From Actinocorallia populi (GTDB lineage Bacteria > Actinomycetota > Actinomycetes > Streptosporangiales > Streptosporangiaceae), in contig NZ_PVZV01000009.1 of assembly GCF_002995495.1 (NCBI RefSeq), forward strand, positions 106,888 through 170,887: DNA of 64,000 bases, in the 5' to 3' direction. A model generated the notes under the pieces. That model did no database searches. It saw only the letters and a list, made by a program, of their open reading frames with translations, and was not told where the DNA came from. Positions 1-64,000 of the stretch are shown here, piece by piece. Numbering within the stretch: position 1 is the stretch's first letter; the number at the start of each line of letters is the position of its first letter. The position numbers and the translations under genes were made by a program.

Positions 1-57
1 CTGCCGTCCCGCACGACGTAGCAGAGCACTTTCTCCTTGACGACCTTTTCGGACATG
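1..57 (-). CDS. 5' end of an unidentified CDS running off the window (N-terminus MSEKVVKEKVLCYVVRDG...)
   Basis: The reverse complement of 1-57 begins ATG TCC GAA AAG and stays open to the window edge. No product can be assigned from 19 residues. Confidence 0.3.
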
Positions 58-97
58 GCGTTCTTTCGTGGTTCGAGTGGCGGTCGTCCAAGCCTAG

Positions 98-946
98 ATT
101 CCGCACCCTAGCCGTCCGGTCGCGGAGGCACCTCGGCGGCGGTCGGCCACACCCCTTGGCGCGGTCCGGGAAGCGACGATTGCCAAGGCATACCGGCTGC
201 TCAAGGTGATCATGAACACTGCTGTCGGGGACGGCCTGGTCAAGCGGAACCCGTGCCAGATCAAGGGCGGCGGGACGGAGAACGCCGCTGAGCGACCAAT
301 CCTGAGCATCGCTGAGGTCTACACCCTGGCGAATGCGATCGAACCGCGGTTCCGGGCGCTGGTGCTGCTGACGGTGTTCGCCAACCTCCGGTGGGGTGAG
401 GCCGTCGCACTGCGCCGTAAGGATCTGGACCTCGACGCTCGGATGGTGCGGATCGAACGGACGCTGGTCGAGGTCGCCGGTAGCCCGCTGCACTTCGGGC
501 CACCGAAGACCGACGCGGATACGCGCAGACTCCCCATCCCTGAGGTGATCGCGGATGAGCTGCAAGCACATGTGGACCAGTACGCCCAGGACGGCGAGGA
601 AGGGCTGATTTTCGTCGGGGCTAAAGGGGCGATGCTGCGGCGCGGTGGATTCCGTCGGATCTGGGCCAAGGCACTGGCAGAAGTCGGCTTGAAAGGCATC
701 CGCTTTCACGACCTCCGGCACACGGGAAGCACCTTGGCGGCCATCGTCGGCGCCACCCTCCCAGAGCTCAAAGAACGGATGAGGCACTCCAGTGATCGCG
801 CGGAGATGATCTACCTTCACGCCACCCAGGAGCGTCACCAGGAGATCGCCGACACCCTCAGCACCATGACCCAGGCCCAGCTCGAGGGCACGCAGGAAAA
901 GCCAACGGGCACGCGGCGGGCACGCAGGGGAAGAAAGCAGTCCTGA
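98..946 (+). pseudogene. Tyrosine-type recombinase/integrase, N-terminally truncated remnant (C-terminal catalytic domain intact)
   Basis: ORF 206..946 encodes a phage-integrase catalytic domain (…AYRLLKVIMNTAVGDGLVKRNPC…, HDLRHTGSTL, R…H…R…Y context). The frame is open upstream only to 98 and has no core-binding/SAM-like N-terminal domain. A typical integrase is about 380-400 aa; this ORF gives 246. Confidence 0.8.
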
Positions 947-1350
947 CATGAGAAAGGCCCAGGCAGAGTTTCGGACTCTGACCTGGGCCTTTGTTGGCTG
1001 TACCCCCAACGGGATCGCAGCCAAATGGCTGCATTTCCACTTGCGGTTCGGCCCGCCGCCAACTGGCGATGGCGCATCGATTCGGGATTGCCCGTGGCTC
1101 GCAAGAGTTTTCGTAACGGTGGGACGATCACAACCATCGACACTTGTGCCCGCCTACCCGATCGGCGACATCTGCTATATCCGTGTACACTGAACCATGT
1201 TGGTTGGTACTCAGCACCCAGGGCAGGCATCAGCCACATGAGTTTAGATCTCTAACGGGAGCGATATGTAACGGAGCGGGAAGCGTCCAAGGCGCACAAG
1301 CCATTGCCTGTTCCCTTATCGCGAGGAGGCCAGTTTGCAGAAGGACAGGC

Positions 1351-2619
1351 CTAGCGTCTTAGTGCTTCTATCGGTTCTATCCGGCTGGCGCGTAGTGCCG
1401 GATAGAGTCCGGCGAGAACGCCCGTCGCTGCTCCTATGAACGGTGCGGGCAGTACTGCGGCGGGTTCGAGAATCGGGGTCCAGTTCTGGAGGACTGCAGT
1501 GGCTACTACCACGATGACACCCAAGCCCGTGCCGACGAACCCGCCCAACAGCCCTAGAGTCGCCGACTCAGTGAGGAATTGTGCGGCGATATGCTGGCCT
1601 CGAGCGCCAAGACTGCGTCTGAGGCCGATTTCAGCCGTGCGTTCCATGACAGCCACGAGCGTGGTGTTGGCGATGCCTACAGCACCGATGACGAGACAGA
1701 TACCAGCCAGGGCAAGGAAGAGAGTGTCGAGGTCCGTTCCCACCTCCTCTCTGAGCTGTCGAGGGTCCGGCGGAACGGTGACCTTGAACTGTTCGGGTCG
1801 TTCGGGGCGGAGCGCTAGGGCAGCCTGCGAGCCGATGAGTTGCGCCGCTCCCAGTTTGGTATCGACTAGCATCTTGGGTGGATCGCCCGCGCCGGGATCG
1901 GGACGCTCCCAGAGTTCGGCCGCCGTGGCGTCAGGGACGATAACGGAGAGCAAGGTCTCGGGATGGCGATCGACGTCGTCAATGATACCTATGACGGTCA
2001 GGGCCGTTGATCCGACGAAGATTGCAGATCGGCCGTCTACCGTGGTGATGCCCAACCGCGCAGCAGCCGCTCGACCCAGAACGCAGACCCGCTGGCGGTT
2101 GCGCTGGTGGAAGGCGTCGTAGAGCCGCCCCTGCCCCAGTCGAGCGTGGATCGCGGTGAGATAGCCGGGACTAGCCGCCAGTACGGTCAGTGGCTCGCCC
2201 TCTATTTCTTCTGCCAAATGAGGTGGGCGGGCCGACACTAGGGTGCCACCGTCGCCTGTCCGCGGTGACCAGAACACCCCGGCTGCGCGTACCCCGTTCA
2301 GCGCGGTGAGGCGCTGTTCGGCGTCGGAAGGGAATGAGGTATTACCCTTTGCCGGATCGGAGGAGACATCCTGAACCAGCACCTCGGTCGCGGCCAATGC
2401 CGTGAACCGTTTGGAGATCTGTCCAGAGGTCGTTGCGGTTAGGCCCAGTACCGCGACGAAAGCTGCCACACCGAGTAGGGTTCCCAAGACCGTCAGCGCG
2501 CATCGGGCAGGCCGGGCCAACATTGCGGCCACGGCCTCGAAGAGAGCATCCAGGACCAGAAGCCGGGTTGGTTCGACCATGCGGTTTCGGTTGCGGCGCC
2601 AAGGCATCCGGATCGTCAT
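1351..2619 (-). CDS. ABC transporter permease, FtsX/MacB-like
   Basis: 422-aa ORF with an N-terminal TM helix, a large extracytoplasmic domain and C-terminal FtsX-type TM helices (…GICLVIGAVGIANTTLVAVMERTAEIGLRRSLGA…). It overlaps the upstream ATPase gene by 4 nt. Confidence 0.85.
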   Translation of the reverse strand: MTIRMPWRRNRNRMVEPTRLLVLDALFEAVAAMLARPARCALTVLGTLLGVAAFVAVLGLTATTSGQISKRFTALAATEVLVQDVSSDPAKGNTSFPSDAEQRLTALNGVRAAGVFWSPRTGDGGTLVSARPPHLAEEIEGEPLTVLAASPGYLTAIHARLGQGRLYDAFHQRNRQRVCVLGRAAAARLGITTVDGRSAIFVGSTALTVIGIIDDVDRHPETLLSVIVPDATAAELWERPDPGAGDPPKMLVDTKLGAAQLIGSQAALALRPERPEQFKVTVPPDPRQLREEVGTDLDTLFLALAGICLVIGAVGIANTTLVAVMERTAEIGLRRSLGARGQHIAAQFLTESATLGLLGGFVGTGLGVIVVVATAVLQNWTPILEPAAVLPAPFIGAATGVLAGLYPALRASRIEPIEALRR

Positions 2620-3344
2620 GGTGATTCCTTCCCCGCTGTCTGCTGCGTGGCCTCGGCTCGGAGCGCGGCAGGATTTGCCTCATGCAAGTGCCCGTCCCTG
2701 ATCACCACGGCACGCTGTCCTCTGGCGGCGACTCCTGGATCATGTGTGACGACGACCAGCGTGAAGCCGTCCCGGTGTAGTGTGTCCAACAGTTCGAGAA
2801 CGGTTTGAGCGGTCCGGCTGTCCAGGTTTCCAGTCGGTTCATCGCACAGCAGCAGCGAGGGCCGGTTCACCAGCGCCCGAGCGATGGCGACTCGCTGACG
2901 TTCTCCACCGGACAGCAGCCCGGCGAGAGAGTCCGCCCGGTGAGCGAGGGCGACCCGCTCCAGCATTTCGCCGGCCAAAGACCTCCTTCTCCGTCTGGGT
3001 ATTCCGGTGTAGAGGAGGGACAGCATGACGTTCTCCACCGCGCTGAGGCGGGGCAGCAAATGGAACGACTGGAAGACGAATCCGATCCTGCGACCTCTGA
3101 GAGCGGTCCGGTCACGTTCGTTGAGCGATGCGGTGTCGATCCCGTCGAGTCGGTAGATTCCCGAGGAAGGACGGTCCAGCAGTCCCGCGACGTTGAGGAA
3201 AGTGGATTTTCCCGATCCAGACGGCCCGACGACTGTCACGTACTCGCCCGGCATGATCGTTAGATTGGCTGGTGACAGTGCTATCACCGGTGGCGGCCCG
3301 GGGTAAGTGCGACTTATTTCTTCGAACCGGATAACCGGGGTCAC
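2616..3344 (-). CDS. ABC transporter ATP-binding protein (MacB/LolD-type)
   Basis: Walker A GPSGSGKST, signature LSGGERQRVAIARAL and Walker B LLLCDEPTGNLD. Translationally coupled to the adaptor gene upstream and the permease gene downstream. Confidence 0.9.
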   Translation of the reverse strand: MTPVIRFEEISRTYPGPPPVIALSPANLTIMPGEYVTVVGPSGSGKSTFLNVAGLLDRPSSGIYRLDGIDTASLNERDRTALRGRRIGFVFQSFHLLPRLSAVENVMLSLLYTGIPRRRRRSLAGEMLERVALAHRADSLAGLLSGGERQRVAIARALVNRPSLLLCDEPTGNLDSRTAQTVLELLDTLHRDGFTLVVVTHDPGVAARGQRAVVIRDGHLHEANPAALRAEATQQTAGKESP

Positions 3345-4576
3345 TTCGCACCTACGACGACTTGGTCGCCCTCGGCGAGCCCGGTTCCCGATATCTCCAC
3401 GTATCCGGTGCCGGTAGCCCCGGTGGTCACGGTGACGCGGGTCTGCCTGCCATCCGGTGCCATCTTGATCACCTGGGTTGACCCGTCGGCCGCCGCGTAG
3501 ATCGCGGATGCAGGAACCACCAGCACTGGTCCATCGGTGGGCGTCCCGTCTATCGACACCTGGACTTCCTGTCCCGTGAGCCGCGTGCTTAGCGGTTTGA
3601 GGCTCCGCACGGTGATCGGATGGCCTGGTTCTTGTTGTGGTTCTGTTTGCTCTTCGGAACCCTCCGGTGAGGTGGGCTCGGGAACGGAGTACGGGCCGAT
3701 GGACCGTACTGAGGCTTTGATGGGTGTGCCGGATGCCGGTGAGGCGATCTTTGCCTGACTGCCGGCCTTGACCAACCGACGATCGGAGGGCTGTAGTGAG
3801 CCGGTTACAACCAGCTCTCCGGTGGCCAACCTCAACAAAGTTCCCTTCACTTCCGAGCCGAGAGTCGCTTTCACTTCGAGGACCCGTGCGGGGAACTCTG
3901 GTACGAACACGACCTCACTCGATCGCAGCACGACGACTTTCCGGGGTCCAATGGGTTTGCGGGTGCCCGTCGTGTGAGGGCCGTTTGGGCTTTCAAGGGC
4001 GTCAGCGGCTTCGAGGGCTGGTTCGAAGTCTTTGTCGATGAACAGCTGCTTCACCGCAGCTTGGGTCGAGGCACCGTAGACTCCGGTGGAGTCAGCTACC
4101 GAATATCCGGCTTCACGCAACCCCTGTTGCAACTGCTCGACGTCAGCCCCCTTGTAACCGTTCTTAAGGTCCCGATACGCGGGCACAGAGCCCCTCAGCG
4201 CAATGACGGGACGGCCGGAGATGACCGCCACAACGTCTCCAGGACGTATTCGTTGTCCTGAGCGGGGCGGGGGGGCCGAGACCACGAGCTTCTGCACTGA
4301 ATCTGGTGCCACCGGTGAGACTTCGACGGTTCGTCCGGGGGTCACCGTCCCCCTGAAAGATACGGTCTCCCGCAGTACACGTTTTTCGACAGGAGCGGAG
4401 ATGATTGAGGGATCCGGCGGCCTTGCCTCAGCTGCCACCTGTTCGGATGATTTTACCCAGGTCGCAGACCCAAGGCCAGCGATGGATATGCTCGCTGAGG
4501 CAAGCAGAACGGCTATGAGAGGCCATCGACGCTTCCGATTCGTTGGCTTATTCAATCTTGTGACACCCACATTCAC
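3341..4576 (-). CDS. HlyD/MacA-family periplasmic adaptor with peptidoglycan-binding domain
   Basis: N-terminal TM anchor, PG_binding_1-like segment (ADVEQLQQGLREAGY…), and beta-barrel/lipoyl-like adaptor regions. It is the first gene of a three-gene operon with the ABC ATPase and permease. Confidence 0.75.
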   Translation of the reverse strand: MNVGVTRLNKPTNRKRRWPLIAVLLASASISIAGLGSATWVKSSEQVAAEARPPDPSIISAPVEKRVLRETVSFRGTVTPGRTVEVSPVAPDSVQKLVVSAPPPRSGQRIRPGDVVAVISGRPVIALRGSVPAYRDLKNGYKGADVEQLQQGLREAGYSVADSTGVYGASTQAAVKQLFIDKDFEPALEAADALESPNGPHTTGTRKPIGPRKVVVLRSSEVVFVPEFPARVLEVKATLGSEVKGTLLRLATGELVVTGSLQPSDRRLVKAGSQAKIASPASGTPIKASVRSIGPYSVPEPTSPEGSEEQTEPQQEPGHPITVRSLKPLSTRLTGQEVQVSIDGTPTDGPVLVVPASAIYAAADGSTQVIKMAPDGRQTRVTVTTGATGTGYVEISGTGLAEGDQVVVGAK

Positions 4577-4879
4577 CTCAGTCTAGAAAGCGGTGAGAGC
4601 AAAGGAGTACCACATGGTGGCGAGTTCAGTAGTCGCAGGTGGAGCATGCCCTCCTGTGGCGCAGGTCACATTTTAAGATTTAGGCTGGAGCTCTGCATGG
4701 ATGAGCTGGGATTTTGTTCTGAGCACCATGGCTGACCTGTTGATCTACAGTTATTGACCCGAGAAAAAATCGAGTGATAATTTCGCTGCGTACTTCCTGT
4801 ACCCGCTCCGGCTGAGGCCACCGATGCTTCCGACGGCTCTCTGCGGCCCCAGCCGGAGCAAAGCGAAGGGATTCTACAC

Positions 4880-5215
4880 ATGTTCTTCAAGAGGTGTGCT
4901 GCGGTCGGCGCCCTTGCCCTGGCCGGATTCGGCATCACCGCCGGAACCGCACAGGCGCTGATGACCTACCACGGCGACGACTTCACCAACGGCTCCAACT
5001 CCTCCACCATCATCCCGCGTGACATGGAGTGCGACGGTAACGGCGTCTACTCCAACACTCACAGCAAGAACTTCGGCTGGATCAAGGAGTGGGACGGGAA
5101 CGGAAGCCCGTGCAACGGTGGTGATGGTGGCAACGTGCACCTCCACCCGGCAGGGGTCTACTCCTTCAACACCTGTGAGGACCACGTCGGCTGCAGCGGC
5201 CGAGCTTACTGGTAA
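4880..5215 (+). CDS. Small secreted Cys-rich protein (signal peptide + about 84-aa mature region, 6 Cys), function unknown
   Basis: N-terminus MFFKRCAAVGALALAGFGITAGTAQA matches a Sec signal peptide. The mature part is Gly/Asn/Asp-rich with 6 cysteines. It lies in a lower-GC segment, divergent from the ABC exporter operon, with an AT-rich intergenic region at 4577-4879. Confidence 0.6.
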   Translation: MFFKRCAAVGALALAGFGITAGTAQALMTYHGDDFTNGSNSSTIIPRDMECDGNGVYSNTHSKNFGWIKEWDGNGSPCNGGDGGNVHLHPAGVYSFNTCEDHVGCSGRAYW

Positions 5216-5224
5216 GCAAGTCAC

Positions 5225-5905
5225 ATGTCCTTCCTTATGCGCCTTATGGCTCTCCTTGTCTTGGCTATGGGCTTGGGGTGGGCCACCGCTGCCGCAGTAG
5301 CCGTCTCTTCCGAGCAGGAACGTATTTCTACTCGGATACCCGTCCAGATAGATCATGGGGGAACGGGGCGGATCGTCATGCGTCAGGAGGTAGCGGAAGG
5401 ACGTAGATTCACTATCGTGCTCACAGAGTCCCGGGGGGCGGCGTCCCCGCCCCCCGGGCTTCGAAAATGGCCTGCTGACGGCGAGGTGTTCGTGTCGCCG
5501 GCACTTCAGTCGGCAGTTCCCGGAATAGCAAAGCGTTACGGAAATCCGGCGGGGATGATCGATCCTCACGGTTTGGCGCACCCCGGAGAATGGCTTGTCT
5601 ATGTGGGTGCTTCGCTTGAACGGCATGACGTGATTCGGGTGGATGGATTCGGTGGACCTTCGGGGAAGGCTTTTCCGATGGAGCTTGATTCGCAAGACGG
5701 TAGCCTCGGGTCCGAGATCTATTTTGTGATGATCATTCTATTTCTTGCCTTGGTTATCTGCTCCTTGCGGCTTATTCGTAAAAATTCGAGCCGAGGTCTG
5801 CTTGCTTCGGTGCTGGTCGCCGGTTATGCGGTACCGCTGCTGATGGCTGCGGCAGGAACCAGGATCCCTCTACCCCTGGTTGATTACGTTGTCTTCTGGA
5901 GTTGA
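5225..5905 (+). CDS. Hypothetical exported/membrane protein (N-terminal signal or TM helix, C-terminal TM helices)
   Basis: 226-aa ORF in the lower-GC island core. It has hydrophobic N-terminal and C-terminal segments and no recognisable domain. Confidence 0.5.
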   Translation: MSFLMRLMALLVLAMGLGWATAAAVAVSSEQERISTRIPVQIDHGGTGRIVMRQEVAEGRRFTIVLTESRGAASPPPGLRKWPADGEVFVSPALQSAVPGIAKRYGNPAGMIDPHGLAHPGEWLVYVGASLERHDVIRVDGFGGPSGKAFPMELDSQDGSLGSEIYFVMIILFLALVICSLRLIRKNSSRGLLASVLVAGYAVPLLMAAAGTRIPLPLVDYVVFWS

Positions 5906-5906
5906 T

Positions 5907-6791
5907 GTGCGTAAGATTTCCGCGGTTCTGCTGGCCGGAGCGTTGGTGACGGGTTGTGCGGACTCGGAGGCGATGAAGGGTGAGAGTTCAGGAGAAGTGC
6001 GCTCTATCTCCTCGATCGATGAGATTCGGTTGCCACTGGACGCTTATCAGCCCGAACACCAGAAGATTGTGACCTTCTTGAGGGCGCAGGAACTGCTGGA
6101 GCGAGATTGCTTGAAGAGGTTCGGCATTAATCGCGTACCGCGCAGCGATGCATATTATGAGACCTTGGCTGCGAGCGCTTCCCCTTCGCTCTCTCTCTGG
6201 CTGGGAGTAACCAGTGAAGAACTGGCCGGCAGAGACGGCTACGGAGTAGATCCTGTAGAGGTTCTGGTGCAGGAGGATAGTGGAGCACCTCCAGCAGAGC
6301 AGAGGGACGTTCTTGAAGGGAGGATCGCCGAATACTCGGGACAGCCTGTGCCGGAGAGAGGCTGTACCGGAGAGGCGGTGGACAGGCTCGGATTGACCGG
6401 TACGAGCGTCGCACCGACTTCAGTGGACAATCTAGGAGAGGGGAGCCTTAGAACGCTGGCGAACACCTCGGCCCGATCAGATCCCCAAATGGAGAAGCTG
6501 AACAAAGCCTGGAATGACTGCATGAACGAGGCTGGCTATGAGGATCTCCGTGCTCCGGGGCCAAGATATCAGCGTTCTCTTGGAGAGTCGATATCGACCA
6601 AAGAGCAACAAATGGCTTTGGCGGATGTGAAATGCAAGAATAAATTGAATTATATGGGGGTCTGGTCGGCGGTTCAAGGGCGATATGAGCAGCAACTAGT
6701 AGACAAAAATTTTGAGGTGCTGGAGCAGCGTAAAAAGGTGGTCGATGACCAGATTCGACGTGCTACGCAAATTCTCGGCACTGGCTCGTGA
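5907..6791 (+). CDS. Hypothetical lipoprotein
   Basis: Lipobox LLAGALVTGC directly after a GTG start at 5907. The start is ambiguous: the track ORF begins at TTG 5880 and TTG 5889 is also in frame. Cys-containing, no recognisable domain. Sits in the lower-GC core. Confidence 0.5.
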   Translation: MRKISAVLLAGALVTGCADSEAMKGESSGEVRSISSIDEIRLPLDAYQPEHQKIVTFLRAQELLERDCLKRFGINRVPRSDAYYETLAASASPSLSLWLGVTSEELAGRDGYGVDPVEVLVQEDSGAPPAEQRDVLEGRIAEYSGQPVPERGCTGEAVDRLGLTGTSVAPTSVDNLGEGSLRTLANTSARSDPQMEKLNKAWNDCMNEAGYEDLRAPGPRYQRSLGESISTKEQQMALADVKCKNKLNYMGVWSAVQGRYEQQLVDKNFEVLEQRKKVVDDQIRRATQILGTGS

Positions 6792-7750
6792 GCGGAAGGG
6801 AAAAAACCGGGGCTTTTCTGGGCGCAGTGGGTCTGCTGGCGCTGAGTTGGACCCTACAGGGCAGGGGGTGGGCGGATGCCGTAGCGGCGGCTGCTGGAGG
6901 GCTGTTGTTGCTCAGCGGAGCCCTTCTGTGGTCGCTTCCGAACCGGATTCGTCTGCAAGCCTGGGCTTGCGGAGTCCTGGCTGCGGCGTCCATGGTGCTG
7001 CCGATCTACGCCGCACCGATTACGAAAGGGGAAGTGGCAGCCCGCGAGGCCGCGCGGATTGTTGGGGATGGCCTTGTGATGGTTCGGCCTCTTAGGACAG
7101 TGGACGGCACGGTGGACAGTGAATGGCGCCGAATGCTTGCAGAACGTCACCCGATGATCATTATTGGTGTAGGTGAATACTGGTATGCGGACTGCGACGT
7201 TCTGGAGTACCTGGGCCCCTTTCAAGAGGGATGCCCCAAGGAGCCGACGCCGTTCGAAGCTGCCTATCGGCAGACTGCGCTGGTCAGGACAGCGGTAGCC
7301 TGGCTGGGGAGAGGTGGGATGACTGTCGGCTCTGAGTATTCCCCTGATGAGATCGTTGGTTACCTCGTTTTCAACCAAACAGGAGTAGACGGATACCGAG
7401 AGATCTCGGCTGCGGCTTATGCGGCCTTCTCCGCTCCTTGGATCCAGCGTCCCGGTGATCTGTGGCTTGGCGCAGGTTATGAAAAAGACCAGTGGGCCCA
7501 GCGATTCCGGTTGTTGGGCTTGGTGACGTTGTGGAGTTTCGCTTTGGTGGCTGCAGTCTTCGGCGCGAGATGGTTGATCGTCGGCGGAACCGCAGCGGGT
7601 GTGGCGATCGGTGGCTGGGCCTGGTATTTGGCACAGACAGGACGCCCTACCGCCGACACCGGCCCCTGGACCTTTGCACTCTGGGCACTCAGCGGGGTTC
7701 TGATTCTCCAAGTGATAGTCGCCGGACTCCGAACGAACCAGCACACATGA
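6788..7750 (+). CDS. Hypothetical integral membrane protein
   Basis: 320-aa ORF with multiple predicted TM helices at both ends (…LLALSWTLQGRGW…, …WLIVGGTAAGVAIGGWAWYLA…). Its start overlaps the stop of the preceding gene. Confidence 0.5.
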   Translation: MSGREKTGAFLGAVGLLALSWTLQGRGWADAVAAAAGGLLLLSGALLWSLPNRIRLQAWACGVLAAASMVLPIYAAPITKGEVAAREAARIVGDGLVMVRPLRTVDGTVDSEWRRMLAERHPMIIIGVGEYWYADCDVLEYLGPFQEGCPKEPTPFEAAYRQTALVRTAVAWLGRGGMTVGSEYSPDEIVGYLVFNQTGVDGYREISAAAYAAFSAPWIQRPGDLWLGAGYEKDQWAQRFRLLGLVTLWSFALVAAVFGARWLIVGGTAAGVAIGGWAWYLAQTGRPTADTGPWTFALWALSGVLILQVIVAGLRTNQHT

Positions 7751-7844
7751 ATATTTAGCAGGGGCGAGATGAAGCGCTTCGGGTCTGATGGAGACTGGTC
7801 TGCCCCGAGATATATGGAGTCGGGTTGCTGGACTTCATGCCACG

Positions 7845-8700
7845 GTGGGTATTTTCTCGAACTGTATCGGGGTGGACATGTCCAGGGCGCTGTGGCGGCG
7901 TCGGCGGTTGTGCCAGATCTCCAGGTACTCGAAGATCGCGTTGGCGAGCTCCACCCAGGTGTGCCAGCACTGCCGGTCGAGGAGTTCGACCTGCATGCAG
8001 GACCAGAACGACTGACTCCATCATCGCGTTGAATCGCTTCAGGCAGCGCATGATCTCGAGTTTGACTTTCTTTCCGCGGTGCGTCGCGCGGCGTATTCGC
8101 TGGTCGGTTGGTGGAACCGCATCCGGCTGAAGGCGATGCGATGCAAAGCAGCAGCCTCGATCTTTCATAGGGTCGGTCAAGTCGCGTAGCGACCTGACCG
8201 ACCGCTGTTTCCAGCGGTAGTTCAGCTTGGTTGCCCGGCTGTCGACTTGGGTGGGCGGGGTTCCATGGGCTCGGGTGGTCTCCTTCCTGATGTTGCAGGG
8301 ACGGTTGGTGCTGGTCAGTGGGCCGGTAAAGCCTGTAGTCGGGTGATCGCGCTGATGATCAAGTCGGTCCAGGGTCAGGTCCGCCGCGGACGAAGCGTGC
8401 GGCGCAGGAGAGCAGCCGCAGGCGCAGGCGTTTGGCCTTCCAGCGGCAGGCCGGGTGCTCGGGCAGGGCGAGTAGTTGCGCCCGGGCCAGGAGTTTGCAG
8501 GCCAGTGCGACGAGCTCGCACCAGATCTAGTTTTGGGTGAAGTCGTGCAGGGGCAGGTTCCGCAGCCCGGTGTCCTTCGCGCATCGGATGCGGTCCTCAC
8601 AACGTGCCCGCCGCCGGTGCCTCAGTTCGAGGTCGGCGAGCTGAGGCACCGGCGGGCGTTGGTGACGAACACGGTGAAACGGTGCCCGTCCACGTTGGTG
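7845..8700 (-). pseudogene. IS3-family transposase (OrfB-like), frameshifted/degenerate remnant
   Basis: The minus strand encodes the characteristic IS3 C-terminus …SFWSCMQVELLDRQCWHTWVELANAIFEYLEIWHNRRRRHSALDMSTPIQFE*, ending at 7845. The upstream part (…NAMMES…, DRGCCFASHRLQ similar to DRGSQYTSxxFQ) continues in other frames, which implies several frameshifts. The upstream extent is approximate. Confidence 0.6.
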
Positions 8701-8854
8701 AACCGCAGCTGGGCTCCGGGCGCGGGCGTTCCCGGCAGACGATGACCCGCATCCCCTGCGGTCAGCCGGACGAGTCGAGTAAGCCGGTGAACTCCGCGAC
8801 CCACGCACCCTCCCAGACTTGGCGGCCGGCGTCGTAGGCGGCCTGCCACTCGGC

Positions 8855-9202
8855 CTAGGGGAAGGCCCCAATCGCGTTCTGGAGGTCTTCGCCGAGCGTG
8901 AACCCGACCGAGTAATCCAGACGCCGGGCGGCCAACCACGCCAGGAACTCGTGCGTGCCGCTGCCGGAATCGGCGCGCACCAGCACCCGCCGCCTGCGCG
9001 CATTCGGCAGCTGGGCGAGCGCGAGTCTCGTGGTCTCGATGTGGTCGGCGGTGTTCGGCCCCGTCCTTCCTTCGCGCAGCAACACCGCCAGAGCCTCGCT
9101 CTCGCCTGCCGGGCCGTGGTCGGCGAACGCCGTCAACGGGTGAAAACCGAACGTCTTCTTCCAGGTCGGGGTGGCCTGCTCTTTCTCCGGGTGGACGATC
9201 AC
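8855..9202 (-). mobile_element. Truncated DDE transposase fragment, IS1380-family-like
   Basis: 115-aa ORF …KKTFGFHPLTAFADHGPAGESEALAVLLREGRTGPNTADHIE…RVLVRADSGSGTHEFLAWLAARRLDYSVGFTL… resembles the GFHPL…NTA…RADSG core of IS1380-type transposases, but is far shorter than a full enzyme. The family assignment is from memory. Confidence 0.5.
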
Positions 9203-9367
9203 GATCGTCGCGTCGGGTCGACCGGGACCAGATCGCCGTCGGTTCCGGAGTCAAGGACTATCTAATCTTTGGCCAAGACTTGCACTCTGCTCCCTCAAGG
9301 GATGGCTACTCGCCGGGCGTGATCTTCAAAGCTTGACTTTGATTCGCCCCAAGATCGACAAAAAGGA

Positions 9368-9440
9368 GTACCCCCAACGGGATTCGAACCCGTGCTACCG
9401 CCTTGAAAGGGCGGCGTCCTAGGCCACTAGACGATGAGGG
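9368..9440 (-). tRNA. tRNA-Glu (anticodon TTC)
   Basis: The reverse complement reads GCCCTCATCGTCTAGTGGCCTAGGACGCCGCCCTTTCAAGGCGGTAGCACGGGTTCGAATCCCGTTGGGGGTA. It folds as a cloverleaf, with anticodon loop CTTTCAA and T-loop GGTTCGAATCC. Confidence 0.9.
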
Positions 9441-9504
9441 CGCATGAGTGTGCTCAAGACCAGCATAGGGGACGGGGGCCGGAGACGTGTAATCGGTTTG
9501 GGGG

Positions 9505-10995
9505 TCATGGGGTGGGTGGGGGGTTTGTGGGGGTTGAGGCTGGAGTGGTGGCGGGGGCGGTGGGGGTGGCGGCGGTGGGCGGGGTGGAGGTGAGGTGGCG
9601 TTCGACCTGGACGGACTGTTCGCCGAGGCCGCCGAGGGTGAAGTCGTCCCAGGCCTGGAGGGTGAGGGTCTCGCGGTTGAAGTAGAGGAGGCTCAGTTCG
9701 ATGTTGGTGGGGGTCTCGTGTTCGAGGGAGCGCAGGCCGGCGCCGCCGGTGCTGCCCTGGACGAAGAGGCGGGTGCCCTGGGGGAGGAGTTCGGTGGCGC
9801 GGCGGTGGGAGTGGCCGGAGAGGACGAGGGGGGTGGCGCCGTCGAAGGCCTTGGCCTGGTTGCCGTCGTGGATCACGGCGACGTGCGGGGGCTCGGGGGC
9901 GGTGCGCAGGGGGGCGGCGAGTTCGGTGCCCTCGGCGAAGAGGGCCTCGGGGGTGAGGGAGTCGTCGGCGGTGGTCTTGTCGGGGGTGAAGCGGGGGTCG
10001 CCGGCGCCGTAGATGCGCAGGCCCTCGACGGTCTTGGTCTCGTTGTCGAGGACGACGGCGTTCTTGTTGCGGGCGACGGCCTCCTGGGTGCCGGGGGAGT
10101 CGTGGTTGCCGCGGACGAAGACGTAGGGGACGTCGCCGAGGGTCTCGATGTTGTCGGTGAAGCGGTCTTCGGCGCGGGAGCCGTGGTCGGTGAGGTCGCC
10201 GCTGTCGATGATGACCTCGACCTTGAACTGGGTGGTGATGGAGCGGATCACGTCCCAGGCGATGGGGTTGAGGTGGATGTCGGAGACGTGCAGGACGCGC
10301 AGGGTGGACGGGTCGGGTTCGTAGATCGGCAGGGTCGAGGTGGTGGCGTACAGCTCGGAGACGTTGCCGACGAGTTTGGCGAGCATGCCGCGGTACTCGT
10401 CGAAGCGCTGGACGACGGTCTGGACGTCGCCGACGAGCTGGGGGGCGTTGGCGAGCAGGCCGGTGTAGCGGGGTTCGGCGACCGAGGACGGGCGGAACGT
10501 CAGCCACGCGGCGGCGCCGAAGGCCGAGAGGGTGACGGCGGCGGCGGTCAGGGCGGCGAGGGCGGGGCGCCAGGCCCGGTGGACGAGCAGGGCCAGGACG
10601 AAGGCCAGGACGAAGGCGGTGAGGGCGCCGCGGACGGCCATCCACACCAGGCCGTGCCGGAGCTGGTCGGTGATCTTCTGGGAGAGGGCGTCGATGGCGG
10701 ACGGGTCGTTGATGAACGACTCGGTGTCGGCGGGGCGGAGCTGGCTGATCTGCGCCTTCAGGACGACCGGGCCGCTGTGGGAGTCGAGGCGGATCGAGCC
10801 GAGCGGCGGGACGTCCACGACGGTGCCGCCGTCCCAGGCCAGGGTGAAGGACAGGGAGGCGTCGGCGGGGCCCACGGGGGTCTGGATGCGGCCGCCGAGC
10901 AGCAGTCCCGCCAGGGCGCCCGCGACGCCGATGAGGACGAGGGAACTCCAGCGGGCGGTCCGGCGGTTGAAGAGGCGGTGGAGGAGGCGTTTCAT
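9505..10995 (-). CDS. Membrane-anchored metallophosphoesterase (calcineurin-like)
   Basis: MKRLLHRLFN… N-terminus followed by TM helices. Phosphoesterase motifs VLHVSDIHLN, GDLTDHG and VRGNHD are present, and the C-terminus is Pro/Thr-rich. The real frame sits inside the longer spurious ORF 9419..11320. The MKRLL start is chosen over the upstream Met at 11049. Confidence 0.75.
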   Translation of the reverse strand: MKRLLHRLFNRRTARWSSLVLIGVAGALAGLLLGGRIQTPVGPADASLSFTLAWDGGTVVDVPPLGSIRLDSHSGPVVLKAQISQLRPADTESFINDPSAIDALSQKITDQLRHGLVWMAVRGALTAFVLAFVLALLVHRAWRPALAALTAAAVTLSAFGAAAWLTFRPSSVAEPRYTGLLANAPQLVGDVQTVVQRFDEYRGMLAKLVGNVSELYATTSTLPIYEPDPSTLRVLHVSDIHLNPIAWDVIRSITTQFKVEVIIDSGDLTDHGSRAEDRFTDNIETLGDVPYVFVRGNHDSPGTQEAVARNKNAVVLDNETKTVEGLRIYGAGDPRFTPDKTTADDSLTPEALFAEGTELAAPLRTAPEPPHVAVIHDGNQAKAFDGATPLVLSGHSHRRATELLPQGTRLFVQGSTGGAGLRSLEHETPTNIELSLLYFNRETLTLQAWDDFTLGGLGEQSVQVERHLTSTPPTAATPTAPATTPASTPTNPPPTP

Positions 10996-11335
10996 GGTCG
11001 AGGTTTCCGCGGTGGAGTTCGAGGGGCTGGTGTCGGAGGCACTGGACACGATCCCTCCGGATCTGACGAGGTTGATGAAGAACGTCGTGGTCGTGGTGGT
11101 CGATCAGGCCCCCGAGGAGGGGTTGCTGGGCCTCTACACCGGTGTCCCCCTGACGGAGCGCGGCGACTGGTACGCAGGAGTCCTGCCCGACCGGATCGAG
11201 ATCTACCGTGAGGAACATCTCGCTTTCTGTACGGATAGGGACCATCTGCGCGAAGAGATCGCCGTGACGGTCGTGCACGAGATCGCGCACCACTTCGGAA
11301 TCGACGATAGGCGACTTCACGAACTGGGATGGTGA
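10994..11335 (+). CDS. Zincin-like metallopeptidase family protein (HExxH)
   Basis: MVEVSAVEFEGLVSEALDTIP…VVHEIAHHFGIDD…, a small protein with the HEIAHH motif. Its ATG shares nucleotides with the divergent metallophosphoesterase start codon. Confidence 0.65.
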   Translation: MVEVSAVEFEGLVSEALDTIPPDLTRLMKNVVVVVVDQAPEEGLLGLYTGVPLTERGDWYAGVLPDRIEIYREEHLAFCTDRDHLREEIAVTVVHEIAHHFGIDDRRLHELGW

Positions 11336-11423
11336 CTCCCAGTCCAGAGAAAAGTACGTTAGGTCATCGCAAGGCGACGCTACGTGATTTGATGAGGGGG
11401 TCGGGCGACCTAGAGAGCGGGGT

Positions 11424-12695
11424 ATGGGCAGGCACAGACGGCCGCCGGAACGGCAGGCGACATACCGCGAGGTCTTCGCCGTCGTGGAGTTCCGCCGGTT
11501 GTGGTCCGCCCAGACGCTCAGCTCGGTGGGCGACCAGTTCGCCCAGGTCGCGCTGGCCGTCCTGGTCTACGACCGCACGCAGAGCCCGCTGCTGACGGGC
11601 CTGGTCTACGCGCTGACGTACCTGCCGCCGATCATGGGCGGCCCGGTGCTCAGCGGGCTGGCCGACCACTTCCCGCGCCGCCGCGTGATGATCGTCTGCG
11701 ATCTGCTGCGCGCGCTGCTCATGGGCCTGATGGCGCTGGGCGAGATGCCGTTCGCCGGCCTGTGCGTCCTGGTCTTCCTGACGGTCCTGCTGGGCTCGCC
11801 GTTCACCGCGGCCCGCGCCGCCCTGCTCCCGGACATCCTCCAGGGCGACCGCTACGTGCTGGGCGCGGCGGTCAACAACATCACCCACCAGGGGACGCAG
11901 ATGCTCGGCTTCGTCGCGGGCGGCGCGCTGGTGGCGGTCGTGGGGACGCGCGAGGCGCTGGGACTCAACGCGCTCACGTTCCTGTTGTCGGCGCTCGTCC
12001 TCACCGGCATCGCGCGGCGTCCCGCGCCGGAGCGCAGGCACGGGGAGCTCCGGTTGTGGCGGAGCACGCGGGAGGGCGCGGCGCTCGTCTTCGGCGACCC
12101 CGCCCTGCGGAGCCTGGTGGGCTTCGCCTGGTTGTGCTCCTTCTCGACGATCCCCGAGGGGCTGGCCGCGCCGTACGCGGCGACGTACGGCAAGGACGCG
12201 ATGTACGTCGGGGTGTTGATGGCCGCGATGCCGGCGGGGACGGTCGCGGGCAGCTTCGTCTTCTCCCGGTTCGTCCGGCCGTCCAGCCGGGTCCGCTCGA
12301 TGGGCTGGATGTCGCTGCTCTCGTGCGCGCCGCTGATCGGCTGCGCGCTGGAGCCGCCGTTCGCGGCGACGGTGCTGCTGTGGGCGCTGGCGGGCGCCGG
12401 CGCCGCCTACCAGCTGGCGGCCAACACCGCGTTCGTGGCCGCCGTGCCGCCGGACGGCAGGGGGCAGGCGTTCGGGCTGGTGCAGTCGGGCATCCTCGCC
12501 GGGCAGGGCCTGGGCATCCTGGTGGGCGGCGCGCTCGCCCAGGTGATCGGCCCGCAGAAGGTGGTGGCGCTGGCGGGCGCGGTGGGGCTGGCCGCGGCGA
12601 CGGTGCTGACGATGACGTGGACGAACGTCCGCGTCGGCGTGATGAAGGCGATGTTCACGCCCGCGAAGAACGGGCGGGTCGAAGCCTCTCTGTGA
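11424..12695 (+). CDS. MFS transporter (EntS/enterobactin-exporter-like)
   Basis: 423 aa with 12 predicted TM helices and MFS-type loop motifs. The alternative-frame ORF 11501..12802 is Arg/Pro-rich noise. Confidence 0.8.
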   Translation: MGRHRRPPERQATYREVFAVVEFRRLWSAQTLSSVGDQFAQVALAVLVYDRTQSPLLTGLVYALTYLPPIMGGPVLSGLADHFPRRRVMIVCDLLRALLMGLMALGEMPFAGLCVLVFLTVLLGSPFTAARAALLPDILQGDRYVLGAAVNNITHQGTQMLGFVAGGALVAVVGTREALGLNALTFLLSALVLTGIARRPAPERRHGELRLWRSTREGAALVFGDPALRSLVGFAWLCSFSTIPEGLAAPYAATYGKDAMYVGVLMAAMPAGTVAGSFVFSRFVRPSSRVRSMGWMSLLSCAPLIGCALEPPFAATVLLWALAGAGAAYQLAANTAFVAAVPPDGRGQAFGLVQSGILAGQGLGILVGGALAQVIGPQKVVALAGAVGLAAATVLTMTWTNVRVGVMKAMFTPAKNGRVEASL

Positions 12696-12782
12696 GGTCG
12701 CGTTCCGTTTCCCCGGCCTTCACGCCACGGCCCTTTCCGCCCAGCACGATCACGTCCGGAACTTCGAGTTTTGGAGCGTGCC

Positions 12783-14285
12783 ATGACCCTCGACCGACGT
12801 GACCTCCTGCGGGCGGGCCTGCTGGCGGGCGGCGCCCTCGCGCTGCCGGCCGGCGTCGCCGCCCCCGCCTTCGCCCGCGCCCGGCCCGCGATCACCCACG
12901 GGGTGCAGGCCGGCGAGGTGACCGGCGGCGGGGCGCTGGTGTGGACGCGGGCGGACCGCCCGTCCCGGATGCTGGTGGACTACGGCACCCGCCCGGACTT
13001 CAGGGGGCACCGGACGGTCCGCGGCCCCTGGCTGAGTCCCGGCACCGACCTGACCGGCAAGGTCGCCCTGCGCGGGCTGCCCGACGGCCGCCGGATCCAC
13101 TACCGGGTCCGGCTCGACGACGGGCGCGTCACGTCCGCCCCCGAGACCGGCTCGTTCGCCACCGCCCCGCGGCGCGGCCAGGACGTGCGGTTCGTCTGGG
13201 GCGGCGACCTCGCGGGCCAGGGCTGGGGCATCAACGAGGACTTCGGCGGCTACCGCATCTTCAACGCGATGGCCGACGTGAACCCCGACTTCTTCCTGTG
13301 CAGCGGCGACTGGGTGTACGCCGACGGCCCGCTCGCCGAGACCGTCGCGCTCCCGGACGGGACCGTCTGGAAGAACGTGCTGATCGACGAGAAGGCGAAG
13401 GTCGCTGAGACGCTCGCCGAGTACCGCGGGCAGTTCCGCTACAACCTCATGGACGCCAACCTGCGCGCGTTCAACGCCCGCGTGCCGATCGTCTACCAGT
13501 GGGACGACCACGAGGTGACCAACAACTGGTACCCGGGGGAGATCCTCGACGACGCCCGGTACACCGAGAAGAACGTCGACGTCCTGACGGCCCGCGCGCG
13601 CCGCGCCATCGACGAGTACCTGCCGATCGACCTGGACAAGCCGCTCTACCGGAAGGTCTCCTACGGGCCGCTGCTGGACGTCTTCGTCCTCGACATGCGC
13701 TCGTACAAGAACAAGAACACCCCGAACCTCGAGACGGACGGCCGCGGCCTGCTCGGAGCGGAGCAGAAGCGCTGGCTGACACGTGAGCTGCGGCGTTCCA
13801 AGGCCACCTGGAAGGTCATCGCCAACGACCTTCCGGTCGGCCTGATCGTGCCCGACGGCACCGCTCAGGAGGGCGTCGGAAACACGGACAGCGGCCTTCC
13901 GCTGGGCCGCGAACGGGAGATCGCCGAGGTCCTGCGCGACGCGTACCGCAACGACGTGACGGGCATCGTCTTCCTCACGGCGGACGTCCACTACACGGCC
14001 GCGCACTACTACGACCCCGCGAAGGCCTCCTTCAAGGACTTCGCGCCGTTCTGGGAGTTCGTGGCGGGCCCGCTCAACGCCGGTACGTTCGGCCCCAACA
14101 CTCTGGACGGCACGTTCGGGCCCACTCAGGAGTTCTTCAAGGCCGGTCCTCGCGCCAACGCCAGCCCCGCCGAGGGCGCGCAGTTCTTCGGCGAGGTGGA
14201 GATCGACAGCCGGTCGAAGGCGTTCACCGTGCGGTTGCGCGACCTCGACAACAAGGTGCTCTACACCAAGACGCTGACGGCCTGA
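12783..14285 (+). CDS. phoD: Alkaline phosphatase D (PhoD family), Tat-secreted
   Basis: Twin-arginine signal TLDRRDLLRAGLLAGG, then PhoD N-terminal and metallophosphatase domains (…WDDHEVTNNW…, …LTADVHY…). Confidence 0.85.
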   Translation: MTLDRRDLLRAGLLAGGALALPAGVAAPAFARARPAITHGVQAGEVTGGGALVWTRADRPSRMLVDYGTRPDFRGHRTVRGPWLSPGTDLTGKVALRGLPDGRRIHYRVRLDDGRVTSAPETGSFATAPRRGQDVRFVWGGDLAGQGWGINEDFGGYRIFNAMADVNPDFFLCSGDWVYADGPLAETVALPDGTVWKNVLIDEKAKVAETLAEYRGQFRYNLMDANLRAFNARVPIVYQWDDHEVTNNWYPGEILDDARYTEKNVDVLTARARRAIDEYLPIDLDKPLYRKVSYGPLLDVFVLDMRSYKNKNTPNLETDGRGLLGAEQKRWLTRELRRSKATWKVIANDLPVGLIVPDGTAQEGVGNTDSGLPLGREREIAEVLRDAYRNDVTGIVFLTADVHYTAAHYYDPAKASFKDFAPFWEFVAGPLNAGTFGPNTLDGTFGPTQEFFKAGPRANASPAEGAQFFGEVEIDSRSKAFTVRLRDLDNKVLYTKTLTA

Positions 14286-14291
14286 GGCCGC

Positions 14292-14317
14292 GCCCGGCCT
14301 CCCGCGAGGGGCCGGGC
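14292..14317 (+). terminator. GC-rich hairpin after the first phoD gene
   Basis: gcccggcc-tcccgcgag-ggccgggc forms a perfect 8-bp stem 7 nt after the stop codon. There is no U-tract. Confidence 0.4.
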
Positions 14318-14404
14318 AAAGCCTTCCCTTTCTCCCGCTTGTCGCGTTGAGTCCCGCCCTCCGGTCCGCGATCTTGGCCGTGACCGCGAGCCTGGAGCGT
14401 GCCG

Positions 14405-15904
14405 ATGACCCTCGACCGACGTGATCTCCTGCGGGCGGGCCTGCTGGCGGGCGGCCCTCTCGCGCTGCCCGCCGCCCCCGCGTTCGCCCGAAACCGGCCC
14501 GTGATCACCCATGGCGTGCAGAGCGGCGAGGTCGACGGCGGACGCGCCCTGGTGTGGGTGCGCGGGGACCGTCCGTCCCGGATGGTGCTGGAATACGGCA
14601 CCCGTCCCGACTTCAAGGGCGGCCGGACGATCCGGGGACCCTGGCTGACCCCTGAGACGGACCTGACGGGCCGCATACGGCTCAAGGGGATTCCCGCCGG
14701 CAAGCGTGTGTACTACCGCGTCACGCTGGACGACGGGCGCGTGACGTCGGCGCCGGAACCGGGTGCCTTCTCGACGCCTCCGGGCAAGGAGCGGAACGTC
14801 CGCTTCGTGTGGGGCGGTGACATGGCGGGCCAGGGCTGGGGCATCAACGAGGACTTCGGCGGCTACCGCATCTTCAACGCGATGGGCGAGCTGAACCCCG
14901 ACTTCTTCCTGTGCAGCGGCGACTGGGCGTACGCCGACAGCCCGCTGCGGGAGACCGTCACGCTGCCCGACGGCGGCGTGTGGCGGAACGTGATGACGCC
15001 GGAGAAGGCGAAGGTCGCCGAGACGCTCGACGAGTACCGCGGGCAGTTCCGCTACAACCTCATGGACGCCAACCTGCGCGCCTTCAATGCCCGCGTACCG
15101 ATGCTCTACGACTGGGACGACCACGAGGTGCGCAACAACTGGTACCCCGAGATGATCGTCCACGACCGGCGCTACACCGAGAAGAACGTGCGCGTACTGG
15201 CGGAGCGCGCACGGCGCGCCATCCAGGAGTACCTGCCGATCAGCGCCCGCTCGACCATCTACCGCAAGGTCTCCTACGGGCCGCTGCTGGACGTCTTCGT
15301 CCTCGACATGCGTTCGTACCGCAACAAGAACGGCCCGAACCTGGAGACGGACGGTCCTGGGATTCTCGGAGAGGACCAGACGCGCTGGCTCATCCACGGC
15401 CTACGGCAGTCCAAAGCCGTCTGGAAGGTCATCGCGAACAGCATTCCGCTCGGCCTGACGGGTGCCAAAGGCAGGGACCAGGACGGCGTGGGCAACAGAG
15501 ACGAGGGTCTGCCGCTCGGCCGGGAGCGGGAGTTCGCCACGATTCTGCGCGACGCCTGGCTGCACGGGGTGACGGGAATCGTCTTCCTCACGGCGGAGGT
15601 GCATTACGCCGCGGCCCTCTACTACGACCCCGCGCAGGCGGCTTTCAAGGACTTCGCGCCCTTCTGGGAGTTCATCGCGGGCCCCCTCAACGCGGGGACC
15701 TTCCGGCCCACCAGGTTCGACTCGACGTTCGGGCCGACCACGGTGTTCATCAAGGGGGCTCCCCGCCATGGCGCCGGCCCCCTCGACGGCGCCCAGTTCT
15801 TCGGCGAGGTGGAGATCGACCGCCACACGGAAGAGCTCACCGTGCGGCTGCGGGACCTCGACAACCGGGTTCTCCACACCCAGACGTTGTCGTCCCGGCT
15901 CTAA
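14405..15904 (+). CDS. phoD: Alkaline phosphatase D (PhoD family), Tat-secreted; tandem paralog
   Basis: Same architecture (MTLDRRDLLRAGLLAGG…) and high identity to the upstream copy. Confidence 0.85.
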   Translation: MTLDRRDLLRAGLLAGGPLALPAAPAFARNRPVITHGVQSGEVDGGRALVWVRGDRPSRMVLEYGTRPDFKGGRTIRGPWLTPETDLTGRIRLKGIPAGKRVYYRVTLDDGRVTSAPEPGAFSTPPGKERNVRFVWGGDMAGQGWGINEDFGGYRIFNAMGELNPDFFLCSGDWAYADSPLRETVTLPDGGVWRNVMTPEKAKVAETLDEYRGQFRYNLMDANLRAFNARVPMLYDWDDHEVRNNWYPEMIVHDRRYTEKNVRVLAERARRAIQEYLPISARSTIYRKVSYGPLLDVFVLDMRSYRNKNGPNLETDGPGILGEDQTRWLIHGLRQSKAVWKVIANSIPLGLTGAKGRDQDGVGNRDEGLPLGREREFATILRDAWLHGVTGIVFLTAEVHYAAALYYDPAQAAFKDFAPFWEFIAGPLNAGTFRPTRFDSTFGPTTVFIKGAPRHGAGPLDGAQFFGEVEIDRHTEELTVRLRDLDNRVLHTQTLSSRL

Positions 15905-15946
15905 CCGGGGCCTCCAGGGCGGGGGCCCGGAAGGCCGTCGTGCGGG

Positions 15947-16246
15947 TCACGGCTGCTGCTTCTTGGTGAAGGCGTCGGAGGCCTTGTCGATGGCGTCCTT
16001 CACCTCGGGCTTGCTGAACCAGCGCTGGGCGGGGGACTGGTCGGCGTCGTCGGCCGGGAGGAGGGCCCAGGCGACCAGGTACAGCAGGGGCACGGCCAGG
16101 CCGAGGCCGATGATCCCGCCGATGACGGAGACGCCGGCGACGGACAGGCGGACGATGTTGAGGTCGAGGTTGGTCCGGTCGGCGATCGTGGTGCAGATCC
16201 CGCCGAGCATCTTGCCGTTCATCTTGCGGTTCAGTGTGGTTGCCAT
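15947..16246 (-). CDS. PspC-domain protein
   Basis: …KMNGKMLGGICTTIADRTNLDLNIVRL… PspC motif followed by a single TM helix. Confidence 0.7.
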   Translation of the reverse strand: MATTLNRKMNGKMLGGICTTIADRTNLDLNIVRLSVAGVSVIGGIIGLGLAVPLLYLVAWALLPADDADQSPAQRWFSKPEVKDAIDKASDAFTKKQQP

Positions 16247-16357
16247 GTCTTAAGAGTGCCCGTTCGCGGGCCCTGTCCACATCGGGGAGCATCCCTGGTC
16301 CGACCCTGACCCGGACCCCTGAGTAAATTAGCGGCGGTAACCAGAGGGAGGTTCGGA

Positions 16358-17512
16358 ATGCACGTCCTACGGCTCGACGATCAGCTCTCCGACGAGGAGA
16401 GGATGGTCCGCGACAGCGTCCGGGCCTTCCGCACCGGCTCCGTCGACCCCTACGTGGCGGACTGGTTCGAGAGCGGCACCCTGCCCGTCCGGGACCTCGC
16501 CCGGGAGATCGGCAAGCTGGGGCTCTTCGGGATGCACCTGCAGGGGTACGGGTGCGCGGGACTGAACGCCGTCTCGTACGGGATCGCGTGCCGGGAGCTG
16601 GAGGCCGCCGACAGCGGGCTGCGCAGCTTCGTCTCCGTCCAGGGCTCCCTGGCGATGGCGGCGATCCACAAGTACGGCTCGGAGGAGCAGAAGCAGCGCT
16701 GGCTCCCCGGCATGGCGGCGGGCGAGCTGATCGGCTGTTTCGGGCTCACCGAGCCCGACCACGGCTCCGACCCCGGGTCGATGCGGACGTACGCGCGGCG
16801 TGACGGGCAGGACTGGGTGCTCAACGGCGCCAAGATGTGGATCACCAACGGGTCGGTGGCGGACGTCGCGGTCGTCTGGGCGCGCACAGAGGAGGGGATC
16901 AACGGCTTCCTCGTACCGGCTGGGACCCGCGGGTTCTCCCGTACGGACATCACGAAGAAGCTTTCGCTGCGCGCTTCTGTCACGTCGGAGCTGGCTTTCG
17001 ACGAGGTAAGGCTGCCGCCGGACGCGATCCTCCCGGCCGCCAAGGGGCTCAAGGCGCCGCTCGGCTGCCTCTCGGAAGCACGCTTCGGGATCATCTTCGG
17101 CGCGATCGGCGCGGGCCGTACGTGCTACGAGACGGCTGTGGAGTACGCCAAGTCGCGTGAGCAGTTCGGAAGGCCGATCGCGGCCTTCCAGATGACGCAG
17201 GAGAAGCTCGCGCACATGGAGTTGGCCCTCGGGCAGGCCGGGCTGACGGCGCTGCACATCGGGCGGCTGAAGGACGCGGGGAAGGTGACCTCCCAGCAGA
17301 TCTCCTTCGGCAAGCTCGCCAACGTCCGAGCCGCTCTGGACGTGGCCCGCTCGGCACGGACGATCCTCGGCGCGAACGGCGTCACGCTGGAGTATCCGGT
17401 GATCCGCCACGCCAACAACCTGGAGTCCGTCCTCACCTACGAGGGCACGGAGGAGATCCACACGCTCGTCCTCGGTGAGGCGATCACCGGGATCGCCGCC
17501 TACCGGGGCTGA
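16358..17512 (+). CDS. Acyl-CoA dehydrogenase (glutaryl-CoA dehydrogenase-like)
   Basis: 384 aa with N-terminal, middle and C-terminal ACAD domains (…GCFGLTEPDHGSDPGSM…WITNG…). An RBS GGAGG lies upstream of the ATG. Confidence 0.85.
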   Translation: MHVLRLDDQLSDEERMVRDSVRAFRTGSVDPYVADWFESGTLPVRDLAREIGKLGLFGMHLQGYGCAGLNAVSYGIACRELEAADSGLRSFVSVQGSLAMAAIHKYGSEEQKQRWLPGMAAGELIGCFGLTEPDHGSDPGSMRTYARRDGQDWVLNGAKMWITNGSVADVAVVWARTEEGINGFLVPAGTRGFSRTDITKKLSLRASVTSELAFDEVRLPPDAILPAAKGLKAPLGCLSEARFGIIFGAIGAGRTCYETAVEYAKSREQFGRPIAAFQMTQEKLAHMELALGQAGLTALHIGRLKDAGKVTSQQISFGKLANVRAALDVARSARTILGANGVTLEYPVIRHANNLESVLTYEGTEEIHTLVLGEAITGIAAYRG

Positions 17513-18957
17513 CGGCCTTCGACGTCAGCACGGCGTGCCTCCTCGTCGAAGGCGGGCGCGTAGTACGGCATGACACCGGGCGCGTTCGGACCGAAGAGCG
17601 GTGGCGTCACGGCCGGTTCGGGTGAGCCGGGCTCGGGGATCGGGTCGTGCGTGGACGTCACGTACTCGTCGAGGTTCTTGGGGATGCGTGCTATCTCGCG
17701 TTCTTCCCATGCGGCGAGGATCGCGGCGGCCACGCGCAGTTCGGACTCCGCCGTCATCGCTCCGAGTTTCCGCGAGGCCTCCTCACGTGCCTCCACGAGC
17801 GCTCGGGACTGGCTGAGCTGCGATGTCTGCTGCAGTTCCAACGCCTGCTCGTGCGTCTCGGCGCGGAGCTTGCCGGTCGTGACGCTGCGTTTGGCGTGCT
17901 CTTCGGCGAGCTGCTCGTAGGTATTCGGCGGTCCGTACAGCTGCAGTATCTTCACGAAAATCGGCAGGCATTCGATGACGGTGAAGAGCAGGAAGAGCAG
18001 GATGCGCCAGAGGCCGAGCGTGAAATCGCCTGCCGAAGCGCGGTTGAGCGCGTCCAAGCGCACGAGAAGTCCAGTGTTGCCTTCGTTGGCCTGCTCGAAG
18101 GCCATCTGCTCGTCCGACTGGATCTGCCGCAGGTTCTCCAGTTGGGTCTGGACGCCCGGCAGCGTCTCGTTGGCCTCGCGGAGAGTCTGCTCCCGGCTGG
18201 TCTTCGATGTCGCCGTGATGTCGTCCCGACGGTCCTGGATCTGCTGGTTGATCTCACGGATCTGCCGTTCGGCCTCACGCTGCTTGGCCCGGAAGTTCTC
18301 GTACCGCGGCCCCGCGCCGGACTTGCGGCTCCCGTCACGGCACTTGTCGCCCGTCAGCTCGCACGTCGCGGCGTCGGCGTTCTCGTCCCGCGTCTTCTCC
18401 AGCGGGGCGAGCCGCTCGCGGAGCGCGACGATCTGCGGGTCCTCCTCGGGGTTCACGACGGTGCCGCCGCCGGCGATCGTCTGGAGCAGCGCGGCCTCCT
18501 GCTTCTCCAGCGCGTCGATCTTCCGGCCGACCTCGCCGTCGTCGAGATTGCCCTGGAAGCGCTCGGTCTGCTCCTGCCGGATCTTGTTGATCTCCGTCTC
18601 GATCTCCGGCTGGAAGATCCGCAGCACCAGCGGCGTGGAGATGATGAACCCGAACAGCAGCGCCATCAGCAGCCGGGGCAGCGCCACCAGCCACGCCCGG
18701 TTCCCGCGCTGGATCGACACGACCAGCCACCGGTCCAGGTTCAGGATGGCCAGGAACCACACCAGCGAGATCGGCAGCGCCGCGTACCAGGGCGCACGCA
18801 GCGCCATCTCCAGCGCGAAGAACATCGACACCCCGGCGAGCGTCGCCGTGGTCAGCACCGCGCCGCCGATGCCCTGGTACTTGGCCCGGTCCCCGGGCGC
18901 CTGCTCCAGAAGCGCGGGCTGGGCGCCCGACAGCCAGATCAAGGGGTGTCGCTTCAA
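17500..18957 (-). CDS. DUF4407-like membrane protein with long coiled-coil region
   Basis: …LIWLSGAQPALLEQAPGDRAKYQGIGGAVLTTATLAGVSMFFAL… N-terminal membrane segment, then an extended coiled-coil, a second TM segment and a Pro-rich tail. The start is uncertain; the TTG at 18957 is chosen near the conserved N-terminus. Confidence 0.55.
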   Translation of the reverse strand: MKRHPLIWLSGAQPALLEQAPGDRAKYQGIGGAVLTTATLAGVSMFFALEMALRAPWYAALPISLVWFLAILNLDRWLVVSIQRGNRAWLVALPRLLMALLFGFIISTPLVLRIFQPEIETEINKIRQEQTERFQGNLDDGEVGRKIDALEKQEAALLQTIAGGGTVVNPEEDPQIVALRERLAPLEKTRDENADAATCELTGDKCRDGSRKSGAGPRYENFRAKQREAERQIREINQQIQDRRDDITATSKTSREQTLREANETLPGVQTQLENLRQIQSDEQMAFEQANEGNTGLLVRLDALNRASAGDFTLGLWRILLFLLFTVIECLPIFVKILQLYGPPNTYEQLAEEHAKRSVTTGKLRAETHEQALELQQTSQLSQSRALVEAREEASRKLGAMTAESELRVAAAILAAWEEREIARIPKNLDEYVTSTHDPIPEPGSPEPAVTPPLFGPNAPGVMPYYAPAFDEEARRADVEGRQPR

Positions 18958-19285
18958 GGCCGTTCCCGTTTTCGTGGCGGACGCGGAAGGGCGAGCACGG
19001 CTCGGGGCAGGCGGGGAGACGGCAGCCGGACGGCCAGATCGCGCCACAGGCCGCGGGGCGCGGCCACCTCGACGGCGGCCCTGGGCACCGATGCGGCGAC
19101 CCTCGGCACGTGCAGTGTGCCGACCCGCGGCAGTGGATAGTCGTCAGGAAGAGGCATAAAGCCATCCAGCGGTCATTTGCCACAGCAACGAACTTCAGCA
19201 CCATAACAGGGCATGCCTCTCGCCGGGAGGTGCGAAAGGGAACGCTCACCGCGCGGAGACCCGGACCCGTCCGGAGGCCCCCGGG

Positions 19286-19948
19286 TCAGGGGAGGAAGAT
19301 GCCGTACTCCCGGATCTCCGGGGTCAGGTGCGGCGGCAGCGCGGCGACCGCGGAGAGCTCCTCGGCGGAGCTGAAGCCCACGACCTGCGACCTGACCTGC
19401 ACGATGTGCTCGGCCATCTCCGGCGTGACCCCGGTGATGGAGGTGAGGACCTGCGCCGGCGCGTGGTTGACGTCGATGAGCCCGCCGTCGTCGTAGTGGC
19501 GGGGCAGGTCGGGCCGGCCGATGCGCAGGTCGCGGGCGAGCACCACGTCCCGCGCGTGCTCGCGCGCCTGCTGGCGGAGCTGCCGCCGCATGTTGGCCAT
19601 CGCGATGGCCTGCGCGTTGCCGTTGAACCGGTTGACCGGCGGCGGCGTGAACCCCTGGTAGGGCAGGCCGCCCTGGGAGAGCCGCCCGTGCTGGTCGACC
19701 GAGACCGCGGTGCGCTTCTCCTGCTCGACGACCGCCAGGACGATCCAGATCGGCAGCCAGAGCCCGCAGAGCAGGAACGTGATCAGCGCGTGCGCGGCAT
19801 GGTTGGTCTGCCCGCCCCGCACGAACACGACCTGGTTGCCCAGCCGCGACTCCAGCCGCCAGCCCATCGCCACATGCTGGCTGATCACCGAGTGGAGAAC
19901 CGCCTCGATCCGGTCCTGGGGCAGGGGGGCGGGCTGGTAACCGGTCAT
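19286..19948 (-). CDS. Membrane-anchored helix-hairpin-helix (ComEA-like) protein
   Basis: TM segment (…LITFLLCGLWLPIWIVLAVV…) and a C-terminal HhH motif (DVNHAPAQVLTSITGVTPEMAEHIV…FSSAEEL). The ATG at 19948 is chosen inside the longer track ORF. Confidence 0.6.
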   Translation of the reverse strand: MTGYQPAPLPQDRIEAVLHSVISQHVAMGWRLESRLGNQVVFVRGGQTNHAAHALITFLLCGLWLPIWIVLAVVEQEKRTAVSVDQHGRLSQGGLPYQGFTPPPVNRFNGNAQAIAMANMRRQLRQQAREHARDVVLARDLRIGRPDLPRHYDDGGLIDVNHAPAQVLTSITGVTPEMAEHIVQVRSQVVGFSSAEELSAVAALPPHLTPEIREYGIFLP

Positions 19949-20074
19949 GCCTGTTGAGACGCACGAAAGCGACCTTTGGTTCCATGAGAGCAACAGTCGT
20001 AGCCGACGCCCACGTCCTCCTCACGCGCCCCGACGGTCCGGGAGGGGCGCCGCTTCAGCGCCCGCGACCGACGC

Positions 20075-22540
20075 TCAGGAGTCGCGGATCAGCAGGAGCA
20101 CCTGGTTCTGGGGGAGGCCGTCGCCGGGGAGGGCGAGGGCGATGAGGGCGCCGGTGACGGCGGCCGTCTCCGTACCGAGTCCCGGGTCGGAGAGGAGCGT
20201 CCGGGCGGCCAGGAGGCAGGCGCACGCGACGAGGAGCGTCCGGGGCTCCCCGGGGGCGCCGCGGCTCAGGGCTTCGGAGGCCAGGCGGTGGGCGTGCTCC
20301 AGCAGGAGCGGCAGAGCGGGTTCGCCGGTCGGGAGGCGGGCGAGGAGGTTTCTCAGGGCCCGGACGGGTTCCTGAGGGGGCGGAGCGGGGGTGAGCAGGG
20401 CGCGGAGGAAGTCCTCGAAGGAGGTGCCGGAGTCCTGCCAGGCGCTGAGGAGGGTGCTGCAGGCGGTGGTCAGGGCGGGGAGGAGATCGCGGTGACGGTC
20501 GCCCAGGTCGAGGCCGAGGGCCTGGGAGAGCGTGCGGGTGAGGTGGAGGGTGGAGCCGACGTCGTGAGCGGGGCGCAGGGCCAGGGACAGGGCGGGGTCG
20601 AAGGCGTGGGCCAGATCGAGGTCCAGGTCGAGGGTGGCGGCGAAGTCGTGGGCGAGGGCCAGGTCCGGATCGTGAGGGCGGTCGGGGCGCAGGTCCCGGG
20701 CGAGGGCCCGGACGAGGGCGCGGGCCGTGTCCAGGGCGCGGTCGCGGGCCAGGGCGGGGTCGGGGGCGGGGAGGTCGGCCCGTGCCAGGGCCTCGGCGAG
20801 GGCGGGGGAGCCCGTCAGGTCCAGGGCGGCGGCGAGGGCGCGGGCGTGGGCCAGGAGGAGGGAGCGGGTGCGGACCAAAGTGTCGGCGTGAGCCTGCTCC
20901 CGCGCGAGCGTGCCGGTCAGGTCGTGGACGGCGCCGGGGACGATCTTCATGGCGAAGTCGTGGGTGAGGTCGTGTTCCAGGGCGTGGAGGCGGGAGAGGG
21001 AGAGCTCGTGGGCGCGAGCCAGGTCGAAGAAGAGGCTGACGGAGAGGAGGAGGTCGAGGGTGCGGGCGAAACGCCTGGTGGTGGCGGGTGAAGGGGAGCC
21101 CAGGAGGCGGTGGCTCTGCTCCAGGAAGGCCGACGGGTAGCGGACGAGCTGGGCGGAGGTGGGGGAGTAAGGCGAGGGGACGGGGCCGGGCCGGTGGAGG
21201 CGGAGTTCCCCTTGGTGCTCTGTCCAGAAGGTGTGGTCGGCGGTCTCCGGGACTTGCGTGAAGGCGGGGTGGGCGGCTTCGGCGGGGGTGGGCAGACGGT
21301 AGGAGGTGCCGTCCTCGAACAGGCCGTTCAACCAGGTGACGAAGCGGACGGCGTCAGCGGCCTGAACGCCCGTCATGGCGGTGCGGTCGGGGCGATCGAG
21401 GGAGATGGCGCGGTCGGCGGAGAGGCGGTAGAGGGCGACCATGACGGGGCGGACGCACAGAGCCGTCGTGTCGTCGAGCCAGACGGTCTCCTGGAGGTTC
21501 TCGGCGGCGAGGACAGCGGCCGGGTCGTGGTCGACATGTTCCGGGGCGGGCGCGAGGTGCTCCTGCAGAGAGAAATGGACGAACGCGTACCCGTGTTCGC
21601 GCCGCACGAGTAGGCCGCTTTCGCGGAGCTCCTCCAGGAACACCTGCGGGGCTGGAGCGTCACCGCGAAGCTGTGATTCCGCATCGGCAGGCGAGATGTC
21701 GTAGGTCCGGATACGGGTCATGTGCAGTGCCAGACGGCGTGTGAGGAGGTCTTTCTCCTCGATGGTCAGGCCGCTGTGGCCGTCCGTACGTTCCAGCAAC
21801 AGAGCGTAGAACTCGTCGTACAGGTCGTGGCGCGTGCTGGGCAGCCTGCCTTGGCTCTGGTACACGAAGGCGATCCAGGTGAGCAGCATCGGGTTGGTGG
21901 CGCAGTCGTACAGTGCGGGCTGCTTACGGAGAAGCTCCGGGAGTTCTTCCGCGCTGTGCCGGCGGCGGAGGAAGTCGGTGATCTGCGTGGGGGTGAGCCG
22001 CTGGAGGTGCAGCTTCTGGGCACCGAAGAGGAACTCGACGGCGCGGTCGTGCGGGCGTGCGCTGACGACGAAGGTGAGCTCGGGGTGGCTTTCGGTCTGC
22101 GCGCGTATCCAGGAAACGATCCTCAGGCGCTGCTGGACGTCGGCGATCTCGTCCAGCCCGTCGAGGAAGACCGTGCACCTGCCCCAGCGCAGCCTGCGCC
22201 GCAACCGGCGGAGAGGCAGGTGCTCGGCCGCGAGCTCCGCCAGGTCGGGCGGATTCTCGTCCAGCAGGGCGGCGGCGCGGTCCCGGAGGGACAACAGCAG
22301 GGGAAGGCGACGGAACCGCCACGGGAGCGGGCGTTCCCGGCTCATCGCGAGTGCCTGCCGGCGGAGCAGCGTGCTCTTGCCCGAACCGGGCTCGCCGCTC
22401 ACCACGAGCGTTCGGCCGGGGGCGAGGAACGCGGCCAGGGGGGCCCTGCCCGGCGGGTCCGGATACGCGGCGGGCGGGCGGTCGCTGAGGGCGGGGACCG
22501 GTGGAGGCGCGGCCCGCAGGGTGCGCGATGACCGTTTCAT
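20075..22540 (-). CDS. NACHT-domain NTPase (STAND family) with partial FGE/SUMF1-like domain and C-terminal Ala/Leu/Asp-rich repeats
   Basis: Walker A GEPGSGKSTLL, Walker B FLDGLDEI. The mid-region …VRFVTWLNGLFEDGTSYRLPTPAEAAHPAF… matches the formylglycine-generating-enzyme/SUMF1 fold signature, but the fold appears incomplete; this is an eyeball match to an FGE-sulfatase motif. The C-terminal third is ALA(R)DL-type low-complexity repeats. Start MKRSSRTL with a GGAGG upstream. Confidence 0.7.
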   Translation of the reverse strand: MKRSSRTLRAAPPPVPALSDRPPAAYPDPPGRAPLAAFLAPGRTLVVSGEPGSGKSTLLRRQALAMSRERPLPWRFRRLPLLLSLRDRAAALLDENPPDLAELAAEHLPLRRLRRRLRWGRCTVFLDGLDEIADVQQRLRIVSWIRAQTESHPELTFVVSARPHDRAVEFLFGAQKLHLQRLTPTQITDFLRRRHSAEELPELLRKQPALYDCATNPMLLTWIAFVYQSQGRLPSTRHDLYDEFYALLLERTDGHSGLTIEEKDLLTRRLALHMTRIRTYDISPADAESQLRGDAPAPQVFLEELRESGLLVRREHGYAFVHFSLQEHLAPAPEHVDHDPAAVLAAENLQETVWLDDTTALCVRPVMVALYRLSADRAISLDRPDRTAMTGVQAADAVRFVTWLNGLFEDGTSYRLPTPAEAAHPAFTQVPETADHTFWTEHQGELRLHRPGPVPSPYSPTSAQLVRYPSAFLEQSHRLLGSPSPATTRRFARTLDLLLSVSLFFDLARAHELSLSRLHALEHDLTHDFAMKIVPGAVHDLTGTLAREQAHADTLVRTRSLLLAHARALAAALDLTGSPALAEALARADLPAPDPALARDRALDTARALVRALARDLRPDRPHDPDLALAHDFAATLDLDLDLAHAFDPALSLALRPAHDVGSTLHLTRTLSQALGLDLGDRHRDLLPALTTACSTLLSAWQDSGTSFEDFLRALLTPAPPPQEPVRALRNLLARLPTGEPALPLLLEHAHRLASEALSRGAPGEPRTLLVACACLLAARTLLSDPGLGTETAAVTGALIALALPGDGLPQNQVLLLIRDS

Positions 22541-22641
22541 GTACCACCTCCGGGTCTTCGCTACCTCTGATGCCCGGAGAGGGGTGAAAGTGCGATTGGT
22601 CCTATTGAAAACCTTTGTCGGGAACAGCACGTCCTACGAGT

Positions 22642-24021
22642 ATGGAGAGACGTGCGTTCTTGGGGGCGCTCGGTCTTGCCGGGATGGTGACCCCCTTCGA
22701 CGGGGTGGCCGCGTACGCGGCGGGCGAGACCAGCGGGTACGGGAAGCTGCGGGCCGTCAAGGACCTGCGTGACGGCAGGGTGCGGCTGCTGCTTCCAGCG
22801 GGGTTCAAGTACCGGTCGTTCAACGCGGCGGGCTCGCGGCTCAGCGACGGGCACATCACGCCCGGCAAACACGACGGGATGGCGGCCTTCAAGACGGTCA
22901 AGGGGCAAGCCGTCCTGGTGCGCAACCACGAGGTGTTCGGGCCCGTGGGCGCGTTCGGGGACAAGAACAAGGCGTACGACCCGATGGCGGGTGGGGGCAC
23001 GTGCACGCTGCGCGTCACCGACTACGGGAAAGTGCTCGCCGGAGCGGTCAGCCTGAACGGGACGATGGGCAACTGCTCCGGAGGAGCGATGCCGTGGGGC
23101 CGTTGGGTCACCTGCGAGGAGACCGTCAACGGCCCGGACGTCGGCAACGACCACACCGGGGGCGACAACTCCCTGCTGAAGGAGAAGCACGGCTACATCT
23201 TCGAAGTCGGGATCGGGGAGCCGATCCTCTCCGCGGGGCGGTTCGCACATGAGGCGGCCGTATGCAACCCGAAGACGGGCGCCATCTACCTCACCGAGGA
23301 CGACTTCAACTTCGCCTCGGGCTTCTACAGGTATCTGCCTCCGCGGAGTCCGTTGAGCGCGGGACGCATCCTGGACGGCGGCCGCCTGCAGATGCTCGCC
23401 GTCAAGAAGAAGCCGCGCGCGAGGCTGTACAAGCACCAGAAGGCAGGCGTCGCCTACGACGTCACGTGGGTGGACATCGACGACCCGAATCCGACGTTCA
23501 CCGGTCGGCCTTCCAACGACGAAGCCATCCAGTACGTGGCGAAACAGGGACTCGCGAAAGGCGGCGCCCAGTTCGCCCGGCTGGAAGGCGCGATCTTCCA
23601 CAAGGGCGTCGTGTACTTCGTCTCGACCCAGGGCGGCGCCAAGGTCACCAAGAGTGCCCCGTCCGGGTTCGGAGACGGCCGCGGCCAGGTGTGGGCGTAC
23701 GACACTCGAAGCGAACGCCTGAAACTGATCACCGAGTCCACCTCGCGGTCCCGTCTCGACCTCCCTGACAACATCGCCCACAGCCCCCGGGGCTCCCTGG
23801 TGCTGTGCGAGGACGGCGACGGCCGCAACTTCATCCGGGGGCTCACGAAGCAGGGCAAGGTCTTCCCCTTCGCCCGGCTGAAGCCGATCAAGGCCGATCC
23901 GGGCGCGGAGTTCGCCGGCGCCACGTTCAGCCCCGACGGGCACACCCTGTTCGTCAACGTCCAGTCCAGAGCGGGGATGACCTTCGCGATCTGGGGCCCC
24001 TGGAAGCGGGGGCCGTTCTGA
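22642..24021 (+). CDS. phoX: PhoX-family alkaline phosphatase (DUF839), Tat-secreted
   Basis: MERRAFLGALGLAG twin-arginine signal, then a beta-propeller-like DUF839/PhoX region (…NCSGGAMPWGRWVTCEE…). Confidence 0.75.
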   Translation: MERRAFLGALGLAGMVTPFDGVAAYAAGETSGYGKLRAVKDLRDGRVRLLLPAGFKYRSFNAAGSRLSDGHITPGKHDGMAAFKTVKGQAVLVRNHEVFGPVGAFGDKNKAYDPMAGGGTCTLRVTDYGKVLAGAVSLNGTMGNCSGGAMPWGRWVTCEETVNGPDVGNDHTGGDNSLLKEKHGYIFEVGIGEPILSAGRFAHEAAVCNPKTGAIYLTEDDFNFASGFYRYLPPRSPLSAGRILDGGRLQMLAVKKKPRARLYKHQKAGVAYDVTWVDIDDPNPTFTGRPSNDEAIQYVAKQGLAKGGAQFARLEGAIFHKGVVYFVSTQGGAKVTKSAPSGFGDGRGQVWAYDTRSERLKLITESTSRSRLDLPDNIAHSPRGSLVLCEDGDGRNFIRGLTKQGKVFPFARLKPIKADPGAEFAGATFSPDGHTLFVNVQSRAGMTFAIWGPWKRGPF

Positions 24022-24051
24022 GCGAAGGGCGATCCTGACTAATCTGGGGCT

Positions 24052-25014
24052 GTGAGCACTGAGACTGTTTCCGGCGCGGTAGCCGTCGGCCTTGCGACCC
24101 TTGCCGAAGACGGCACCGTGCTGGACACCTGGTTCCCCGAGCCCGCCCTGGCCGCGGAGCCCGGACTGTCCGGGACGGTCGTCCTGGAGGGGGACACCGC
24201 GGGCGAGCTGGCCGGCGCCGTGCGCGAGGACGCGCGGCGCGGCGTGCGGGTCGTCGCGGTCCGTACGACGATCTCGTCGCTGGACGAGAAGCCGGCCGAC
24301 GCGCACGACGTGTACCTGCGGCTGCACCTGCTGAGCACGCGGCTGGTCAAGCCGCACGGGCTGAACCTGGAGGGCGTCTTCGGGCTGCTGGCCAACGTGG
24401 CCTGGACGTCCATCGGGCCCGTCCCGATCGAGAAGCTGGACGCGGCCCGGCTCGCGGTGCGGCTGGAGGGCGGCCAGCTGGCCGTCTACGGCATCGACAA
24501 GTTCCCCCGCATGACCGACTACGTCACCCCGGCCGGGGTGCGCATCGCCGACGCCGACCGGGTGCGGCTGGGCGCGCACCTGGCCTCCGGGACGACCGTC
24601 ATGCACGAGGGCTTCGTCAACTTCAACGCCGGCACGCTCGGCTCGTCCATGGTCGAGGGCCGCATCAGCGCGGGCGTCGTCGTCGGGGACGGCAGCGACA
24701 TCGGCGGCGGCGCGTCGATGATGGGCACGCTGTCCGGCGGCGGCAAGCAGGTGCTCTCGGTGGGCGAGCGCTGCCTGCTGGGCGCCAACGCCGGCATCGG
24801 GATCTCCCTCGGCGACGACTGCATCGTCGAGGCGGGCCTGTACGTGACGGCCGGTACGCGGGTCACGCTGCCCGACAACTCGATCGTCAAGGCGCTGGAC
24901 CTGTCCGGCGCGAACAACCTGCTGTTCCGGCGCAACTCGCAGTCGGGCGCCGTCGAGGTCATCCCGCGTTCGGGCGGCTGGGGCGGGCTGAACGAGATGC
25001 TGCACGCCAACTGA
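24052..25014 (+). CDS. dapD: 2,3,4,5-tetrahydropyridine-2,6-dicarboxylate N-succinyltransferase (actinobacterial type)
   Basis: 320 aa with an N-terminal domain plus left-handed beta-helix hexapeptide repeats (…[24 protein letters not shown]…). The adjacent convergent dapE-like gene matches the mycobacterial arrangement. Confidence 0.85.
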
Positions 25015-25063
25015 GAACCGTCGGAGACGGGCGCGGGCCGCACGGCCCGCGCCCGTCTCGGCT

Positions 25064-26353
25064 TCACCGGTAGCACTCCAGGAAGATCGCCTCGGCGAGG
25101 GCGAGGTTCTCGATCTCGGACGGGTCGACGCTCTCGTCGGCCGCGTGGATGAGCGCGCGGGGCTCCTCGACGCCCATCAGCATGATTTCGGCGTCGGGGA
25201 AGTGCCGCTGGAACGCCCCGCACAGCGGGATGGAGCCGCCTTGGCCCTGCGTCACGACCTTCCTGCCGTACGCCTCGGAGAGCGCGGCGGTCATCGCGGT
25301 GTAGGCGGGGCCGCCCGTACGGGCGAGGAAGGGCCGGCCCAGCGACTCCAGCTCGATCTCGACGCGGGCGTGCCAGGGCGTGACGTCCGCCAGGTGGGCG
25401 GTGAGGGCGTCGTAGGCGTCCTCCGGGTCCATGTCCGGCGGGATCCGCAGGTTGAGGCGGGCCCGCGCGGTCGGCTGGACGGCGGCGACGGACCCGACGG
25501 CGGGCGGGCAGTCCAGGCCCAGGACGGTCAGCGCGGGCCGGGCCCAGAGCATGTCGGCGATCGTCCCGGTGCCCGTGACGGCGACCCCGTCGAGGATCCC
25601 GGCGTCCTGCCGGAACTGCTCGACCGGGTACTGCGCGCCGTCCCAGCGCTGGTCGCACGGCAGTCCCCGGATGGTCGTGTTGCCCGACGCGTCGCGGAGC
25701 GTCCCCAGCATGTGGACGAGCGCGGCGAGCGCGTCCGGAGCGGCCCCGCCGTACATGCCCGAGTGCAGGGCGCCCGCCATCGTCGTCACCGTGACCAGCA
25801 CGTTGACCTGACCGCGCAGGCACGTCGTGAACGTCGGCACGCCCACCGCGAGGTTCCCGGTGTCGCCGATGATGATCGCGTCGGCCTCGAAGACGTCGGG
25901 ATGCCGCTCCAGGAACCGCTCCAGCCCGTCCGTCCCCTGCTCCTCGGACCCCTCGACGACGACCTTGACGCCCACGGCCGGCTCGGGCACCGCCCGCAAC
26001 GCCGTCAGGTGCATGACGATGTTGCCCTTGCAGTCGGCGGCCCCCCGCCCGAACCACCGCCCGTCCCGGTCGGCCAGCTCCCACGGCGACGAACTCCACC
26101 CCTCCCCGGGCGGCTGGACGTCGTAGTGCGAGTACAGCAGGACGGTGGGCGCCCCCTCGGGCCCCGGCCGGTGCCCCACCACGGCCTGGCTCCCGTCCGG
26201 CGTCTCGTACAGCTTGCAGGGCACCCCGGCCCCGGTGAACGCGTCCGCCGTCCACTGCGCCGCCCGCAGGCACTCCTCGGCGGGGAACCGCTCCGGGTCC
26301 GCCACCGACCGCATCGCCACCAGCTCACCCAGATCCCGCCGCGCCCGCCCCAT
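25064..26353 (-). CDS. dapE: M20-family succinyl-diaminopimelate desuccinylase-like dipeptidase
   Basis: Contains the M20 metal-binding motifs and a dimerisation domain. The track ORF (25064..26662) reads through the tRNA-Lys region, so the start is placed at the internal MGRARRDLGELV (26353). A GTG start at 26380 is also possible. Confidence 0.7.
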   Translation of the reverse strand: MGRARRDLGELVAMRSVADPERFPAEECLRAAQWTADAFTGAGVPCKLYETPDGSQAVVGHRPGPEGAPTVLLYSHYDVQPPGEGWSSSPWELADRDGRWFGRGAADCKGNIVMHLTALRAVPEPAVGVKVVVEGSEEQGTDGLERFLERHPDVFEADAIIIGDTGNLAVGVPTFTTCLRGQVNVLVTVTTMAGALHSGMYGGAAPDALAALVHMLGTLRDASGNTTIRGLPCDQRWDGAQYPVEQFRQDAGILDGVAVTGTGTIADMLWARPALTVLGLDCPPAVGSVAAVQPTARARLNLRIPPDMDPEDAYDALTAHLADVTPWHARVEIELESLGRPFLARTGGPAYTAMTAALSEAYGRKVVTQGQGGSIPLCGAFQRHFPDAEIMLMGVEEPRALIHAADESVDPSEIENLALAEAIFLECYR

Positions 26354-26589
26354 CAACCCGGCAACCAGCCCACGATCCACGCCCGCTCCCCCCGAACCCG
26401 ACGCCGTCCTCACCCCGCCCCTTCCCCCCCGAACCCACCCCGAAAATCCCCGACCCCCCGTGATCCACCAAAACCCACTGGACTCCCACCGGGCCGAACC
26501 GGCAGAATCCTGAGCTGTCCGCCCCGTACGGCGTTCTCCCGGCCGCCTGCGATTCGGACGACAGCCCGGCAGATGGCATGATGAAGGAC

Positions 26590-26661
26590 GGGTCGCTAGC
26601 TCAATGGCAGAGCTCCGGACTTTTAATCCGTAGGTTGTGGGTTCGAGTCCCACGCGACCCA
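26590..26661 (+). tRNA. tRNA-Lys (anticodon TTT)
   Basis: GGGTCGCTAGCTCAATGGCAGAGCTCCGGACTTTTAATCCGTAGGTTGTGGGTTCGAGTCCCACGCGACCCA folds as a cloverleaf with anticodon loop CTTTTAA. Confidence 0.9.
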
Positions 26662-26667
26662 CAGCAC

Positions 26668-26701
26668 GGCCGGCCTCCCGTCCACGGACGGGGGGCCGGC
26701 C
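26668..26701 (+). terminator. Strong GC hairpin immediately 3' of tRNA-Lys
   Basis: ggccggcctcccgtcc-ac-ggacggggggccggcc forms a 16-bp stem with one mismatch. Confidence 0.5.
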
Positions 26702-26900
26702 TCGTTCCGGGGGCGCTCGGCTCGGGTGACCGAAGGCGGCCGGGCCTTCGGGGAGCCGGGCGCGCGGGCGTTAATCGGTGTTATGGAAGGCCGTGGGCGG
26801 TTAGTCTCCGAGGGGCGCGCGGAGGGGCGGCCTCGGTGGCCGGGTTCAGGGCGGACAAAAGAGACATCTAAGATCGGCCTCCTGAGGGGGCGGCTACGGG

Positions 26901-28727
26901 ATGGGCAGGGTGCGGACGGCCGAACGGCTGGTGCTGCTGAACCTTGCCTTTCTGGCGGTGCTCGGCGGGCTGGGGAACCTGATGTTCTCCGGGCGGGGGC
27001 TCGGGGAGACCGGGTGGCCCTTTTTGGTGTGGGGGGCGGCGGTCTTCCTCTCGCCGGTGCTGCAGGTGTTCATCTCCCTGCCGCGATTCGAGCGGCTGCG
27101 GAGGCGGCGCCGGTGGTGGCTGTACGGGCTCGACCTGCTGCTGTGCTTCGGGCCCGTGCTCACGCCGATGCACTTCCAGGCCAACACCGGCTATCCGATG
27201 GCGAGCACGCTGCTGCTGTTCCGGGGGCGGCTGCGGTGGGCCGTGGTCTTCGCGCTGTTCGCCGCCACGGTGTGCATCGACTTCTTCTTCTGGCCGGAGA
27301 ACGCGTTCGGGCGGGCCCGCGGGGAGCACGTCGCCTACTGGCTGCTCAACAACGTGGGCGTGGGCGTCCAGGTGTACGTGGTGTCGCGGCTGGCGCGGGT
27401 CATGCACCGGCTGCACGCCACGCGGCAGGAGGTCTCCGAGGCGGTCGTGCAGGACGAACGGGGGCGGGTGCGGCGGGACGTGCACGACCTGCTCGGGTTC
27501 AGCCTGACGGTCATCATCATCCGCCTTGAGGTGGCGTTGCGGGCTCTTCGCAGGGGCAAGGCCGAGGCGGAGCTCCAGACGGCGTACGAACTCGTCGAGC
27601 AGGCGCTGGCCTCGGTGCGGACGGTGGCGGACGGGACGCCGATCACCTCGCTGGCGGCCGAGGCCGCCGCCGCGAAGGAGGCGCTGGAGTGGGCCGGGGT
27701 GGAGGCTCGGATCAACGTCATGGACGTCCCGGACGGAAAGGCGGACGAAGCGCTCGCCTACGTGTTGCGGGAAGGCGTCACCAACGTGCTGCGGCACAGC
27801 AAGGCGAGCGTCTGCCGGGTGGACGCGTCGGCGACGGGCGTGCGGATCGTCAACGACGGGGCGGCACCGTCGAAACGGCCGCCCGGCTCGGGCCTGAAAG
27901 GGCTGCAGGCGAGGCTCGCACCGCTCGAAGGAGGCGTCACCGCCCATCTGAGGGACGGCGAATTCACCCTCGACGCCACCCTGCCGGGCCAAAAGCGCCG
28001 CTGGCGGGAGGGCCTGTGGGGCAGGCTCGGGCCGCTGCTCACCATGAGCCTGTGCCTGAGCGGTCTCACCTACCTCTACCCGGTGACCTGGTGGCAGCTC
28101 GGCACCCCGCAACTGCTGGCCACCCTGGCGTTCGACGCGTCGGTCTACGGACTGCTGCTGTGGCTGGGGACGGCCCGCAGGCCGCCGCTGGCCGCGGGCC
28201 TGACCGCGCTGACCGTCCTGTCGACGCTCCCGCACCTGCTCGGCTGGACGCTGTGGAGCCAGACGTTCGTGGCGGGCGGCGCGATCCCGTTCTTCCTGCC
28301 GAACCCCGCCGGCCTGGCGCTCTCCGTCCTGTGCGCGGGGGCCGGGGTGGCGTCCGGCCCGGCCCCGGACGCGGTGATCCCCCTGCTGGGCGCCTTCCTG
28401 ACCACCCTGTACGGCCAGATGCTGATCTTCGCGGCGCTGCTGCTGCCCCGCCTCGCCGAGCAACTGCGCAAGGCCCGCACCGACCTGACGGCCGTGAACA
28501 TCGCCAAGGAGCGCACACGCTTCGGCCTGCACCTGCGCGACCGCCTCGGCTCCAGCCTCTTCCAGGTGCTGCGTGCCCTGGAGCAGGCCCGCCAGGGCGA
28601 GAACGCCGAGGAGGAGCTGGCCAAGGCCATCACCCACTCGCGGAGCACGTCCCAGGAGATCAGGGCCATCGCCCGCCGCGAGGACGAGGCCGAGAAGGAT
28701 TCGGAGCCCGAAGGCGTCCACGGGTAG
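26901..28727 (+). CDS. Sensor histidine kinase (HisKA_3/NarL-type) with duplicated membrane + DHp module
   Basis: The first half is TM helices, an H-box (RRDVHDLLGFSLTVIIIRLEVAL) and HATPase_c (VLREGVTNVLRHSKA…GSGLKGL). The second half is another multi-TM segment plus a second H-box-like region (ERTRFGLHLRDRLGSSL) without an ATPase domain. No response regulator gene is adjacent. Confidence 0.7.
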   Translation: MGRVRTAERLVLLNLAFLAVLGGLGNLMFSGRGLGETGWPFLVWGAAVFLSPVLQVFISLPRFERLRRRRRWWLYGLDLLLCFGPVLTPMHFQANTGYPMASTLLLFRGRLRWAVVFALFAATVCIDFFFWPENAFGRARGEHVAYWLLNNVGVGVQVYVVSRLARVMHRLHATRQEVSEAVVQDERGRVRRDVHDLLGFSLTVIIIRLEVALRALRRGKAEAELQTAYELVEQALASVRTVADGTPITSLAAEAAAAKEALEWAGVEARINVMDVPDGKADEALAYVLREGVTNVLRHSKASVCRVDASATGVRIVNDGAAPSKRPPGSGLKGLQARLAPLEGGVTAHLRDGEFTLDATLPGQKRRWREGLWGRLGPLLTMSLCLSGLTYLYPVTWWQLGTPQLLATLAFDASVYGLLLWLGTARRPPLAAGLTALTVLSTLPHLLGWTLWSQTFVAGGAIPFFLPNPAGLALSVLCAGAGVASGPAPDAVIPLLGAFLTTLYGQMLIFAALLLPRLAEQLRKARTDLTAVNIAKERTRFGLHLRDRLGSSLFQVLRALEQARQGENAEEELAKAITHSRSTSQEIRAIARREDEAEKDSEPEGVHG

Positions 28728-28736
28728 CGTGGAGCG

Positions 28737-30377
28737 GTGAGCGCGACGATCGTGGTGAAGGCCCTGGCCGCAGGTTACGGCGAGCGGGTGCTGTTCGAGG
28801 GACTGGATCTGGTGATCGCCCCCGGCGACGTGATCGGGCTGGTCGGTCCGAACGGCGCGGGGAAGTCCACCTTCCTGAAGGTCCTGGCGGGGCTGCTCGA
28901 GCCCGAGGAGGGCGGCGTCCGGGTCAATCCGGCCGACGCGGTGGTGGGGTACCTCCCGCAGGAGACGGAGCGGCGGCCCGGTGAGACCGTGCGGGGCTTC
29001 CTGGGGCGGCGGACGGGCGTGGCCGAGGCGCAGCGGGCGTTCGACCTGGCCGCCGAGCGGCTCGGCGAGGGGGCGCCCGGCGCGGACGAGGAGTACTCCA
29101 CGGCGCTGGAGCGCTGGCTGGCGCTGGGCGGGGCGGACCTCGACGAGCGCGCCGAGGAGGTCGCCGCCGACCTGGGGCTGGAGGTCGGCCTCGACCAGGA
29201 GATGACCTCGCTCTCGGGAGGGCAGGCGGCCCGCGCCGGGCTGGCGAGCCTGCTGCTCAGCCGCTACGACGTCTTCCTGCTGGACGAGCCCACCAACAAC
29301 CTCGACCTGGACGGCCTGGACAGGCTGGAGCGCTTCGTCAAGGGCCTGCGCGCGGCGACCGTCCTGGTCAGCCACGACCGCGAGTTCCTGGCCCGCACCG
29401 TCGACCGGATCGTCGAGCTCGACCTGCCGCAGCAGCGGGTCAACGTCTACGGCGGCGGCTACGAGGCCTACCTGGCCGAGCGGGAGATCGCCCGGCAGCA
29501 CGCCAGGGCGGAGTACGACGAGTACGCCGAGAAGATCGACTCCCTGAAGGAGCGGGCGCGCACCCAGCGGGCGTGGATGGAGAAGGGCGTGCGGAACGCC
29601 CGCCGCAAGGCCCCCGACAACGACAAGAACATCAGGCACTTCCGCGGGGAGACGAGCGAGAAGCAGGCGGCCAAGGCGCGCCAGACGGAACGCGTGATCG
29701 AGCGCCTGGAGGAGGTGGCCGAGCCGCGCAAGGAGTGGGAGCTGCGCATGGAGATCGCCGCGGCCCCCCGGTCGGGCGCCGTGACGGCGACGATGCGCCA
29801 GGTCGTGGTGCGGCTCGGCGACTTCACGCTCGGCCCGGTGAACCTGGAGATCGGCTGGGCGGAGAAGGTCGCGATCACCGGCCCCAACGGCGCGGGCAAG
29901 TCCACCCTGCTCGCCGCGCTCCTGGGCCGGATCGAGCCGGACGAGGGCACCGTCAGCCGCGGTCCGGGCGTGGTCGTGGGCGAGGTGGACCAGGCCAGGC
30001 GGCTCTTCGAGTCGGACGAGCCGCTGCTGGACGCCTTCCAGCGGCACATCCCCGATCTGACGCCCGCGGACGTCCGCACGTTGCTGGCCAAGTTCGGCCT
30101 CAAGGCCGGGCACGTCATGCGTCCCGCGCTCACCCTGTCGCCGGGGGAGCGCACCCGGGCCGCCCTGGCCCTCCTCCAGGCGCGCGGAGTGAACCTGCTC
30201 GTGCTGGACGAGCCCACCAACCACCTGGATCTCTCCGCGATCGAGCAGCTGGAGTCGGCGCTCGCGCACTACCCGGGGACGCTGCTGCTGGTCACCCACG
30301 ACCGGCGCATGCTGGAGGCGGTGCACACCACCCGGGGGTTCCACGTGGAGCAGGGGCAGGTCACCGAACTCGTCTAA
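28737..30377 (+). CDS. ABC-F family ATPase (two ABC cassettes, no TM domain)
   Basis: Two Walker A sites (GPNGAGKST twice) and two signature motifs (LSGGQAARAGLA, LSPGERTRAALA), with an inter-domain linker of about 65 aa. The 546-aa size is typical of ABC-F translation factors or ARE resistance proteins. Confidence 0.8.
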   Translation: MSATIVVKALAAGYGERVLFEGLDLVIAPGDVIGLVGPNGAGKSTFLKVLAGLLEPEEGGVRVNPADAVVGYLPQETERRPGETVRGFLGRRTGVAEAQRAFDLAAERLGEGAPGADEEYSTALERWLALGGADLDERAEEVAADLGLEVGLDQEMTSLSGGQAARAGLASLLLSRYDVFLLDEPTNNLDLDGLDRLERFVKGLRAATVLVSHDREFLARTVDRIVELDLPQQRVNVYGGGYEAYLAEREIARQHARAEYDEYAEKIDSLKERARTQRAWMEKGVRNARRKAPDNDKNIRHFRGETSEKQAAKARQTERVIERLEEVAEPRKEWELRMEIAAAPRSGAVTATMRQVVVRLGDFTLGPVNLEIGWAEKVAITGPNGAGKSTLLAALLGRIEPDEGTVSRGPGVVVGEVDQARRLFESDEPLLDAFQRHIPDLTPADVRTLLAKFGLKAGHVMRPALTLSPGERTRAALALLQARGVNLLVLDEPTNHLDLSAIEQLESALAHYPGTLLLVTHDRRMLEAVHTTRGFHVEQGQVTELV

Positions 30378-30415
30378 GAATGAACCGAATTGACTAGGTT
30401 CACGTCTGAGGGGGC

Positions 30416-31015
30416 GTGAACGAGTTCCTGGACATCGTGCTCGCCCCGCCGACCGTGGTCTTCACCGTGCTGCTGGTGCTGGTCGTCGGTTACTGGGTGC
30501 TGACCATCCTGGGACTGGACCTGCTGGAGACCGACGTCGACCTGCTCGGCGCGATCGGCCTGCGCGGCCTCCCCTCGTCCGTCGTCATCTCGCTGTTCGT
30601 GGCGTTCACCTGGTTCCTCTGCCTGACCGGCTACGCGTTCCTGGACGAACTTCCCTGGGACGGCGGCCCGCTGGACCTGCTGGTCGCGCCCGTCGCGCTG
30701 ACCGGCGGCTGGCTGGCCACCCGGCTGCTGGTCAACCCGCTGCGGTACCTGCTGCCGGAGCCCAAGGTGCCCTCGCGGGACGACTTCATCGGCCGCATGT
30801 GCGTGATCCGGACGGGCACCGTCACCGCCCACTTCGGCCAGGCCGAGGTGCACTCCGAGGACGGCTCCTCGGCGCTGCTGCAGGTGCGCAAGCCCGGTGA
30901 CGAGGAGCTGACCGCAGGCGACACCGCGCTGATCTTCGAATACGACGCGGAGGGCGAGTTCTTCTGGGTGATGCCCTACGACGCCGCCCTCGACCCCCAC
31001 AAGAAGGGCCTCTGA
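30416..31015 (+). CDS. YqiJ/NfeD-like membrane protein (TM region + C-terminal OB-fold)
   Basis: 199 aa with N-terminal TM helices and a C-terminal beta-rich soluble domain. It is immediately followed (2-nt gap) by a flotillin gene, as in the yqiJK and NfeD-SPFH pairs. Confidence 0.65.
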   Translation: MNEFLDIVLAPPTVVFTVLLVLVVGYWVLTILGLDLLETDVDLLGAIGLRGLPSSVVISLFVAFTWFLCLTGYAFLDELPWDGGPLDLLVAPVALTGGWLATRLLVNPLRYLLPEPKVPSRDDFIGRMCVIRTGTVTAHFGQAEVHSEDGSSALLQVRKPGDEELTAGDTALIFEYDAEGEFFWVMPYDAALDPHKKGL

Positions 31016-31016
31016 G

Positions 31017-32984
31017 TTGGAAACCGTGTCCATCGGCCTGTTGATCCTGGTAGGCGTCGGCCTGCTGGTCCTCATCGGCGTTCTCTTCGTCATCAGCCGG
31101 CTCTTCCGCAAGGTGGAACAGGGCAAGGCCCTGATCATCTCGAAGGTGAAGAAGGTCGACGTGACCTTCACCGGGGCGGTCGTGCTGCCGGTCCTCCACA
31201 AGGCCGAGTTCATGGACATCTCGGTGAAGACCATCGAGATCGCGCGGACCGGGCGTGAAGGGCTGATCTGCCAGGACAACATCCGCGCCGACATCCGCAT
31301 CACGTTCTTCGTCCGGGTGAACAAGACCGTCGAGGACGTCGTGAAGGTCGCCCAGGCGATCGGCACCACGCGCGCCTCGTCCCAGGACACCCTGCAGGAG
31401 CTGTTCAACGCCAAGTTCTCCGAGGCGCTGAAGACCGTCGGCAAGCAGCTCGACTTCGTCGACCTCTACACCAAGCGCAACGAGTTCCGCGACCAGATCA
31501 TCGAGGTCATCGGCACCGACCTCAACGGCTACAGCCTCGAGGACGCGGCGATCGACTACCTGGAGCAGACCCCGGTCGGCCAGCTCGACAGCCGCAACAT
31601 CCTGGACGCCCAGGGCATCCGGAAGATCACCGAGCTCACCGCGATCGAGCACGTGCGCACCAACGAGTTCCAGCGCAGCGAGGAGAAGGAGATCACCCGG
31701 CAGGACGTCGACGCCCGGGAGGCGATCCTGGAGCTGGAGCGCCGCCAGGCCGACGCCGAGATCCGCCAGAAGCGCGAGATCGAGACCGTGCGGGCGCGCG
31801 AGGAGGCCGAGACCGCGCGGGTCGTGGCCGAGGAGCGGCTGCGGGCGCAGGCCGCGGAGCTGCGCACCGAGGAACAGCTGGGCATCCAGGAGGAGAACAA
31901 GGCGCGGGAGATCGGCGTCGCCGAGCTCAACAAGCGCCGGGTGATGGCCATCGAGGCCGAGCGCATCGAGAAGGACCGCCAGCTCGAGGTGATCGCCCGC
32001 GACCGGGCCACCGAACTGTCCAAGATCGCCAAGGACAAGGAGCTCGAGGCCGAGAAGCGCGACATCGCCGAGGTCGTCCGCGAGCGCGTCGCGGTCGAGA
32101 AGACCGTGGTCGAGCAGGAGGAGAACATCAAGCGCCTCCAGGTCGTGGAGGAGGCCGAGCGCAACCGCCAGGCCGTCATCATCGCCGCGGAGGCCGAGGC
32201 CCAGGAGAACCTGGTCAAGGACATCAAGGCGGCCGAGGCCGCCGAGCAGGCGGCCGGGTTCCGGGCCCGCGAGGAGCTGATCCTCGCCGAGGCGCGCCAG
32301 CAGGCCGCCGACCTCGACGCCCGCGCCATGATCCGGCTCGCCGAGGGCCAGCAGGCCGAGGCCGCCGCGGCGGGCCTGGCCGAGGTCCAGGTCCGCGAGC
32401 GCGACGCCGAGGCGATCGAGAAGCAGGGCCGCGCCGAGGCCGTCATCCTGCGGGAGAAGGCGCTGGCCGAGGCCGAGGCGCTGGAGAAGCAGGGCCGCGC
32501 GGAGGCCGTCGCCGAGCGGGAGAAGGGCCTGGCGCTGGCCGAGGCGACCGAGCAGCTGGGTCGCGCCGAGGCGATCGCCGACCGCGAGAAGGCGATGGCA
32601 GGCGCGGACGCGCTGCGCGAGAAGCTCAAGGGCGAGGCCGAGGGCCTCACCGAGAAGGCCGCCGCGATGGCGGCCCTCACCGAGGCCAGCCGCGGCCACG
32701 AGGAGTTCCGCCTCACCCTGGAGGCCGAGCGCGACCTGCGCCTGGCCGGCCTGGAGATGCAGCGCGACATCGCGCAGGCGCAGGCGAGCGTCGTCTCCAA
32801 GGGCCTGGAGAACGCCGACATCAACATCGTCGGCGGCGACAGCGTCTTCTTCGACAAGCTCGTCGGCTCGATCGCGCTCGGCAAGAGCGTGGACGCCGTC
32901 GTCGAGAACGCCCCGCTCACCGGAGAGCTGGTCGCCGGCCTCGTCGGCGACGTCCTCGGACGGGTCAACGGGACGGCCAAGTGA
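31017..32984 (+). CDS. Flotillin-family (SPFH/band-7) protein with long charged coiled-coil tail
   Basis: N-terminal TM helix, SPFH domain (…ISKVKKVDVTFTGAVVLPVLHKAEFMDISVKTIEIAR…) and an extended E/A/R-rich coiled-coil with AEA repeats, 655 aa in total. Confidence 0.85.
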   Translation: METVSIGLLILVGVGLLVLIGVLFVISRLFRKVEQGKALIISKVKKVDVTFTGAVVLPVLHKAEFMDISVKTIEIARTGREGLICQDNIRADIRITFFVRVNKTVEDVVKVAQAIGTTRASSQDTLQELFNAKFSEALKTVGKQLDFVDLYTKRNEFRDQIIEVIGTDLNGYSLEDAAIDYLEQTPVGQLDSRNILDAQGIRKITELTAIEHVRTNEFQRSEEKEITRQDVDAREAILELERRQADAEIRQKREIETVRAREEAETARVVAEERLRAQAAELRTEEQLGIQEENKAREIGVAELNKRRVMAIEAERIEKDRQLEVIARDRATELSKIAKDKELEAEKRDIAEVVRERVAVEKTVVEQEENIKRLQVVEEAERNRQAVIIAAEAEAQENLVKDIKAAEAAEQAAGFRAREELILAEARQQAADLDARAMIRLAEGQQAEAAAAGLAEVQVRERDAEAIEKQGRAEAVILREKALAEAEALEKQGRAEAVAEREKGLALAEATEQLGRAEAIADREKAMAGADALREKLKGEAEGLTEKAAAMAALTEASRGHEEFRLTLEAERDLRLAGLEMQRDIAQAQASVVSKGLENADINIVGGDSVFFDKLVGSIALGKSVDAVVENAPLTGELVAGLVGDVLGRVNGTAK

Positions 32985-35900
32985 GCGAGCTGGACGCCGG
33001 GACCTACGAGGTACTGAGGTCCCGGCTGACGGCGCAGGCCGCCGAGCTCAAGGAGCGCGCCGAGGCGCTGAACGCCTCCCGGCTGGAGGTGTTCGGCGGC
33101 TCGGAGCTCCGCCTCGTCGGCACCGAGCGGATCCGGACGGCCAACAACTGCGTGCCGCGCGACGCCGTCGCGTTCGGCGGGCTGATGCTGTTCGGCTACA
33201 ACGTCTTCATCGGCATGAAGCCGGAGACGACGGTCTCGGACGTGCTCTCGACGCACCGGTTCGTCCATGACGGGGACACCTTCAGCTTCACCGAGGAGAA
33301 GGCCCCGTTCCTGGAGGACCCCGCCTTCGTCAAGGACTTCGGGGACCTCTACCGGTACTACCGGGACACCCGCCTCATGCAGTTGCGGGTCGTGGACGGC
33401 AAGCTCCTGGCGGTCTTCCAGACCGGCACCGACCAGCGCGTCCTGCGCTGGTCGGTCGACGGGAGCTACCTGGACAACCGGGGGGAGCGGGACCACGTGT
33501 TCCCCCCGCCGTTCGACTTCACCTGGACCGAGACGACCCGCGCCGACCACGTGCTCGGCGAGCACCCGCACGTGTCGATCGAGGGGGAGGTGTTCGTCGA
33601 GACCGTCGGCGGCGACCTCACCATCAAGGTCGAGGACAACACGGCGACGGGCGAGGGCATCTACAGCGAGCCCGTCGACGAGCCGCTGCAGTCGCTGGCG
33701 GACGCCGACATCTCCTACGCCCGCGTCGGGGGGCTGATCCTGCTGCGGATCCGCCCCTACAACGAGACGGCCGTGCGGTACCTGGTCTTCAACACGCGGA
33801 CCAAAGAAGTGCTGCGCCTGGACGGCATCGGGCAGGCATGTCGGCGGCTGCCGGAGGACCACGGGATCATCTTCCCCGGCGGCTACTACCTGGAGACGGG
33901 CGCCGCCAAGACCTTCGACACCGTCACCGACGACCTGGAGTACGAGCGGGTCATCCGTTCGGGCAACGGCGAGGACGTGCTGTACGTCTTCCACGCCCGC
34001 GCGGAGGGCCGCTGGCTGCTGCTGCCGTACAACGTGATCCGCAAGGAGGTCGCGACGCCGCTCGTCGGACACGGTTACTCGCTGTTCGACGACGGCACGC
34101 TCATCATCTTCCGTGCGGACTCGGACGAGCCCACCCGCTCGCACCCGATGCAGGTGTGGCAGACGCCGTTCAAGTCCGATGAGAGCGCTCCGGCGGGCAC
34201 CGGGCCACTGGAGAAGATCGGCAACGCGGACCTGGTGCGCGGCATCTCGGACTGCCTTTCGGTGTCCCGCATGGTCGGGGAGATGGCACCGTCCGTGCCG
34301 GTCTTCGAGGCGCTGATAGCGGCTTGCAGCAGGACTTTCGACCACTACCACTGGCTGGGCGAGCACGGCTTGGCCGAGTCCCTGGCGGCCGTGCGGGACA
34401 CCGCGGGGCAGGTTCTGGAGGAGTTCGAGTCCGTCCAGGTCCTCACCACTCAGGCGACGGAGGCGGTCGAGAAGGCCGCCACCGAGATCACCTCGCTGGT
34501 GCGCCGGGTGCGCGGCGAGATGCCCGCCTCTGCGGACGAGTGGGTACGGCAGTTGGCCGCCCTCCGTGCTCAGCAGGGGCACCTGGTGACGCTGCGGGAG
34601 ATGCGTTACGCCGACCTCGAACGGCTCGACGGGCTGGCCGAGGGACTCGCCGAGGACATCGAGGCGGCCGCGCAGCGGGCTGTGGCCTTCCTGGCGCGCC
34701 CGGATGCCTTCGACGGCTACCGCACGACGGTCGAGGCGCTGGTCGAGGAAGCCGCAGGCATCCGCAAGGTGGCCGAGGCCGAGCCGGTGAGGGACAAGCT
34801 CGCCGAGCAGACCGGGGCGCTGGAGACCGTCACCGAAATCGTCGGTTCACTCGACATCGGCGACGCGACCGTGCGCACGGGCATCCTCGCCCGGATCGGT
34901 GAGGTGCTGGGCGGGGTCAACAGAGCCCGCGCCACCCTGGACGGCCGCCGCCGCGAGCTGCTGTCGGCCGAAGGCAGAGCCGCGTTCGCCGCGGAGTTCG
35001 CGCTGCTGGGCCAGGCCATCACCGCCGCGCTGGCCGCAGCCGGCACGCCCGAGCAGTGCGATGAGCAGCTCGGCAAGCTTCTGCTCCAAGTGGAGTCTCT
35101 GGAGTCGCGTTTCACCGAGTTCGACGACTACCTGGCAGAACTGGAGGCCAAGCGCGAGGACGTCTACGAGGCGTTCTCCTCGCGCAAGCAGGCGCTCCTG
35201 GACGAGCGGACGCGCCGCGCGGACCGGCTCGTGGCGTCCGCCGACCGGATTCTGGGCGGTGTGACGCGGCGGGTGGCCGGTCTGTCGTCGCTGGACGAGG
35301 TCAACACCTACTTCGCGACCGATCCGATGGTCGTGAAGCTCCGTGCTACAGCCGAAGAGCTGCGTGAACTGGGCGACCAGATCCGTGCCGAGGAGCTGGA
35401 AGGGCGGATCAAGACCGCCCGCCAAGAGGCCGGACGGTCCCTGCGCGACCGGCTGGACCTCTTCGACGGCGACACCATCAAGCTGGGACGGCACAGATTC
35501 ATCGTCAACACCCAGCCTGCGGAACTCACCCTCGTCCCGTTCGAGGACCGCCTGGCGTTCACCGTCACGGGCACCGACTACCGCAGTCCCGTCCTGGACC
35601 CGGAATTCGAGTCAACGCGCCCGTATTGGTCGCAGTCGCTCATCTCGGAGAGTCGGGAGGTGTACCGGGCGGAGTACCTGGCGGCCATCCTTCTGGACGA
35701 GGTACGCACGACTGACGGTCTGCTGGAGATCGTGCAGAAGGCGGCTGCCGAGCGTTACGACGAGGGTTACGAGCGCGGCGTGCACGACCACGACGCCGCG
35801 GTGATCCTGGAGGTGCTCATCCGGCTGCGGGATGGCGCGGGGCTGCTGCGATACCCGTCTTCCGCACGGTCAGCGGCGCAGATCTTCTGGACGCACGGCA

Positions 35901-37741
35901 CGGACGATCAGAGCCGTAACGCCTGGCGCACACGGGCGGCGTCGCTCTCGCGTGCCCGGGAGCTCTTCGGCACTCCTCCGGCTCTCACCGCGTTGTCCTC
36001 TGAGCTCGCGGAGGCGATCAAAGCCTTCGGGCACGGTGAAGACGCGGCGCTCGCAGGGGAGTATCTCGTCGCGGAACTGGCCTCGCCGGGCTTCATCACG
36101 AGCAAGTCGGCCCGGGATCTGGTGGAAGGCTTCCACCGTGCGCTGGGCTCGCGCCGCAGCGGTTACGACCAGGATCTGCGTGGTCTGAGCGGGCTGCGTG
36201 AGCGGACCCAGCTCGTTTCGGCCTGGCTCGCCGCCTACGCGGCCGCCCAAGGACTGCCGGACGACGACCTTCCCGAGGCCGTGGCGCTGGAACTGTGCCC
36301 GTCTTTGGACCGCCAGGATTCCTCGGCGTCCATCAAGGGCGTCGCGGAAGGACTGCTCGGCACCCACGCGCGCATCACGGACCGCCGGATGGACATCCGT
36401 CTGGACGAGCTGCTGGCACGTGTCGGGAAGTTCCACAAGGAGCGCGTGCCGGGCTTCCGCGCCTACCAGAAGCGGCGTAACGAACTCGTCGAGAAGGAGC
36501 GCGCACGGCTGCGTCTCCACGAGTTCCAGCCCAAGGTGATGTCGGCGTTCGTCCGCAACAGGCTGCTGGACGAGGTCTACCTCCCGTTGATCGGGGACAA
36601 CCTGGCCAAGCAGCTGGGAGCGGCCGGGGACGCCAAGCGCACCGACCAGATGGGCATGCTGCTGCTCATCTCCCCGCCCGGTTACGGCAAGACGACGCTC
36701 ATGGAGTACGTCGCCTCCCGGCTCGGCCTGGTGTTCGTGAAGGTCAACGGTCCCTCGCTGGGCCACCACGTGACCTCGCTCGACCCGGCCGAGGCGCCCG
36801 ACGCGACGTCGCGCCAGGAGGTCGAAAAGATCAACTTCGCGCTGGAGATGGGCGGCAACGTCCTGCTCTACCTGGACGACATCCAGCACACGTCGCCGGA
36901 ACTGCTGCAGAAGTTCATCTCCCTGTGCGACGCGCAGCGCCGGATCGAGGGCGTCTGGAACGGGCTTACCAAGACCTACGACATGCGCGGCAAGCGCTTC
37001 GCGATCTGCATGGCGGGCAACCCGTACACCGAGTCCGGGCAGCGTTTCCGCATCCCGGACATGCTCGCCAACCGGGCGGACGTGTGGAACCTCGGCGACG
37101 TGCTGTCCGGCAGGGAGGCGCTGTTCTCGCTCAGCTACATCGAGAACTCCCTCACCTCCAACCCGGTCCTGGCACCGCTGTCGACCCGGGACAGGAAGGA
37201 CGTGGAGCTGCTCGTCCGCATGGCCTCGGGTGACGAGGACGTGCGGCCGGACCAGCTCTCGCACCCGTACGCGCGGGTGGAGCTCGACCAGATGCTGTCC
37301 GTCCTGCGCAAGCTGCTGCGCATCCAGCGGGTCGTCCTGGCCAACAACCAGGCCTACATCGCCTCGGCCGCGCAGTCCGACGGGAGCCGCACCGAGCCGC
37401 CGTTCCTGCTCCAGGGCAGCTACCGCAACATGAACAAGCTGGCCGAGAAGGTCGTCCCGGTAATGAACGACGTCGAACTCGAAGCGGTCATCGACGACCA
37501 CTACCTGGGCGAGGCGCAGACGCTCACCAGCGGCGCGGAGGCCAACCTGCTGAAGCTCGCCGAGCTGCGCGGCACGCTCACCGACGAGCAGAAGGAGCGC
37601 TGGGGCGACGTCAAGGCCGCCTACCTGCGCACGCTGGCCCTCGGCGGAGCGGAGGACGACCCGGTCACCCGCGCGGTGGGCGCGCTGGGCCTGCTGGCCG
37701 ACCGGCTGGCCGAGATTCAGCGCACCTTGGGCTCCCGGTGA
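32981..37741 (+). CDS. Giant (1586 aa) multidomain protein: N-terminal beta-rich domain, long coiled-coil, C-terminal MoxR/AAA_5-like ATPase
   Basis: Its GTG start overlaps the flotillin stop (GTGA). The C-terminal region carries Walker A SPPGYGKTTL, Walker B VLLYLDDIQH and an MAGNP sensor-like motif. The 450-900 region is coiled-coil. Proteins of this type may carry generic automated names such as DNA repair ATPase; this is from memory and is not evidence of function. Confidence 0.75.
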   Translation: MSELDAGTYEVLRSRLTAQAAELKERAEALNASRLEVFGGSELRLVGTERIRTANNCVPRDAVAFGGLMLFGYNVFIGMKPETTVSDVLSTHRFVHDGDTFSFTEEKAPFLEDPAFVKDFGDLYRYYRDTRLMQLRVVDGKLLAVFQTGTDQRVLRWSVDGSYLDNRGERDHVFPPPFDFTWTETTRADHVLGEHPHVSIEGEVFVETVGGDLTIKVEDNTATGEGIYSEPVDEPLQSLADADISYARVGGLILLRIRPYNETAVRYLVFNTRTKEVLRLDGIGQACRRLPEDHGIIFPGGYYLETGAAKTFDTVTDDLEYERVIRSGNGEDVLYVFHARAEGRWLLLPYNVIRKEVATPLVGHGYSLFDDGTLIIFRADSDEPTRSHPMQVWQTPFKSDESAPAGTGPLEKIGNADLVRGISDCLSVSRMVGEMAPSVPVFEALIAACSRTFDHYHWLGEHGLAESLAAVRDTAGQVLEEFESVQVLTTQATEAVEKAATEITSLVRRVRGEMPASADEWVRQLAALRAQQGHLVTLREMRYADLERLDGLAEGLAEDIEAAAQRAVAFLARPDAFDGYRTTVEALVEEAAGIRKVAEAEPVRDKLAEQTGALETVTEIVGSLDIGDATVRTGILARIGEVLGGVNRARATLDGRRRELLSAEGRAAFAAEFALLGQAITAALAAAGTPEQCDEQLGKLLLQVESLESRFTEFDDYLAELEAKREDVYEAFSSRKQALLDERTRRADRLVASADRILGGVTRRVAGLSSLDEVNTYFATDPMVVKLRATAEELRELGDQIRAEELEGRIKTARQEAGRSLRDRLDLFDGDTIKLGRHRFIVNTQPAELTLVPFEDRLAFTVTGTDYRSPVLDPEFESTRPYWSQSLISESREVYRAEYLAAILLDEVRTTDGLLEIVQKAAAERYDEGYERGVHDHDAAVILEVLIRLRDGAGLLRYPSSARSAAQIFWTHGTDDQSRNAWRTRAASLSRARELFGTPPALTALSSELAEAIKAFGHGEDAALAGEYLVAELASPGFITSKSARDLVEGFHRALGSRRSGYDQDLRGLSGLRERTQLVSAWLAAYAAAQGLPDDDLPEAVALELCPSLDRQDSSASIKGVAEGLLGTHARITDRRMDIRLDELLARVGKFHKERVPGFRAYQKRRNELVEKERARLRLHEFQPKVMSAFVRNRLLDEVYLPLIGDNLAKQLGAAGDAKRTDQMGMLLLISPPGYGKTTLMEYVASRLGLVFVKVNGPSLGHHVTSLDPAEAPDATSRQEVEKINFALEMGGNVLLYLDDIQHTSPELLQKFISLCDAQRRIEGVWNGLTKTYDMRGKRFAICMAGNPYTESGQRFRIPDMLANRADVWNLGDVLSGREALFSLSYIENSLTSNPVLAPLSTRDRKDVELLVRMASGDEDVRPDQLSHPYARVELDQMLSVLRKLLRIQRVVLANNQAYIASAAQSDGSRTEPPFLLQGSYRNMNKLAEKVVPVMNDVELEAVIDDHYLGEAQTLTSGAEANLLKLAELRGTLTDEQKERWGDVKAAYLRTLALGGAEDDPVTRAVGALGLLADRLAEIQRTLGSR

Positions 37742-37788
37742 GACGACTTGTCCAATAAGGTGATGCCCTGAGCTGAAAGGACAAGATC

Positions 37789-38046
37789 ATGGCTGATCTG
37801 CGGAACGCCGGAATCGTGCTCGCCGTCACCGGGCTGGCGCACCTCGTCGCCCCGAAGCCGTTCGAGCTGATCACCCGTCCGCTGTTCCCCGAGGGCACCG
37901 GCGACTGGGTGCAGCGCAACGGCGTGACCGAACTCGCGCTCGGCACGGCCATCGCCGTTCCGCAGACCCGCAAGATCGGCCTGGCGGGCCTGGCCGTCTA
38001 CGTCTCCTGGCTGGGCAAGCGAGGCGTGGACGCCTTCCGCAGGTGA
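37789..38046 (+). CDS. Small hydrophobic membrane protein (DoxX-like?)
   Basis: 85-aa ORF with two predicted TM helices and a plausible RBS (AAGGAcaag). Confidence 0.45.
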   Translation: MADLRNAGIVLAVTGLAHLVAPKPFELITRPLFPEGTGDWVQRNGVTELALGTAIAVPQTRKIGLAGLAVYVSWLGKRGVDAFRR

Positions 38047-38153
38047 CGGTCCGTGCACGAGCCGCCGTGTTCGTGCACGGACCGTCGACGACGGACGCGG
38101 CGTGTTCCCAAACGTTCAAGACTCCGCCGGTCGCCCGACCGCACGATGGGCGG

Positions 38154-38549
38154 ATGACATCGCACACCAGTCTTTCGCCGCGTCTCGTCGTGCCCGACCC
38201 GGACCTGGCTTCGGCGTTCTACCAGGACGTCCTCGGAGCCGAGCAGGTGTTCCGCGCGCCGCAGGGCGACGACGGCCGGCCGGCCATGATCGATCACCGC
38301 GTCGGCGGTTCGTCCTTCCAGCTCTCACCGGCCGTCTCCGCGTGGGGATGGCTCTCGCCCGGTGACCTCGGCGGCTCCGCGGTCCTCCTCGAGATCGTGG
38401 TCGACGACCCGGACGCGGTCGGCGAACGCATGACCGCCCGTGGCGGCGAGGTGGTCGTGCCGATCGAGAACCGGCCCTACGGCAAGCGCTCGGGCCGCGT
38501 CCGCGACCCCTTCGGCCATCTGTGGATCATCACCGGCGAACTTCGCTGA
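38154..38549 (+). CDS. VOC (glyoxalase/bleomycin-resistance fold) family protein
   Basis: 131 aa (…SPRLVVPDPDLASAFYQDVLGAEQ…DPFGHLWIITG). The internal ATG at 38154 is chosen over the longer track ORF. Confidence 0.65.
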   Translation: MTSHTSLSPRLVVPDPDLASAFYQDVLGAEQVFRAPQGDDGRPAMIDHRVGGSSFQLSPAVSAWGWLSPGDLGGSAVLLEIVVDDPDAVGERMTARGGEVVVPIENRPYGKRSGRVRDPFGHLWIITGELR

Positions 38550-38613
38550 GCCGGTCCGCGGCCCGTCCGCCGTTCGACGGCGAGCCGCTCCGCGCATCCC
38601 GGAAGGTCTCGGG

Positions 38614-39585
38614 TCAGGGGTGCAGGTGAGCCAGATGCGCGGGCACGTGGCCGAACTGCCGCAGTGACAGGAGCGTCGCGAGGACGACGCCCAGCAGCGC
38701 CACCGCGCTCACGGCGACGGCCAGGGGACGGCGCGCCGCCCGTTCCGGCTCCGCGGCGACCGGACCGCCCCGGACGGTCAAGGCGTCGATCCGGGCCTCC
38801 TCGAAAGAGCAGAGGTCCGGATCGAAACCGTCCAGGAGGAGTTCTCGCACCACGGCCTGCGACAGGTCGGCGGGCGTACGGAGGTGGACCCGGTCCAGCA
38901 CCGCGTGCCGCGCGGTGACGGCCGGGGCCCGCGCGGCGATTCTCAGCCGGCGCGAGGAACGCGCGGCGTCCAGCCCGACCCTGCCCCCCGCGGTGAGCGG
39001 GCCGATCCACGCGTCGTCGTGGAACGAAGCCCGGCCGAGCAGGAGGTTTCGCGAGACGTCGGCGTGCCGCAGGGAGACGACGGAGCGGAAACACGCCTCG
39101 TGGAAGACCGCGTCCCGTTGGAAGACCGCGCGGTCGAAGTCGGCGACGCTCTGGAAGAACGCCTCGGTGAAACCCGCGTCACGGCGCCAGAGTGCGTGGC
39201 CGAACAGGGCGTCACCGCGGAAACAGGCGCGGGAGAAGTCGGCGTGCCCGTGGAAGACGGATTCGTGGAAGGAGGCGTTGCCGGTGAAGACGGTCTCGCA
39301 GAAGGAGACGTTGCCCGCGAAGACCGTCCGGTAGAAGGACACGCCCTTGCCGAACTCGGCGCGGCAGAAGGAGACGTCTCTCTCGAAGAGGACGCCGTGG
39401 AAGGACACCCTTTCGAAGCGGGCATCCTCGAACCAGCACCGCCCCAGCCGGACCGTGCCGTCTGGAGCGGTGGCGGCTGCGCGGACCGCCGTCCACTCCT
39501 CAGGGCCGATGACACGGCCTCGCAGATCCACTTTGCCGCCCGGCGTCAGGTCCACGTTGAGGGGTCTACCCGCCTCGGCTCGCAC
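38614..39585 (-). CDS. Pentapeptide-repeat protein with C-terminal TM anchor
   Basis: Long run of A(D/N)F/L-x-x pentapeptide repeats (…ARFERVSFHGVLFERDVSFCRAEFGKGVSFYRTVFAGNVSF…). The GTG at 39585 is preferred because the track start at 39666 would abut the divergent GH1 start with no promoter space. Confidence 0.6.
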   Translation of the reverse strand: MRAEAGRPLNVDLTPGGKVDLRGRVIGPEEWTAVRAAATAPDGTVRLGRCWFEDARFERVSFHGVLFERDVSFCRAEFGKGVSFYRTVFAGNVSFCETVFTGNASFHESVFHGHADFSRACFRGDALFGHALWRRDAGFTEAFFQSVADFDRAVFQRDAVFHEACFRSVVSLRHADVSRNLLLGRASFHDDAWIGPLTAGGRVGLDAARSSRRLRIAARAPAVTARHAVLDRVHLRTPADLSQAVVRELLLDGFDPDLCSFEEARIDALTVRGGPVAAEPERAARRPLAVAVSAVALLGVVLATLLSLRQFGHVPAHLAHLHP

Positions 39586-39666
39586 GGAAGAGGGCCGCAA
39601 TAGGACGTAACAGTGGTACTCGGGGATAGATCGGCGTACCTTCCGGACACCAGAAGGAGTGATCAC

Positions 39667-40962
39667 GTGGTCAGGACCGCCGTTTCCCTCGTGTCCCTGT
39701 TCGTTTCTCTGCTCGTCGTGGTCCCCGCGAACGCCGCCACCACGACGCCCGGCCGGTTTCCGCCCGGGTTCCTATGGGGAGTGGCGACTTCGGGCTTCCA
39801 GTCCGAAGGGCACTTCCCGGACAGCAACTGGACGCGGTACGCCCGTGAGAACGAGGCGTACGGCGACTCCGTCGACTTCCGCCACCGTTACCCGCAGGAC
39901 CTGGAACGCGCCTCGAAACTCGGCGTCAACGTGTTCCGCACGTCCGTCGAGTGGGCCCGTATAGAACCGCGCAAGGGCAAGTACGACTGGCGAGAGATCC
40001 GGTACTACGACGACCTGTTCCGGCACATCCGCGCGAACGGGATGCGGCCGATGATCACGCTGAACCACTGGGTCCACCCCGGCTGGGTGCACGACAGGGG
40101 CGCCTGGCAGAACGAGAGGACCGTTCGGGACTGGTTGGAGTTCGTGCGCTTCGTCGTCAAGAGGTACGGCGCCGAGGACGTCATGTGGATCACCTTCAAC
40201 GAGGCGAGCCAGTACATCTTCCACGAGGTCACGGACGGGGGCATGCCCGTGTCGAAGGTGCCCGTCATGAGCCGCCACCTGATCCGCGCCCACCGTTCGG
40301 CCTACGACCTGATCCACCGGCTCCAGCCGGGCGCGATGGTCTCCACCAACGTCGCCTACGGGTCGATCGTCAACGGGCTCTTCGACGCCGCGGTCTTCAA
40401 CGAGGTGACGGACAAGCTCGACTTCATCGGCGTCGACTACTACTACGGGGCCAACGCTGAGAACCTCACGGCGATCAACGCGGCCACGGGGGCGTACTGG
40501 AACGTCGAAGCGGAGCCCGAGGGCATCTACTTCGTCCTGAAGAACTACCAGAAGCGCCTGCCGAAACTGCCCCTCTACGTCGTGGAAGCCGGCATGGCCA
40601 CCGAGAACGGCAAGCCGAGGAAGGACGGGTACACCCGCTCCCAGCACCTCCGCGACCACCTGTACTGGGTGCAGCGGGCCATAGCGGACGGGGTGAAGGT
40701 GATGGGCTTCAACTACTGGTCCCTCACCGACAACTACGAGTGGGGCTCCTACCGCGCCAGGTTCGGCCTCTACACGGTCGACGTGAAGAAGGACCGCGAG
40801 CTGCGCCGCGTCCCCACGGACGGCGTCGCGACCTACCGGTCCATCATCGAGCGTAGGGGCGTCCCCGCGGGGTACGTCCCCGTCAAGCGCCCCGGCTGGT
40901 GCTCCGTGGAGGATCCCGCCGCCACGTGCTTCGGGCGGGTCCCCACTCCTCCGGCGCCCTGA
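39667..40962 (+). CDS. Glycoside hydrolase family 1 (beta-glucosidase-like), secreted
   Basis: Signal peptide (VRTAVSLVSLFVSLLVVVPANA), a strong RBS AAGGAGTG before the GTG, and GH1 motifs (…LNHWVHP…, TFNEASQY, …YVVEAGMATENG…). Confidence 0.8.
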   Translation: MVRTAVSLVSLFVSLLVVVPANAATTTPGRFPPGFLWGVATSGFQSEGHFPDSNWTRYARENEAYGDSVDFRHRYPQDLERASKLGVNVFRTSVEWARIEPRKGKYDWREIRYYDDLFRHIRANGMRPMITLNHWVHPGWVHDRGAWQNERTVRDWLEFVRFVVKRYGAEDVMWITFNEASQYIFHEVTDGGMPVSKVPVMSRHLIRAHRSAYDLIHRLQPGAMVSTNVAYGSIVNGLFDAAVFNEVTDKLDFIGVDYYYGANAENLTAINAATGAYWNVEAEPEGIYFVLKNYQKRLPKLPLYVVEAGMATENGKPRKDGYTRSQHLRDHLYWVQRAIADGVKVMGFNYWSLTDNYEWGSYRARFGLYTVDVKKDRELRRVPTDGVATYRSIIERRGVPAGYVPVKRPGWCSVEDPAATCFGRVPTPPAP

Positions 40963-41080
40963 TCCCGCCCGCGGGGAGGGCGGTTCCCGGTGGTGGGGGA
41001 GAGGATGGTTATCCTTCGTTCTGACCGGTGGGTAACTACCGGCCGAACGTCATTCGGTTTCCTCTAGTAAGGTGCTGCTT

Positions 41081-41854
41081 ATGGAACTGAACGGAGCATC
41101 CGCTGTCATCTCCGGTGGCGCGAGCGGCCTTGGTGAGGCCTGCGCCCGCGACCTCGCGGCCAAGGGCGTCAAGGTCGTCATCGCCGACCTGAACGAGGCC
41201 AAGGGCAAGGCGCTGGCCGACGAGATCGGTGGCGTTTTCGTCAAGACCGACGTCTCGAACGAGACCGAGGTCCAGGCCGCGGTCCAGGCCGCGGTCGACA
41301 CCGGCGCCCCGCTGCGCATCGTCATCAACAGCGCCGGCATCGGCTGGGCGACCCGGACCGTGGGCAAGGGCAACGTCCCGCACCCGCTGGACACCTTCGA
41401 GAAGGTCATCCAGATCAACCTGATCGGCACCTTCAACCTCATGCGCCTGGGCGCGGCCGCCATCGGCGCCACCGAGCCGGTGGACAAGGACGGCCTGCGC
41501 GGCGTGGTCATCAACACCGCGTCCGTCGCCGCCCTCGAGGGCCAGACCGGCCAGGTCGCCTACTCCGCCTCCAAGGGCGGCATCGTGGGCATGACCCTGC
41601 CGGCCGCGCGCGACCTGTCGGCCATCGGCGTCCGGGTCAACACCGTCTGCCCCGGCATCATCGACACCCCGATCTACGGTGAGGGCGAGGCCGCCGAGGC
41701 GTTCAAGGCGACGCTGTCCGCGCCGGTCCCGTTCCCCAAGCGCATGGGCACCGCGGCGGAGTTCGCCCACTTGGTCCGCGCGCTCATCGAGAACGACTAC
41801 ATGAACGGGGAGACCGTCCGTTTCGACGGCGGCATCCGCTTCCAGCCGAAGTAA
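41081..41854 (+). CDS. SDR-family 3-hydroxyacyl-CoA dehydrogenase-like oxidoreductase
   Basis: Rossmann GGASGLG motif and a YxxxK catalytic motif (YSASKGG). HSD17B10/FadB2-like. Confidence 0.8.
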   Translation: MELNGASAVISGGASGLGEACARDLAAKGVKVVIADLNEAKGKALADEIGGVFVKTDVSNETEVQAAVQAAVDTGAPLRIVINSAGIGWATRTVGKGNVPHPLDTFEKVIQINLIGTFNLMRLGAAAIGATEPVDKDGLRGVVINTASVAALEGQTGQVAYSASKGGIVGMTLPAARDLSAIGVRVNTVCPGIIDTPIYGEGEAAEAFKATLSAPVPFPKRMGTAAEFAHLVRALIENDYMNGETVRFDGGIRFQPK

Positions 41855-41861
41855 GGTCATC

Positions 41862-42626
41862 ATGAGCGACGCAGTTCTCACCGAGGAAGATGGCGGCGTT
41901 CTCGTCATCACGATCAACCGGCCCGAGGCCAAGAACGCGATCAACGCGGACGTGGCCAAGGGCGTCGCGGCGGCGCTGGACGTGCTCGACAGCCGCAAGG
42001 ACCTGGCGGTCGGCATCATCACCGGCGCCGGCGGCACCTTCTGCTCCGGCATGGACCTCAAGGGCTTCCTCAAGGGCGAGATGCCCTTCGTCGAGGGCCG
42101 CGGCTTCGCGGGCATCGTCGAGCGGCCCCCGGCGACCCCGCTGATCGCGGCCATCGAGGGCTACGCCCTGGCCGGCGGCTGCGAGATCGCGCTGTCCGCC
42201 GACATGATCGTCGCCTCGTCCGAGGCCAGGTTCGGGCTCCCCGAGCCCAAGCGCGGCCTGGTGGCGGCGGCCGGCGGCCTGATGCGCCTGCCCAAGCGCA
42301 TCCCGTTCCACATCGCCATGGAGATGTCCCTCACCGGTGACTTCTACGGCGCGGAGCAGCTGGCCGCCTACGGTCTGGTGAACCGGATCGCCGAGCCCGG
42401 CAAGGCCCTGGAGGCCGCCAAGGAGCTGGCCGCGAAGATCGCGGAGAACGCCCCGCTGGCGCTGGCCGCGACCAAGAAGATCATCGTGGAGTCCGCCAGC
42501 TGGGCGCCCGAGGAGATGTGGTCCAAGCAGAACGAGATCTCCGGACCGGTCTTCGTCTCCAAGGACGCGCAGGAGGGCCCCGCGGCCTTCGCCCAGAAGC
42601 GCAAGCCGAACTGGAGCGGAGAGTAG
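41862..42626 (+). CDS. Enoyl-CoA hydratase/isomerase (crotonase family)
   Basis: Crotonase-fold motifs (…GAGGTFCSGMDLK…, …AIEGYALAGGCEIAL…). Forms an operon with the SDR gene. Confidence 0.85.
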   Translation: MSDAVLTEEDGGVLVITINRPEAKNAINADVAKGVAAALDVLDSRKDLAVGIITGAGGTFCSGMDLKGFLKGEMPFVEGRGFAGIVERPPATPLIAAIEGYALAGGCEIALSADMIVASSEARFGLPEPKRGLVAAAGGLMRLPKRIPFHIAMEMSLTGDFYGAEQLAAYGLVNRIAEPGKALEAAKELAAKIAENAPLALAATKKIIVESASWAPEEMWSKQNEISGPVFVSKDAQEGPAAFAQKRKPNWSGE

Positions 42627-42645
42627 ATCTTTTTTGCTCCGTGCG

Positions 42646-42675
42646 GAGGCCGTATCCCTTGTGGGATGCGGCCTC
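42646..42675 (+). terminator. Hairpin after the SDR/enoyl-CoA hydratase operon
   Basis: gaggccgtatccc-ttgt-gggatgcggcctc lies about 20 nt after the stop and is followed by GTTTTCG. Confidence 0.45.
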
Positions 42676-42809
42676 TGGCCGTTTTCGCGGGTGTTCCCCG
42701 GCATCCGCCCAGGTCTGGTTAAGGAATTCCTCACTTTTCACCAGCATTCTCTCTGGTGTCGGTCACGAACCGGCCGGACGGTTGAAACAGGAGAATCTGG
42801 GGGGATTCG

Positions 42810-43670
42810 ATGGAGGCGCACGAGGGCGTTCCGCACTGGTACCGGGAGGGGCAGGCTCCTTACCAGCTGCGTCCGGAGCGGCCGAAGGGGCTTCCCACCG
42901 TCCGGCACAAGCTCGTGGCCCTCGCCGCGGCGGCCTCGCTGGCGTTCGCCGGCGGGGCCGCCGGGGCGGCGAGCGCGCTGCTCCTCGGCCAGGAGGGGTC
43001 GGCCGCGGCCGGTCCCGTGTCCGTGACCGGCGTGGCGCGCGGCGGCTCGATCGCCCGGATCGCCGCGGACGTCCAGCCCTCGGTGGTCTCCCTCAGCTCC
43101 ACCGCGCCCGGCGTCCAGGCCGGCGGCTCGGGCGTGCTGATCTCCGCCGACGGCGTGATCGTCACCAACGCGCACGTGATCGAGGGCGCGGAGCGGATCA
43201 CCGTCAAGTTCAGCGACAACGGCACCGCCGAGGCCGAGGTGGTCGGCACCAGCCCCGAGAACGACCTCGCGGTGATCAGGGCGCGCGGGGTGAGCGGCAA
43301 GGCCGCGATCACCCTGGGCGACAGCGGATCCCTGTCGGTCGGCGAGACCGTGGTCGCGGTGGGCAGCCCGCTGGGCCTGGACGGCTCGGTGACCGCGGGC
43401 ATCGTCAGCGCGCTGGGCCGCACCATCGCCGAGACCGGCGGCACCACCATCCACGACGCGATCCAGACCGACGCGGCGATCAACCCCGGCAACTCCGGGG
43501 GAGCGCTGGTCGACGGGCGGGGCAGGCTGATCGGCATCAACACCGCCATCGCCACCACCGGAACGGACACCGGCAGCATCGGCGTCGGGTTCGCCATCCC
43601 CGTCCGGAACGTCAAGGACGTCACGGACCGTATCCTGGACCGTTCCGAATACTCGCCGGTCAGGTACTGA
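42810..43670 (+). CDS. Trypsin-like serine protease (S1C/HtrA-like, no PDZ domain)
   Basis: TM/signal segment, then catalytic-triad motifs (…TNAHVI…, …DLAVI…, …GNSGGAL…). Confidence 0.8.
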   Translation: MEAHEGVPHWYREGQAPYQLRPERPKGLPTVRHKLVALAAAASLAFAGGAAGAASALLLGQEGSAAAGPVSVTGVARGGSIARIAADVQPSVVSLSSTAPGVQAGGSGVLISADGVIVTNAHVIEGAERITVKFSDNGTAEAEVVGTSPENDLAVIRARGVSGKAAITLGDSGSLSVGETVVAVGSPLGLDGSVTAGIVSALGRTIAETGGTTIHDAIQTDAAINPGNSGGALVDGRGRLIGINTAIATTGTDTGSIGVGFAIPVRNVKDVTDRILDRSEYSPVRY

Positions 43671-43735
43671 CCGGTGCGAGCTGCGCCGGGTTCCGGAGTC
43701 ACTGGGGGGTGGAACCCGGGACCCGGCGCACCATT

Positions 43736-44563
43736 TCAGGCGGTGGAACGCACCGAGATCCGGGCGCCGCGCTTTTTGACCCGCTCCACCTTCTTGCGGA
43801 TGTTGCGGCTGTAGAACTCGCGCGGCAGCGTCCGGACGGACAGCGGCAGCCTCGGGTAGACGATCCGCAGTACGTTGACCAGCATCACGAAGCGCCGCTG
43901 CCGGGCCGCGTTCCACTTCCAGCCGTACTGCGTGCGCAGAGGCTCGGGCATCAGCCCCGCGGTGAGCAGCCGGATCGCGACCAGTCCCGGCCGCAGGTGC
44001 AGCGGCAGATCCCCGTACAGCAGCTGGTGGGCGACCTGCCTGGACGCCTCGGTGAGCTCGAAGGAGTCGAGCTGCTTGCGGTAGTAGACCTTGAACTCTG
44101 CGAAATCCTGCGGTTGCGCCTCGGCGGGGGCGCCCATCAACTGCGCGTAGACGCGTGTCTGCTGGTAGAACTCTTCGACCTCGTCGGGGCTGAGGCTGCC
44201 GAAGAGCGCCTGGTAGAAGCGCAACGCGATGTCGAAGAGCGTCGCGCCCACCCACACCTGGGCTTCGGCGTCCTGGGCGTCGTAGCCGGGGCCGTTGACG
44301 GTGTCGTGCATTCTCCGGGCGAAGGAACTGATGATCTCGGCCTCCTCCTCGGAGCCGAACTGCACCGCGTATAGCCACTCCATGGTGTTCTGCAGCCGGC
44401 CGAGGGGGTTCTTGAACGTGTAGCTGTGGTCGTAGACGCCCTGGCCGACGCCCGGATGGGAGGTCTGCAGGATGGAGGCGGCACCTCCGGAGGCGATGAG
44501 GATGCCCTCGCGCGTGATCTTCCGGATGATGTCGCCGTCGTGGAACAAGCCGGGTTCGGTCAT
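43736..44563 (-). CDS. MpaB/DUF2236-family oxygenase-like protein
   Basis: About 275 aa with the typical DUF2236 pattern (…RRMHDTVNG…). The ATG at 44563 (MTEPGLF) is chosen. Confidence 0.6.
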   Translation of the reverse strand: MTEPGLFHDGDIIRKITREGILIASGGAASILQTSHPGVGQGVYDHSYTFKNPLGRLQNTMEWLYAVQFGSEEEAEIISSFARRMHDTVNGPGYDAQDAEAQVWVGATLFDIALRFYQALFGSLSPDEVEEFYQQTRVYAQLMGAPAEAQPQDFAEFKVYYRKQLDSFELTEASRQVAHQLLYGDLPLHLRPGLVAIRLLTAGLMPEPLRTQYGWKWNAARQRRFVMLVNVLRIVYPRLPLSVRTLPREFYSRNIRKKVERVKKRGARISVRSTA

Positions 44564-44667
44564 GGGGACGAGTGTAAGTAAGTACTTCCGTACTGCGCGA
44601 GTGACTTGCCTCACCGGGGCTGCGAAAAGAAAACGACATCGGCCGGTTCTCTGTCGATAATGGGAGC

Positions 44668-45096
44668 ATGTCCGCGACCGGCCAGATCCCGATCAGCGGC
44701 TCGGTCGCCATCCCCGAGGCCGAGCTCAGCTGGCGCTTCTCCCGCTCCTCCGGCCCCGGAGGCCAGCACGTCAACACCAGCGCCACCGCCGCCGAACTCT
44801 CCTTCGACGTGGCGAACTCCCCCTCCCTGCCCGACCCCCTGCGCGACCGCGCCCTCCAGCGCCTCGCCCACCGCCTGGTGAACGGCGTCCTCACCATCCG
44901 CGCCGAGGAGTACCGCTCCCAGCTGCGCAACCGCGACGCCGCCCGCGAACGCCTGGCCGCCCTCCTCCGCGACGCCATCGCCCCGCCCCCGCGTCGCCGC
45001 CGCCCCACCAAGCCCTCCAAGGGCATGATCGAACGCCGCCTGGAGAACAAGAAGCGCCGCTCCACCCTCAAAGAGGGCCGCCGCCGCGACTGGTAG
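44668..45096 (+). CDS. arfB: Alternative ribosome-rescue factor ArfB (peptidyl-tRNA hydrolase, GGQ motif)
   Basis: …RSSGPGGQHVNTSATAAEL… GGQ domain plus a basic C-terminal tail (…RRRRPTKPSKGMIERRLENKKRRSTLKEGRRRDW). Confidence 0.85.
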   Translation: MSATGQIPISGSVAIPEAELSWRFSRSSGPGGQHVNTSATAAELSFDVANSPSLPDPLRDRALQRLAHRLVNGVLTIRAEEYRSQLRNRDAARERLAALLRDAIAPPPRRRRPTKPSKGMIERRLENKKRRSTLKEGRRRDW

Positions 45097-45360
45097 CCAC
45101 CCGGAGCGCGCCGCTTCGCGCTCGGGGAGGGCCGCCGCCGCGCTCGGCGGCCGTTCGGGGTGGGAAGCGCCGCTTCTTCCTCAAGGGGTGTTGCCACCGT
45201 GTCCGGTGGCCGTTCCGGGTCGCCGCGTTCGGCGGCCGTCGGGCGGGAAGCGCCGTTTCGCGCTCAAGGAGGGTCGCTGCCGCGTTCGGCGGCCGCTCGG
45301 GGGTTTCATTCTCGGGAGGGCTGTTGCCGCGCTCGGCGGTTCCGGGGGTGGGGTAAACCG
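45051..45360. repeat. Degenerate tandem repeats (about 50-80 bp, 4-5 copies) seeded in the 3' end of arfB
   Basis: Units share CTC(A/G)AGG(A/G)GGgccgc…gcTCGGCGGcCg.TCGGGGgtGG.AAGCGCCG(c/t)TTC. The first copy is the coding 3' end of arfB (…AAGCGCCGCTCCACCCTCAAAGAGGGCCGCCGCCGCGAC…). Confidence 0.6.
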
Positions 45361-45422
45361 AACCTGCGGGTTCCGTGGCCGCACGATCGATATGCCGGTC
45401 GTTTCCCGGAAGCATCGAGGTC

Positions 45423-45848
45423 ATGAACGACAAGCTTCCCTTCTGCTCCACCCCCTGGCGGCGCAGTCTTTACGTCCTGCTCTCGGCTCCGCTGAACCTG
45501 ATCTCCCTCCTGGACGGAGGGCGTCTGCGGCGGCGGCTGGGCGGCCGGCTGCTCGGCGGTGAGATCCCGGCCCGGCGGCTGCGCGGGCTGCCGGGGCTGC
45601 CGTTCGATCTGGCGGCGGCGCTGGTGGTCCTCTACGGCTGGTCGGTCGTCCCCATGAACCTGGCGTATCCGCTCCGTCCGCTGATCGGCTTCGACGGATC
45701 GCTGGAGAACGCCTGGGGCGGTCCCACGCTGCTCGGCGCCTGGGCCGTCCACGCCCTGGGCGGGCTGGTCTTCCTGTTCCTCATGCCCTGGGTGGTCGAC
45801 GGCCTCGTGGCCGTGCAGCGCAGGATCCTGGGAGCATCTGCAGGATGA
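45423..45848 (+). CDS. Membrane sensor-domain protein, translationally coupled to the histidine kinase
   Basis: 141 aa with hydrophobic helices. Its stop overlaps the kinase ATG (ATGA). Confidence 0.55.
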   Translation: MNDKLPFCSTPWRRSLYVLLSAPLNLISLLDGGRLRRRLGGRLLGGEIPARRLRGLPGLPFDLAAALVVLYGWSVVPMNLAYPLRPLIGFDGSLENAWGGPTLLGAWAVHALGGLVFLFLMPWVVDGLVAVQRRILGASAG

Positions 45849-47062
45849 GGGGAAAGCGGGCAGGTGGGGAGCTTCTCTATATCTTGTCCGGAATCGTGTT
45901 CGGGGTGTTCGGCGCGGCCTTCACTGCGGGCGTCCTGCTGCTCGGCACGGCGCTGTCCGTCACCGCGATCGGGGTGCCTCTCCTGGCCGCGGGCCTCCTC
46001 GGCGCGAGAAGGCTCGCCGGAGCGCAGCGCCGGCTCGCCGCCGCGCTGCTGGGGGAGCGGATCGAGCAGCCCCCGCCCCGGCAGGATCTGCCCGGCTTCT
46101 ACGGCAGGATGCAGTCCCGTCTCACGGACCCGTACGGGTGGCGGGCCGTCGCCTTCTTCCTGCTCCAGCCGCCCCAGGCGCTGCTCCAGGCCGCCACCGT
46201 CATTTTCACCTGGTGCTGGGGCGTGGTGGCCCTGACCTTCCCGATCCAGCAGGCACTCGGCTGGAACCGGGTGGAGGGCGGGTGGGAGCTCGCCGGATTC
46301 CCCCTGGAGCCCTTCCCCCGGACGCTCCTCGTCTCGCTGGCGGGCCTGTGTCTGCTGTGGCTCGCGCCGAAGGCCGTCCACGTCGTCCTGCTGCCGCACC
46401 GGCTGCTGCTGCGCCTGCTGCTCGGCCCCCGCCGCCCTGCCGCGCGCATCCGGGACCTCGAGGAGAGCCGCGCCCTGGTCGTCGACGATTCCGCGGCCGT
46501 GCTCCGGCGGATCGAACGCGACCTGCACGACGGCGCGCAGGCCCGGATGGTCTCCCTCATCATGCAGCTCACCCTGCTGCGGGAGAGCGTTCCCGAGGGG
46601 CCCGCCCGGGAACTGGCGGGCAAGGCGCAGGAGACCGCCAGCCTGGCGGTACGGGAACTGCGCGAGCTGGTCCGGGGCATCCACCCGCCGGTGCTGGACC
46701 AAGGGCTGGAGACCGCGCTGGCCGCGCTCGCCGACACCGTCCCGATCCGCACGGTGCTGCGGGTGGAGGTGCCGAGGCTGAGAGCGGCGGTCGAGTCCAT
46801 CGCCTACTTCTGCGTCGCGGAACTGCTCACCAACGCGGCCAAGCACAGCGGCGCGGACGAGGTGCGGATCAGCGCGACCCTGGACGGCGGCCTGCTGCGC
46901 ATCGAGGTGGCCGACGACGGTCACGGCGGCGCGACGGTGCTGGCAGGCTCGGGGCTGGTCGGCCTGCGGGACAGAGCCGGGACGGTCGACGGGCGGTTGC
47001 TCATCCACAGCCCCGCGGGCGGGCCCACGAGAATCACGGTTGAATTGCCCGCAGGCAGATGA
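45845..47062 (+). CDS. Sensor histidine kinase (HisKA_3/NarL-type)
   Basis: N-terminal TM helices, an H-box (ERDLHDGAQARMVSLIMQL) and HATPase_c (…AELLTNAAKHSGA…GSGLVGLRDR…). Confidence 0.85.
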   Translation: MRGKRAGGELLYILSGIVFGVFGAAFTAGVLLLGTALSVTAIGVPLLAAGLLGARRLAGAQRRLAAALLGERIEQPPPRQDLPGFYGRMQSRLTDPYGWRAVAFFLLQPPQALLQAATVIFTWCWGVVALTFPIQQALGWNRVEGGWELAGFPLEPFPRTLLVSLAGLCLLWLAPKAVHVVLLPHRLLLRLLLGPRRPAARIRDLEESRALVVDDSAAVLRRIERDLHDGAQARMVSLIMQLTLLRESVPEGPARELAGKAQETASLAVRELRELVRGIHPPVLDQGLETALAALADTVPIRTVLRVEVPRLRAAVESIAYFCVAELLTNAAKHSGADEVRISATLDGGLLRIEVADDGHGGATVLAGSGLVGLRDRAGTVDGRLLIHSPAGGPTRITVELPAGR

Positions 47063-47074
47063 GCAGGGGGGCAC

Positions 47075-47716
47075 ATGCGGGTGGTGATAGCCGACGACGC
47101 CGTCATCCTCAGAGACGGCCTCGCACAGCTGCTGGAACTGCGCGGCCACACCGTCGTGGCCGCGGTCAAGGACGCCGAGGCGCTGAGACACGCGGTGGCC
47201 GAGCACGGGCCGGACATCGCCGTCATCGACGTCCGCATGCCGCCGACCCACACGGACGAGGGCCTGCGCGCGGCCCTGCAGATGAGACGCGACCACCCGG
47301 GCGTCGGGATCATGTTGTTCTCGCAGTACGTCGAGACCCGGTACGTGAAGGACCTCGTCGCCGAATCCGCGGCGGGCGTCGGATACCTGCTCAAGGAGCG
47401 GGTGGCCGACCTGGACGACTTCGTGGACGCCCTGCGCCGGGTGGCCGGAGGCGGAACCGCCCTCGACCCCGAGGTGCTGCCGCACCTGCTCGGCGGCCCC
47501 CGCGGCACCCTGGACCGCCTGTCCCCCCGAGAACGGGAGGTCCTGGCGCTGATGGCGGAAGGCCGCACGAACGACGCCATAGCCCGCCGCCTCGTCGTCT
47601 CCGGCCGAGCCGTCGAGAAACACGTCGCGAACATCTTCACCAAGCTGGGGCTCCCGCCCTCCGGCGAGGACCACCGCCGAGTACTCGCGGTCCTGAGATA
47701 CCTGGAAGGCACCTGA
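47075..47716 (+). CDS. LuxR/NarL-family response regulator
   Basis: REC domain (MRVVIADDAVILRDGL…) and a C-terminal LuxR HTH (…LSPREREVLALMAEGRTNDAIARRLVVSGRAVEKHV…). Confidence 0.9.
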   Translation: MRVVIADDAVILRDGLAQLLELRGHTVVAAVKDAEALRHAVAEHGPDIAVIDVRMPPTHTDEGLRAALQMRRDHPGVGIMLFSQYVETRYVKDLVAESAAGVGYLLKERVADLDDFVDALRRVAGGGTALDPEVLPHLLGGPRGTLDRLSPREREVLALMAEGRTNDAIARRLVVSGRAVEKHVANIFTKLGLPPSGEDHRRVLAVLRYLEGT

Positions 47717-47755
47717 CGCCCGTTCAGCCCCCAGAACCTCCCGAACAGCCCGACC

Positions 47756-48045
47756 CCGGCCTACCGCGTGGGTGAAGCCGGGGTCCGGGGTGCGCCGTCT
47801 TTCGAGGCGCGGCTTTCTGCTGTTGTTCTCAGGCCCGAGGGCCTCTCTGAATGGCCGGACACCGGCCTATCGCGTGGGTGAAGCCGGGGTCCGGGGTGCG
47901 CCGTCTTTCGAGGCGCGGCTTTCTGCTGTTGTTCTCAGATCCGGGGAGTCCCTGAGCGGTCCGGCATCGGCTCGCCGTGCAGTGAAACCGGTGACCGGGC
48001 GGGATGCGCTGTCTACGAGGCGGGCTTCTCGACCGATCCTCGCCG
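47756..48045. repeat. Intergenic tandem repeat, two near-identical 77-bp copies with 106-bp period plus a degenerate third copy
   Basis: CCGGCCTA(C/T)CGCGTGGGTGAAGCCGGGGTCCGGGGTGCGCCGTCTTTCGAGGCGCGGCTTTCTGCTGTTGTTCTCAG occurs at 47756-47832 and 47862-47938. A diverged third unit lies at about 47990-48045. Confidence 0.7.
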
Positions 48046-48142
48046 AACCGATGCGCGAGTCCTCGACGATGCCCAAGAGGGCGTTCCGGCGGTGGCGCAG
48101 ATGTCGCCGTGGCCGGGGATCATCGGGGAGCGGCCGGTTTTC

Positions 48143-48511
48143 TCAGCCGGTCTTCTCGCGCGGGGCGAAGTGAGGGTTCTCGATGACGCCGAAGACGGTG
48201 CCCTGGGGAGTGAGGACGGTGGCGACGCGAATGCCGCCGCCGACGTCGCGTACCGGGCCGTGCTCGGTGGCGCCGTGCTCCAGGAGGCGGGCCAGGGCGG
48301 TGCCGATGTCGGGGACGCCCCAGTAGGTGATGGGGGTGTCGCCGCCGAGCAGGTGGGGCGGCTGCAGGGCGAGCTCGTATCCGCCGACGTCGAAACCGAC
48401 GTAGTAGGGCTCCTCGAAGTAGGGGGCGAAACCGAGGAGGCGGGTGTACCACTCCGTCGCCGCCGCGAGGTCGGCGGCGGGGTAGACGATCGTGCGGAGG
48501 CCGAGGAGCAC
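48143..48511 (-). CDS. VOC (glyoxalase-fold) family protein, start codon uncertain
   Basis: …LLGLRTIVYPAADLAAATEWYTRLLGFAPYFEEPYYVGFDVGGYELAL… is the conserved small actinobacterial VOC pattern. There is no in-frame ATG; the GTG at 48511 is chosen. An out-of-frame ATG (MSFSFKTVDTPAWE…) sits just upstream. Confidence 0.55.
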   Translation of the reverse strand: MLLGLRTIVYPAADLAAATEWYTRLLGFAPYFEEPYYVGFDVGGYELALQPPHLLGGDTPITYWGVPDIGTALARLLEHGATEHGPVRDVGGGIRVATVLTPQGTVFGVIENPHFAPREKTG

Positions 48512-48822
48512 CGTGAGTTCCTTCGTCGTGCGGGTGAAGTGCGCCCAGTTTCCCAGGCCGGCGTATCCACCGTCTTGAACGAAAAAGACATGGTGAAGCC
48601 GCTGGGCGCGAGAAGCGCGATGAGGCCGGGTGGCGAAGCGGACGAGCGCGCGGGGATGCGGGGCGTAAGGCGAGGTGGCGCGCGTGTGGGGTGGTGCGAG
48701 TAAGGGGGTGGGTGCGCGGTGATGAGGCGGACGGGTGTGCGAGAAGGCGAGGTGGCGCACGTGTGGGTGCTGTGAGAAGCACGGTGGGGCGGGTGGAGCG
48801 GTGGTTTCGGTGGGTGCATGAC

Positions 48823-48852
48823 GAAGGCGGCCTCCGGGGAGAGGCCGCCTTC
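48823..48852 (-). terminator. Hairpin downstream of the DivIVA-domain gene
   Basis: gaaggcggcctc-cgggga-gaggccgccttc forms a perfect 12-bp stem about 50 nt after the stop on the minus strand. It is flanked by a (GGGTGCC)x3 microrepeat. Confidence 0.5.
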
Positions 48853-48901
48853 GTGAGAGCGACTGATCGTCGGGTGCCGGGTGCCGGGTGCCGGGGCCGG
48901 G

Positions 48902-49972
48902 TCAGAGCACGGGGTCGGACGGCGGGGTGGGGGCCGGGATCTGGGCGGGGATGGGGTCGTCGTCGGTGGCGTAGGGGGACGACGGGGCGGGACTCAGGGG
49001 CTTCACCGGCTTGACGGGGTCGGTGGTGGGGCCGGAGATGCCGGAGATGCCGGAGGCGGCCAGGGAGGGGGAGGCGGGGGCCGCGGGGACCGGCGGGGTC
49101 GCGGACGCGGAGGCCACCGAGGGGGCCGAGGAGAGCGCGGAAGAGGGCGAGGAGGACGACGAGGACGACGACGGGGACGTCGGGGTGGCGGGGGTGGCGG
49201 GCGGCATCGAGGCGGAGGTGCTCGCCGCGGGGGCGGGCGCGCCAGCGGGGCGGGCGTGCTTGCGCGGCGGGAGCTTGCCGGCGGCGTCCTCGACCATCTT
49301 CTCCAGGGGGCCAGCCTCGTTCTCGGCGCGCAGCAGGGCGCTGAGGGTGTGGCTGATCTCGGTGAGGCGCTGCAGCGCGTTGGAGTGGTTCTTGGTGACG
49401 TGGTCGAGGCGTTCGGTGGCGTCCTCGTTGATGACGCTGGCGCGGCGCTCGGCCTGGGTGAGGGTGCGCTCGGCTTCCAGACGCGCCCCGGTCACGGTCT
49501 GCTCGGCTTCGTGCTTGGCGGCGGTGAGCACCTTCTCGGACTCGTTCTTGGCCGCGTTGAGCACCTGGGCCGCCTTCTCCTGCGCGGCGGCGACGTCCCG
49601 CTCGGCCTGCCCCCTGGCCTCGTCGATGATGCGCTTGGACTCGCGGTCGGCGTCACCGCGGATCTGCTGCCCGGTGCGCTCGGCGTCGGCGACCTTCTCC
49701 TTGGCCTCGTCCTCGGCCAGGTTGATGATCTGGCGGAGCCGCTCGCTGAGGTCGTCCCCGGTGGGGCGGCGCGCCTCGCGCACCTCCACCATCTCCCTGC
49801 GGGTGCGCTCCACATCGTCCAGGGCCCGCTGCAGCCGGGCCTCGAGGTCCCGGATCTGGTTCTGGTAGCGGATGATCATCTCGTCGACCTGACGGCGGTT
49901 GTAGCCGCGCATCACGATCTCGAACTGCTCTTCTTTGAGGAGGTTGGGAAGGATCTCTGCTTCGTTGCTCAT
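48902..49972 (-). CDS. DivIVA-domain protein with coiled-coil and Ser/Pro/Ala-rich C-terminal tail
   Basis: N-terminal DivIVA motif (…EEQFEIVMRGYNRRQVDEMI…), a long coiled-coil, then low-complexity PAPAASTSAS…SSSSSSSP. Confidence 0.75.
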   Translation of the reverse strand: MSNEAEILPNLLKEEQFEIVMRGYNRRQVDEMIIRYQNQIRDLEARLQRALDDVERTRREMVEVREARRPTGDDLSERLRQIINLAEDEAKEKVADAERTGQQIRGDADRESKRIIDEARGQAERDVAAAQEKAAQVLNAAKNESEKVLTAAKHEAEQTVTGARLEAERTLTQAERRASVINEDATERLDHVTKNHSNALQRLTEISHTLSALLRAENEAGPLEKMVEDAAGKLPPRKHARPAGAPAPAASTSASMPPATPATPTSPSSSSSSSSPSSALSSAPSVASASATPPVPAAPASPSLAASGISGISGPTTDPVKPVKPLSPAPSSPYATDDDPIPAQIPAPTPPSDPVL

Positions 49973-50185
49973 GGTGCCTAAGGGGTCGGCCCCGTGACCG
50001 GGGGGCTGCTGATGGTTCAGAAGGGGCAGGGGTGGACCCCTGATTGCGGGACGTCAGACCCGACTCTGGTCCGGTCCGGCCTGATCGCGCAACCGGAACG
50101 ACGGTTCTCGCGAGAATTAGGCAGGTGTCCGTTCACGTCGATCCCGGCCGAGACGCCGCCGCCTCAAAGAGACAGAATACGGTTC

Positions 50186-50707
50186 ATGACGTTCTTGGGC
50201 GCACTTGGCGCATACCAGCCCGAAGTTCACCCCACCGCGTGGATCGCCCCGGGCGCCGTGGTGGTCGGCAAGGTCACCCTCGGCCGCGACTCCAGCGTCT
50301 GGTACGGCTCGGTCCTGCGGGCCGACGAGGAGGAGGTGATCGTCGGAGACGGGTGCAACATCCAGGACCTGTCGTGCATCCACGCCGACCCGGGCCTGCC
50401 CACCGTCCTGGAGGACGGGGTCACGCTCGGGCACAAGGCGATGGTCCACGGCGCGCACGTCGAGACCGGCTCGCTCATCGGCATCGGCGCGATCGTGCTC
50501 AACGGCGCGCGGATCGGGGCGCGCACCCTGGTGGCCGCCGGTGCCCTGGTCACCCCCGGCAAGCAGTTCCCCTCCGGGGTGCTGGTCGCCGGCGCGCCCG
50601 CGAAGATCAAGCGGGAGCTGAACGACGACGACCTGGCCGGTCTCGAACTCACCGCCGCCGCCTACGTGCAGAAGGCCAAGCAGCACGCCCAGGCCGAGTG
50701 GAGATGA
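50186..50707 (+). CDS. Gamma-class carbonic anhydrase family protein (hexapeptide-repeat, YrdA/PaaY-like)
   Basis: Left-handed beta-helix repeats (…VVVGKVTLGRDSSVWYGSVLRAD…IGIGAIVLNGARIGARTLVAAGALV…). Confidence 0.8.
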   Translation: MTFLGALGAYQPEVHPTAWIAPGAVVVGKVTLGRDSSVWYGSVLRADEEEVIVGDGCNIQDLSCIHADPGLPTVLEDGVTLGHKAMVHGAHVETGSLIGIGAIVLNGARIGARTLVAAGALVTPGKQFPSGVLVAGAPAKIKRELNDDDLAGLELTAAAYVQKAKQHAQAEWR

Positions 50708-50742
50708 CCGGCCGGACCCTCGGGAGCCGGCCGGGCCGCCGG

Positions 50743-50945
50743 TAACGCACGCCCGACGGTGCGCTGCCGGCGGCCGAACGCACGTCGGCGTGCTGAACGG
50801 TCCACGCGAAACGCACGCCTGACGGCAGGCTGCCGGTGGCCGAACGCGTGCTGGCGCGTGCCGGTCGGTTCACCGCAGAACGCGTCTGGCGGCGTGCTGC
50901 CGGTGGCCGAACGCGCGTTGGCGCGCGCTGAACGGTCCACTGCAG
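50743..50945. repeat. Three tandem 67-69-bp repeats immediately upstream of the giant CbxX-type ATPase gene
   Basis: Units AACGCaCGcc.GaCGG…CTGCCGGtGGCCGAACGCgcGt.GGCGcGtGCtGaaCGGtcCAC.GCAG at 50743-50809, 50810-50878 and 50879-50945. Each unit has an internal inverted repeat (for example gcacgcccgacg…cgtcggcgtgc). Confidence 0.7.
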
Positions 50946-50969
50946 AACCGGGTCAATTACCATGACCGG

Positions 50970-53900
50970 GTGGCATGGGGACCGAGTGACTCGCGGCAGG
51001 AAGACCTCTTCGACGCCGCCGAGCGCGAGATCAAGGCGGTGGTCTCCGCGAGCTGGTGGCCCACCGCACGGGCCGAGCAGCGCGAACACGCCGTCGCCGG
51101 ACGTGTCGTCGAGCTGCCCGACGCCACCCAGTGGCTCTTCGGCGCCTGGGCGCGCTGGTACCGCAAGCACCCGGGCGACAACCAGTGGTACCTGTGCCCG
51201 CCGCCGTACGCCACGTCCGTCCGGCGGTCGGGCAAGACCGCGGCGGCCGTGTCCGGGCTGCCCCCGCACGTGATCCCGCTCGGGCCCGACTTCGAGGTCA
51301 CCGCGCCCGCCGCGCTGCCGTTCTTCGGCGCCGACCTGGCGCCGCTGACCGCTCGGGTCCGCGCCACCGTCGAGTCGGCGGCGTCGCTGCCGCCCGGCGA
51401 CTTCCCCCGGCCGGAGAACCCGCCGCGCTGGCTGGCCGACTTCTCCCCGGACGCGCCCAACACGGTGGCGGCCTGCTGGGGCGTGATGCTCTGGTGCGCC
51501 TCGGCCCCCGTCTTCGACGCGCAGCGGGACGCCGACCTGCTCGCCCTCTGGGAGCCCTACCGCGCCGCCGCGCTGCCCCGCATCGAGGGGCCGCGCTGGC
51601 TGACCCCGCCGACGCTGGAGGATCTCGTCTCCCTGTACGCCGAGCGGCTGCGCGCGCACAACGTCCAGTCCGCGGTGGTGATCCTGCGGACCATGTGGGC
51701 GACGGCCTCCGCGCTGCGCGACGAGCCCCGGTTCACCGCCCGCGCCGACGCGCTGCTGGCCATCCTCAACGTCACGCTCGCCGACCCGCAGCAGGACTAC
51801 GGCGCGCTGCCGCACGGCGACGCGGCCGTCGCCCAGCTGTGGGTCACCCGCTGCCCGCCGAACCTCAGTCCGGGCCTGCGCGCCGAGAGCTCGCCGGGCG
51901 ACGGGTTCCGGCACCTCTTCTACGACCTGGCCCGCTGCCTGGCGCCGGCGGCGGGGGAGCCGGGCGGGCCCACGTTCGTGGAGCCCCGGCTGATCGCCGC
52001 CGCGCTGCTCGCCGCCGACCTGGCGATCGTCCGCCAGGACCTGGTCGCCGAGGTCACCCGCTGGCTGGACCCGGAGATCCGGTACACCGTCCAGGCGATG
52101 ATCGCCCAGCCGGGCCACCCGCTGCGCCGCCGCTTCTGGCCGATCGACCAGCGGCTGCCGCCGCAGCTGCGCGACGGGGCCTCGGGCAACGGCGAGGAAC
52201 TGCTGGCCGTCCTGTACGCGGTGGCGCTGGGCTGGTGCCGGCTCGGCGGCGGCATCCCCGCCCGGCCGCGCGGCTTCCCCGCGCCGGTCGCGGTGCTGGC
52301 CGAGCTGGTCGGGCTGGAGCGGGCCACCGCCACCACCCCGGCCGCCCCGCCGCCCCCGCCCCAGCAGTGGGGGGCGCCGCCTCAGCAGGGCGCGCCCCAG
52401 CAGGGCGCGCCGTTCCAGCCGGGCGCGTCCCAGCAGGGCGCGCCGCTTCAGCCGGGTATGCCCCAGCCGGGGGCGCCCCAGCAGGGCGAACCACCTCAGC
52501 CCGGCATGCCCCAGCCGGGCACGCCGTTCCAGCAGGGCGCTCCCCAGCCGGGCGCGTCCCAGCAGGGCGCACCGCAGCAGTGGGGGCCGCCCCAGCAGCC
52601 GCACGTCCCGCCGGGCGCCCAGGGCGGGCAGCAGCCCGCTCAGGGGCAGCCGTGGGGCACCCAGCCGCACCAGCGCACCGCCCGTGCCGAGTTCGGCCCG
52701 GACGGGCAGCTCATCCTGCCCGGCCAGGACGCCCGGCCGGCCGAGCCGGGAGCACAGGGCGAGCAGGCGCAGTTCGGCCAGCCGGGCGCGCCGTACCAGA
52801 CGGGCTCCCGGCGTCCGGCGGCCCAGCGGGGCCCCACCGCCGACGAGCTGGCCCAGCAGGCGGGCAAGGCGTTCGGCAAGGCCTGGGAGCGCGCCCGCAA
52901 GCTCGGCGGACGGCTGCTGGGCGGCGGGCCGCAGGCCGACGTGCACTCCACCGGGCCGCTGGGCTTCGACCAGCCGGACGGCCCCCGCCAGCCGCCGATG
53001 CCCTCACCCGCCGGAGCCGACCCCGGCCAGGGCGGGCAGCAGGCGCCCGAGCACGGCACCCGTGTCATGTCCGGGACGATGGTCGGCAACTTCCTGGACT
53101 ACGCGCCGGTGCCGTCCCGGCCCGTCGACGACATCGCCCCGCCCGCGCGGTCGCCCGGCGAGGTGCCGACGGTGACCCGGCGCGGCGTCACGTTCGTGTA
53201 CGGGGCCGAGGACGACGCCGCGGCCTTCCTCGACGCCCTGCCGGTCCCCGGCATCGCCCTGGACGCCACCCAGGTCGCCGCGCGGCCCGGTCCGAACCCC
53301 CGGGCGCCCCAGGCCCCGGCCACGATGCTGGACCAGAGCGCCGCGGCCCTGCTGGAGGCCTCAGGTGCCCCGGCGTCGTTCGACCCGCGCGCCACGATGC
53401 TCGATCCGGGCACGGGAGGCGCCGTCGAGGGCCCGACGCAACCCGACCAGGGCCAGGGCTTCGACCCGCGCGCCACGATGCTCGACCCGTCGGGCGGCCG
53501 CCCGGTGGACTCCAACGCCACGCGGCTCGACCAGGGCGCCGGGCAGCCGGCCGGCCAGGACGCCGCCCGCCCGGTGGATCCGGACGCCACGCTGCTGGAC
53601 CAGGGCGCGGGGCGTCCGGTGGACTCCAACGCCACGCTGCTCGATCAGGGCGCGGGGCGTCCGGTGGACCCGAACGCCACGCTGCTGGACCAGGGCGGCG
53701 CCCGTCCCGCCGACCCGTACGCCACGATGCTCGACGGCGGCGCGGCGGCCGGTCCCGCCGCGGGCCCGGCGGCGGTCTCGGTGCTGCTGGTGGGCGCCCC
53801 GCACACCGGCCAGCGCCGGTTCGCCCGGATGATCGCGGGGATCGTCGGCGACGGGCAGCTGCGCGTCATCGACGCCGAGGAGCTGCGCGGCCTGGCGCTG

Positions 53901-55196
53901 GAGCGGCTGGCGACGCTGTTCGACGAGGGCGGCCAGGGCGCGCCCACCCTGCTGCTGGAGCGGCTGGACGCGGCGGTCCTGGACGCCGCCGACCCGCAGG
54001 TCTTCCTGCGGACGCTGCGCACGGTGCGGGCCAGGGCGCGCGTTCCGATGGTCACCACCTGCGACCCGCGCTCGTTCCGGCGCTTCGCCCAGGAGCACCC
54101 GGAGCTGGAGCGCGTCTTCCGGGTCTTCCACCTGCCGGAGCTGCGCGACGTCGAGGAGCGCGTCACCCTGCTGCGGGTGCTGGCCGACGAGCGGCGCGCC
54201 TCGCTGGACACCGTCGCCTGGGACGCGGCGCGCGAGGACCTCACCCGGCTGCGCGGCCCCGGCGACCTGACCGGCGCCCGGCTCGTCGAGGCCTACCTGG
54301 ACCGGGCCTACCAGCGCGCGCTGGGCCGGGGCGGCGGCGCCAGGGACAGGGTCGTGCTCCAGTCCGCGGACTTCGCGGGCGTGCCCGAGACGATCGAGCC
54401 CGCGCTGCGGCCCGCCGGGGACGTGGACGGCTATCTGGACACCCTGCACCAGATGATCGGCCTGGTGGAGGTCAAGGCCGAGGTGGACCGGCTGGCCGCC
54501 GAGGCCGACGCACCGGTCAACCTGGTCTTCGAGGGGCCGCCGGGAACGGGCAAGGCCACCGTCGCCGGGATCGTCGGCGGCATCTTCGGCGCGCTGGGGG
54601 TGCTGCCGTCCGGGCACCTCATCCAGTGCCGTCCCGAGCACCTGCTGGGCCGCGACGGGCTGGAGACGGAGCTGCGCACCGCCGCGATGGTGCAGCAGGC
54701 CGAGGGCGGCCTGCTCCTGGTGCAGCAGGCCGAGGCGCTCACCCCCGAGGCGGTCGCGGAGCTGTTCCGCGGCTTCCGCGACCACCCGTACCAGCTGGTG
54801 CTGGCCGGCCGCGACCTCGGCGGCTTCCTGCGCGCCAACCCCGACATCGAGGCGACCTTCCTGAAGCTGGACTTCACCCCGCCGACCGACAGGGAGCTGG
54901 TGCAGCTGTTCGTCAAGCTCGCGGAGGCCAAGCTGTACGTGGTGGAGGAGGAGCTGCGGGTCGAGCTGATGACCCGGATCGCGGGGCTGCGGGAGAACGA
55001 GAACTTCGCCTACGGGCGGACGGTCCACCAGTGGTTCGACGAGACGGTGGCGCGCCAGGCCAGGCGGCTGGCCGGCCTGGTCGGCGCGGACGCCATGACG
55101 GCGGCCCGGCTGACCACCCGCGACCTGCCGGAGTCCAACCTGGAGCGCGTGCTGGGCGACCTCAACCAGACGCTGAGGGGCGGCCCGGAGCACTGA
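50970..55196 (+). CDS. Giant (1408 aa) protein: novel N-terminal domain, Pro/Gln-rich linker, 18-aa tandem repeats, two CbxX/CfxQ-type AAA modules (EccA/SpoVK-like)
   Basis: The second AAA module has a canonical Walker A (VFEGPPGTGKATVAGIV) and CbxX-like context (…LHQMIGLVEVKAEVDRL…). The first module is degenerate (VLLVGAPHTGQRRFARMIAGIV). Residues about 450-620 are PQQGAP low complexity, and about 800-930 hold the (A/N)ATMLDQGAGRPVD repeats. A GTG start is used. The overlapping alternate-frame ORF 51056..55264 is rejected. Confidence 0.75.
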   Translation: MAWGPSDSRQEDLFDAAEREIKAVVSASWWPTARAEQREHAVAGRVVELPDATQWLFGAWARWYRKHPGDNQWYLCPPPYATSVRRSGKTAAAVSGLPPHVIPLGPDFEVTAPAALPFFGADLAPLTARVRATVESAASLPPGDFPRPENPPRWLADFSPDAPNTVAACWGVMLWCASAPVFDAQRDADLLALWEPYRAAALPRIEGPRWLTPPTLEDLVSLYAERLRAHNVQSAVVILRTMWATASALRDEPRFTARADALLAILNVTLADPQQDYGALPHGDAAVAQLWVTRCPPNLSPGLRAESSPGDGFRHLFYDLARCLAPAAGEPGGPTFVEPRLIAAALLAADLAIVRQDLVAEVTRWLDPEIRYTVQAMIAQPGHPLRRRFWPIDQRLPPQLRDGASGNGEELLAVLYAVALGWCRLGGGIPARPRGFPAPVAVLAELVGLERATATTPAAPPPPPQQWGAPPQQGAPQQGAPFQPGASQQGAPLQPGMPQPGAPQQGEPPQPGMPQPGTPFQQGAPQPGASQQGAPQQWGPPQQPHVPPGAQGGQQPAQGQPWGTQPHQRTARAEFGPDGQLILPGQDARPAEPGAQGEQAQFGQPGAPYQTGSRRPAAQRGPTADELAQQAGKAFGKAWERARKLGGRLLGGGPQADVHSTGPLGFDQPDGPRQPPMPSPAGADPGQGGQQAPEHGTRVMSGTMVGNFLDYAPVPSRPVDDIAPPARSPGEVPTVTRRGVTFVYGAEDDAAAFLDALPVPGIALDATQVAARPGPNPRAPQAPATMLDQSAAALLEASGAPASFDPRATMLDPGTGGAVEGPTQPDQGQGFDPRATMLDPSGGRPVDSNATRLDQGAGQPAGQDAARPVDPDATLLDQGAGRPVDSNATLLDQGAGRPVDPNATLLDQGGARPADPYATMLDGGAAAGPAAGPAAVSVLLVGAPHTGQRRFARMIAGIVGDGQLRVIDAEELRGLALERLATLFDEGGQGAPTLLLERLDAAVLDAADPQVFLRTLRTVRARARVPMVTTCDPRSFRRFAQEHPELERVFRVFHLPELRDVEERVTLLRVLADERRASLDTVAWDAAREDLTRLRGPGDLTGARLVEAYLDRAYQRALGRGGGARDRVVLQSADFAGVPETIEPALRPAGDVDGYLDTLHQMIGLVEVKAEVDRLAAEADAPVNLVFEGPPGTGKATVAGIVGGIFGALGVLPSGHLIQCRPEHLLGRDGLETELRTAAMVQQAEGGLLLVQQAEALTPEAVAELFRGFRDHPYQLVLAGRDLGGFLRANPDIEATFLKLDFTPPTDRELVQLFVKLAEAKLYVVEEELRVELMTRIAGLRENENFAYGRTVHQWFDETVARQARRLAGLVGADAMTAARLTTRDLPESNLERVLGDLNQTLRGGPEH

Positions 55197-55347
55197 CGGT
55201 TCCGGGTGGTCCCGCGACCCCCGTTCCGGGTGGCTCCGCGCCGTTCCGGATAGTCCTCAGGTAGCCCTCATGGGTCATGGGCACCTTTGCGACCGGCCAG
55301 TAGCCTGTACGCGGGTGTTGTGGGGCCGGATGAACGGAGGTTGACGC

Positions 55348-55512
55348 GTGCGCCTTTCGGAACTCGATCGACGTCTGCACGACGACGTGGCACTCGGTGA
55401 GATCGAACTCTACGCCGAGCTGCTGAGCGCGGTCGCGACCGCGGAGCGCTCGCTCACCGCGGCGGAGATCGACATCGTCCTCGGAGTGAGCCCTGAGCCG
55501 GTCTATGACTGA
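55348..55512 (+). CDS. Possible small protein (54 aa), not in the ORF track
   Basis: GTG start preceded by GGAGG at ideal spacing (aacGGAGGttgacgcGTG). Reads VRLSELDRRLHDDVALGEIELYAELLSAVATAERSLTAAEIDIVLGVSPEPVYD*. Codon usage is GC3-rich like the neighbouring genes. Confidence 0.35.
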   Translation: MRLSELDRRLHDDVALGEIELYAELLSAVATAERSLTAAEIDIVLGVSPEPVYD

Positions 55513-55583
55513 CCGGCGCCGAACATGCCAGAAGCCCGTCCGGTGGACCGGACGGGCTTCTGCGTCTGGTGTCGCGCGGTGCC

Positions 55584-56744
55584 TCAGACCCCGAAGAGGC
55601 GGAGCACGGTGAAGACCAGCGCCGCCATCAGGCCGGCGGCCGGCAGCGTCAGCACCCACGCCATGAGGATGTTGCCCGCCACCCCCCAGCGCACCGCCGA
55701 CAACCGCTTGGTCGCGCCCACGCCCATGATCGCCGAGGAGATCACGTGAGTGGTGGAGATCGGCGCGTGGAACCCGATGGCCGCGATGTAGAGGATGGAC
55801 GAGGCGGTGGCCTCGGCCGCGAAGCCCTTCGGCGGGTCGAGTTCGATCACCTTGCGGCCCAGCGTGCGCATGATGCGCCAGCCGCCCGCGTAGGTGCCCA
55901 GCGACAGCGCCGAGGCGCTGACGAAGATCACCCAGGTCGGCACGTGGTCGGCGTGCGCCTGGTGCCCGGTGGAGACCAGCGCCAGCACGATCACGCCCAT
56001 GGTCTTCTGCGCGTCCTGCAGGCCGTGCCCGAACGCCATGGCGGCGGCCGAGAGGGACTGCGCGATGCGGAAGCCGCGGCTGACCCGGGCGGGCTTGGCC
56101 CGCCGGAACAGCCACAGGATGATCACCATGAAGAGGTAGCCCAGCGCGAAGCCCGCGAAGGGGGAGACGATCATCGGGATGACGACCTTCTCCAGCACCC
56201 TGTCCCAGCCGACCGTGGTCGCCGCCGCCACGCCCGCGCCGACCAGCCCGCCGATCAGCGCGTGGGACGAGGAGGAGGGCAGCCCGAACCACCAGGTGAT
56301 GAGGTTCCAGATGATCGCGCCGGCCAGCGCCGCGAACACCACGCCCAGGCCGTTGAGCCCCTCCAGGTCCGGCAGGATGTCGGCGATCGTCTTGGCGACC
56401 CCCACCCCGACGAACGCGCCGAGCAGGTTCATGACCGCGGCCATCAGCAGCGCCGCCCGCGGTGTCAGCGCCCGGGTGGACACCGAGGTGGCGATGGCGT
56501 TGGCCGCGTCGTGGAAGCCGTTGGTGTAGTCGAAGCCGAGCGCGATCCCGACCACGGCCACCAGGGCGAAGGTCTCCACGGAGGGGCCCAGCACCCAGAT
56601 GGTGACGATGCCGGCGATCAGCGCGATCACCCCGCCGCCCGCCGAGACGTAGGTGCTCAGCCGGTTCTGCTTCTGCTGCGGCCGGTCCAGGTCGCGCTTG
56701 ACCTGCACCGCCTCGATCAGCTTCTGCGGATCCTCCGCGGTCAT
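55584..56744 (-). CDS. pitA: Low-affinity inorganic phosphate transporter (PiT family)
   Basis: 386 aa with PHO4-family repeats (…GFDYTNGFHDAANAIATSV…, …GFHAPISTTHVISSAIMGVG…). Confidence 0.85.
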   Translation of the reverse strand: MTAEDPQKLIEAVQVKRDLDRPQQKQNRLSTYVSAGGGVIALIAGIVTIWVLGPSVETFALVAVVGIALGFDYTNGFHDAANAIATSVSTRALTPRAALLMAAVMNLLGAFVGVGVAKTIADILPDLEGLNGLGVVFAALAGAIIWNLITWWFGLPSSSSHALIGGLVGAGVAAATTVGWDRVLEKVVIPMIVSPFAGFALGYLFMVIILWLFRRAKPARVSRGFRIAQSLSAAAMAFGHGLQDAQKTMGVIVLALVSTGHQAHADHVPTWVIFVSASALSLGTYAGGWRIMRTLGRKVIELDPPKGFAAEATASSILYIAAIGFHAPISTTHVISSAIMGVGATKRLSAVRWGVAGNILMAWVLTLPAAGLMAALVFTVLRLFGV

Positions 56745-57358
56745 GATTCCTTGACCGCGATGGTCTCGACGGTGTTGGCGACCTGCTCGAAAGCGTCGGC
56801 CGCGTCCTCCAGGCGGTCGATGACCTCCTTGAGCTTCATCACCTCCAGCGGCTCGTACTCACCGCCGAAGAGATGGGCCAGCAGCTTGCGGTAGATCCGG
56901 TCGCCCTGGTTCTCCAGCCGGTTGATCTCGATCCAGTACTCGTTGAGCTCGCGCATCGCCTTGAGCCGGGGCATCGCCTCGGCGGTCAGCTCGGCGGCAC
57001 GTTCCAGGATCTCGACCTGCCGGACGACGTCCGGCGGCAACGTCTTGATCTTGTAGAGGACGACCAGCTCGGCGGCCTCCTCCATGTAGTCCATGACGTC
57101 GTCGAGGCGGGATGCCAGGTCGTAGATGTCCTCCCGGTCGAATGGAGTGATGAAGCTCTCGTTGAGCCGGTGCATGATCGCATGGGTGCACTCGTCGCCC
57201 GCGTGTTCGCAGGCGCGCATCTTCTCCGCGATGGCCTCTCGATCTGAACCGTCGCTGATGAGCTCCACGAGCAGCTGGGCTCCGGTGACGATGTTGTTCG
57301 CCGAATCGGCGAACAAGTCGTAGAAGCCGTCTTCACGCGGTGTGAGACGCAATCGCAC
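56741..57358 (-). CDS. DUF47-family (PhoU-like) Pit accessory protein
   Basis: 205 aa helical protein (…DREDIYDLASRLDDVMDYMEEAA…). Overlaps the pitA start by 4 nt; the usual pit partner. Confidence 0.8.
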   Translation of the reverse strand: MRLRLTPREDGFYDLFADSANNIVTGAQLLVELISDGSDREAIAEKMRACEHAGDECTHAIMHRLNESFITPFDREDIYDLASRLDDVMDYMEEAAELVVLYKIKTLPPDVVRQVEILERAAELTAEAMPRLKAMRELNEYWIEINRLENQGDRIYRKLLAHLFGGEYEPLEVMKLKEVIDRLEDAADAFEQVANTVETIAVKES

Positions 57359-57522
57359 GTTTCTCTCCTAGTGCGGGAACTATCCGCAGCGATCGTAGGT
57401 GCAGTTCACCCGTATGACGAACTTTCACCTGAGTTTTTCCGGCGAGTCATCACCCACACTTCTGATGGTTACCGGCGATCTACTCGTATACACCCCGCGC
57501 GTCCGGGGAGTCCCGCGGCCAC

Positions 57523-57560
57523 GCGCAGGGCCCCCCACCGGCCGGTGGGGGGCCCTGCGC
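57523..57560. terminator. Perfect 38-nt palindrome downstream of pstB
   Basis: GCGCAGGGCCCCCCACCGGCCGGTGGGGGGCCCTGCGC. Lies 44 nt after the pstB stop on the minus strand and upstream of the DUF47-pitA operon start. Confidence 0.55.
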
Positions 57561-57603
57561 GAGCTCCGGAGGTCCGGGGGCGGCGGCCCCCGGACCGGCG
57601 GGT

Positions 57604-58380
57604 TCAGCCGAAACGGCCGGTGATGTAGTCCTCAGTGGCCTTCTCCGTGGGGTTGGTGAAGATCTTCGAGGTCTCGTCCAGTTCGATGAGCTTGCCCGGC
57701 TTGCCGGTGCCCGCGATGTTGAAGAAGGCGGTGCGGTCGGAGACGCGGGCCGCCTGCTGCATGTTGTGGGTCACGATGACGATCGTGTACTGCGACTTGA
57801 GCTGGGCGATGAGGTCCTCGATCGCCAGGGTGGAGATGGGGTCGAGCGCCGAGCAGGGCTCGTCCATCAGCAGCACCTGCGGCTGGACCGCGATGGCCCG
57901 CGCGATGCACAGCCGCTGCTGCTGCCCGCCCGACAGGCCCGCTCCGGGCTTGTCCAGCCGGTCCTTGACCTCGTTCCACAGGTTGGCGCCCTTCAGCGAG
58001 TTCTCGACGATGCCGTCGAGCTCGTTCTTGCGCTTGACCCCGTTGAGCTTCAGGCCCGCCGCCACGTTGTCGTAGATGGACATCGTGGGGAACGGGTTGG
58101 GCCGCTGGAAGACCATGCCGACGACGCGGCGGACGGCGACCGGGTCGATCCTCTCGCCGTAGAGGTCCTGCTGGTCGAGCATGACCCTGCCCTCGACCCG
58201 GGCGCCGGGGATGACCTCGTGCATGCGGTTGAGCGTGCGCAGGAACGTCGACTTGCCGCAGCCGGACGGGCCGATGAAGGCGGTGACCGAGCGGGGCTCG
58301 ATCGTCATGGAGACGTTCTCGACGGCCAGGAAGCCGCCGTAGTAGGCGTTGAGGCCCGAGACCTCGATCCGCTTCGCCAT
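57604..58380 (-). CDS. pstB: Phosphate ABC transporter ATP-binding protein
   Basis: [15 protein letters not shown]…, Walker [10 protein letters not shown], signature [14 protein letters not shown]. The internal ATG at 58380 is chosen. Confidence 0.9.
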
Positions 58381-58400
58381 GCTGTTGCTCCGTTCCTTCT

Positions 58401-59309
58401 CTACCGGATCGAGGTCCTGCGGGCCAGGAGCCTGGCGCCGAAGTTGAGGACCATGATGATGAAGATGAGGGCCAGCGCCGCGCCCCACGCGCGGTCGACG
58501 GCCACCTGGTTGGGGTCGCCCGCCTGCTCCCAGATGTAGGTGGGCAGCGAGGACTGGGCGCCGTCGAACGGGTTGAAGTTGATCACCTTGGTGACCCAGA
58601 TGGTCAGCAGCAGGGGGGCGGTCTCGCCCATGACCCGGGCGACGGCCAGCATGATGCCGGTGATGATGCCGGTGAACGCGGTCGGCAGCACCACCCTGGT
58701 GATGGTGCGCCAGCGCGGGACGCCCAGCGCGTAGGAGGCCTCGCGCAGGTCGTTGGGCACCAGCTTGAGCATCTCCTCGGCCGAGCGCACCACCGTCGGG
58801 ATCATCAGGACGGCCAGGGCCAGCGCGCCGGCGAAGCCGGAGACCTCGAAGCCCAGCACCAGGATCCAGAAGGCCAGGACGAACAGGCCGGCCACGATGG
58901 ACGGGATGCCCGTCATGACGTCGACGAAGAAGCTGATGACCTTCGACAGCCGGTTGCCCTGGCCGTACTCCACCAGGTAGACGGCGGTGAGCACCGCGAC
59001 CGGGATGGAGATGGCGCTGGCCAGCGCCACCTGCTCCAGGGTGCCGATCATCGCGTGGTAGATGCCGCCGCCGGCGTCCCGCCCGCCGATGCCGTTCATC
59101 GACCTGAGGAAGAAGTCGGCGCTGAGGACCTGCACGCCCTCGGAGATGATCTTGTACAGCACGCTCGCCAGCGGGATGACCGCCAGCGCGAAGGCGACGT
59201 AGACCGCGACGAGGACGATGTTGTCCTTGAGCCTGCGCATGCCCGAGGTGGCGGGGATGGCCTGGCCGCCGGGCAGGCCGCGCTTCGGGCTCAGGGTGGG
59301 GGCGCTCAC
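58401..59309 (-). CDS. pstA: Phosphate ABC transporter permease PstA
   Basis: 6-TM permease carrying the EAA-like motif. Sits between pstC and pstB. Confidence 0.9.
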
Positions 59310-60283
59310 ACGAACTCCTTACGGCGCGCCACGATGGCCCGGGCCGCCATGTTGACCACCATCGTGATGACGAACAGCACCAGGCCCGAGGCGATGAGGG
59401 CGCTGCGGCCGATCTCCCCGGACTCCCCGAAGGTGCGGACGATGTTGGCGGCGAACGTGTTGCCGCCGGGCTCCAGGAGGTGCCAGTTGATGCCGGCCAC
59501 CGTGGACAGCACCAGGGCGATCGCGACGGTCTCGCCCAGGGCGCGGCCGAGGCCGAGCATCATCGCGCTGATCATGCCGGACCGGCCGTAGGGCAGCACC
59601 GACAGCCGGATGGTCTCCCAGCGGGTGGCGCCCAGCGCCTGCGCCGCCTCGATGTGGGCGGTCGGCACCTGGAGGAAGACCTCGCGGGTGATGGACGAGA
59701 TGATCGGAAGGATCATGATGGCCAGCACCACCGAGCCGATGAAGATCGACTGGCCGCCGACGCTGTCGCCCGCGAACAGCGGGATCCAGCCCAGCACGCC
59801 GTTGAGGAACTCCACCACGCCCTGGGAGTTGGTGACCAGGAAGTGCAGGCCCCACAGGCCGTAGATGATGCTCGGCACCGCGGCCAGCAGATCCACGACG
59901 AAGCCCAGGCCCTCGGCGAGCCTGCGCGGCGCGTAGAAGCCGATGAACAGCGCGATGCCGATCGCGACCGGCGTCGCCATGATCAGTGCCATGGCCGCCG
60001 ACATGACGGTGCCGAAGGCCAGCTGCGCCACGCCGAAGCGCGGCGGGTCGCCGTTGGCGTTCCACTCGGTGGCGGTGAAGAAGTTCGCCTCGTTCTCCTG
60101 GAGGGCCGGAATCGCCTTCCAGACGAGGAACGCGGCGATCGCCGCCATGATCACCAGAACGAACACCCCGGAGCCCAGCGCCGCGCTGCGGAAGATCCGG
60201 TCGCCCCGCCGACCGGTACTCATCGCACGCCTCTGCCGCTGCGCCCCGACGGCCCGTGTCCGGACGTCGTCGATGCTGGTCAC
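59306..60283 (-). CDS. pstC: Phosphate ABC transporter permease PstC
   Basis: 6-TM permease that overlaps pstA by 4 nt. Confidence 0.9.
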
Positions 60284-60397
60284 CCCAGCCCCTCCCTCGG
60301 GTTCTCGTGTATCGGGCCCGGAACCGGGCGTGGCCCCGCCGTCCGCTCGGACGACGGGGCTGTGGTGGTGCTCGCCGTTCAGGATCTCGCTCGGTTC

Positions 60398-61501
60398 TTA
60401 CTTGACCTGGATGGCGTCCACGGAGGCGCGGACCTTGGTGGCGACGTCCTCGGGCAGCGGCGCGTAACCCAGGCCCGCGATGGCCTGCTGGCCCTGCGCG
60501 GAGGCGGTGTAGGACAGGAAGGCCTTGACGAACTTGCCCTCGGCGCCGGTCATGCCGGTCTCGCAGGCGATCTCGTAGGTCACCAGGACGATCGGGTAGG
60601 CGCCCGGGGTCTTGGTGTTGTAGTCGATCTCCATGGCGAGGTCGTTGCCGGTGCCGACGACCTTGGCGCCCGAGAGCGTCTTGGACGCGGTGTCGGTGGT
60701 CAGCTCGGTGTACTCGCCCGCGCCGTTCTGGATCTTGGCGGTGGACAGCCCGGCGTTCTCGGCGTAGGACATCTCGACGTAGCCGATGGAGCCCTTGGAC
60801 TGCTTGACCAGGGTGGTCACGCCGTCGGACTTGGTGCCGCCCTGGCCGCCGGGGGCGGTCCACAGCTTGCCGCCCTCGAACTTCCAGACGTCGGGGGCCA
60901 CCGCGGCGAGGTAGGTGGTGAAGTTGTCGGTGGTGCCGGACTCGTCGGCGCGGTGCACCGTGGTGATCTTGTCGCCGGGCAGCGTGGCGCCGGGGTTGTC
61001 CTTCTTGATGTCCGCGTGGTCCCAGGTGGTGATCTCGTTGGCGAAGATCTTGGCCAGGGTGGTGGGGGACAGCTGCAGGCCGTCCACGCCGTCCAGGTTG
61101 TAGGCGACCGCGACCGGGCCGACGACCATCGGCAGGTTCAGCGCGTTGCCGCCGGTGCACCGGGTCTTGGCCGCGGCGGCCTCCTCCTCGTCCAGCGCGG
61201 AGTCCGAGCCCGCGAAGACGGCCTGGCCGGAGTTGAAGGCCTCGATGCCGGCGCCCGAGCCGCTGGGGTTGTAGTTCAAGGTCGCACCGGCGCAGTTCGC
61301 GGTGTAGTTCTTGATCCACTCGTCCATCGCGTTCTTCTGCGCGCTGGAGCCCGCGGCGTTGACGGTCGCCTCGACGCAGTCCCCGGCGTTCGCGGGGGCG
61401 GCGGTACCGTCGGTGTTGTCGTCCGAGCCGCAAGCAGACAGCGTGAGGGCGCCTGCGAGGATGACGCCGCCCAGGGCGGACAACCGGATGCCGTTCTTCA
61501 C
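60398..61501 (-). CDS. pstS: Phosphate-binding lipoprotein PstS
   Basis: Lipobox LTLSACGS, then a periplasmic binding fold (…GSGAGIEAF…, …GSIGYVEMSYA…). Confidence 0.9.
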   Translation of the reverse strand: MKNGIRLSALGGVILAGALTLSACGSDDNTDGTAAPANAGDCVEATVNAAGSSAQKNAMDEWIKNYTANCAGATLNYNPSGSGAGIEAFNSGQAVFAGSDSALDEEEAAAAKTRCTGGNALNLPMVVGPVAVAYNLDGVDGLQLSPTTLAKIFANEITTWDHADIKKDNPGATLPGDKITTVHRADESGTTDNFTTYLAAVAPDVWKFEGGKLWTAPGGQGGTKSDGVTTLVKQSKGSIGYVEMSYAENAGLSTAKIQNGAGEYTELTTDTASKTLSGAKVVGTGNDLAMEIDYNTKTPGAYPIVLVTYEIACETGMTGAEGKFVKAFLSYTASAQGQQAIAGLGYAPLPEDVATKVRASVDAIQVK

Positions 61502-61585
61502 GGGGTGTTCCTCCTGATCAGTGCGGTGTACCCCGTGTCAGGTCAGGGAGGTGGGGACACCGTCTGCATCCGAAGGTAGAAAGCC

Positions 61586-61632
61586 CAGGTGAACGGCTCG
61601 GAGCGGTCCAGGTGAACGGGCGGTGAACACCG
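61586..61632 (-). promoter_or_regulatory. PHO-box-like direct repeats (GTTCACC units) upstream of pstS
   Basis: On the minus strand there are GTTCACC units at 61628-61622, 61617-61611 and 61594-61588, with 11-nt and about 22-nt spacing, 87-130 nt upstream of the pstS start. A further unit sits at 61683-61677. Confidence 0.5.
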
Positions 61633-61701
61633 CCGGTCGGACCACCGAAGAACACGTCGACAAGGCGTGGCCATCAGGTGAACGAGGTCACATCCGGCCC
61701 C

Positions 61702-62544
61702 TCAGGGACGGCCGTACATCACGTCCGCCCGGTAGCGGGTGAAGCCGAGGGACTCGTACAGGCGGACGGCCGAGGTGTTGCCGGCGTCGACGTAGAGGAG
61801 GACGGCCTTGAGGTTCAGCGACTGCAGGTGGTGCAGGCCCGCCAGGGTCAGGGCGCGGCCGAGGCCGACGCCCTGGGCGGAGGGGTCGACGCCCACGACG
61901 TAGACCTCGCCGAGGCCGTCGGGGTGGACCTTGGTCCAGTGGAAGCCGACCACGCGGTCGCCCTTGCAGGCCAGGAAGAAGCCCTTGGGGTCGAACCAGG
62001 GCTCGGCCATGCGCTGGCGCAGGTCCTCCATCGTCCACTGGCCCTGCTCGGGGTGGTCGGCGAAGGACAGGCCGTTGATGCGCAGCCACGCCTCGGCGTC
62101 CTTCGGCTCGAAGGTGCGCAGCGTGAAGCCGGCGTGGATGCGCTGGACGGGCAGCCGCCCGTCCAGGGGGCGGCGCATCTGCAGGAGGGTGCGCACCGGG
62201 GCGAGCCCCAGGCCCGCGGCGAGCGGCGCGGCTCCCGGCAGGTCGCCGTGCGCCCAGATCCGCACCCGCTCGTTCCCGGCGAGCAGGTCGGAGACCAGGG
62301 CCCCGCCCACCCCCCGGCGGCGGAAGTCCGGATCGACCACGACCTCCGCGGACTCCCCGTCGGTGTAGGCGTAGCCCGCCAGCCGCCCGGTGTCGTAGCG
62401 GAGATGGTGCTCACCCCCGCCGTGCCTGACGTCGAGCAGCGTCTGCTCGGAGAGCGGGGCCACCCCGTCGGCCTCGGTGGCCCGGGAGGCCAGGTCGAGA
62501 ACGGCGGATGACTCTTCGGGGGACAACTCGTGCACTGCGGCCAT
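61702..62544 (-). CDS. mshD: Mycothiol synthase (tandem GNAT acetyltransferase)
   Basis: Two GNAT modules (…RRRGVGGALV…, …QGVGLGRALT…). The ATG at 62544 (MAAVHELSPEE) is chosen. Confidence 0.8.
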   Translation of the reverse strand: MAAVHELSPEESSAVLDLASRATEADGVAPLSEQTLLDVRHGGGEHHLRYDTGRLAGYAYTDGESAEVVVDPDFRRRGVGGALVSDLLAGNERVRIWAHGDLPGAAPLAAGLGLAPVRTLLQMRRPLDGRLPVQRIHAGFTLRTFEPKDAEAWLRINGLSFADHPEQGQWTMEDLRQRMAEPWFDPKGFFLACKGDRVVGFHWTKVHPDGLGEVYVVGVDPSAQGVGLGRALTLAGLHHLQSLNLKAVLLYVDAGNTSAVRLYESLGFTRYRADVMYGRP

Positions 62545-62704
62545 AGATCCCCAGCTTATGCCGCCGGTCAACGGTAGGCGATCACAAGATGGGGGAGATC
62601 GTGAGGAAGAAGTTCTCACCTATCTCCAAGTGACACCCGCGATCACCGGTCCGCAGGGGCCCGGTCGCACCCTCCCGCCCCATCGACCCGTCAAGGACCG
62701 TGCA

Positions 62705-64000
62705 ATGCCGCGTGAAACCGCCAAGGCCGCGCTCGCCGGCGCGCTGACCACCGCGATGCTCGCGGTGGCGGCCCAGGGAGTGACCGCCGCACCTCCGGAC
62801 CGGGGGAAGAGCGTTCCCGTCCGCCTGCTCGCCCTCAACGACTTCCACGGCAACCTCGAACCGCCCGCCGGGTCGTCCGGCCGGATGGTCGACGAGAACG
62901 GCGCCACGGTGGAGGCGGGCGGAGCCGCCTACATCGCCGCCTGGATGAAGCGGATGACCGACCGCAACACCCTCAAGGTCGCCCAGGGCGACCTGATCGG
63001 CGCGACCCCGCTGATCTCGGCGGCCTACCACGACGAGCCCAGCGTCGAGTTCCTCGGCGACCTCGGGATCACCGCGTCCGCGGTGGGCAACCACGAGTTC
63101 GACGAGGGCTACGGCGAACTGAAGCGCATCATGAAGGGCGGCTCGCACCCCGTCGACGGCGCCTCCCCGGCAGGACCCTGGAAGGGGGCGGAGTTCACCT
63201 ACCTGGGCGCGAACGTGCTGCTGGAGGACGCCGGGAAGCTGCCGGACCTGCCCGGCAACGAGATCCTGCGCCGGATCCCGCGCAAGCGGCTCGACGCGAT
63301 GCTGCGCAGCCACGGGGTCCCGGCGGTGCCGCCGGTCGCGGTGCGGAAGGTCAACGGGCAGAAGATCGGCTTCATCGGCGCGGTGACCGAGAGCACCCCG
63401 GCGATCGTGACCGCCGCGGGCATCGAGGGCCTGCGGTTCGAGAGGGTCGTGAAGTCCGCGAGGTTCGGTTCGCGCCTGCTGAAGATGCTGGGCGTGGAGG
63501 CCCAGGTCCTGCTGGTGCACGAGGGCGACAACGTCACCGCGGGCCGCTCCCCGGACGCCTGCAGCACCGCCGGGGACCCCGGCGGCGGCGCCGGGGCGGG
63601 CACCGAGATCGCCACGAAGGTGGACGCGGAGATCGACCTCGTGCTGTCCGGGCACTCCCACCAGGCCTACGTCTGCGAGGTCGAGGACCCCGAGGACGGC
63701 ACCCGCGTCTACAGCCAGGGCGGTTCGTTCGGGCGCGTCATCTCCAAGGTGGATCTGCGGATCGACGAACGCTCCAAGGACGTGGTGCGCTCCTCGGTGA
63801 AGGTCGACAACCGGATCGTCACCCGCGACATCGAGCCGGACGCCGAGACCGCGCGGTTCGTCCGGACCTGGAAGGACCGGGTGGCCGAGGTCGCCGACCG
63901 CAAGGTGGGCGAGATCACCGCGGACCTGACCCGGACCGCGTCCCGGTCCGGGGAGAGCGCGCTGGGCGACCTGATCGCCGACGCGCAGCTCGCGGCGACC
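62705..64000 (+). CDS. Secreted bifunctional metallophosphatase/5'-nucleotidase (UshA-like), 3'-truncated by the window edge
   Basis: MPRETAKAALAGALTTAMLAVAAQGVTA signal, then motifs LLALNDFHGNLE and VGNHEFDEG (calcineurin-like), then a 5'-nucleotidase C-terminal region. It runs past 64000. It is absent from the ORF track, which lists only antisense and short ORFs here. Confidence 0.75.
   Translation, partial: MPRETAKAALAGALTTAMLAVAAQGVTAAPPDRGKSVPVRLLALNDFHGNLEPPAGSSGRMVDENGATVEAGGAAYIAAWMKRMTDRNTLKVAQGDLIGATPLISAAYHDEPSVEFLGDLGITASAVGNHEFDEGYGELKRIMKGGSHPVDGASPAGPWKGAEFTYLGANVLLEDAGKLPDLPGNEILRRIPRKRLDAMLRSHGVPAVPPVAVRKVNGQKIGFIGAVTESTPAIVTAAGIEGLRFERVVKSARFGSRLLKMLGVEAQVLLVHEGDNVTAGRSPDACSTAGDPGGGAGAGTEIATKVDAEIDLVLSGHSHQAYVCEVEDPEDGTRVYSQGGSFGRVISKVDLRIDERSKDVVRSSVKVDNRIVTRDIEPDAETARFVRTWKDRVAEVADRKVGEITADLTRTASRSGESALGDLIADAQLAAT

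Follow-up and report, generated by a model that had tools for sequence, protein, structure and literature searches.

SPFH proteins such as HflK/C, QmcA and flotillin-1/2 assemble into oligomeric cages attached to the membrane. The roles of bacterial flotillins, and the ways in which SPFH cages are opened, closed and turned over, are open questions. To our knowledge, HflK/C-FtsH is the only well-established precedent for a functional link between an SPFH scaffold and an AAA+ machine at the membrane, and no AAA+ protein other than the protease FtsH is an established partner of such a cage. AAA+ proteins of the MoxR class (CbbQ, NorQ, RavA, midasin) are ring-shaped remodellers of a partner protein and not nucleic-acid enzymes. 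PspA, a homologue of ESCRT-III, is an established membrane-stress effector.

An operon that combines a flotillin with a large AAA+ protein was described earlier in a few sentences inside a PspA survey (Ravi et al. 2024, mSystems, PMC11237479). The published neighbourhood consists of CesT/Tir-PspA, a YqiJ-YuaF protein, a TM-Band-7-flotillin and a protein with a beta-propeller, a coiled-coil and an AAA+ domain, and its prototype is Dokdonia donghaensis ANH61663.1. The operon usually occurs with CesT/Tir-PspA, and a PspA-less “abbreviated” form is also mentioned. A near-obligate or reciprocal dependence on flotillin, the clade of the ATPase and structure are not treated in that work. Literature searches on DUF3686/PF12458, on flotillin or SPFH with such an ATPase or with MoxR, and on pQBR103 with PspA returned nothing relevant besides this paper, which was reached via a gene-neighbourhood search.

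The locus considered here lies on the chromosome of Actinocorallia, in a 64-kb stretch of DNA that was analysed as a whole and is referred to as the window. Three co-directional genes occupy positions 30416-37741. When the ORF coordinates were checked, the genes lay exactly where a preliminary description of this DNA had put them:

30416..31015, + strand: gene 1, 199-aa membrane protein, plausibly YqiJ/YuaF-like (ORF, GTG start, GC3)
31017..32984, + strand: gene 2, 655-aa flotillin, YqiK-like SPFH protein (ORF, TTG start, Band_7)
32981..37741, + strand: gene 3, 1586-aa protein, predicted to be cytoplasmic, DUF3686-DUF7902-AAA+ (ORF, GTG start, Pfam)

The GC3 value is 0.92-0.98 in all three genes, which matches the expectation for real genes in a genome of ~70% GC. 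The flotillin stop and the ATPase start share GTGA at 32981-32984, so the 4-nt overlap reported before was seen again; genes 1 and 2 are separated by 1 nt (gene 1 stop at 31013-31015, gene 2 start at 31017) and not by 2 nt as had been claimed. TM prediction assigns three segments to the gene 1 protein, one N-terminal segment to the flotillin and none to the giant protein, which puts every partner on the cytoplasmic side of the membrane. The genes flanking the trio are housekeeping genes, and none of them is conserved with the module in related loci. For this reason, the downstream 85-aa ORF (37789-38046), the upstream ABC-F ATPase, the histidine kinase gene and the glyoxalase and pentapeptide genes were all rejected as operon members.

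The giant protein matches PF12458 (DUF3686) over profile positions 1-448 of 448 (684.9 bits, cut-off 25, E 4.9e-206), PF25472 (DUF7902) with 101.3 bits (cut-off 26, E 3.3e-29), and also Pfam AAA and AAA_5. Judged by these matches, it is a full-length member of the DUF3686 family, with DUF7902 and AAA. Its homologues form more than 7000 clusters, or 765 clusters at 50% identity, and the architecture is kept end to end down to 34% identity. The regions and motifs of the protein are as follows:

33044..34351, + strand: DUF3686 region, aa 22-457
34418..35320, + strand: helical heptad-periodic stalk, aa ~480-780, including DUF7902 at aa 575-659 (sequence periodicity, Pfam)
35474..36526, + strand: small beta domain (aa ~832-870), then large all-helical domain (aa ~896-1182)
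36548..37738, + strand: MoxR/AAA_5-class AAA+ module with helical lid and C-terminal bundle, aa ~1190-1586
aa 1234-1239: Walker A, GYGKTT
aa 1295-1300: Walker B, LLYLDD, with DD and not DE
aa ~1321-1334: beta-hairpin preceding sensor-1
N1347: sensor-1 (MAGNP)
R1365: candidate arginine finger (LANR)

The beta-rich N-terminal domain that had been proposed at about residues 1-440 is borne out by a high-confidence structure model. In this model, the DUF3686 region has a divergent beta-propeller-like body with strands at aa 44-394, clasped by an N-terminal helix (aa 6-38) and helices at aa 409-469; its fold was compared with PDB structures. The coiled-coil was recovered as a helical stretch with a helix-former content of 53-63% and a 3.5-residue periodicity of 1.5-3.3 times background, and its length is 300-370 residues rather than the ~450 first suggested. 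The beta and all-helical region that follows was modelled by AlphaFold2 with a pLDDT of 90.0 and contains the family-invariant residues D823, G836, E890, R896, G933, H935 and D938; structural comparison of this region gave no informative fold match.

All the ATPase motifs named in the preliminary description (SPPGYGKTTL, LLYLDDIQH, MAGNP) are present. Across the family, GYGKT, LDD, MAGNP and LANR are invariant or nearly so down to 34% identity, which indicates that nucleotide binding is under selection. The best structural matches of the module in the PDB are CbbQ and NorQ, then midasin and dynein, with a small margin over other clades. These matches support the earlier assignment of the C-terminal ATPase as MoxR/AAA_5-like. 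In a check for a helix-2 insert, the segment of the model that leads from the strand following Walker A into the next helix (aa ~1257-1274) contained no beta-hairpin. Sequence searches of the PDB, with single proteins and with the family profile, gave matches at the Walker A level only; the propeller, the flotillin and gene 1 had no match. A VWA/MIDAS partner gene was found neither in the window flanks nor in any annotated context.

The flotillin has the following features:

aa 8-26: N-terminal TM segment (TM prediction)
aa 32-175: SPFH/Band_7 domain (Band_7 32.8 bits vs cut-off 23.6)
aa ~240-560: Ala/Glu-rich long helical region
aa ~560-640: conserved C-terminal block, HEEFRL...IVGGDSVFFDKLVGSIALGKSVD

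It is 28% identical to E. coli YqiK over 457 aa (BLASTP, 6e-35), and from end to end it shares 44-60% identity with the operon flotillins of Bacteroidota, Acidobacteriota and metagenomes. E. coli YqiK matches the Pfam Flot model (PF15975) at 6.4e-41, whereas the window flotillin gave no match to it at E <= 0.01, and in both relatives that were scanned (L084 Flavobacterium, L081 Vibrio) Flot was absent even at E <= 1. The region equivalent to Flot is present in the window protein but diverged. By sequence comparison, this flotillin belongs to a distinct subfamily that is specifically tied to the ATPase. The tail had been called unusually long, but 655 aa is not long for a subfamily with a median of 681 aa. 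The window protein does not have the ~50-aa C-terminal tail that most orthologues carry, and for this reason that tail was rejected as a universal docking site.

The similarity of the gene 1 protein to known families is harder to see. Its features are:

aa 7-25, 52-70 and 88-106: TM segments (TM prediction)
aa ~120-190: C-terminal beta domain, motif GRxCVIRT..FGQAEV..VQVR..G.xALI..FFWV

The first TM segment is followed by a variable acidic loop. The family alignment reaches from Actinomycetota to Bacteroidota, a clear homologue is found on pQBR103 (E 7e-30), and a Hymenobacter relative is annotated as DUF1449, the YqiJ family. The similarity to E. coli YqiJ is colinear and marginal (hhalign E 1e-4, probability 56%). 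Pfam gave no match for the window protein, with NfeD (PF01957) and YqiJ_N/YqiJ_OB (PF21001/PF07290) absent even at E <= 1; two relatives have sub-threshold matches to YqiJ_N (0.004 and 0.024) and NfeD (0.022). Of the earlier YqiJ/NfeD-like assignment with TM segments and an OB-fold, the three TM segments and the C-terminal beta domain thus stood, the likeness to YqiJ was weak and a Pfam match was lacking. The protein is plausibly YqiJ-like. A gene of this kind is present in 64/77 genome loci and 49/50 metagenome loci, and it is a frequent yet dispensable accessory of the module.

The association between the flotillin and the ATPase is much stricter. A flotillin of the subfamily is encoded upstream of the ATPase on the same strand in 157/159 loci from at least eight phyla: 77/77 genome loci with upstream sequence, 6/6 annotated contexts (Vibrio, Acidobacteriota, a PilZ-fused metagenome member, Flavobacterium, Chryseobacterium and Marivirga), 13/13 plasmid loci and 61/63 metagenome loci. 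Since the arrangement recurs in that many independent loci, it is far beyond chance, and the three-gene locus is a genuine conserved operon across many phyla. The possibility that homologues of the giant gene are not syntenic with flotillin elsewhere, raised in the preliminary description, is contradicted by this survey. The reverse also holds in the plasmid collection. Among 72,556 plasmid records, the 13 best flotillin matches come from the same 13 records that carry the ATPase, and the following 296 plasmid flotillins (E >= 1e-25, with the SPFH domain alone aligned) are in every case from a record without it. The pair is therefore shown to be near-obligate and reciprocal, with the reciprocity drawn from the plasmid collection (13/13). 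Tight translational coupling was rejected as a family trait: the median gap between flotillin and ATPase is 82 nt and the 4-nt overlap occurs in 14/83 loci, so of the coupled operon first described the operon is conserved and the coupling is local.

The relation to the published, PspA-linked form can be seen in the Flavobacterium, Chryseobacterium and Marivirga loci, where CesT_Tir is followed by PspA_IM30, proteins of ~215 aa and ~670 aa and the DUF3686 ATPase. Aligned with the window protein, these Bacteroidota ATPases show 37-39% identity over the region covered by the alignment. By this similarity, the window ATPase is of the same family as that in the published CesT/Tir-PspA-linked loci; the identity was established via other Bacteroidota loci with the same operon and not via the Dokdonia prototype. 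The coupling of a flotillin to a giant ATPase, implied to be novel in the preliminary description, had thus been reported before (Ravi et al. 2024, PMC11237479). CesT/Tir-PspA stands in one operon with the module in Bacteroidota, on pQBR103, on a Hymenobacter plasmid and in 24/50 metagenome loci. PspA was found near the module in 0/77 genome loci, nor was it present at the Vibrio, Acidobacteriota and PilZ-fused loci. The whole 64-kb window contains neither PspA nor CesT, so the locus corresponds to the “abbreviated” form of the published operon.

The reading that we prefer, and to which we give slightly better than an even chance, is that the giant protein acts on flotillin assemblies as their dedicated, ATP-driven remodeller or chaperone and serves membrane-stress maintenance. 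The locus encodes a PspA-less form of a widespread membrane-associated module. From what is known of SPFH proteins, the flotillin may build a cage or scaffold at the cytoplasmic membrane face, to which the YqiJ-like protein would dock via its beta domain. The giant protein, if it behaves like others of the MoxR class, would oligomerise via its AAA+ module, while the propeller and stalk may engage the flotillin assembly or clients held there. ATP would be spent to assemble, disassemble or remodel this assembly under membrane or envelope stress. In lineages with CesT/Tir-PspA in the operon, the giant protein may work jointly with PspA. Ravi et al. (2024, PMC11237479) independently came to the same contextual reading.

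The strongest competitor is built on those same lineages. The ATPase could be a Vps4-like remodeller that disassembles or recycles PspA polymers, with the flotillin and the YqiJ-like protein as a recruiting membrane platform only, and in PspA-less operons it would act on PspA encoded elsewhere. In Flavobacterium, Chryseobacterium, Marivirga, the Hymenobacter plasmid and pQBR103, the trio is immediately preceded by CesT/Tir-PspA, and the metagenome loci (24/50) point the same way. Nevertheless, we regard this explanation as unlikely, because PspA is missing from all 77 genome neighbourhoods, from the Vibrio, Acidobacteriota and PilZ-fused loci and from the window, while the link to flotillin is near-universal and reciprocal. 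Moreover, the ATPase falls in the MoxR clade and not in the classical Vps4/meiotic clade, and a MIT-like domain was not detected in it. The clade itself, with CbbQ and NorQ as the top structural matches, could suggest a maturation chaperone for cofactor insertion into, or activation of, a specific membrane enzyme, as in NorQ/NorD and CbbQ/CbbO, with the flotillin as scaffold only. This analogy appears improbable: neither a VWA/MIDAS adaptor nor any enzyme that could be the client is conserved in the ~160 neighbourhoods, and the conserved partner is flotillin itself.

A defence machine had also been proposed, and a membrane-anchored giant NTPase acting as effector or sensor in an anti-phage or conflict system would fit a giant multi-domain ATPase with copies on megaplasmids (pQBR103, Deinococcus, Streptomyces, Hymenobacter). 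The Vibrio chagasii copy lies in an island-like context with HipBA, an RNA ligase, an R2K ATP-grasp protein, TelA and NAD-salvage genes; one locus (L114) carries an inserted gene for a PDDEXK nuclease, and HipA is near another (L164). However, the three proteins gave P-loop-level noise only against PADLOC-DB v2 (30 residues, E 1e-3 to 1e-2), and there were 0 copies in 50,697 phage records and 2.9 million viral contigs. The window flanks are housekeeping genes, identity broadly follows taxonomy within Actinomycetota, effector domains such as a nuclease or a protease are absent, and the partners are classical membrane-maintenance proteins. A defence role is thus very improbable. The database name, “DNA repair ATPase”, is the least credible of all. 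It comes from Pfam/NCBI, and the P-loop weakly resembles that of RuvB over ~45-100 residues (E 1e-4 to 6e-3), but this similarity is restricted to the Walker A region, and with the RuvB models, whose cut-offs are 282-299 bits, the protein scores 20-21 bits. The fold is nearest to CbbQ and NorQ, DNA-binding, nuclease and SMC/ABC-type domains are all absent, and the ATPase is a C-terminal AAA+ module. It is invariably partnered by membrane proteins, its surroundings contain no conserved repair genes and the literature search found no paper backing the name. The preliminary description had rightly said that the name lacks experimental support, and no visible basis for it was found.

A more specific version of the preferred reading, a remodeller dedicated to flotillin assemblies, can be put forward tentatively; it is possible, if rather doubtful. 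The DUF3686 protein might be the first dedicated ATP-driven assembly/disassembly motor of an SPFH/flotillin cage, a “flotillin remodellase” comparable to Vps4 for ESCRT-III, and PspA-independent in most lineages. Its propeller and helical clasp might bind the conserved C-terminal block that marks the cognate flotillin subfamily, and the motor might open the cage, or recycle it, so that membrane-protein clients are let out or taken in. Because the association has already been published, the value of this work lies in a sharper statement and in the experiments it enables, and not in discovery. The family is large, with over 7000 sequence clusters and members in eight phyla or more, and its genes nearly always neighbour those of its own flotillin subfamily. 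This offers a concrete, genetically tractable handle on the questions about flotillins and SPFH cages, for which Streptomyces, Chryseobacterium, Proteus and Pseudomonas with pQBR103 are candidate organisms. Additionally, a misleading name on thousands of proteins would be corrected.

Compared with the neighbourhood of Ravi et al. (2024), the three proteins agree in order and architecture, with gene 1 plausibly of the YqiJ type, and the window differs in having neither CesT/Tir nor PspA. In E. coli YqiJ-YqiK and B. subtilis YuaF-FloT(YuaG), as in the window, a flotillin with TM, SPFH and coiled-coil parts is preceded by a membrane protein whose C-terminal part is a beta domain. However, in E. 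coli K-12 no ATPase follows yqiK, and the ATPase-linked flotillins form a separate subfamily, with the window protein below the Flot (PF15975) model. In HflK/C-FtsH, FtsH is a membrane-anchored classical-clade AAA protease inside a periplasm-facing cage, whereas the window ATPase is predicted to be soluble, is of the MoxR class and has a propeller and stalk and no protease domain; homology is limited to the AAA+ fold. The MoxR remodellers (CbbQ/CbbO, NorQ/NorD, RavA/ViaA) and the AAA_5 modules of midasin and dynein differ from the window locus, which has no VWA/MIDAS partner, ~1190 unique N-terminal residues before the AAA+ module and DD in Walker B. ESCRT-III/Vps4 and the PspA-associated AAA+ proteins resemble it as a membrane-remodelling polymer with a dedicated AAA+ ATPase, and PspA is a neighbour in some lineages; the ATPase clade is different, and the conserved partner here is an SPFH protein and not an ESCRT-III protein.

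The three genes of the operon were found on the forward strand exactly where the preliminary description had placed them.

Features of the operon and its flanks in the window
30416-31015, + strand: gene 1, YqiJ-like protein, 199 aa
31017-32984, + strand: flotillin, 655 aa
32981-37741, + strand: giant ATPase, 1586 aa
upstream flank: PhoX, DapD, M20 peptidase, HisKA_3 kinase and ABC-F ATPase, ordinary chromosomal genes
downstream flank: glyoxalase, pentapeptide protein, GH1 and SDR, ordinary chromosomal genes

Long spurious ORFs are plentiful here because the DNA is approximately 70% GC. In such genomes, real genes are marked by a high third-position GC together with a low second-position GC, and all three ORFs carry this signature (third-position GC of 0.96, 0.98 and 0.92, respectively). 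The start and stop codons at the flotillin/ATPase junction share the reported GTGA. The junction between gene 1 and the flotillin, previously given as a 2-nt gap, reads TGA-g-TTG and is therefore 1 nt. The nearest database protein to the giant ATPase comes from Actinocorallia libanotica (95% identity), which assigns the window to an Actinocorallia chromosome.

Several other features of the window were recorded. The 38 nt separating the ABC-F gene from gene 1 contain an inverted repeat, TGAACC-N10-GGTTCA (30381-30402), immediately 5' of a GAGGGGG ribosome-binding site; this repeat may act as an operator or form a small hairpin. Beginning at 37789, 47 nt past the ATPase stop, is an ORF whose 85-aa product has hydrophobic stretches, with AAAGGA preceding its ATG and a GC3 of 0.91; it matched no Pfam model and has no homologue at any related locus. 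On its 3' side, two perfectly paired 13-nt arms (38048-38060 and 38071-38083) around a 10-nt loop form a hairpin that lacks a T-run and probably serves to terminate the operon. A tRNA-Lys (TTT) gene at 26590-26662 overlaps, on the opposite strand, the 5' end of the longest M20-peptidase ORF (25064-26662), so the true start of the latter must be further in. The 96-nt tRNA-Ser called by ARAGORN inside an ORF (45527-45622) was not confirmed by Rfam and is probably a false positive. The GC content falls to 58% at 4001-8000 and rises to 79% at 52-54 kb, against a background of approximately 70%; the latter peak lies within a 1408-aa ORF (50970-55196) with a first-position GC of 0.80 and a GC3 of 0.97.

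The giant protein is no orphan. Judged by profile matching, it belongs to the DUF3686 family (PF12458), which it matches across the entire profile (E 4.9e-206), with DUF7902 (PF25472) at aa 575-659 and AAA/AAA_5 at aa ~1225-1350. More than 7000 clusters at 90% identity match it, and the N-terminal domain, when searched exhaustively, returned 765 clusters at 50% identity. Full-length members span 1540-2036 aa and can be aligned over their whole length at identities as low as 34%. The motifs quoted in the preliminary description are present, and Walker A GYGKT, Walker B LDD, MAGNP and LANR are invariant or nearly so among family members. The earlier structural reading (a beta-rich N-terminal domain, a coiled coil and a C-terminal MoxR/AAA_5-like ATPase) was largely right. 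A helical stalk is indicated too, but its length had been overestimated at about 450 residues: helix content and heptad periodicity, strong at aa ~480-780, indicate about 300-370. The protein has no TM segment and is cytoplasmic. Structural models would place the ATPase in the MoxR clade, by a modest margin.

The Walker B motif of the giant protein ends in DD (aa 1299-1300, window 36875-36880) in place of the usual DE. In an active AAA+ motor such a DD would be unusual; it is nearly invariant throughout the family, where it may reflect slow hydrolysis or switch-like behaviour. Some members from Myxococcota and metagenomes (P0366, P0375, P0384, P0388, P0390-P0392, P0394 and P0408, as well as the locus L083 7001-12520) carry PilZ (PF07238) as an additional domain, a hint that c-di-GMP may control their ATPase.

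The synteny with flotillin on which the preliminary description had staked its reading held, with flotillin linked to the ATPase in 157 of 159 loci. The genome set comprised 80 species-genome loci chosen with a diverse family alignment, including Myxococcota, Clostridia, 'Deltaproteobacteria' and proteobacterial MAGs. Three of them, whose contigs start at the giant gene, were left out, and in all 77 loci having upstream sequence the gene immediately preceding the ATPase, in the same orientation, encodes a flotillin homologue. The same order is kept in distant members (Vibrio chagasii, an Acidobacteriota MAG, a PilZ-fused metagenome member, Flavobacterium, Chryseobacterium and Marivirga). A metagenome scan seeded with Bacteroidota/Vibrio-type members gave 63 loci that extend 2.3 kb or more upstream; flotillin adjoins the ATPase in 60, is two inserted genes away in one (L114) and is truly missing from two (L164 and L165). 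The link is also reciprocal in the plasmid collection: the 13 records with the ATPase are exactly those of the 13 best flotillin matches, each adjoining it, and below them, after a sharp drop in score, come 296 ordinary flotillins whose records contain no ATPase. Linkage to one flotillin subfamily is near-obligate. Neither the flanking genes of the window nor its small downstream ORF is conserved at related loci.

The exceptional loci have their own features. The two genes inserted at L114 (6032-7833) encode a weakly DUF4760-like protein and a PDDEXK nuclease of the YhcG/DUF1016 type; they resemble a selfish element that has entered the operon. At L164 (4479-11822), the genes preceding the ATPase encode an AIM24-family protein and an M48 (HtpX-like) peptidase, and HipA is encoded further upstream; the membrane protease hints at membrane-protein quality control. 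At L165 (4087-9657), a hybrid histidine kinase precedes the ATPase.

The remainder of the operon is more variable. Gene 1 is frequent but dispensable, being found in 64 of 77 genome loci and 49 of 50 metagenome loci; in one block of Streptomyces loci, a divergent gene takes its place upstream. The tight coupling described earlier is real in the window but is no trait of the family, as the 4-nt overlap is present in only 14 of 83 loci and the flotillin-to-ATPase gap, which ranges from -8 to 424 nt, has a median of 82 nt. The flotillin, a homologue of E. coli YqiK (E 6e-35), combines a single N-terminal TM segment with an above-threshold Band_7 domain. Its C-terminus (32900-32984) is ~50 aa shorter than in most orthologues and lacks the tail '...(D/N)LT(L/V)SALLxKL...LG(V/L)...' that occurs in orthologues from Actinomycetota to Bacteroidota; the end of the flotillin gene coincides exactly with the start of the ATPase gene. 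Gene 1 has the three TM segments and C-terminal beta domain fitting its earlier description as YqiJ/NfeD-like, but its family profile aligns colinearly and weakly with authentic E. coli YqiJ (hhalign E 1e-4, probability 56%) and the window's protein matched no Pfam model, so the label 'YqiJ-like' is reasonable, not proven.

AAA+ proteins of the MoxR class form rings that remodel a partner protein. SPFH proteins build membrane-attached cages, as in HflK/C, QmcA-YbbJ and flotillin-1/2 (PMC11260169). On these two precedents, the flotillin would assemble into a scaffold at the cytoplasmic membrane face, with the YqiJ-like protein docked onto it. The AAA+ module would mediate oligomerisation of the giant ATPase, whose propeller and stalk would engage the scaffold or the clients of the scaffold; ATP would be spent on assembling, disassembling or remodelling the scaffold under membrane stress. 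An ATP-driven remodeller of a flotillin scaffold in membrane stress is the reading that we favour, if only somewhat. The main rival, in which PspA is the true substrate and flotillin merely recruits the ATPase, appears doubtful, given that PspA is patchily distributed and the flotillin link is universal. Client maturation of the MoxR type is quite unlikely, since the VWA adaptor is missing and no client is conserved.

The 'defence machine' suggested earlier was not borne out. PADLOC matches of the operon proteins are noise, no phage or viral copies of the ATPase were found and the window flanks are housekeeping genes; the megaplasmid copies and the island-like Vibrio context keep this role conceivable, though very unlikely. 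That Vibrio chagasii locus (L081 1-18821) carries RNA ligase, HD/KTI12-AAA_33, R2K ATP-grasp, HipBA, TelA, NUDIX, nicotinamidase-like and NAPRTase-like genes, and its flotillin and 5-TM gene 1 counterpart are highly diverged. A function in DNA repair is extremely unlikely: its sole support is the database name 'DNA repair ATPase', which the preliminary description had distrusted and which proved baseless.

A literature search found no paper naming DUF3686 or PF12458. Ravi et al. 2024 (mSystems, PMC11237479) described an operon joining CesT/Tir-PspA to three further genes, and the Dokdonia donghaensis gene string in the supplementary table ends in 'Betapropeller+Coiled-coil+AAA-ATPase' (PMC11237479). 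The DUF3686 ATPase is of the same family as in that operon, since three Bacteroidota loci read HTH (divergent) / CesT_Tir, PspA_IM30, ~215 aa, ~670 aa and DUF3686 ATPase. A Hymenobacter plasmid keeps this order, its small protein being annotated as DUF1449, the YqiJ family. On the well-studied P. fluorescens megaplasmid pQBR103, the trio is embedded behind a yjfI-pspA-...-glutathionylspermidine-synthase-like operon. There (L088 986-14190), it joins a yjfI-pspA-rhomboid-DUF2491-DUF350-DUF1190-glutathionylspermidine-synthase-like string, the ten genes forming a putative membrane-stress operon. The PspA linkage is lineage-specific: PspA and CesT occur in 24 of 50 metagenome loci of the Bacteroidota-type set and in none of the 77 genome loci. 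Both are missing from the window, which therefore holds an abbreviated form of the published neighbourhood. As this neighbourhood was already described in silico, the window operon is a further instance of limited novelty. The present analysis quantifies the flotillin dependence and finds it reciprocal, shows that the YqiJ-like gene and PspA are optional, supplies confident domain models along with a putative MoxR-clade assignment and makes a clear case against the 'DNA repair ATPase' name. The putative flotillin-dedicated motor is very widespread, and its function is directly testable.

Follow-up and report, generated by a model that had tools for sequence, protein, structure and literature searches.

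Gene content of the locus

The large open reading frame considered here (50970-55196, forward strand, GTG start) lies within the window, by which we mean the whole 64-kb stretch of Actinocorallia populi DNA that was analysed. With a GC3 of 0.97 it is a real coding sequence, as the earlier note had supposed, and its 1408 aa product matches an Actinocorallia populi protein with 100% identity. Homology searches returned homologues solely from Thermomonosporaceae and Streptosporangiaceae. The family is uncharacterized and restricted to the order Streptosporangiales, and literature searches yielded no paper on it.

The gene directly upstream (Table 1) matches the NCBIfam gamma carbonic anhydrase (gamma-CA) model with 173 bits, below the 250-bit cut-off, and its position is conserved across orthologous loci. 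Its true start is probably later than annotated, because the corresponding proteins of relatives are only 173-187 aa long. The DivIVA-domain protein encoded beyond it gives weak NCBIfam matches to Wag31 and Scy. Where the flank is long enough, most orthologous loci of Thermomonosporaceae and Streptosporangiaceae alike have a DivIVA-like gene upstream, in the opposite orientation. The 54 aa ORF that follows the large gene is 84-94% identical within Actinocorallia, and 53-57% identical to copies located downstream of a gene that, in Streptosporangiaceae, encodes the N-terminal domain of the large protein alone. This small ORF accompanies the orthologous loci but not the paralogous ones, and it has no family match in Pfam or NCBIfam. 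The gene order is conserved within a single order and may be inherited rather than functional.

Table 1. Features in and around the large gene of A. populi (window coordinates).
Feature	Position	Strand	Details
DivIVA-domain coiled-coil protein	48902-49972	-	356 aa; Pfam DivIVA, E 8.5e-10
Gamma-carbonic-anhydrase-like hexapeptide-repeat protein	49994-50707	+	Pfam Hexapep; directly upstream of the large gene
GC-rich hairpins	50708-50775	+	CCGGCCGG/CCGGCCGG and a 17 nt stem entering unit 1; inverted-repeat search
Repeat unit 1	50744-50809	+	66 bp
Repeat unit 2	50810-50878	+	69 bp; holds one GTTCACCGC, PHO-box-core-like
Repeat unit 3	50879-50945	+	67 bp; 3' part GGTCCACTGCAGAAC
Putative promoter	50934-50963	+	weak -35-like GGTCCA (50934-50939), 18 nt spacer, -10-like TACCAT (50958-50963)
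N-terminal domain	50970-52334	+	aa 1-455; small beta subdomain (aa 46-91), then helical domain
Pro/Gln/Gly-rich low-complexity spacer	52335-53039	+	aa 456-690; translation
Short conserved block	53052-53234	+	aa 695-755, HGTRVMSGTMVGNFLDYAP...TRRGVTFVYG; family conservation
Linear motif (F/V)DxxAT(M/L/R)LD(Q/P)G, eight copies	53307-53744	+	last four form a 15 aa tandem array
Module 1 (pseudo-AAA+ with lid)	53775-54449	+	aa 936-1160
Module 2 (AAA+ with AAA_lid_6)	54450-55154	+	aa 1161-1395; motifs GPPGTGKA, LLLVQQA, NPDIE
Conserved 54 aa ORF	55348-55512	+	immediately downstream of the large gene

A triple repeat adjoins a putative leaderless start

The head-to-tail triple repeat that had been described upstream of the large ORF is real. 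Tandem Repeats Finder (50744-50948, period 67, 3.0 copies, 77% matches, score 224) and a separate repeat search agree on the same three copies of 66-69 bp, spanning 50744-50945. The array is indeed close to the start, although it ends 21-24 bp before the GTG rather than 25 bp. Each unit also carries the expected GGT(C/T)CAC element, which reads GGTTCAC in unit 2 and GGTCCAC in the other two. The internal inverted repeats, put at about 11 bp in the earlier note, are present only as short, imperfect stems of 5-8 bp whose sequences differ between units (GCACG/CGTGC, ACGCG/CGCGT and GCGCG/CGCGC), and the sole long inverted repeat (17 nt) extends from the left flank into unit 1. A 19 nt core, GCTGCCGGYGGCCGAACGC, occurs exactly three times in the array, against a chance expectation of 0.41 per 64-kb window, and has no further close copy elsewhere in the window. 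When a wider genome collection was scanned, at least 119 single chance matches to this core, from unrelated taxa, were among the matches listed. The 67 bp unit has no second copy in the window, nor in the 88 kb of relatives' loci that were searched. It may nevertheless have arisen from a dispersed repeat.

Between the array and the ORF lies a putative promoter whose -10-like TACCAT ends 6 nt before the GTG. A scan for promoters of the E. coli consensus type found nothing, and sequence comparison revealed that the arrangement TA(C/G/A)CAT-N6-7-GTG is kept in eight loci from the two families. In actinobacteria the -10 element has the form TANNNT and is located 7-12 bp upstream of the transcription start site, and leaderless mRNAs have been described (PMC3898074). 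The conserved arrangement fits both this spacing and a leaderless message. We infer that TACCAT probably drives transcription of the large gene from the GTG itself, giving a leaderless mRNA. Only the last repeat copy adjoins the conserved TACCAT.

The array is species-specific

The orthologous intergenic space was compared in A. libanotica, A. sp. B10E7, A. longicatena, a Logan contig that is 80% identical, and Thermomonospora curvata. The array is absent from all four Actinocorallia relatives and from T. curvata. By annotated gene ends, the gap measures 54-65 bp in the three named Actinocorallia; it is 25 bp in the Logan contig and 203 bp in T. curvata. In alignment, the single copy present in the relatives corresponds to the 3' end of unit 3 and marks this part of the unit (GGTCCACTGCAGAAC) as the ancestral sequence common to them. 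Two additional intergenic minisatellites (83 bp x 2.0 and 106 bp x 2.7) are located less than 6 kb from the array. A common origin of the three local arrays was rejected, as their best local alignments are no better than those of shuffled sequences. One relative carries an array of its own elsewhere (26 bp x 6.6).

These observations bear on the proposal that the repeats form a multi-site operator or enhancer, in which a factor would bind the palindromes or GGTYCAC elements, about six helical turns apart, and thereby control the large gene. Absence of the array from the orthologous promoter in five of five relatives indicates that it is not part of the regulation of this family, and the presence of unrelated arrays in two neighbouring intergenic regions points to a general mutational process. 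The operator proposal of the earlier note thus does not hold up well, and we consider it quite unlikely. The array does occupy a zone usual for regulator binding (about -25 to -230 from the putative start), with short palindromes and GGT(C/T)CAC in every unit, and a two-component system is encoded 3 kb upstream. Moreover, GTTCACCGC in unit 2 is identical to the PHO-box core of the pstS promoter, 10 kb away. However, the palindromes are not the same sequence from unit to unit, and the single elements are 67 bp apart, with two of the three reading GTCCAC instead of GTTCAC. A PhoP operator was defined as at least two adjacent 11 nt direct repeats of the form GKTCAYYYRSG; this pattern has no match in the array, while three or four GTTCACC units were recovered from the pstS promoter as a positive control. 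With just one good core and non-adjacent elements, a PHO box was ruled out.

GC-rich hairpins begin directly 3' of the stop codon of the gamma-CA-like gene, and in one relative (L002) a hairpin likewise follows the stop codon of the upstream gene. The array region has a predicted folding energy of -160 kcal/mol and folds better than shuffled sequences (z = -4). Together with the retention of short palindromes through different sequences, this value could reflect selection on structure. REP/BIME-like or terminator-like RNA hairpins might accordingly stabilize the upstream message, or attenuate read-through, in a co-transcript of the gamma-CA-like and large genes. Such a co-transcript is plausible given that the two genes of relatives are on the same strand and 25-65 bp apart, and the hairpins begin immediately behind the upstream stop codon. 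We nevertheless judge this reading unlikely. Tandem repeats that are GC-rich and rich in CG dinucleotides generally fold well, no T-tract terminator was scored near the hairpins in a promoter/terminator scan, and Rfam gave no match around the array at permissive thresholds or across the whole window at gathering thresholds. The unit is also species-specific, without another copy in the DNA searched.

We therefore read the array as a lineage-specific, VNTR-like tandem triplication of promoter-proximal DNA, and not as a conserved operator or control element. Both GC-rich hairpin sequence and the weakly -35-like GGTCCA would have been multiplied in the process, and if the array affects expression at all, it would do so as a recent side effect confined to this species. 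The case also serves as a caution: a striking repeat beside a start codon can prove, as soon as the closest relatives are compared, to be a minisatellite of one species.

A conserved N-terminal domain and a variable tether

The N-terminal domain had been called novel, and this description stands: Pfam and NCBIfam profile searches gave no match for about 450 aa, and a fold search found none among solved PDB structures. In the family alignment this domain is the best-conserved region of the protein, a degree of conservation implying that it must fulfil some specific function in these filamentous actinomycetes. Stand-alone genes for the domain are found in Streptosporangiaceae in the same gene order. 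Paralogues of the 1408 aa protein consist of the N-domain and module 1 only. Their neighbourhoods are mixed (an EamA transporter, a HATPase_c_2 kinase-like protein, GHL10 and one RHS toxin-type gene) and give no clear functional lead.

The Pro/Gln-rich, low-complexity spacer that was noted previously is evident also in the DNA, where periods of 15, 33 and 48 occur at 52370-52598. It is variable and gap-rich in the family alignment. The short conserved block that follows yields tblastn matches in orthologous loci. A repeat array in the protein was likewise correctly recognized, but Tandem Repeats Finder gives its period as 45 bp, or 15 aa, rather than 18 aa. The underlying DxxAT(M/L)LD motif is counted eight times by regular expression (0.26 expected by shuffling), and its copy number is 5-8 in Actinocorallia and 1-2 in other genera.

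Two tandem AAA modules lack catalytic residues

Profile searches, hhalign and AlphaFold/Foldseek confirmed the two tandem CbbX-type AAA modules predicted for the C-terminal part of the protein. The AlphaFold2 secondary structure comprises two five-strand alpha/beta units with helical lids after each, and module 1 is itself modelled as a five-strand alpha/beta fold plus lid. Residues 930-1408 of the model retrieve p97, Rix7, Msm0858, ClpA and NSF in Foldseek (E about 1e-12, about 550 columns). Direct comparison of the two modules by hhalign gave a probability of 68% and an E value of 4.8e-5 over 177 colinear columns. The modelled presence of two consecutive folds in one chain supports a type II tandem AAA+ architecture.

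Neither A. populi module carries the motifs by which a catalytic AAA+ domain was defined (Walker A GxxxxGK[ST] and Walker B hhhhDE). The degeneracy that was previously ascribed to the first module is thus correct but extends, in A. populi, to the second. Module 1 has the P-loop GxPHTGQRR (GAPHTGQRR in A. populi), which is without the lysine, and LLERLD at the position of Walker B. Alignment column counts show that this degenerate form is kept across the whole family.

Module 2 exceeds the Pfam cut-off for AAA_lid_6 (PF17866; 27.4 versus 24.3 bits) and matches CbbX (3SYL) with an E value of 2e-14 over aa 1137-1386 and EccA1 with 3e-10. By these matches it is assigned to the CbbX/SpoVK/EccA clade. 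Most family members have GKT, a Q-E Walker B (LLIQEA) and an arginine finger in this module, and the canonical DE is found in only 1 of 102. Proteins with a Q-E Walker B can bind ATP and sometimes hydrolyse it. Actinocorallia members instead have GKA and Q[QKR] (Q-Q in A. populi) and no arginine finger. We deduce from the alignment that the Walker A threonine, the Walker B acidic pair and the arginine finger have been lost in A. populi. The asparagine of NPxxR, positioned four residues ahead of the first arginine finger, is kept (N1290), while the arginine, present in 79 of 102 family members, is replaced by E1294. The sensor-2 arginine is also kept: GRTVHQ aligns with ARSIRN of CbbX, and the residue is common to most of the family, with Glu in Actinoallomurus. 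At sensor 1 the clade is marked by the Tyr of a GY signature (PMC10659427), which is absent here (LAGY in CbbX, LAGR in A. populi, VC[ST][SG] in the family). Despite the motif losses, close Actinocorallia species share 90-93% identity in module 2, the same level as in the N-domain, and by this measure the module appears to be still under purifying selection.

A candidate scaffold rather than an ATP-driven machine

We favour, with moderate confidence, a two-part explanation for this locus, in which an incidental VNTR-like array precedes the gene for a pseudo-AAA+ scaffold protein. The N-domain would be the ancestral functional core, encoded alone in Streptosporangiaceae in the order DivIVA-like gene, gamma-CA-like gene, N-domain gene and 53 aa ORF. 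In Thermomonosporaceae it is fused to a tandem AAA+ cassette via a long, disordered Pro/Gln-rich tether with TxxD-type motifs. Module 1 is an ancient pseudo-ATPase, and module 2 a member of the CbbX/SpoVK/EccA clade. Because module 2 has lost its catalytic motifs and yet seems to be under purifying selection, the A. populi cassette is best explained as a nucleotide-binding or purely structural ring, probably hexameric, that makes the N-domain and the linear motifs multivalent; it would not serve as an ATP-driven unfoldase or secretion chaperone. A non-hydrolysing oligomerization scaffold that displays the N-domain is the most likely role of the protein, which may also be linked to DivIVA-type cell-polarity functions.

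The protein might instead be an active, dedicated AAA+ chaperone resembling EccA, SpoVK or CbbX, whose N-domain recruits one client that the ring remodels with ATP. Throughout Actinocorallia, A. populi included, the Walker A Thr, the two acidic Walker B positions and the arginine finger are replaced, which speaks against this possibility, as do the near absence of canonical DE from the family (1/102), the existence of paralogues without module 2, and the fact that the N-domain of Streptosporangiaceae functions without any AAA module. An active chaperone is therefore rather unlikely, even though the GKT, the Walker B Glu and the arginine finger are retained in most family members and the known proteins of the SpoVK-EccA-CbbX clade are narrow chaperones (PMC10659427).

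The resemblance to EccA, SpoVK and CbbX pointed out in the earlier note does not amount to identity. The NCBIfam equivalogs TIGR03922 (EccA), TIGR02881 (SpoVK) and TIGR02880 (CbbX) score 52, 83.7 and 50.6 bits, against cut-offs of 466.65, 422.95 and 459.25. That the protein is an EccA-type component of an ESX (type VII) system encoded elsewhere in the genome is highly improbable. This idea draws on EccA1 being the second-best solved relative of module 2 and on a paralogue (L127) that is followed after 27 bp by an RHS/YD-shell toxin-type gene. The EccA score, however, is far too low, no TPR family was found at E <= 1 (the Foldseek match to the TPR domain of EccA5, E 1.4, is not significant), and no ESX-type Pfam family occurs among the approximately 30 neighbouring genes scanned in the window, in agreement with the earlier note. 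Furthermore, the family is limited to two families of one order, and ESX systems are far more widespread in Actinobacteria.

Several other assignments were rejected. SpoVK scores below its cut-off and is a protein of sporulating Firmicutes with a short beta3-alpha N-domain, whereas the host is an actinobacterium. A role in Rubisco or carboxysome function, suggested by a CbbX-like module beside a gamma-CA-like gene, was dismissed since this gene also flanks the AAA-less homologues; neither Rubisco genes nor any other Rubisco or sporulation context was found among the approximately 30 predicted genes scanned. An anti-phage defence role was discarded, given no PADLOC match and stable synteny in the core genome.

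A more speculative extension of the scaffold reading, which we regard as a long shot, is that the block of DivIVA-like, gamma-CA-like, N-domain and 53 aa ORF genes forms a cell-biological module of Streptosporangiales (acting, for example, in hyphal polarity or sporangium development). The N-domain would be multimerized in Thermomonosporaceae on a silent double AAA+ ring, and FHA-domain proteins or other partners would dock at phospho-threonine (TxxD) sites in the up to eight DxxAT(M/L)LD motifs of the tether. If true, this would make the protein a pseudo-ATPase signalling or scaffolding hub with no characterized counterpart.

The tandem cassette with its ancient pseudo-module represents a new architecture for the little-studied SpoVK/EccA/CbbX clade. 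The family also offers a natural series in which the N-domain stands alone, is joined to a single pseudo-AAA module, is joined to a pair of modules, or is joined to a pair in which the catalytic residues are in decay. This series is suited to the question of what AAA+ rings do once ATP hydrolysis stops.

Comparison with known systems

The DNA repeat resembles MIRU/VNTR minisatellites in its head-to-tail units of 40-100 bp, its location in a short intergenic space between co-oriented genes, its presence or absence between close relatives, and the occurrence of several arrays in the same region. Mycobacterial MIRUs form a dispersed family whose related units recur at many loci. In contrast, the three local arrays of A. 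populi have unrelated units, and the 67 bp unit occurs at a single locus in the DNA searched.

The closest counterparts of the N-domain are the stand-alone proteins of Streptosporangiaceae, such as those of Planobispora rosea (P0140) and Sphaerisporangium siamense (P0144), which are all annotated as 'hypothetical protein'. They are 35-39% identical over the whole domain, and they share the neighbours (DivIVA/Scy-like gene, hexapeptide gene and 53 aa ORF) and the same TAnCAT-N7-GTG start context. Unlike the A. populi protein, they end after about 450-480 aa and have no spacer, repeats or AAA modules.

Characterized members of the SpoVK-EccA-CbbX clade are narrow chaperones with variable, substrate-recruiting N-domains (PMC10659427), and the large protein likewise has a variable N-terminal region before the ATPase. 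Module 2 aligns with CbbX, the red-type Rubisco activase (PDB 3SYL/3ZUH), over both the alpha/beta domain and the lid, and keeps the NPxxR Asn and the sensor-2 Arg. It differs in being preceded by a pseudo-AAA module, in the Q-E (family) or Q-Q (A. populi) Walker B, in the missing GY sensor-1 signature and, within Actinocorallia, in the missing Walker A Thr and arginine finger.

In overall design the protein resembles type II AAA+ proteins with one inactive ring (p97/Cdc48, NSF, Msm0858 and ClpA/ClpC), with which it has in common one conserved non-catalytic module. Identity to these proteins is just 14-18%, however, and both A. populi modules, which are alike devoid of catalytic residues, appear from hhalign to derive from a CbbX-like unit.

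The large gene and its protein

The open reading frame at 50970-55196 (+), which opens with GTG and encodes 1408 amino acids, has a GC3 of 0.97 in a window of 69% G+C, and its codon bias marks it as a real gene. A database search returned a 100% identical 'hypothetical protein' from Actinocorallia populi, an actinobacterium of the Thermomonosporaceae. At all eight loci inspected in Thermomonosporaceae and Streptosporangiaceae, the sequence TA(C/G/A)CAT is followed after 6-7 nt by a GTG that opens the conserved N-terminus, (M)A/VWGP... or ...VRQWD, and no Shine-Dalgarno sequence is apparent before this codon. The actinobacterial -10 element TANNNT lies 7-12 bp ahead of start sites, and leaderless mRNAs are abundant (Cortes et al., PMC3898074). 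Because the placement of TA(C/G/A)CAT fits both features, we infer that the transcript of the large gene is leaderless and starts at 50970, which would put the upstream repeat array at roughly -25 to -230.

An alignment of 102 full-length family members defines the architecture of the protein (Table). The low-complexity spacer described in the earlier note is indeed present and is rich in Pro, Gln and Gly. The repeats that follow exist as well, but their period is 45 bp (15 aa) rather than 18 aa. They share the recurring element (F/V)DxxAT(M/L/R)LD(Q/P)G, which occurs in eight copies in the A. populi protein (0.26 expected). The count is 5-8 in Actinocorallia; other genera have 1-2 copies, which immediately precede module 1.

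Table. Positions of features in the window and, where marked aa, in the 1408-aa protein
Feature	Position	Strand	Remarks
DivIVA-like gene	48902-49972	-	
Upstream hexapeptide gene	49994-50707	+	gamma-carbonic-anhydrase-like
Array unit 1	50744-50809		
Array unit 2	50810-50878		
Array unit 3	50879-50945		
54-aa ORF downstream of large gene	55348-55512	+	conserved; 84-94% identity within genus
Intergenic minisatellite	45136-45302		83 bp x 2.0, 78% matches
Intergenic minisatellite	47738-48027		106 bp x 2.7, 81% matches
Most conserved region by far (N-domain)	aa ~25-445		mean most-common-residue frequency 0.8-0.9
Pro/Gln/Gly-rich spacer	aa 450-690		variable
Short conserved block	aa 695-755		
Repeats	aa 780-925		varying number
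Module 1	aa 936-1160		
Module 2	aa 1161-1395		

The upstream repeat array

The triple tandem repeat reported ahead of the large gene is real. Tandem Repeats Finder places it at 50744-50948 (period 67, 3.0 copies, 77% matches, score 224), and a second repeat search recovers the identical three copies of the 67-bp unit. The invariant 19-nt core of the unit occurs three times against 0.41 expected in the window, and a search of the remainder of the window with up to three mismatches yielded nothing but one chance-like match. Between the end of the array and the GTG lie 21-24 bp, not the 25 bp first described. Inverted repeats lie inside the units, but they measure 5-8 bp rather than about 11 bp and differ in sequence among units; a long stem (17 nt) occurs only once, across the left flank and unit 1. 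RNA folding of the array gives a z of -4, as good folding is expected of any GC-rich tandem repeat with CG-rich palindromes, and Rfam contains no match for the array.

The earlier note also read these repeats as a multi-site operator, a function that is unsupported by comparison with related genomes. The array is missing from all five orthologous loci compared, namely those of A. libanotica (89% protein identity), a Logan contig (80%), Actinocorallia sp. B10E7 (77%), A. longicatena (55%) and Thermomonospora curvata (48%). The hexapeptide gene and the large gene lie only 25-65 bp apart in the four Actinocorallia relatives, and alignment reveals an insertion of about 200 bp in A. populi only. 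The relatives carry a single-copy sequence that aligns with the final ~35 bp of the repeat region (GGTCCACTGCAGAACCGGGTCAATTACCATG). Furthermore, two other intergenic minisatellites turned up within 6 kb of the array when the whole window was scanned; their 83-bp and 106-bp units are related neither to each other nor to the 67-bp unit. Strain B10E7 has short spaces at the matching positions and a distinct array of its own elsewhere (26 bp x 6.6). Given these neighbouring minisatellites and the separate array in B10E7, intergenic tandem duplication seems to be generally habitual in these genomes, and the A. populi array appears to be one case of it rather than a dedicated operator.

The GGT(C/T)CAC element of the last unit lies 18 nt upstream of the putative -10. 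Since relatives carry GGACCA or GGTCCG at the matching position, this element is probably an ancestral promoter-proximal sequence that was copied along with each duplication.

Unit 2 contains GTTCACCGC, a sequence shared with the PHO-box cores of the window's pstS promoter. A PhoP operator in the array was nevertheless ruled out because single elements 67 bp apart are insufficient. The pstS promoter itself (61584-61680, -) carries a textbook PHO-box cluster, GTTCACCGCCC GTTCACCTGGA ... GTTCACCTGGG, plus one further upstream; pitH/phoU-like and pstSCAB genes come directly after the large gene.

Two tandem CbbX-type AAA modules

When the 1408-aa protein was searched against Pfam, AAA_lid_6 alone passed the cut-off, and NCBIfam gave partial matches to SpoVK (84 bits against a cut-off of 423), EccA (52 against 467) and CbbX (51 against 459). 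Among solved structures, module 2 matches CbbX (3SYL; E 2e-14) and EccA1 (E 3e-10). Module 1 has no direct match there but is colinear with module 2 in profile-profile alignment (177 columns, E 4.8e-5, probability 68%). An AlphaFold2 model of residues 930-1408 (pLDDT 75.5) contains two alpha/beta-plus-lid units, and its best Foldseek matches are the double-ring AAA+ proteins p97, Rix7, Msm0858, ClpA/C and NSF (E ~1e-12, ~550 columns). Together, these results uphold the earlier proposal of tandem CbbX-type modules. Roles of the EccA/ESX, SpoVK or CbbX/Rubisco kind are unsupported, as the NCBIfam scores fall far below the cut-offs and none is suggested by the neighbours scanned.

Degeneracy had been ascribed to the first module. 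Throughout the 102-member alignment module 1 has GxPHTGQRR, without the P-loop lysine, and LLERLD in place of Walker B; since this degenerate form is kept family-wide, module 1 is an old pseudo-ATPase. However, the catalytic motifs of module 2 are also lost in A. populi. Most genera have GPPGTGKT, LLIQEA and NPxFR in module 2, and a canonical DE is found in one of 102 sequences. T. curvata, for one, has GKT, QE and R. In A. populi and other Actinocorallia, the Walker A motif reads GKA (GKT in A. longicatena), the residue after Q is Q, K, R or D, and the arginine finger is absent. Of the clade signatures given by the SpoVK study (PMC10659427), module 2 lacks the GY sensor-1 motif, retains the Asn without its Arg, and retains the sensor-2 Arg. 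Despite this loss of motifs, module 2 is 90-93% identical among close Actinocorallia species, matching the N-domain in conservation, and it is still under selection.

A new N-domain in a conserved neighbourhood

The N-terminal domain proved to be new, as had been claimed, with no match in Pfam or NCBIfam. Its AlphaFold2 model (pLDDT 77) comprises a small beta subdomain at aa 46-91 and, C-terminal to it, a helical domain, and Foldseek returned no significant match for it (best E = 0.28, with TPR-like solenoids at the top of the list). When a profile of the domain was run against 1.84 billion representative proteins, it retrieved just 61 clusters, and every cluster that can be named comes from Thermomonosporaceae or Streptosporangiaceae. 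The domain occurs in Streptosporangiaceae (Planobispora, Planomonospora, Microtetraspora, Sphaerisporangium, Nonomuraea and Acrocarpospora) as a stand-alone protein of 450-480 aa with 35-39% identity over its full length.

The gene order in Streptosporangiaceae is that of A. populi: a divergent DivIVA/Scy-like gene, a gamma-carbonic-anhydrase-like hexapeptide gene, the N-domain gene and a 53-aa ORF. This small downstream ORF, 54 aa in A. populi, is 53-57% identical between the two families, above the value for the N-domain, and matches no known family; its product is a possible partner protein. A tblastn search added 43 metagenomic loci, and almost every orthologous locus whose flank is long enough has the gene block. 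A defence-system search gave no match, and we found no publication on the N-domain/tandem-AAA family.

A second, paralogous group occurs in unrelated, heterogeneous contexts. Proteins P0155 and P0158 and the paralogues at loci L150, L157 and L158 have only the N-domain and module 1; the paralogue at locus L146 has both modules. In Actinocorallia sp. API 0066 (locus L127, 7454-14935), a paralogue of 1111 aa that consists of just the N-domain and pseudo-AAA module 1 comes after a 144-aa HATPase_c_2 kinase-like gene, and 27 bp past the paralogue lies a 1190-aa RHS/YD-shell plus PT-HINT toxin-type gene. In L157 and L158, too, the paralogue is flanked by HATPase_c_2 and GHL10 genes.

Other features of the window

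The region 30416-37741 (+) encodes a second very large AAA-containing protein (1586 aa), which combines DUF3686 'ATPase involved in DNA repair', DUF7902 and AAA. Ahead of it are an SPFH/Band 7 protein with a 66-bp coding repeat (32402-32593) and a 199-aa ORF; PADLOC has no match for the 30416-37741 region. At 20075-22630 (-) an 851-aa NACHT-domain protein gives a weak PADLOC mad8 match (E 5.5e-5). The first ~9 kb (1-9441) has 57-65% G+C against ~70% elsewhere, contains no ORF with the high GC3 of the genome and ends near a tRNA gene (9369-9441, -); it is probably an integrated island. The response-regulator and DivIVA-like genes, neighbours in strain B10E7, are separated here by a glyoxalase-family gene (48143-48760, -) and the 106-bp minisatellite, both inserted between them.

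Discussion

The N-domain is the ancestral working part of the protein. The AAA+ cassette was added in Thermomonosporaceae; its machinery for hydrolysis was never canonical, and Actinocorallia have lost it. A scaffold is the simplest mechanism that agrees with this evidence: the cassette would form a ring and so render the N-domain and the linear motifs multivalent, and nucleotide binding would serve as a switch at most. The DivIVA-like neighbour and the TxxD-type motifs, which are possible phospho-Thr docking sites, hint at a link to polarity or signalling, a weak indication because the gene order is conserved within one order.

The earlier observation was largely correct. Within a known AAA+ clade, the 1408-aa protein is a lineage-restricted and uncharacterised variant that carries a new N-domain.
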